64,000 bases of DNA from Ylistrum balloti. Its lineage: Eukaryota. This document shows, one piece after another, positions 1 to 64,000 of this stretch. A program made the translations under genes and the position numbers. A model generated the notes under the pieces. That model ran no database searches. It had not been told where the DNA came from and saw nothing but the letters and a program-made list of their open reading frames with translations. The stretch lies in the NCBI RefSeq assembly GCF_031769215.1, contig NW_026781866.1:62001-126000 (forward strand), given 5' to 3'. Positions within the stretch are counted from its first letter, which is position 1; the number at the start of each line of letters is the position of its first letter.

Positions 1-14800: not shown

Positions 14801-17800
14801 TGATACTTCTGGGTCTAATGGACAATCCACGGACTCAATTATCGATGTTACATTTCTGAAGGCGTCTGTTGAAAAGAATAAGTATATTAATATCTTGCAT
14901 ATTAAGTCGGACAGATATGTCTAGTTCAGGAACGAAATGTTTTATGTCCTGAAATATAAAGCAAAGCATGATAAACTTCGCTGATAGCATAAACATTTTA
15001 GTTTGTTTCAATTAGATATTAGGACCTCTCATGAACGCTGTTTAAGTGCAATCACACTGAAATGTATTAACTTTGACAAAGTGATATGACATTTCATCCG
15101 GTAATTTACCACATACAATGAGTCAACTAGACCAATAATGGGATAAGAAGGATATATACTTCTGACATGTCAACACTTGGGAGCATAACCGTCCTTACTT
15201 GGACTGACGTTCACTCTTTAACACGAATCAGTGAAAAAATGTCTCGATGAAATAAGGATAAAAGATAAAGATCTTAAGCTTAGAAATTTCTTATCATTCT
15301 TAAAGCCTAGACTCGCCGGGCAAAAAACCAAAGCAAAACATGTGACGCTGCTTGCTCTTGTAAAGATGAAAAGGCTAATGGTTTTACCTGGATCTTTACC
15401 GTATTTCCTCTGTTAAGTTAAGTTTTTTCCGAATGGCATTTGAAATTTAATGACATTCCAAATTTGATGAAAGTCACACATGAAGCACAGAAGTACGATA
15501 TCACAAGCTTTTGTAACACTTGGTCAAGAATGTACGGAGAAGTCCTTGCAGTTTGTTTCCGGTTTTCATATATTTTCATATATTCTGTTGGTAGTCATTG
15601 CTAATGTTTTGTTAATTAATTGATTAAGTTACATATTGGTGAAAATTAACAATTCTGATGACGCTAAATCATTTAAATGTATCAACATGTCGACTAAAAT
15701 ATTGGTGACGTTTCTTGCGTTAATGCTATGATTAAAAATGTCAATCAATAGAAAAACTGTTACGCGAAATGCAATGTACAACCGCTTATGAACAAGGCAA
15801 GACTTCCTCAAAGCATGTGAACGCATGAAATTTGAAAAAGATACCTTCATGACATTGTTCGTCAATGCTTGCTTTATTCAACCTAAATTAATATGAAACA
15901 TTCGCGATTGCGCTGAAATGAAAATTATAAGATTGTTATGAACTTTCTAAATCGAAATCGGCTTTGGGAAAAGAATGTGGATAGAAAAGGCGTAATACTG
16001 TCCCAAATTCTAAGTCAAACTTGTGTATGAATCTAATTGTCATCTAGAGTATCAGTAATCATAAAGCAGTCGCTGACAAGATTTCAAGGTTTGACATCTA
16101 TGTGTTTAGGACGTTCCTCCTGAAAATCATGAGACCTATTTGGTACGTACAGACTGGTTCACATAACCGAGATGATGAGAGACGTCATGAAACCAAAAAC
16201 ATGGCAATACAACTGTTGTTCAAATGGAAGCTTGTATGTCTTTAACGTATGCTGTCCGTGAATCACATAGAAGATGAGTAACATCGACATACATGTTTGT
16301 ACAGTTTAATACAAGACAATTGCTAACCGTTTTAATAGATCACTTACCTAATTTCAGAAATCCGTATACGTCACTTCCTGCACATGTTGCGGGAACGCAT
16401 ACCCCCCACGTGACCTTCAAGGGTATTCCTTTTGTATCCTAATCAAAGAGAGCAAACTTCAAGAATCAACATTTAAAACTCGGACTGATGTAGGATTATA
16501 TGTCATTTAAAAGGCCAATCAAGCAAACAGTACTGTAATGTGATGCTTTAATTGGTCGATAAAAATTCTGGTGGTAGGTTACTCTTCCAGACCACCTGGT
16601 CTTACACTTATGTTGTTTCATAAGTCTCCGTGTAAATCTTTCTGTTGTTTATAATAACCCTTAATCTATTGAATTTGAGTTTGGGTTATGAGGGTATCGA
16701 CACAATGTTTCTTATTCATATCTGAGCCCCAATCAAAGTATCTTAAGGTCAAGGTGATGTCTGATGTATCACAATTGATCCTTCAGAAAAAGAAGAAATC
16801 ATAAATGCAGTGCTCTTGGGGTTAAAGATTATGCAGCACGAGACAAATGGAGTATATTTTTTCCAACCTGAACCACATTTCATGTTACATCAGTCCTAAT
16901 CTAAAATCTAAATAAAACGACTCACCACGCCTAATCCGTCGACGATACTTTCCGGAATCGGTATTCGGACACGACAGTATTTTGAGCCGACCGATCGTGG
17001 ATATCTTGGAGGAGCCCTTCGGATGTTTCCGAGAACCTCATTGGCTTTAATGTCTGAATGAATCTCCAGACACTCGTCCATGGAACCAAGGAAGTTGATG
17101 TTTCCTTTCGCAAGTCCAGCTGGTACTTTTCCGTAGGAATCTAGCACTGTAAGACGGGAACGGGGGCACAAATGTTAATTCCAGATTTTTACACTGGACA
17201 GATGGAGCTTGGCGTACAAGACCACACTTTTTAGCACACTTCTTAATAGCGTGGTGCATACTATATGTGTAACGTATTGCTAATATGACCATAACTGTTG
17301 TTTTAATACTTTTTTTATTGTTTTAAACGGAATCTGAAACATCGCAACGGTGTGTTTTATATTGTGACTTATAGACCAGGCATGATATTGGCTTCATTAA
17401 CAATGTAAAGTACAATGTAGAATTGGCGTAAATGTCTATGTTTAAAGATCCTTTAAAACATGAATAATGTCCATAATTTCAGAGACTCTATTGGAAATGA
17501 GTTATTTATCAACAATTCTCAGCTACCTTCGGCGTCACATTTGAACGTCAGGGCAACTACTCGGCCCAGATCAATTCAGACAATATTCACTTTCTATGAA
17601 AAATGCGTTGTGATTTTGGGCTCGCGGTGGTAACAGTTCACATGTAACCAGACTGACAATCGAAAGAAGGATTTTGTGGAAACTTTTATGATAACCTTAC
17701 TTATAATGCGTATAATTCGGTGCATTTTAACAGACTATGGAACTGTATGTAACTTAGATAACATCAACGTTTGATGTATGCTGATACAGTTTCCATCCAG

Positions 17801-20800
17801 TGTTTGTTATTTGAACTTGCTATCTATGCTATATGGTTGCCTGCAGGAAGGAGGGGTGGGAGAACAAACTTTTGTAACGGATTACGACCTAAAAATCTCC
17901 GCGTTGGTCCCTGAAGATTTCCCCGTTATGGCTTGTTTCATAAAATGTCTTTTGTTCCGGGGTCCACCATTGTAGTATAGATAATGAACAAAGGTATGAT
18001 TCTAACATAGTATTCTCTTTGTGGTTGTTATGCCTACATGTGACCTGTATTACAGATATATACCTCAGGTCACTTCGACCGACATCTCTTACAGAAAAAT
18101 GAAGTAAATATGAAATAGACTGTATAACGGTAACCAGGCGTCAGAGCATGTGACTATTTGATATTTCATAGTTTTCATATCTGATAGGCGATTGACGATC
18201 ATCTTGCACACACATTGCAAGCATACCATAAATTTGAAAGATATAATTGATCTAGTTACGACTTTTTATTTATCTTTAAAACAGGAATATATACTGCCTG
18301 TCTGTAATCATTGTCATCTTTAATATCTGTCGAGGTGTAAAGAGGGGGATTCAAGAAAAAAAATTGGGATAAACACGTAATTTATGTGAGGATATTTGGT
18401 TAACAGATATTTTGTGCACATTGAAATGGAAAATGATTTACCGATTATAATTACTATATTTTGCTGACTTTTCCTCACAACACTAATGTATGAACCGCGT
18501 CCGCACCCCCCCCCCCCCCCCCCCCCTCCCCTTTTTTTTCTTGTACAAACACCATTTTCCTCTCAAAAATGTCATTTCACTTGCAGACTTGTAAAAAACA
18601 TTAAAGGAAACTAGTCTTATTTATGAAATAGTTGCCGTTCTTAATCTCTTGTTGTTGGCAAGGGAGGACAGTAGCACTTGAATATCTGAAGTCTCCTTAA
18701 CAATAGTGTAATACCTCTGATAACCTTGCAGCCATTAGATATCGATATTGACCGATAATATCCACAGCGCTGTCATGCAGGCATCATTGACTCACCAAGG
18801 GTATTGAAATGCCTAGCAAACTAACACTTTTGCATAAACAGCATTAAAGTACATTCACCTTGTGTGTTCGACATTTGACCGATTTTACACAATATTACTA
18901 ACCGACATTATCATTGGTTCCGTGTTTCTAGTCCGCTTATCTCACCACATTTACATAAGTATTTGACCTGATAACATGGAACTATTTCGTCAAATAGAAT
19001 AACAGATTAGATGTTTTATTTCTAAGTTTTATTATCATTATAATTATTGTCAAAAATGTTCCAACAAGTATTGATATTGAAGAGTATTTTTTTCTTTGTA
19101 AGTTGACGGTGATCGTTATAGAGGGTAACCTGTCCTACACCGGTGTTGTCATGCACCATACGTATCGTTTGGTTAGTATACCAGTTTTGACATTGAAAGT
19201 TTCAAGAACAATTTATTTAACTGCCGTTGATGCATACAAAATGTCATCCTCATGTTTATGTATAATGCTGAAATCCTAATATACAGAATAAGTATCTTTA
19301 ACATTTGTTCAAGCGAAGAGAATATATAGTAAGCTAGGGTGAAGTTGAGAATCTGTGTTAAACAGCACGAACTATGTTATCTTAGGTGTTGCCAGGATAA
19401 AGTACCTATATGTAAATACAATACAGATATGAAAAGTCTTGAAGCCATTCGAGTTGTTTGTGTTGATGAACATTACATAATATTAGAAGTTTATATCACG
19501 CACGTCATTAACAAATTATTTACTGCTTGTTATAAATACAACGTTATTTGCTGGTTGAATGGTCTGAAATATTGATATCTTTAAAATACTTATTTAAAGG
19601 ACAGCTGTGATTAACATAATAAAACATTTTGGGAGGGAGTCAATGATCGAGGAGTTATACAAAATAACTCGCTACCGAACACAACAACATAAACAGTTTT
19701 GATGGTAACGAGGATTTGGGCCACAGCATAAGTCACACCAACGACAACTGCATTCGCAGATAATGCTGATTCAAATTGGAAATCATTGTATTCAACAGAT
19801 AATCCTATCTGTACTTATGTAGGATACCTGACCTCTGATGCACAGACATCACACTAGAGAGGCAGTCATACGTGGTACAGGTAAACAGTGCTCTAGCAGA
19901 AGACACTGCATAAGAGACCAATATAAGCAAGAAAGGAAGGGACAGCCTTGTCATTCATTATTGACAACATCAACGTTTCAAATTTTAAACATGTGTGACG
20001 TCAGGTTTGCTGTTTGATTACCATTGTATTCCTAACATGAAGCCACACCTATGTATTAATTTCAGTAAACAAAATTGACAATTTTGAAAGTTCAGAGGCC
20101 GTGTCGGCCATCTTGGATTTTGAAATAATGTCCCCATTGAATCTTGACGTTGTTATCAGTATTCACATTTCTATGTTATATCCTATTATCGTTTAGCCAA
20201 TCAAAGCCTCTGGCGGCCATGGTTGATGTCTGATCGAAAACGGAATAACGAAAGAACAATTGCTCCAAACTTTATAACAAACTTTTATTTTACAAAAATT
20301 GCGAAGCAAGTTTTTTCCAACTTATATCAATCACTCTTGTTGGCTCGGATGACAGCGCGCGATGGGTCTTATTGTGGGGGGAAACCGGAGTACCCGGGGA
20401 AAACCCACGTGGTCGGGCAGGTGACCCCCATGCCTTTTCACATCCATTCAAAATCAAAATCAAAATTCTTCAAACTTACGAAGCAAACACTAAGGATACC
20501 ACGTGCGAAGAAAAAAAGTGAAAATTTTCACACATACGACCAGTCATGAAGTAGTGACACGGAAAGGTTAATTCGCCAACATTTACGCTATTATATCCCC
20601 ATTCCAGACGTCTGCTGGTCGATTAGTAGCCATTTTATTCACTACCACCTGTATGATTGAAAGAGACAGTATTGCAAAGCATCTAAACGACTGAGATGTT
20701 TCATCTATGGTTCATTACTGAAAATGCTAGACGCTTATCAGCTACTTTTACTTAAATAGCTGTTACGTAACGTATTATGTATAAGTTTATCTAATCATGT

Positions 20801-23800
20801 GACTGCTCCCCCGATTAGATTTCGACTTTTCGTTTGACCACTATGGATTTTCCTAAATCACTGACGAGTTTTAGAAGGATGAAACAGCTGTGTGATGCAA
20901 TTTTGAAAAGGTGCCATTCTTTTGTGTTTCTTTTTGTACAATCTTAGAAAATTATTCCAGATACCGGAGCAATTACAGGTTAACTGTTAAGTGCCGTAGC
21001 TGTATAGTTTTAAACAAAGAGTAGTGCCATGACTCCCGATATAACGTAAACTGTGGAAAGCATGATGAAAGATAATCACAGAAGTTGTTTTGGAAATTTA
21101 ATAAGACAAAGTATACAGTGACTATAGCTGTTTCGCCTTCAAAACAAGTCTTTATTCATAAGGGTGATAAAGAAAATCAAACGTTACCTTATTTTACTTA
21201 ACTTAACTGAAAGTAACTTTTAAATTCTTCCGATCATTGTTCTGATTTTCAACAGGATGATTTTCTAAACTTGTGAAGTGTATCCATATATTCTGAAACG
21301 TAATGCAATATGAATTTCAGCTTACAGCACTTGGACTAAAGTCCACCAGCAGAGTATATCCCCTACATTTTTAAAAGGATATGATTTCACAAAAGACATC
21401 AATCAAAAACTTTAAAGTCATCGTCATTGAAAATTGTATCGATAAAATTTAATTTCATGGATCAAGGTGTGTATGTAGAACTCATCGGATTTACCTTCGA
21501 ACGTCTCTAAAATCAGTAATGTTTTTTTATGTATTACACTCGAAAATCACGCGCTAACCACGATACCCTGCTTATTATGTTTTATCATGACAGGATATGT
21601 AAAAGGAAAAATCATCAGTTCACGTGTTACTGATAAGTATGATATTCAAGGAATCTGTGTGGACTTTGCCCTGTGAGAATTTTGGCGTGATATCTATTAC
21701 GTCATTCACCGAGTTATCTAACACTGTAGGTGGTGCTCAGGTTACCCTAACATTACTTAGATCATAGATAAGGTCTAATCACGCCTTAATTCATTGTACG
21801 TGCTCTTAGGCACACATCATTTGGATATACTTGTACATATTTTCATTATCCACTTCAACTGGAAGTTCAATATTGCTATCCACGGCATATATAGATTACA
21901 GTTTATAACACAGCACTGCAATCACACATAAACTAAACATACAGGCATGATCAAATAGCGGTATAATATATCAAAATTGCGAATCTTGCTTTATATCAAT
22001 TGTTGGAAATAGATATTTACGAATCCTTACACATTAAGTTTATAACTTAAGTGTCATTGTGTCGATTAGAAATCGTTTAACGCGTAACACACTGCGTGAA
22101 CTCAATCAGATAACGATTTAACTATCTCTTGATTAAAATAATGCGTGTTTGATATTTTAAAAAATGCTGCGGTTTTAATGGTGGGAATTAGATCTTCCAA
22201 CGTCATTAAAGAAAATGAATTGTAGACGTCAACGGAATTTTAATGTGATACTAAAATTCAGTTTGAAGCTACCTTAACGAAGGTATTTACAATCAATACA
22301 CAAGTGAACGAAACCTTTCAATTAAAAGTTACAAGGAGGTACAGTACAGACATAATACGAGGGGCAACGATCAGAATGATATCGAAACGGAGAAAAGAAC
22401 ACAAGGAGACTCGTTGAACATAAATTAATAAAACACTGACTGCTTGATAAAACCAGCAAATGTTCCATATTCACGTCCCCCAAACGGAGTTTCTTTTTTT
22501 GTTATTCTTCTTCTAATCTTCTGTCGCGTATTGTCGGACGCATCTCTCGAAAACCATAGGTCCGATTCAAGCGAAACTTTACATAGATGGCAATTTGTAG
22601 TTGTGCTTGCGGCTATTCTTGTTTGTCGATGGTACATCAAATATTTCGGCCAGACCCTCTGATTGGTTAAAATGTAGCAGACTATATCTCAATAAGCTCT
22701 TGGTGATATTGAAATGAAAATAAGTATGAATACTGACAACCATGTAAAGATATCTTTGAGATATGTTTTTCTAAAATCCAAGTAGTCCACCACAAAAATA
22801 AGTGAAATCAAGTAAAGTGTAGATAGCCTAAGCTGTTGAGTAGAATTGTTTCCTACTTCAATTACCAATACTTTGCGATAGCAGGAATAGTTTTGAGGAA
22901 TTCTGTAACGGTCCACTTCGCGTGTACTTTTAGGTCACGAGGTTTGCGGTAACCTTAAAGTCATATGTTAGTTCATTTGAATACAGACACAGTTCAAAGT
23001 ATACTATGTGTTTTACGTTCTCCCAAAATTATCAGATGTATGAAAATAACCAGCTATTGAACTTTGGGGCTGGTGCACCTCACTTCTATATTTCGACTTT
23101 TCATTCGAGCACTTTCAATTTTTCTCAGTCACCAGCATCAATGACGAATTCTAGAAGGATTATTTAACTCTATAATGCAGTTTTTGCAGGAGTATCCGCG
23201 CAAATCTTTATTTTGTTCACATTTTACCGTTGGTTTATGGAACTCTAGTTTGGATTTTGATTATGTCGACAGGTTGGTATTTCTGAACTTTTTCAAGAAA
23301 AACATTCCTTATTCTAACACAAAAAAATGTCATTAGACTATGTAGACCTCAGCAAGATAAAAACATCTCCTGTAAAAGATATTATCATTTTATTTCCATA
23401 TAATGGAATTTCAATAAAAAAAATCCTATTGTATTCAACATATAGTAAATGGGATTTATTCTGTCTATTTTTTCTTACTTATTAGAAAATGAAGAGGCAG
23501 TGATTTGAAAACAACGAATAAAAGAATGACCATATTATTGGTTGGTGTTATTATTCAATATTTTTTCTTGTTATGATTTGGATCCCATAATTATTACAGA
23601 AAATATGAATATTACTATAAGCGTGCATTTTCTATCGATGATACCGTGGAAGCTGTATAAAATTCTGTCTGCATGGTATCGATGTCAATTAAGAGGACCT
23701 TTAAATGTTTATTTGAATGCACCGATATTCGCAATAACTTCGTTCATTTATATTATTATTATTGTGGCACATTCACAATTACAGCAAGTTCAATTTTAAC

Positions 23801-25113
23801 AGACATTTCAGCTCCTAAATTCCATCCAACTTTTAAAAATATGATAAAACTTACCTGAATATATACGGGTAACGAGTATTGGGTCTTATAATTAACATCA
23901 ATAATTTGGTACATGATCAATGGCTACATGCTATCAAACGTTAATAAAACACCCCATACTCACTTTTTATTGCCCAGACTCTTTCCGCTTTCGCTGCATC
24001 CAGGAAATCAATCGTGTCCTCATAACAATTTGCGCTGATCTTCCCCGCCGATTGATCGTACGGCAACGCGATACGCGCGCTAACAGACCCCAAAACGCGT
24101 TCTATCAAAGAACGTATGTCCATACTCTGTAGAACATTTAAATAGGTACTAACGGGATTACTTATTATGTTAGTTCCATTCTTCAGTTGACCAGTTGTAT
24201 TATATGTTTTGATAAATTCTGCCTCCAAAATTTTGAAGAGGGTCTGGAGTGCTGGATTTTGCTGAACTCTGACAAAAGTGCCAAATGCAGTAACAAGTCC
24301 TGCATAAATAAACTCTGTATCCCCATTGTACAAGGAATCAAGGACGGGTTTACTGACGTTGTAGGATCTCAATATTAGTCTTTGTACATTCGTATTCATG
24401 ACAACAGACCTAACAATTGGTACCGTATTATTGCTTTCTGTCAGAAATCCTGTACCCTCTTTGGCAATACGTTGAGGTAGATCTGATTTTTGAAATCCTT
24501 GGCTAAATTCATCAATGGCTACATCTACGACAGCCTGGAAGGTTGGAGAAGAAACACTGTATGCAGTTATCTCAAGAGCTTTGTTCAAAACCATGATGAA
24601 GAGACTGGAATCATTTTCATGGCGATACATTTCTATTAGGGGTTTGGATACGGTGATACTTCGAGTAAGCGCGCCAACGAAGTTAAACTTTGAAGCAATC
24701 TGCTGTATGTCTGTATCTGAGATAGGTTGAGATGGATCAATAGTGACGTTCGAATGTTGCAATGCTTTTCCAAACTCATCAACAATGACCCCAGCTATTC
24801 CTTGAAAAACAGAGTTTCTGAGCAAGTCTGGCATTGATGTCAAGACGTACGTCTCTATGGCGTTGGGCAGTCCTGACGTCATCGAAGTATTTCCAGTAAA
24901 AAGGTGTTGTCGCAAGTCATTAGCAGCCATCAGCGATTCGTACACATCGTGTGAAAAGGATTCATTCTCAGTGAAATATTGGAAAAGGAATTGGGCTTTT
25001 TCTGTGTCATTCATGTTCTGCCCAGTACCGACGGAATCAATCATCCGTGGATATGATATCAGCATGCTGAACACAAGAATTGTGGCTACAAAACTATTTT
25101 TACTAATCTCCAT
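5865..25113 (-). CDS. nrf-6: NRF-6-like / O-acyltransferase-like (NRF domain + Acyltransferase_3) multi-pass membrane protein, paralog A, 15 exons, ~1078 aa
   Basis: Hand-assembled exons (minus strand): 25113-23964, 17146-16926, 16438-16348, 14865-14775, 13954-13584, 12728-12540, 12231-12138, 11422-11309, 10757-10592, 10208-10129, 8642-8544, 8066-7937, 7683-7491, 6742-6600, 5969-5865. All introns are GT-AG and phases are consistent; total 3237 nt ending in TAG. Family motifs: WAIKMLDSYGK..GNINFLGSMDEC, WGVCVPATC, CIHGIRFFSITWIMLGH, SVDTFYMISG, HRIWRLTP, WWTNLLYINN, CMAWTWFLANDMQFY, YITPWCR, LSRLSYAAYLIHP, FEAPFMALEK. Confidence 0.93.
8269..8410. repeat. 28-bp minisatellite, 5 copies (CGTCTGGTGGCTACAACAACCATTTTTA), in gene A intron 11
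   Basis: Units start at 8273, 8301, 8329, 8357 and 8385; one substitution (ggTtac) in copy 2. Confidence 0.95.
11540..11682 (-). mobile_element. tRNA-derived SINE remnant in gene A intron 7
   Basis: Minus strand: A-box-like TGGCGCAATGG, degenerate B-box GGTTAGATTACC, then a body ending ACTCCAGTTTCC. The body matches 20380-20426 at 35/47 nt. Confidence 0.6.
20090..20240. repeat. Possible Helentron/DINE-like non-autonomous element remnant
   Basis: Two related units (GGCCATCTTGGATTT; AGCCAATCAAAGCCTCTGGCGGCCATGG) resemble internal repeats of such elements as I recall them; termini not identified. Confidence 0.3.
20341..20445 (-). mobile_element. SINE body fragment (GGAAACCGGAGTACCCGG motif) in gene A intron 1
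   Basis: Same body as the 11.6-kb SINE; the tRNA head is not visible. Confidence 0.55.
23964..25113 (-). CDS. Gene A first coding exon: signal peptide + ~330-aa uncharacterised repeat domain + first helix/Cys of the NRF domain
   Basis: 390-aa ORF in the track. Hydrophobic N-terminus FVATILVFSMLI; donor AAA A|GTGAGT at 23964/23963; splices in phase 1 to TG CTA GAT, giving the family-typical WAIK-M-LDS. Confidence 0.9.
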
Positions 25114-27405
25114 TGTGTTATAAATCTAAACAATACTTTCAGAAAACATTCAACAATTATGAATTAATTCGACAGTCATCAAATAAAATTTCTTACATAT
25201 GTGAATGTATTTGCATCATCATGTAACTTTTTAAGGGTCCATTACACGAAGTGTTAGTGTCAAATTTGCAGCAGTTTGAGTGAGAAGTTGGACATTGTTC
25301 ATTATCAATATAGCTTCATATCATGGGGAAACAAACCTCTTCAAGCATGCGTTGTTAAATACACTGACAATCCTACTAAAGACGAAAGAGAACACAAAAA
25401 CGATGTGCCGTTGTCTAATGAAGCAGTCACTTATTCCTCCGACGTAAAATGTTGTTGGAACGATCAAGAAATGCAACGTCCCTGTACTCCCTGTCCTTAT
25501 AAACAATCTTGTGGCGATCAGCTGTTAGCTGTCAAACAACCCGCGTATTAGTAAATACCGAGGCTCCAAACGGGCTTCGATTTCATGTAAAATAAGGTAG
25601 TCACCATGTGCATGTGACAAAGATGAAAGTATCCTGGAGATAGAAGTTGTTATAATATAATAATAATATTCAAAATACTAGTAGTCGCTTCAATGTCGTC
25701 AAATGAAAATAATAATATCAATATTGATACGTGGTATTATTACTTCCGTAATACGTTTCCTTATGTAGATATCACATAGCAGGGAACTGGCAGTCGATAC
25801 TATACGGGCAATAGAATTGATAAAAACGTGAAACTTCGTGACCTTTGCTGACCTGAGTTGAGTGCAATATGTAGTCCAAGGGCACTATGTTCCAGATTCG
25901 TACTCGTTTACAGAGATGTTCGAATACAGAAATTCATATCAAGCTATAAAATATTCATCATCTTAAAGAATAGGTCTTAATATTCCTCTTGTAACTGGCT
26001 CAAATGGAAGATGAATTGGAAGACCGGACGTTATTTGATCTGAAAAAAAATAATAAACTTTTTTCTTTCCATCAAACAGTAGTGCTGAGTGAGATCGAAG
26101 ATCCTCGTTACAAACAAGATCGAGTGGCGACCTACGTATATGGCTTTATCGCGAAAAGGTAGGAAGGATAATAAAGAAAAAATACCGAACCCCAGTGCTT
26201 TGATAAAAGGACCAGGTAAATCGTCTCAGCTGTAAAAATGATATCTATCAAAAGTAGATTTTATGAATATTTTAACCTAGTTGTCGGCTATACTGTGCAC
26301 TTATTAATTTTCGTGGTCAATCTTAATCCACGGATCTATATGTTCATGCAATGAGAACCAAACATGAACTTGAGTACAAATCGATTCAGTAAAATTACGA
26401 GCCAACGAAAATGTATATTTTACAAAACTTGAGCCCCACTGAAATATTTTACATCTACCCTATAACTGTGATATTTAAAATATACCTGATATTCAATGTA
26501 TTTTCAGAAAGGATCATCGCAAAAATAATTGTTCATGAAAAATGTGAATATCATGTTTGGAAGAATTGCCTCTATTAGTAACCATAAGGAAGAGAGTTTA
26601 AGCTATAGATGTGTACCATTTGTGGTCATATTATCTTTATCCTGGCCTACGTACTTGTAATATTTGTTAATTTGTAACATATTGATATGATAAGCGGATC
26701 GCCTGCTTTACCCTATAGAGCCCCACTAGACAACATGCCGCTGATAAGAGACGAACTAATAAAATGTAAGCATAGATTCAAACAGTGGACTTTGTCCCGT
26801 TGTGTCATCCTCACTGGACACACCTGCACGACGCAAAAATTTGAACACTCACCTAGACACGTGGTTTGCCCACACGCAAGGTGTGGACTTTGTTACATGA
26901 AAAACATCGAAGTATTTCGTGTGTACAAGTTACAATATCTTGATTCATTTGCGATTGATATTAAAAAACAGCACAATTCGAAATTTTAAGTTTCTGTAAA
27001 GTAATTCTAGTTTATTTCTTAAGCTTTTACGTGATTTAATTTTTTTTTTTTTGAGATTCTTTATCTTACTTTAATTTTATTTGCAGATATGTTTTTAACG
27101 ATATAACGTGAATTCGATGTACATGCTTGTTTAACGTTTTCAGATGGAGAATAAAATGACTTTCGGTTTCTATACGTACTAGTGATAACCAAGTTAGCAG
27201 CTTAATGAATGGTTAGATTTGGTCTGAAAATTTCATTTATACAATGTTCAGTATGTTTACTACTATCTGCTCGATATAGATCAGAGCGGGGTAATAGTTC
27301 GTGGCGTTGAAACTAAAGTTTATATGATGCTGCCTTTAACTAGGGCAAAATATGACCAAAGGACGATTTACACGCAGACTTCTGCAAAGTACATGGAGAA
27401 AAAAT

Positions 27406-27459
27406 CCAGGTGTTTTGGAAGAGAAGTATATTCTGTTTCATTGACGACACCCGCCATGT
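27406..27459 (-). repeat. Second copy of the same dispersed repeat (intergenic)
   Basis: CCAGGTGTTTTGGAAGAGAAG..GACGACACCCGCCATGT is a degenerate reverse complement of 57911-57965. Confidence 0.5.
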
Positions 27460-30400
27460 AAATCTTGGTCAATCCGAGTAAGTGATGTCACGTTCTCACA
27501 TGAGAACAAGGCATACAACAATGAAACGAACAGACAAACTAACAAGTATCGATGTTCATATCGCACAAAGAAACAGACTATTTCATCAATGTGATCATTA
27601 TAACGTACCGTAATGCTTCCTCATGATAAAATGTTACCTCAAAACTGATCGCAATGCCTCAAGCTAATTTCACATTTTTCAATTCCAAATTGCAAAGCCA
27701 TGACGGGATACAAATGATCAGATGATAATATGATTCATTGTTTCCAACGTAAATAATGATTGCATAACCAGGTTTCCGAGCAGTATTCCCATACGACAGC
27801 AAACAATCAAGCATTCATTTGCAATGGGAAAATGTGCTTTATTGTCAGATTTTTCACACAAGTACAGACTATATATTAACACTAAGGTAGTCATGACGTT
27901 ATAATGACTCCATAATCATATGCCTATGACATTGAACTAATCAAAAACTGTTGTTTTAGGTAACATGCTTAGTTCAACTGAATTATCGTTAATATACACC
28001 AGTAATATTCTTAAATAGATAGTTTTTCCTAGATTCGATAGTCTTATAATAGCACCACAAAAGAGAAAGATTGGGTTATTTCTAAATTTCCATCAAGTCG
28101 TTTTCGCTCATTTAATAATTGGAATCACGAAAACACAACCTCATTTTTGGCATATAGTTAAGTATCCGACCCTATGTGCAAAGCTTTGGGTCCCATCGTC
28201 TAGTCAACCGGATTCCATAAAAATGACACTATTTGCATAACGCTCCTTATTGCGATATTGTTACCACTGGATCATCCTTGTCACTATAATATGAAATGTC
28301 TGATATGGGTGTCCAGCTGTAACATTCAGCATTATATTTCATTAGGGCACCTCTATAAAGTCGGCCTCAATTCCGCACTCTGACACCTTAATAATGTGCT
28401 CCTCTGAAAATTTAAAACAAATCCTTTTTTTTCTAATATGATTTATTGAAAGGTTGCATATTAGAAAAAAAAGTTTAAAAGAAAGAAATTAAAATGTTTT
28501 AGCGATGCTTTTTCCAGTAAAAGCGTCAGATTATATATCACATTTTTTGAAATATTATCCTAATTTTCTCTTGAAAAACAGACATCTTTATTGCAACCAT
28601 TTTTAAATTAGGTTACGTCTTTCATTATCAGGCACAGTTATGTCACTTCTATATTAAGAAAAAAACTTATGTGAATATTCTAAATAAAACAGTAGTCCAT
28701 ATACGACATTTTTCACAACATCATAAAAATCACCCGTTTAGAGTCTGAAATTAATTTTATAATGAATTTTGGATTCCTTCCGGTCAATCATCAAAAGAAT
28801 ACATCCTATAATGATAGTAGCTTTTAAAAGGATAATAAGTAATACAAACCATGAACGAAATCGAATCCAAGACATAAACTTATCTGAAAGCTGCCTTTAA
28901 CAAATCACAGTATTTGTTAAAAAGCCTCCATTTTGATACCACTTCATCTGTAGAAACAAGACTTAAAACGAATTGTTTATTGCACTGTTGCATAATTATT
29001 ATTGGAACTTTTGATAAAAAGGTTATTTGCTATAACGTTCGATTCAACTTCTTAATCGGAAGAGCCTTTATACAATGAAGGCCTGGTCTTAATCTATGGT
29101 ATCGAAATTATTGTGATGTCCAGGCATGTTTTTAAGTGTTCAGGAGACCTAAATGAATTAGTGATACCAACGTGTAAATGTTGTGTAAAAGTACTTTTAT
29201 TAGCTAGTAGTAAATGTAATCTTTTGGCTTGAACTTGAATGTTATGCCTATTCTTATCGCCTAACAGTTTGCATTTTTAACTTGAAGGTTTGTCTTTAAT
29301 AAGATGTTGTGATTCGAACGAAACGACTCCGATGAAACATGTTATATCCGGACAAAATTGTTCGGGTCAGTCTTGACGGTGCCATTTGATGCATCATATC
29401 AGTACATGTACATATAAATAGATAAAGACATAAGCTATAGTGTTTTAATTAACACGATCAATGTTCTTGAGATATGATAACATTTAGATTATCAATATGC
29501 ATGTTTTGTGTGTACATTTGAATAGATAAGAGATTAGAACAACTATATATCACCTGACCTTACATAACTTGCCTGGCCTTATCAAGTAACCTTGAACTTG
29601 ATTTCACCCTGCTGACCAGTATGTCGTGAACAACTATACATTATCACTTTCATCAAGCATGACCATATGGATGACCATGAATGTTCCAAAAAAAGCTATG
29701 TTTGGAAGTCAGTTCAATCTAATCGCTGCATATTGATACGTACTTAACAAAAGACACACTATCTGAATGATGACTTATTTCCTACCTGAGCATTATCTCA
29801 TAAGTATTTATTTGACTATGCTATTTCTAACCAAAAAATGACATTTAAATCTTTTTTCAAGGCCGAAGGAACACGTGTTATCTCTTAACGAGATTTATCC
29901 ACTTCAGAAGACTCATCTTAAATAACGATATTCCTTGACCTCAGATGATCCTTGATCGCCACCTAATATCCCACGATATCAATGTCCCGGTAAATGCTTA
30001 CCAGCGAAATGTCAATAAATATGACAGGATGTTTAATGTACGTGTTTGCGATAGTCGAGGCATTGATAATCAATAACAAATATAAGCTTAATATGCCCAT
30101 ATGTATTGAAATATACAGACTGTACACAATCTTGGTTATTATTCCAATTAAAGTTTTATTTTTTTTTTAATTTGCATGCACTCATTGACTCATTAACTAT
30201 TCACAAAAATGAGAACGAGACACTATCGTACTCCTGTTTCCTGTCTTAGTCTGATTTCAACAAAATCAATGAGAAGAACTCTTTGGGAATCCAGAAAATA
30301 ATTTCAGTCCAAATTCAATGTCCTAAATCCATACACAACAGTAGCCCCAGATAAGACAGCTTTCAAACGAAATGAATTCAGGGAGCCAATGGGCCATAAG

Positions 30401-32930
30401 GTGTGCTCAACCGGGAAAATCTGAAGACATCTTGATATCGTTCATCTAGTGCGACATGGAGAATAGATAAATAGGTGTAGAACGAAGAACAATGTTTTGT
30501 CCTGTCTACAAGTAGAATCGTACATAAATGTCATGGGAGTGATTGTATATTCCTTTTAGATGGAAAGATGAGGAATATATAAGACATTAATTTCATCCTA
30601 GCGTGTGCTCTATGTTTCTTTTAACCAAATATCTCTTATTTAGTCGCTACGTTATAATACAATGTATCTCCGTGTATTTTCTAAAGGCGCTCCTCACGCG
30701 CAAGTGGTTTGAGGACGATTTCTGCCTGCGCTTTTTTCTGCCACAGATCTATTGCTAGAGTATTTTTTATTGATTCTACTTTCCAGGCAGCTTTGCGCTA
30801 TATCTTTCGTTTTCAAAGCATACTAAAACTTTGATAATTCTCTTAGTAAGTTAGATAGTATCATTTGGCGTATCGTTGATACCTAGTGATTCAAAGCTCA
30901 GAATTCTTTGTCTTGGTTGGAAATCAGTTCATTTTATATAGGTCAGCTTATTTTCTCCAATGACAGACCTCCGACAATATCCCAATTACATTCGGTTTCT
31001 TTGAGCATCTCCATGTTTTCATCATCATTGCCTGAATTAACATAAGTAACAGAAAGCTCTGAGTCATTATTTCAAATACTGGTGTCAGCATCTATTCGTA
31101 GACCCGCAATCTCCTACTTTGTGTTTACAAAAGCAATTAGAGCACACTTTTGAGATGATTTCAGTCCGACTATTAACATCAGTTACTTTCGTGTAGTTAC
31201 CGGGTGGGAGATACACGTGGTTAATATATCATAAAATCGTGGGATGCTTCTTTCCATAATGATACTTGATTAATATTTTCCAGTTTCAGATTTAATTTGT
31301 CGCGTGAACTGCAATTGTTTACTTGTTCCTGCTTTTCTGAAAGTAAGAATTACTTTACAAATGCTGACTACATCGTGTTTAATGGAACATTCTTTTTTTC
31401 GACCGTGATACCGGCGGATTCGAGTACATTTATTTGGAAACATGATTTCTTATCTCCTTGGAGTTTTTAAGAGTTACTGGAACCAGTACGCTCACAAGGG
31501 ATTTGAGTCAGTGAATAAAAAACTCTCTGTTTTATCCTCAAACGTGTTCTGCTCCAGGAGAGATTTTTCTTCGGGAAATCTCGGTAGTGTTAGCTAACGG
31601 AGTTTGTGTGACGACATACTTATAAATCGTGTTGATATGGTAAATATATTTTAGGCTTTTCACTAAGACACAAGGCTCAATTCCTGCAATAAGAAAATGC
31701 GAACACCTCAGCATAATCATCATCCAAACGCAAATTAAATTTTTGTTTGAAGTCATCGCCGATACGAAACAAATATAGTTATAGTAATTAAGCCTTAGGC
31801 CTACCATTTATAAAGACTCTGGTGTGTCTCTGCCGGGAGCAACATCACTAAACTACCAGGGGCGAAAGTTCAACTGAAGACTAAAAGTGAGGCAGTGTAT
31901 AGTCATGGAAGATGTATGGAAATATTTGAAAATGTAAAGACCCGAATTTAGTCGCCAATTTATTTAAGTAAATTCAGGATCTACATTTCTGAAATCACAG
32001 CAACTTGTCATTCCCATAGGCAGAAAGGAAATCATAAAATGTTCTAAATATTATTATATTAATTACCGGCTATACAAGTCTAGTGCTTGATCACTTCCGG
32101 AATCTCAAACGACAGAGGAGAATCTAGTTGGTTACCGAATATAGCGCTTGCTGTATTTATCTAAACTTGAGAATTTGTCCTCCAGCAGAACGAAAACCGT
32201 TTATTAGAAATCATCCACCCGTCGTCAGTCAAGAACTACATGATCCTGTGAATGTTAATGTCAACTTTTATAGTCTCTGATGACGGAATTTATTGATCTC
32301 TTTGTTTTTAGGTCGAGTACTATATAGGAACAGTGGAATGGTTCACTGTTCAGAAGTCTTTACATGTGTTGCATTTACCTCTCCATCCACCTGGCCGTTG
32401 TGGATCAGTTTGAATTGAATCGTTTAGTTGATAGGTATAATTGTTTACAGAGAAAGTCTTGAGAATGGTATATGTTATTTACAATTATTTCAATAGTTAC
32501 TGTTTGAAAAATAGAACGAAAAATAAATACATTCTGATGAAAACTTACCAATTTATTTATTTTTTATGTTTTGTCCTATTCCCCCTTCATTCTATATCCT
32601 GTAAATAGCAAAACATATCTGTTCATGTCAAATTGAGCATAATGATAATATTTTGATCATATATTGTTGTGTATGAATGAATATGACATACATGTACTTT
32701 ATGCGCTCTTATTCCGATAAACACCACGTACTCGAAACAAAATAATTATATATTCCTGCTAACAGAGAATTTATCATTGTATGTTGTCATTGCTGTACAA
32801 ACGTATATAAAGAAAACAACAAATAAAATGGGATTCGACAAATGAGTTTTTTAGTGTCTTCTCTGAATGTTTTGTACTTTTAGATTTCAGGATTTCAATA
32901 CGCATAATCCAACAGCAATAGATAGTTAGC

Positions 32931-33470
32931 ATTATCATTACATTCTTAACGGCCCGTCAACTCATAAAAGTTCATTAGGGCCATCAAACAGTAAAACACA
33001 CAGTGATCCAAAAAGGAAATAACATTAAACAAATAAAAAGGTAAAAGACAAATTTTTAAAATCTTAAATGTTATGTTAACACAAAAGATTAAAATGCTAC
33101 GTCATAGTCTATTATATAGACCAACATCTTCCAGGTAATGTAGAAATTTACAAATCACACGTTTCAGAAAGGAATTTTAGACATGTAATGTTACGATAAA
33201 AGCGTTCTCGAGTAGACAGATGGTTACTGCAGTCCAATAAAAATGTTTAACGGTGAATGGCTCATCACATCCTATGCACCAAGGATTATCTTCGCCTTTC
33301 AACATATATGAATGTGTAAGGTATGACCCATACAAATACGGGCAAGGACAACTTCTTCTCGGTGGTTGTCTCTATAGCCTGGAGATCATTCACTGATAAC
33401 AGGTTAAACGGAGTGCAATTTGTTATTGGTATAGGTATTCCAATCCTCCTTCCACTGACAATGGCAATGA
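32931..33470 (-). mobile_element. 5'-truncated 3' end of the same I-group LINE family (intergenic)
   Basis: Long recognisable match to 51575-52085 (CATTCTTAACGGCCCGTCAA...GGAGTGCAATTTGTTATTGGT). Encodes the remnant CIGCDEPFTVKHFLLDC zinc motif and a degenerate TAA tail. Confidence 0.9.
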
Positions 33471-36400
33471 AGATTATTTTATTAATTGTAGAAATTTTAT
33501 TCACAATTGTAGAATCTTTTTATATAGAAACCGCACCACAGTTGTGTTGTTAAATATGTTTATTAATTGGGTTCAGTTGACAAATTCTTATGAACCCTAA
33601 TATCATTTACCTATATGTCATTCTTATAGTCTTTCATACACCGACACATCAAAATGTTAACTTCATATGTGACTGTGACCAACAAAGAAATTTACATAAA
33701 ATTAGTCAAGAAGGTAATCTTAACTATTACAACAGAATGTTCAAGAAGAATGTTATGAATAAAATAATTCAAAGTACATAAGACATCAGCAGTAAACGAC
33801 CAGATGAAATACTTTTCTTTTCAAATATGCTTGATTGATATAATTTGCAGTCATAAATTTAAACCAAAACAACGTTACAGATATACAAAGTGTACTAAAA
33901 GATAGTACTAAACATATATTCATAAAAACCTTACAAGTGTTATATGATTCCTCTATGACAACAAATCATAAAAAACCCTTCATTCATGCGTCTGTTTGGA
34001 TGGCTCCACCAATAGAAGGCTCTTGTACAGAAGACCTTTACAAGATTCCATTATAAGAGGTAAGAGTTCTTGCAAAGTTGCCATCCACGTGATGGAGAGG
34101 CCTTTATCGTCCTGTCTCACAGGCAGACCTGTAGGAAGGTTGTTTCCCCTATTAAATAGTCTCGCCTTCACGTTCCTCTCCAGCAACTGCTGGCCTTGCA
34201 TTCACCATCACCTAAATGAATAGTTAACTTTATATTGCAGCTATGAATAGTAGTGGGAAAATATGCGCATTTGATGTCTTAGACAATTCAAATGAAATGA
34301 CGTTCATCAAATGTGCTAGTTTAAATAGTTAAATAGTTTTGATGTGTACATGATATATGGATAGTTTTTTTCCTTGAAGTTCTACTTTATATACTGATTT
34401 GAAAGTAGCTAAGCCAACATTCCATGGTTATGTACAGATCAGTTCGCTTGTGTATTACCTTCAGGTTTCTAAGGATCATTCTGTTAGTATACTGTCACAT
34501 TTGACTTGATATGAACCATACACATATTTCTGACTTGAATGGAATGCTTTAACATTATGTCATTTGAATCTGGACACTTGGAAACAAATATATGTGATTA
34601 TATGAGGTATGAATGCAGTTGACATGCATATTTATTTGATTTCAACTGATTGTCACTGTAAACATTTTTATCATATTTCTATAATTCGCGGTTTGAGATG
34701 AAACTTGTCTTCGACAACACTGAATTAAAAAATACAACTCTGGAAACCATGATATGTAACTCGAATAAGATATTTTTGTAGTGATCATTATCTACCTTTA
34801 GGAAGCTTTGTGACTGATTTAACATTATTATGAAATTTTGTGTTATTTCCACGTATTGGTACAGAACTAGAATATAAATTCATAATCAAACTGTAACCTT
34901 TTATGGTTCACATTTCATTGCGCTGCTGATCAAGCATTCACTACACAAATGTTTATTATTATTAACATACAATGTTGCTCTCTCATCCAACCAGTCATAT
35001 CACTTTATAATGTCGCAGTTTCTGTTCATTTTAATTCTATACACACATTTGTATGCTTTGTTATTTATTGTGGTCCAATTTTTATTTGACCGAGTTGTGT
35101 TAAATATATGATAGATATACAACTGAGAACCACACAAATATAACGGTTACAGTACATGGGAGTTAACTCTATTCTTAGGTATGGTGAACTCTCCAGGAAG
35201 GAGATTAAAAACGTTATGAATATATCTGCTGAAAACACGTGCTATTTATTTTCATTGCCAACCCTCGGAACACCCTAACAGAAATGTTGATTTTCAGTCC
35301 ACCCGTAGTAAGTTCGCCTGGCCGAACGGTAAAAATTATGCTGTGGTGCTGTGTCCGACATGTTCAAGCCGTATGACGTCAATATTATACTTAAATTCGT
35401 ATACTGATCTTAAAACAAAATATGGTAATATGATACGCACGGTCTGATTTTATGAATAAACTTCAACCAGTCTTCACAGAACTGAGTAATGCAGACCCAT
35501 TGTCCCTTTTCCGGTTATTTTGTATATGCTTTCTTGGTGCTAAAATCTAGCATCTTCTAAATCATCTAGAATAACAGTAAAACTCAGTTGAAAAATAGAC
35601 ATATTACTGAACATCAAAGTCTGTGTTTTTCTATGCAAGTCCTGTCAGTAAAGACAGATTTGTATTGTGCAGATAAAACTATATGGATGTCAAGATATAT
35701 TGTTATGTATTGTTTATGCATCAAATATGGAATGATTACTTTTGAATTTGAATTGATAAATATCGAAAGAAAACAAATGGATTTGAAGAAAACACGTTGT
35801 GCGGTTCTGGCGTGGACGATATCGACTTAGAACTGACATAACGATATATAAGAGTATAACTTAGTATACTTCCTAATTAAGTCATCAATATATAGGTTGT
35901 ACACCTGTAAATCAATCAGATACAGACAGAAAAGTTATGTACACTCGTAATTAAAGTATTTTGTTTATAGATTTCCACACTTGATCTGTTTTAGTATACG
36001 GACACACATTATATCTACACATATATAAACATTAAATGTGCGTCTCTTTTTGTCTCTGGAATGAATAATCTAAAATCTCATACAAAAAAGAGAAATTTCG
36101 TTTTCATAACCTCTGTATTTCATTGTTTACTGTTTTGTAAGCAAAACATGTGTAATCAGTGTTGTGTTTGTTACAGGAGAGACATAGCCGGTACGGACCG
36201 GACCTGTCATAGATATATTAATATCATATACAGGTAAATTTTATTGCCCTTGGCAAAACCACTGTGCGACTATATACAATAAGACTAATTAATGCAATGC
36301 AAGTATTATTTCGATAACTGTCGAATTGAAAATAACTTTTATAATCACCGTTTAATTTTAATATTCCTGTGATCGCTATTTAGTCATAAGTACTATTTTC

Positions 36401-39115
36401 ATCGCCGGTGACCTTTAATTTTCAATCCTTTATGTAAGCCAACCAACGCTTACAAAATGAACAGCCTCAAACCTGTCACGCAAGGTTAAATTTTAAGAGC
36501 GGTTTCTTTAATAGAAATAGGCACTTGTTGGCCATTTCAGTCTCAAATTCAAACCATCGATTAATCATTTCCCTTCTTTGATAAACTCTCAAAAACGTGA
36601 AGGCATACAGATATAGACCATGTGGAAATTGCGTTTGATTTCCTTGAACAATCAACCATGTACGCCTCAAGGCAATGTTTCAAAATTACATTTATGACTC
36701 AAATTTATCCCTCTAGCACTTTCAATACAATAGTAGTAACAATCATTCTAGGAAATAGACGCCAGCATTTGAACACATTTTTTATCTGACCAGCGACTCT
36801 CTTAGACGGCCGTAATAAGGGACCTGGGAGACCAGTATCGAAATAAAACCCTCCCAAATTCCATTACACAAAACAATGCGCATTAAAAATATATTCAAGG
36901 GCCAAAGACGATGGAATATTAACTATCTAAAGTGGACAGGAGAGACGTAACTTAAACAACTTAAGAGTTGTGGGTTGTGTAATTGCAGTGAATATATGAT
37001 TCCTATCTAATATCTAATAACCTAAACATATTTGACAAGCATATTGCATAGGAATTATATGTATAATATAATATATCTGATGTTTGTAACACCACCTGAA
37101 TCTCTCGTGACAATGTTTTATCGTTTGATCAAAATAGCAGAGTTCAATGGTTTTCCGACGATAGTAAATCACTTGAATCTGTGTATAAACAAACAAAATA
37201 GACCATATTCTAATTCTAAGAAATATCCTAATCAAACCATAACGAGATCATTTAAGTATAATTTGGTAAAAAAAATGGAGATCTAATTATGTTTTTGATC
37301 TATTGAAATACCGAAATAAACCGAGGAACTAAGTTTACTTTTATTTACATATTTCAGATCGAACTTAAGAATTGTGTTACGTTACTACATAACACAAGAG
37401 TATACCTTATACATTCATATTTATATGGTATTGGTCATGGTTCATCACAGTCGTAATAAAACGTATGTGGTTATTAATCCGAGAATGAAAAATGACAAGC
37501 GCGATTCATTATTTGTCTATACTAATATATCTAATACTGTGTTTTGCATTGAGAGGTAAGACTTGTTTGTCTTTGTTATGTTCAATGAATTGTGTTTTCA
37601 TCACCTAACTTATTTTCTAGCAATTTTTCATAGCAATCTTTGAACCTCAAACTTAAATCATTTGACGTATCTTTTACCTGCACATTGTTATGGAAAAGGG
37701 GAAAATAATAATATGATACTTAAAGCTCAGAATAAAGCATATCATGTCAATATTAATGAATTGTTTTATAAGGAATAATTGCATACCGTTTACAGGTGTG
37801 AACAACATTTTTCAATGATAGTTATATAGTATCATGACAAGCCTAATGGCGTCTGATAACACTCCACACGTTTTAATGGCAAAACTAATATCTTGGAGCA
37901 ACTTTAGATAAGTCTCATGTATGTAATGTAATGTAAAGAAACAACCTTTTAACATTTTGACGAGTGGTCAAATTGAGCATGTAATCCACTACGTTGTTGC
38001 AAAAGGTTTATATCGCAATAATAAACCCCGCGGTTGTACTTGAAAATGGGCTTCGTCAAAATTAACTTAATCCAATCACACACCGTGATATATGTGAGCG
38101 GAATATAGGTAGAATGAAACATATCAATCTTTAGATCAACTAAATAATTATTTATGTCAGTATTGCATCATATTGAATTATGCATGCAAAAGGCAATGAC
38201 AGGGCACGGTAAACAAAAGGGAGACCGTCATCGAAACTGCTAGACGTATACATATATGTGTATATTGTATGGTGACAAATATGCTGCCAGGATGTAGATG
38301 CACTGTGTATACAAAGAAAATATCACTTCGTTCGAACCCCCTTTCACCACTCGTTGGACTTCAACGCCGCATATATACTGGCTATGCTATCCTTCACGAC
38401 CAGATTTTCTTTTGTTGTGTAGACGAGTAAAAAATATCTTTAAACAGATATTTGAAACATATATTTTAGCAAATTTTACTTTTCATAATTTTGTCAATTT
38501 ACATCGTATTGCTATTATTCTTTTAGACACATTTCCATGTTATTCCATTGTCTTAAAAGTGCTAAGCGTTACGTTCTCGCACACTTCATCAATGTATATA
38601 AAATTAATTACAACTATGCTGATACCGACCATATATCACAGACCAGATACAACCGAACCTCGCTATCTCGAACTTATATAACTCGAAGTGATCTTTCAAA
38701 TGGAAAAAAGTGGCAAGTGGGTAATTTCATCTTATCAGACTGTGTTGAAAGGACAGTGTAAAATGAATGCATATAATGAAAAAAACTAAGGATTTTTTTC
38801 ATAATCGCAAACTACTTTATGTTTGATACAGAAAGTAGGAAACCTTTACTTTATTGTGAATTAACGGTAGTTTTGATGCTTTGATTTATAGGTACACCAT
38901 AATATTTTCATTACTTCGCGAGATGTGAGAGAAGTGAATCAAACACCTACCAATTAAGTTTTGTAACACTATGAGTTCAATCGTCCATGGTTATCATAAT
39001 TTGATTTATCATAATTAATTTTAAACGTTTGAACTGATTGCAATAATACTGAATTCGAACAAGCCTGTACACCTTTACTGACCGAGTTGAACTTTTACGG
39101 TTATCAATGTTATTG

Positions 39116-39176
39116 CCGGAAGCCAATTACGCCATTGGTTGGATGCTTAATTGACGAACCGTCGTACGCTATATAT
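39116..39176 (+). promoter_or_regulatory. Candidate proximal promoter of gene B (CCGGAAG, CCAAT, inverted CCAAT, TATATA)
   Basis: CCGGAAG 39116-39122, CCAAT 39123-39127, ATTGG 39134-39138 and TATATAT 39170-39176, ~175 nt upstream of the ATG. Competing evidence: strong splice acceptors at 39258-59 and 39292-93. Confidence 0.3.
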
Positions 39177-39348
39177 GCCTTAATGAAGGTGCAAATAGTT
39201 CACATTTGAAAATGTTGTTGCTTTCTCATTCTAGTTTTGTGCCTTTATTTTCTCTTCAGAAAGTTCGATAAGGAAGTCAGCTTTCCATTTCAGGAGTAAA
39301 TCAGTGAAATTCGAATTGAAATTTTGGAATTTTTCTTTTTACGGTATC

Positions 39349-40495
39349 ATGGAATACACTCCTCAATATGTCCTTGCCTTTATGATTTCGCTTGGTATAT
39401 TTTCAACAACGGCACAGAATTCTGTTTCAACCATTACCAGCCAGAACTTAACCAACTCGGAAAAAGCTACCTTCTTAGCAGATTATTTCCTGCAGCATGA
39501 GCTAGAATCTCACTATGTGTACGAGTCTGTTATGGCTTCTAGAGATATGATGAATCAAATTTCGTCCGGAAACACATCGGCATCCCAAGAACTCCTGGAT
39601 GCCATAAAATCGTATGTTCTTACATCTCTACCAGGTTTCCTCAGAAACCCGATTGTTCAGGGTATATTTGAAGTCATTGCCGATGAGTTGGGAATAGCAT
39701 TGCAAAACACCGATCTTAACATCATTTCATCTCAATTATTCTCTGATGAGGATATACAAAAATTATGCTCCGAATTCAACTATGTAAGAACACTGACGCG
39801 AAGTATCACAATCGCCAAGCCTCTTATTGAAAGGTATCGACAAGAAAATGATTCTACTGTCTTCATCATACTACTGAACAAGGCAATCGAGATGGCCGCT
39901 TACACGATTTCTACTCCAACATTTCAAACTGTCATGGAAATTGTGGTAGATGAACTTAGCCAAGGATTTCTTAAATCTGGTCTTCCAGAACGTATAGATG
40001 AAGAAGGAACCGGGTTTCTGAATGACGAAAAGAACACGTTATCTATTGTCAAAACTATAATAGAGAGTTCGAATATGGAGAGGCTAATGACGAGGTCTTA
40101 CATTGCTAGTAAACCAGTCCTCGATTTACTTTACAAAGGGGATACGCTATTTCTTTTCGCCACATTCATGACCGCTACTGGAGCTTCACAAAATCCAGCG
40201 TATAACTATATGTTCGAAGTATTTGAAACAGATTTTATAAAGACATACAACAAACATGTCAATTCTGCTGGAGATGTTTCCTCACTGATCAATGATCCAC
40301 TTAATAGCTATATAAATGTTATAGAAAAGATGAATGTTCTCGGTACATTTTCACCAATGTTTCGGGCTGCAAGTGCGCGTAATCTATTGCCTTACAATAG
40401 TTCGGCCGAGGAAGACAAGATCAGTGATATTTGTTACGAGGATACCATTCATTTCTTGGATGAAGCAAAAAATGAGAAGGCATGGGCATTGAAAA
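39349..40495 (+). CDS. Gene B first coding exon: signal peptide + ~330-aa uncharacterised repeat domain + first helix/Cys of the NRF domain
   Basis: 403-aa ORF in the track; true ATG probably at 39349 (MEYTPQYVLAFMISLGIFSTTAQ). Aligns without gaps to gene A exon 1 over the first ~280 residues; donor AAA A|GTAAGT at 40495/40496. Confidence 0.9.

Positions 40496-64000: not shown

What the first reader, a model, noticed from the sequence alone, without database searches (positions are those of the whole stretch)
24085..24816. Unrecognised ~3x helical repeat domain fused to the N-terminus of an NRF-6/Acyltransferase_3 protein (gene A)
Seen: between the signal peptide and the NRF domain lie ~330 aa with an internal repeat. 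Unit 1: NSVFQGIAGVIVDEFGKALQHS...LTRSITVSKPLIEMY. Unit 2: SPTFQAVVDVAIDEFSQGFQKS...ILRSYNVSKPVLDSLY. Unit 3: NPALQTLFKILEAEFIKTYNT...IRSLIERV. Anchors fall at residues 103/192/289 (FQ/FQ/LQ), 112/201/298 (DEF/DEF/AEF) and 151/249 (RS..SKP), i.e. ~89-98 aa spacing. There are no Cys residues before the NRF part, hydrophobic/charged alternation looks amphipathic, and there are 9 N-glycosylation sequons. Established: family members I know are typically ~700-800 aa, with the NRF domain close to the signal peptide. Inference: a lineage-specific luminal/extracellular helical module, possibly binding a lipid or other acceptor for a membrane O-acyltransferase.
Basis: partly seen in the sequence, partly recalled or inferred. 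Interest (0 to 1): 0.78.

Follow-up and report, generated by a model that had tools for sequence, protein, structure and literature searches.

The report
Unannotated helical repeat on scallop acyltransferase
Two neighbouring scallop genes for a membrane acyltransferase carry, ahead of their known domains, a 330-residue all-helical domain made of three repeats. No database names it, it was found only in scallops and mussels, and its function is untested.

Summary
Window 24076-24831 (minus strand) encodes three copies of a roughly 90-residue unit: two full copies and one that lacks its C-terminal end. Units 1 and 2 align at z=8 against shuffles. With family profiles all three pairs are significant (hhalign 98/96/94 %, scores 75/52/40 against at most 18 for column-shuffled controls).

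The repeats lie in one 1150-base exon, between a signal peptide and the first 21 residues of the NRF domain. That exon opens a complete 15-exon NRF + Acyl_transf_3 gene of Ylistrum balloti.

The domain is Cys-free, rich in N-glycosylation sequons, predicted all-helical and has no transmembrane segment. It has no Pfam, PDB-sequence or fold match.

Only 14 of 1.84 billion representative proteins match it. The named ones are scallops and Mytilus. The genome has at least 21 NRF loci, but only gene A and its head-to-head paralogue B carry the domain. The scan had already noted B on this same window.

Among gene B orthologues the domain is as conserved as the catalytic domain.

Function is inferred: an extracytoplasmic accessory or acceptor-specificity module of the acyltransferase. 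Lipid binding is neither supported nor excluded. This is a new lineage-specific domain on a known enzyme family, of moderate interest.

The parts
23964..25113 (-). Exon 1 of gene A. It encodes the signal peptide, the N-terminal repeat domain and the first 21 or so residues of the NRF domain. It ends in codon phase 1 and is followed by the donor GTGAGT.
   Evidence: tblastn with P0027 and P0015 covers 25113-23965.
25042..25113 (-). Signal-peptide-like N-terminus (residues 1 to about 24).
   Evidence: This is the only 19-residue window with Kyte-Doolittle hydropathy above 1.2 in the exon-1 protein (maximum 1.59 at residues 7-25). The cleavage site was not predicted with a dedicated tool.
24838..25041 (-). 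Conserved helical lead-in (residues 25-92). It is not a demonstrable repeat, but could be a degenerate second half of a unit.
   Evidence: It is conserved in alignment A3. hhalign against the units gives E 0.056-0.15. The score of 13.0 compares with 8.4 +/- 1.6 for shuffles.
24568..24831 (-). Repeat unit 1 (full): an FQ...DEF helix, a linker, then the RS..SKP.IE...NDS tail.
   Evidence: The unit profile A4 matches G000:C9:86568-86831 at E 1.9e-24, profile positions 1-91.
24277..24561 (-). Repeat unit 2 (full). It holds the sequon N228-N-T, which is conserved in 22 of 22 family members.
   Evidence: The unit profile matches G000:C9:86277-86561 at E 3.4e-28, profile positions 2-91.
24076..24270 (-). 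Repeat unit 3 (truncated copy, profile positions 2-68 of 92; it lacks the KP..D/DS tail).
   Evidence: The unit profile matches G000:C9:86076-86270 at E 6.7e-14. hhalign gives U2-U3 96.5 % and U1-U3 93.6 %.
23965..24075 (-). Conserved S-A-R..LP linker (residues 347-357) and the start of the NRF domain (residues 358-383, including C363).
   Evidence: Alignment A3. In the homologues P0029 and P0032, NRF model position 1 falls on the equivalent CYED motif.
17147..23963 (-). Intron 1 of gene A (6.8 kb), with GT...AG ends.
   Evidence: The acceptor CAG|TG at 17146 restores WAIK-M-LDSYGK. DNA contigs of run X1 run straight through this stretch.
16917..17146 (-). Exon 2 of gene A: the NRF domain (its 3' end is approximate).
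   Evidence: Pfam PF20146 scores 35.6 bits against a cut-off of 27, model positions 23-67.
5868..16438 (-). Exons 3-15 of gene A: the rest of NRF, the middle region and the Acyl_transf_3 membrane domain. It includes the TMH1 motif HGIR-x10-H at about 12600.
   Evidence: There are 13 colinear tblastn segments to P0027 and P0015, which together with exons 1-2 cover residues 1-1088. The motif was read. P0032, the orthologue-group protein, scores 94 bits on PF01757.
39349..40494 (+). Exon 1 of paralogue gene B. It has the same architecture, with units at 39631-39897, 39898-40182 and 40186-40377. It is 100 % identical to residues 1-382 of RefSeq protein P0029 of Ylistrum balloti.

Best explanation
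What it is (shown). The stretch encodes an unannotated, roughly 330-residue, all-alpha ectodomain. It consists of a conserved helical lead-in of about 65 residues followed by three tandem copies of a roughly 90-residue unit. The unit consensus is P..N..FQ......E(F/L)..(A/G)(F/Y) ... N.T..IV..VL...N..RL..RS....KP.ID..R..DS. The third copy is truncated.

The domain lies in the same exon as the signal peptide and the first 21 residues of the NRF domain. That exon opens an intact 15-exon gene for an NRF + Acyl_transf_3 (AT3) membrane acyltransferase of the scallop Ylistrum balloti. A head-to-head paralogue 14 kb away has the same build.

The domain defines a subfamily found in scallops, where the A/B duplication predates the divergence of the scallop genera sampled here (Ylistrum, Mizuhopecten, Argopecten), and in mussels. 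Among gene B orthologues it is as conserved as the catalytic domain.

How it most likely works (inferred). AT3 enzymes take acyl-CoA from the cytosolic side through a pore and pass the acyl group to an acceptor on the far side of the membrane. A signal peptide, conserved sequons and the absence of a membrane helix place this domain on that far side, next to the NRF domain.

I take it to be an accessory module that recruits or positions the acceptor or a partner protein, and so gives this subfamily its specificity. This would be analogous in role, not in fold, to the SGNH domain of OafB/OatA or the luminal domain of HGSNAT.

The stated confidence is for the whole statement. The anatomy alone I put at about 0.9 and the functional role at about 0.35.
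For: Repeats.

One exon holds the signal peptide, the domain and the NRF start.

Full gene: 15 colinear tblastn segments cover residues 1-1088 of P0027. Exon 2 is NRF at 35.6 bits against a cut-off of 27. The TMH1 Arg and His are present in both A and B, and these residues are described as conserved or essential in PMC12423673.

One mRNA in a relative: the 3612-nt contig L003 carries an uninterrupted 1078-residue ORF with the domain, NRF and AT3. It groups with gene A in the tree.

Distribution: 14 hits among 1.84e9 representatives, named as Argopecten, Mizuhopecten, Pecten, Ylistrum and Mytilus coruscus. Only 2 of at least 21 NRF loci in this genome carry the domain.

Constraint: among gene B orthologues the N-domain is 57-64 % identical, against 50-59 % for NRF and 53-67 % for AT3. 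Between the A and B groups it is 38-46 % against 53-58 %, the pattern expected of a specificity-determining part.

Location: no hydrophobic segment apart from the signal peptide; 4-12 sequons per domain, one of them in 22 of 22 members; 0-2 Cys.

Structure: all-helical prediction, mean pLDDT 66.

AT3 mechanism and the precedent for fused extracytoplasmic domains: PMC12423673.
Against: Nothing here tests function. No ligand, partner, tissue or expression data exist for this species: the only public run that holds the stretch is DNA.

The structure model has a low global confidence (pTM 0.36). The packing of the units, and any groove or pocket, is therefore unknown.

The role of the NRF domain is itself unknown, so 'next to NRF on the acceptor side' rests on topology inferred from the family.

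The faster divergence between paralogues could equally reflect relaxed constraint after duplication.
Confidence: 0.55

Rival explanations
1. Lipid- or lipoprotein-binding module. The helices would form an apolipoprotein-like amphipathic surface that holds a lipid acceptor or cargo for the acyltransferase.
For: [quoted passage not shown] The domain is all-alpha and Cys-free. About 30 % of the exon-1 residues are L, V, I or F.
Against: Only 3 of 14 predicted helices are more amphipathic than their own shuffles at p<0.05.

No apolipoprotein, saposin or lipid-transfer protein appears in the PDB sequence searches, Foldseek or VIA-align.

The conserved Pro, Gly and Asp-Ser punctuation looks more like a fixed bundle of short helices than a set of long exchangeable helices. 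This last point is inference.
Confidence: 0.2
2. Passive structural part: a glycosylated stalk, spacer or oligomerisation domain that holds the NRF domain away from the membrane or pairs two enzymes, with no ligand of its own.
For: Repeat architecture; copy number can vary, since P0007 has an extra FQ...DEL unit inserted. The domain is heavily glycosylated. The predicted inter-unit packing has low confidence (pTM 0.36).
Against: Spacers usually drift fast. Here motif positions are kept from scallops to mussels, and conservation among orthologues equals that of the catalytic domain.
Confidence: 0.15
3. A strongly diverged member of an already described helical domain family that the tools used here could not recognise.
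For: The sensitive profile-against-profile libraries (HHpred against Pfam, ECOD, PDB70) were not available. The structure model is only of moderate quality, so negative fold searches carry little weight.
Confidence: 0.12
4. Not a real protein domain: a mis-joined gene model, an intronic ORF or a decaying pseudogene exon.
For: No RNA data exist for this species.
Against: The 383-codon frame is open and continuous with the NRF start. It is conserved at 50-56 % identity with RefSeq and transcript-derived proteins of four scallop genera. The same phase-1 donor follows the W..K motif in independent bivalve contigs. A relative's transcript contig carries all the domains.
Confidence: 0.02

Closest known systems
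Animal NRF/AT3 proteins: C. elegans NRF-6 and NDG-4, Drosophila Drop-dead (DRD), mammalian OACYL (Pfam PF20146 + PF01757)
   Same: The core architecture is the same: a signal peptide, the Cys-containing NRF domain, then a multi-pass Acyl_transf_3 domain with the TMH1 Arg and His. PMC12423673 describes these proteins as AT3 with an NRF domain fused at the N-terminus.
   Different: Here about 330 extra residues of a repeat domain sit between the signal peptide and NRF, giving proteins of about 1060-1090 residues. At least 19 other NRF loci in the same genome lack the domain. That typical members are about 700-830 residues long is my own recollection and was not measured here.
Bacterial AT3-SGNH fusions (OafB, OatA) and human HGSNAT or CASD1
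   Same: A transmembrane acyltransferase is joined to a soluble domain on the acceptor side of the membrane, and that domain helps hand the acyl group to the acceptor (PMC12423673). This is the functional analogy proposed here.
   Different: The added domain is all-alpha, N-terminal and repeat-built. It shows no SGNH or other catalytic motif and no similarity in sequence or fold. A hand-off role is inference only.
Designed helical repeat proteins (PDB 5cwf, 5cwb) and generic helical repeat folds
   Same: These are the only PDB sequence hits of the domain and unit profiles (E 1.3e-3 to 0.13). Both are made of repeated helix-turn-helix elements.
   Different: The matches cover 30-40 residues of idealised helices and reflect composition, not homology. 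The natural unit is about 90 residues with 4-5 helices.

Membership tests
NRF/Acyl_transf_3 membrane O-acyltransferases (NRF-6 / DRD / OACYL family), whole gene A | NRF domain (PF20146) above Pfam's gathering score | tested here: met
   Exon 2 alone (window 16917-17144, minus strand) scores 35.6 bits against a cut-off of 27. The genome scan gives 36.1 bits at the same place. Model positions 1-21 correspond to the end of exon 1, by comparison with P0029 and P0032.
NRF/Acyl_transf_3 membrane O-acyltransferases, whole gene A | Acyl_transf_3 domain (PF01757) C-terminal to NRF | tested here: inconclusive
   Single exons are too short for the Pfam model (best 14.6 bits). However, exons 6-15 are 46-85 % identical and colinear with P0015, P0027 and P0032, which score 80-94 bits on PF01757. 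The spliced gene A protein could not be submitted by reference.
NRF/Acyl_transf_3 membrane O-acyltransferases, whole gene A | TMH1 Arg and His of AT3 enzymes | tested here: met
   HGIRFFSITWIMLGH is read in the exon at 12502-12729, and the same motif is present in gene B, P0032, P0015 and P0010. The role of these residues is taken from PMC12423673.
NRF/Acyl_transf_3 membrane O-acyltransferases, whole gene A | Acyltransferase activity and extracytoplasmic orientation of the N-terminus | not testable with these tools
   This needs biochemistry and topology mapping.
Any Pfam-A domain, for the N-terminal 330 residues | A hit at or near the gathering score, recurring among family members | tested here: not met
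   Gene A has 0 families at E up to 10. Among the 23 members no family is shared by more than 2, and the best E is 0.006.
Apolipoprotein- or saposin-like lipid-binding helical bundles, for the N-terminal domain | Sequence or fold similarity to solved members; saposins also need 6 conserved Cys | tested here: not met
   None appears among the PDB sequence or fold hits. The domain has 0-2 Cys. The fold test is weak because the model's pTM is 0.36.
Tandem-repeat domain (generic) | Significant similarity between successive units, in register across homologues | tested here: met

The most novel reading that the evidence does not exclude
The repeat arose inside exon 1 of one NRF/AT3 gene in an ancestor of scallops and mussels. 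It would be the acceptor-recognition domain that retargeted this acyltransferase to a bivalve-specific extracellular substrate, for example a mucus, byssus or shell-matrix polymer. Because the substrates of animal NRF/AT3 enzymes are unknown, a soluble and separately expressible recognition domain would give the first direct way to fish out an acceptor for this family.
Probability: 0.2. Interest if true: 0.6.

Novelty: new variant of a known kind. Interest (0 to 1): 0.36.

Why it matters
Animal NRF/AT3 proteins (NRF-6, NDG-4, Drop-dead) have striking mutant phenotypes. To my knowledge, no substrate has been identified for any of them. A subfamily that has gained a large, conserved, soluble ectodomain offers a part that can be expressed alone and used for binding screens and structure work.

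For annotation, the result defines a new domain family (alignments A3 and A4) that could be added to domain databases. It would explain about 330 currently blank residues in the scallop and mussel proteins recovered here.

It is also a clean case of a repeat domain growing inside a first exon, between the signal peptide and an old domain. Beyond that it is a lineage-specific elaboration of a known enzyme family, not a new kind of system.

Tried and rejected
- Pfam on gene A and on all 23 aligned members found nothing.
- ESM Atlas feature search: best score 0.76, below any useful level.
- AlphaFold2 with a 4-sequence alignment was too poor to use (pLDDT 47). With 23 sequences it gave pLDDT 66 and pTM 0.36.
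- PDB sequence search with the domain profile and the unit profile found only designed helical repeat proteins. I reject these as compositional matches.
- RNA evidence: the only run holding the stretch (X1) is DNA, and its contigs run through intron 1. The junction in gene A therefore remains supported only by homology. The 6.8-kb intron also exceeds the 6000-letter limit for laying reads across both splice sites.
- The word search with the Mytilus protein's domain found only that protein itself.
- A paper search for the six SRA accessions of the unnamed contigs, meant to name their species, found nothing. Those contigs stay unassigned.
- Lead-in (residues 25-92) as a fourth or half repeat: it aligns in the same register in two comparisons but is not significant (E 0.056-0.073). 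I do not claim it.
- Origin of the unit from another part of the same protein: hhalign of the unit against the NRF, middle and AT3 regions gives E 0.63.
- There is no DNA-level tandem repeat in 17000-41500.
- Stand-alone copies: none. The short homologues of 248-392 residues are exon-1 ORFs on short contigs. The three contigs whose ORF runs through the W..K motif were checked; in two (L004, L007) it is followed by the same phase-1 GTAAGT donor, and in the third (L009) the donor was not read out.
Full report
**1. What is in the sequence**

The window is G000:C9:62001-126000 of a 648-Mb animal genome. Exon 1 of the neighbouring gene B is 100 % identical to residues 1-382 of the RefSeq protein 'O-acyltransferase like protein-like [Ylistrum balloti]' (P0029). 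The organism is therefore the saucer scallop Ylistrum balloti.

On the minus strand an ATG at 25113 opens a frame that runs for 383 codons plus one base to 23964. A GTGAGT donor follows. The finding's coordinates 24085-24816 are residues 100-343 of this frame.

- FQ at residues 103 and 192, and LQ at 289.
- DEF at residues 112 and 201, and AEF at 298.
- RS..SKP at residues 151 and 249.
- Nine N-x-S/T sequons.
- A single Cys at residue 363.

**2. Is the repeat real?**

From this sequence alone, the best off-diagonal self-alignment scores 75, against 35.4 +/- 6.1 for shuffles. Units 1 and 2 align at z=8, with 0 of 300 shuffles reaching the score. Unit 3 is not significant by itself.

I then collected homologues (section 4) and aligned 23 N-terminal domains (A3). 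Slicing that alignment into units and comparing the profiles gave the results below.

| Pair | hhalign probability | E-value | Observed score | Column-shuffled control |
|---|---|---|---|---|
| U1-U2 | 98.2 % | 4e-14 (81 columns) | 74.6 | mean about 10, maximum 18.2 |
| U2-U3 | 96.5 % | 1e-9 | 51.5 | mean about 10, maximum 14.8 |
| U1-U3 | 93.6 % | 2e-7 | 40.1 | mean about 10, maximum 14.7 |

Forty-five units from 15 proteins align in one register (A4). A profile of that single unit finds exactly six places in the whole genome:
- Gene A: window 24568-24831, 24277-24561 and 24076-24270.
- Gene B: window 39631-39897, 39898-40182 and 40186-40377.

Unit 3 covers only profile positions 2-68 of 92. 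It lacks the KP..D...DS tail and is a truncated copy.

Residues 25-92 are conserved in the family but are not demonstrably a repeat. They align in the register of the second half of a unit at E 0.056-0.073, which I leave as a possibility only.

One unnamed homologue (P0007) carries an extra inserted FQ...DEL segment. Offset tblastn matches between species also show the repeat. There is no DNA-level tandem repeat, so the duplication is old.

**3. Gene context**

tblastn with full-length scallop proteins gives 15 colinear segments from 25113 down to 5868. They cover residues 1-1088 of the 1092-residue P0027. A second set runs from 39349 to about 63990 on the plus strand. Genes A and B are thus complete head-to-head paralogues, 14 kb apart.

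Joining 23964 to the AG acceptor at 17146 gives WAIK-M-LDSYGK. The equivalent stretch reads WALKMLDSYGK in P0003 and WALKMVDSFGK in P0029.

- Exon 2 is an NRF domain by Pfam, at 35.6 bits against a cut-off of 27.
- The AT3 exons are individually too short for Pfam. They are 46-85 % identical to proteins that score 80-94 bits on PF01757.
- Both genes keep the TMH1 Arg-x10-His. PMC12423673 describes these residues as conserved or essential.

The repeat domain and NRF model positions 1-21 lie in one uninterrupted exon, so the fusion is written in the DNA itself. Other NRF loci of this genome also begin their first matched exon at about model position 20-22. This suggests the same intron position, and that the new domain grew inside an ancestral first exon, between the signal peptide and the NRF start. 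That last step is inference.

Direct RNA evidence for this species is not available. The one public run that holds the stretch is genomic DNA, and its contigs run through the intron. In a relative, a 3612-nt contig (L003, SRR19746224) carries an uninterrupted 1078-residue ORF with the domain, NRF and AT3. Its protein groups with gene A in the tree. The homologous gene here has 14 introns, so that contig must be a spliced transcript.

**4. Distribution**

- A word search with exon 1 found two proteins.
- An HMM of four domains, run against 1.84 billion representative proteins, found 14 at E <= 0.001.
- Named members are from Argopecten irradians, Mizuhopecten yessoensis, Pecten maximus, Ylistrum balloti and Mytilus coruscus. 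In the Mytilus protein the domain spans residues 34-346 and NRF spans 357-472.
- The short unnamed hits are exon-1 ORFs on 1-3 kb contigs. Of the three whose ORF runs through the W..K motif, two (L004, L007) are followed by the same phase-1 GTAAGT donor; in the third (L009) the donor was not read out. No stand-alone copy was seen.
- In this genome at least 21 loci match NRF, but only A and B carry the domain.
- The tree shows an A group and a B group, each containing several scallop genera. The duplication therefore predates the divergence of the scallop genera sampled here. A separate clade contains Mytilus.
- No oyster, gastropod or other named taxon appeared. This is suggestive of absence, but depends on gene models in the library.

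**5. Properties**

- No Pfam family matches gene A, and none recurs among the 23 members.
- The domain has 0-2 Cys and 4-12 sequons. The sequon at N228 is present in 22 of 22 members.
- The only hydrophobic stretch of signal-peptide or transmembrane strength is residues 7-25.
- AlphaFold2 with A3 predicts about 18 helices and no strands, with mean pLDDT 66 and pTM 0.36. The helices are believable but their packing is not.
- PDB sequence searches found only designed helical repeat proteins, which I read as compositional matches.
- Amphipathicity is ordinary: 3 of 14 helices exceed their shuffles at p<0.05.

Identity of gene B (P0029) to its relatives, by region:

| Comparison | N-domain | NRF | AT3 |
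|---|---|---|---|
| Gene B orthologues | 57-64 % | 50-59 % | 53-67 % |
| Gene B against the A group | 38-46 % | 56-58 % | 53-55 % |
| Gene B against Mytilus | 22 % | 38 % | 33 % |

This is a folded domain under purifying selection. It diverges faster than the core once paralogues separate.

**6. Mechanism**

Shown: a secretory-pathway, glycosylation-prone, all-helical repeat domain placed before NRF on an AT3 enzyme whose key TMH1 residues are intact.

From the literature: AT3 proteins form a pore that lets acyl-CoA reach an extracytosolic acceptor. Many carry a fused soluble domain on that side which takes part in the transfer, such as SGNH in OafB/OatA or the luminal domain of HGSNAT. In animals the fused domain is NRF (PMC12423673).

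Inferred: the new domain is an acceptor-side accessory module that gives this bivalve subfamily its specificity, by binding the acceptor or a partner. I put this at about 0.35.

The rivals are:
- Lipid or lipoprotein binding, about 0.2. NDG-4 and NRF-6 act in lipophilic-factor and yolk distribution (PMC3919970).
- A passive stalk or oligomerisation part, about 0.15.
- A diverged known domain that these tools could not recognise, about 0.12. This concerns identity rather than role.
- An artefact, which is essentially excluded.

**7. Novelty and verdict**

The enzyme family is known, and gene B is already a RefSeq model. The 330-residue domain is unnamed in Pfam and in the source names of every hit, and it is confined to pteriomorph bivalves as far as could be seen.

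I file it as a new variant of a known kind: an NRF/AT3 acyltransferase with a novel N-terminal repeat ectodomain. Interest is moderate. It is a solid new domain family and a possible handle on the unknown substrates of NRF/AT3 enzymes, but nothing about it overturns expectations.

Noticed in passing
window 25114-39348: Genes A and B are head to head, separated by 14.2 kb. That interval has no ORF of 120 aa or more apart from one 127-aa ORF at 38298-38681. It may hold shared or divergent regulatory sequence.
   Followed up: partly
window 17147-23963 vs 40495-41125: Intron 1 is 6.8 kb in gene A but only about 0.63 kb in gene B, although its position and phase are the same.
   Followed up: no
window 24142, 24720, 24755, 24813 (exon 1) and 23953 (intron): The DNA run X1 differs from the window at four exon-1 sites: one synonymous (Y324) and three non-synonymous (S132P, H120R, S101P). 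P101 is the commonest residue at that alignment column, and R120 is shared with several family members. These are probably allelic variants. The 2.8 kb of intron laid shows 13 differences.
   Followed up: partly
L010:286-1281 (protein P0007, Logan contig of SRR15505939): This unnamed bivalve homologue has an extra 59-residue insertion containing a further FQ...DEL helix, so repeat number varies. Its ORF stops after unit 2, and nothing homologous follows on the contig. It could be a pseudogene or have an additional intron.
   Followed up: partly
G000:C698:530180-792464 and G000:C249:1793042-2254950: Several NRF-domain loci cluster on contigs C698 (4 matches) and C249 (3 matches). Some matches contain stop codons, which could be introns or decayed copies. 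The NRF/AT3 family is expanded in this scallop, with at least 21 loci.
   Followed up: no
G000, all NRF matches: Nearly all NRF matches begin at model position 19-22. This points to a conserved intron after roughly the first 20 residues of the NRF domain across paralogues.
   Followed up: no
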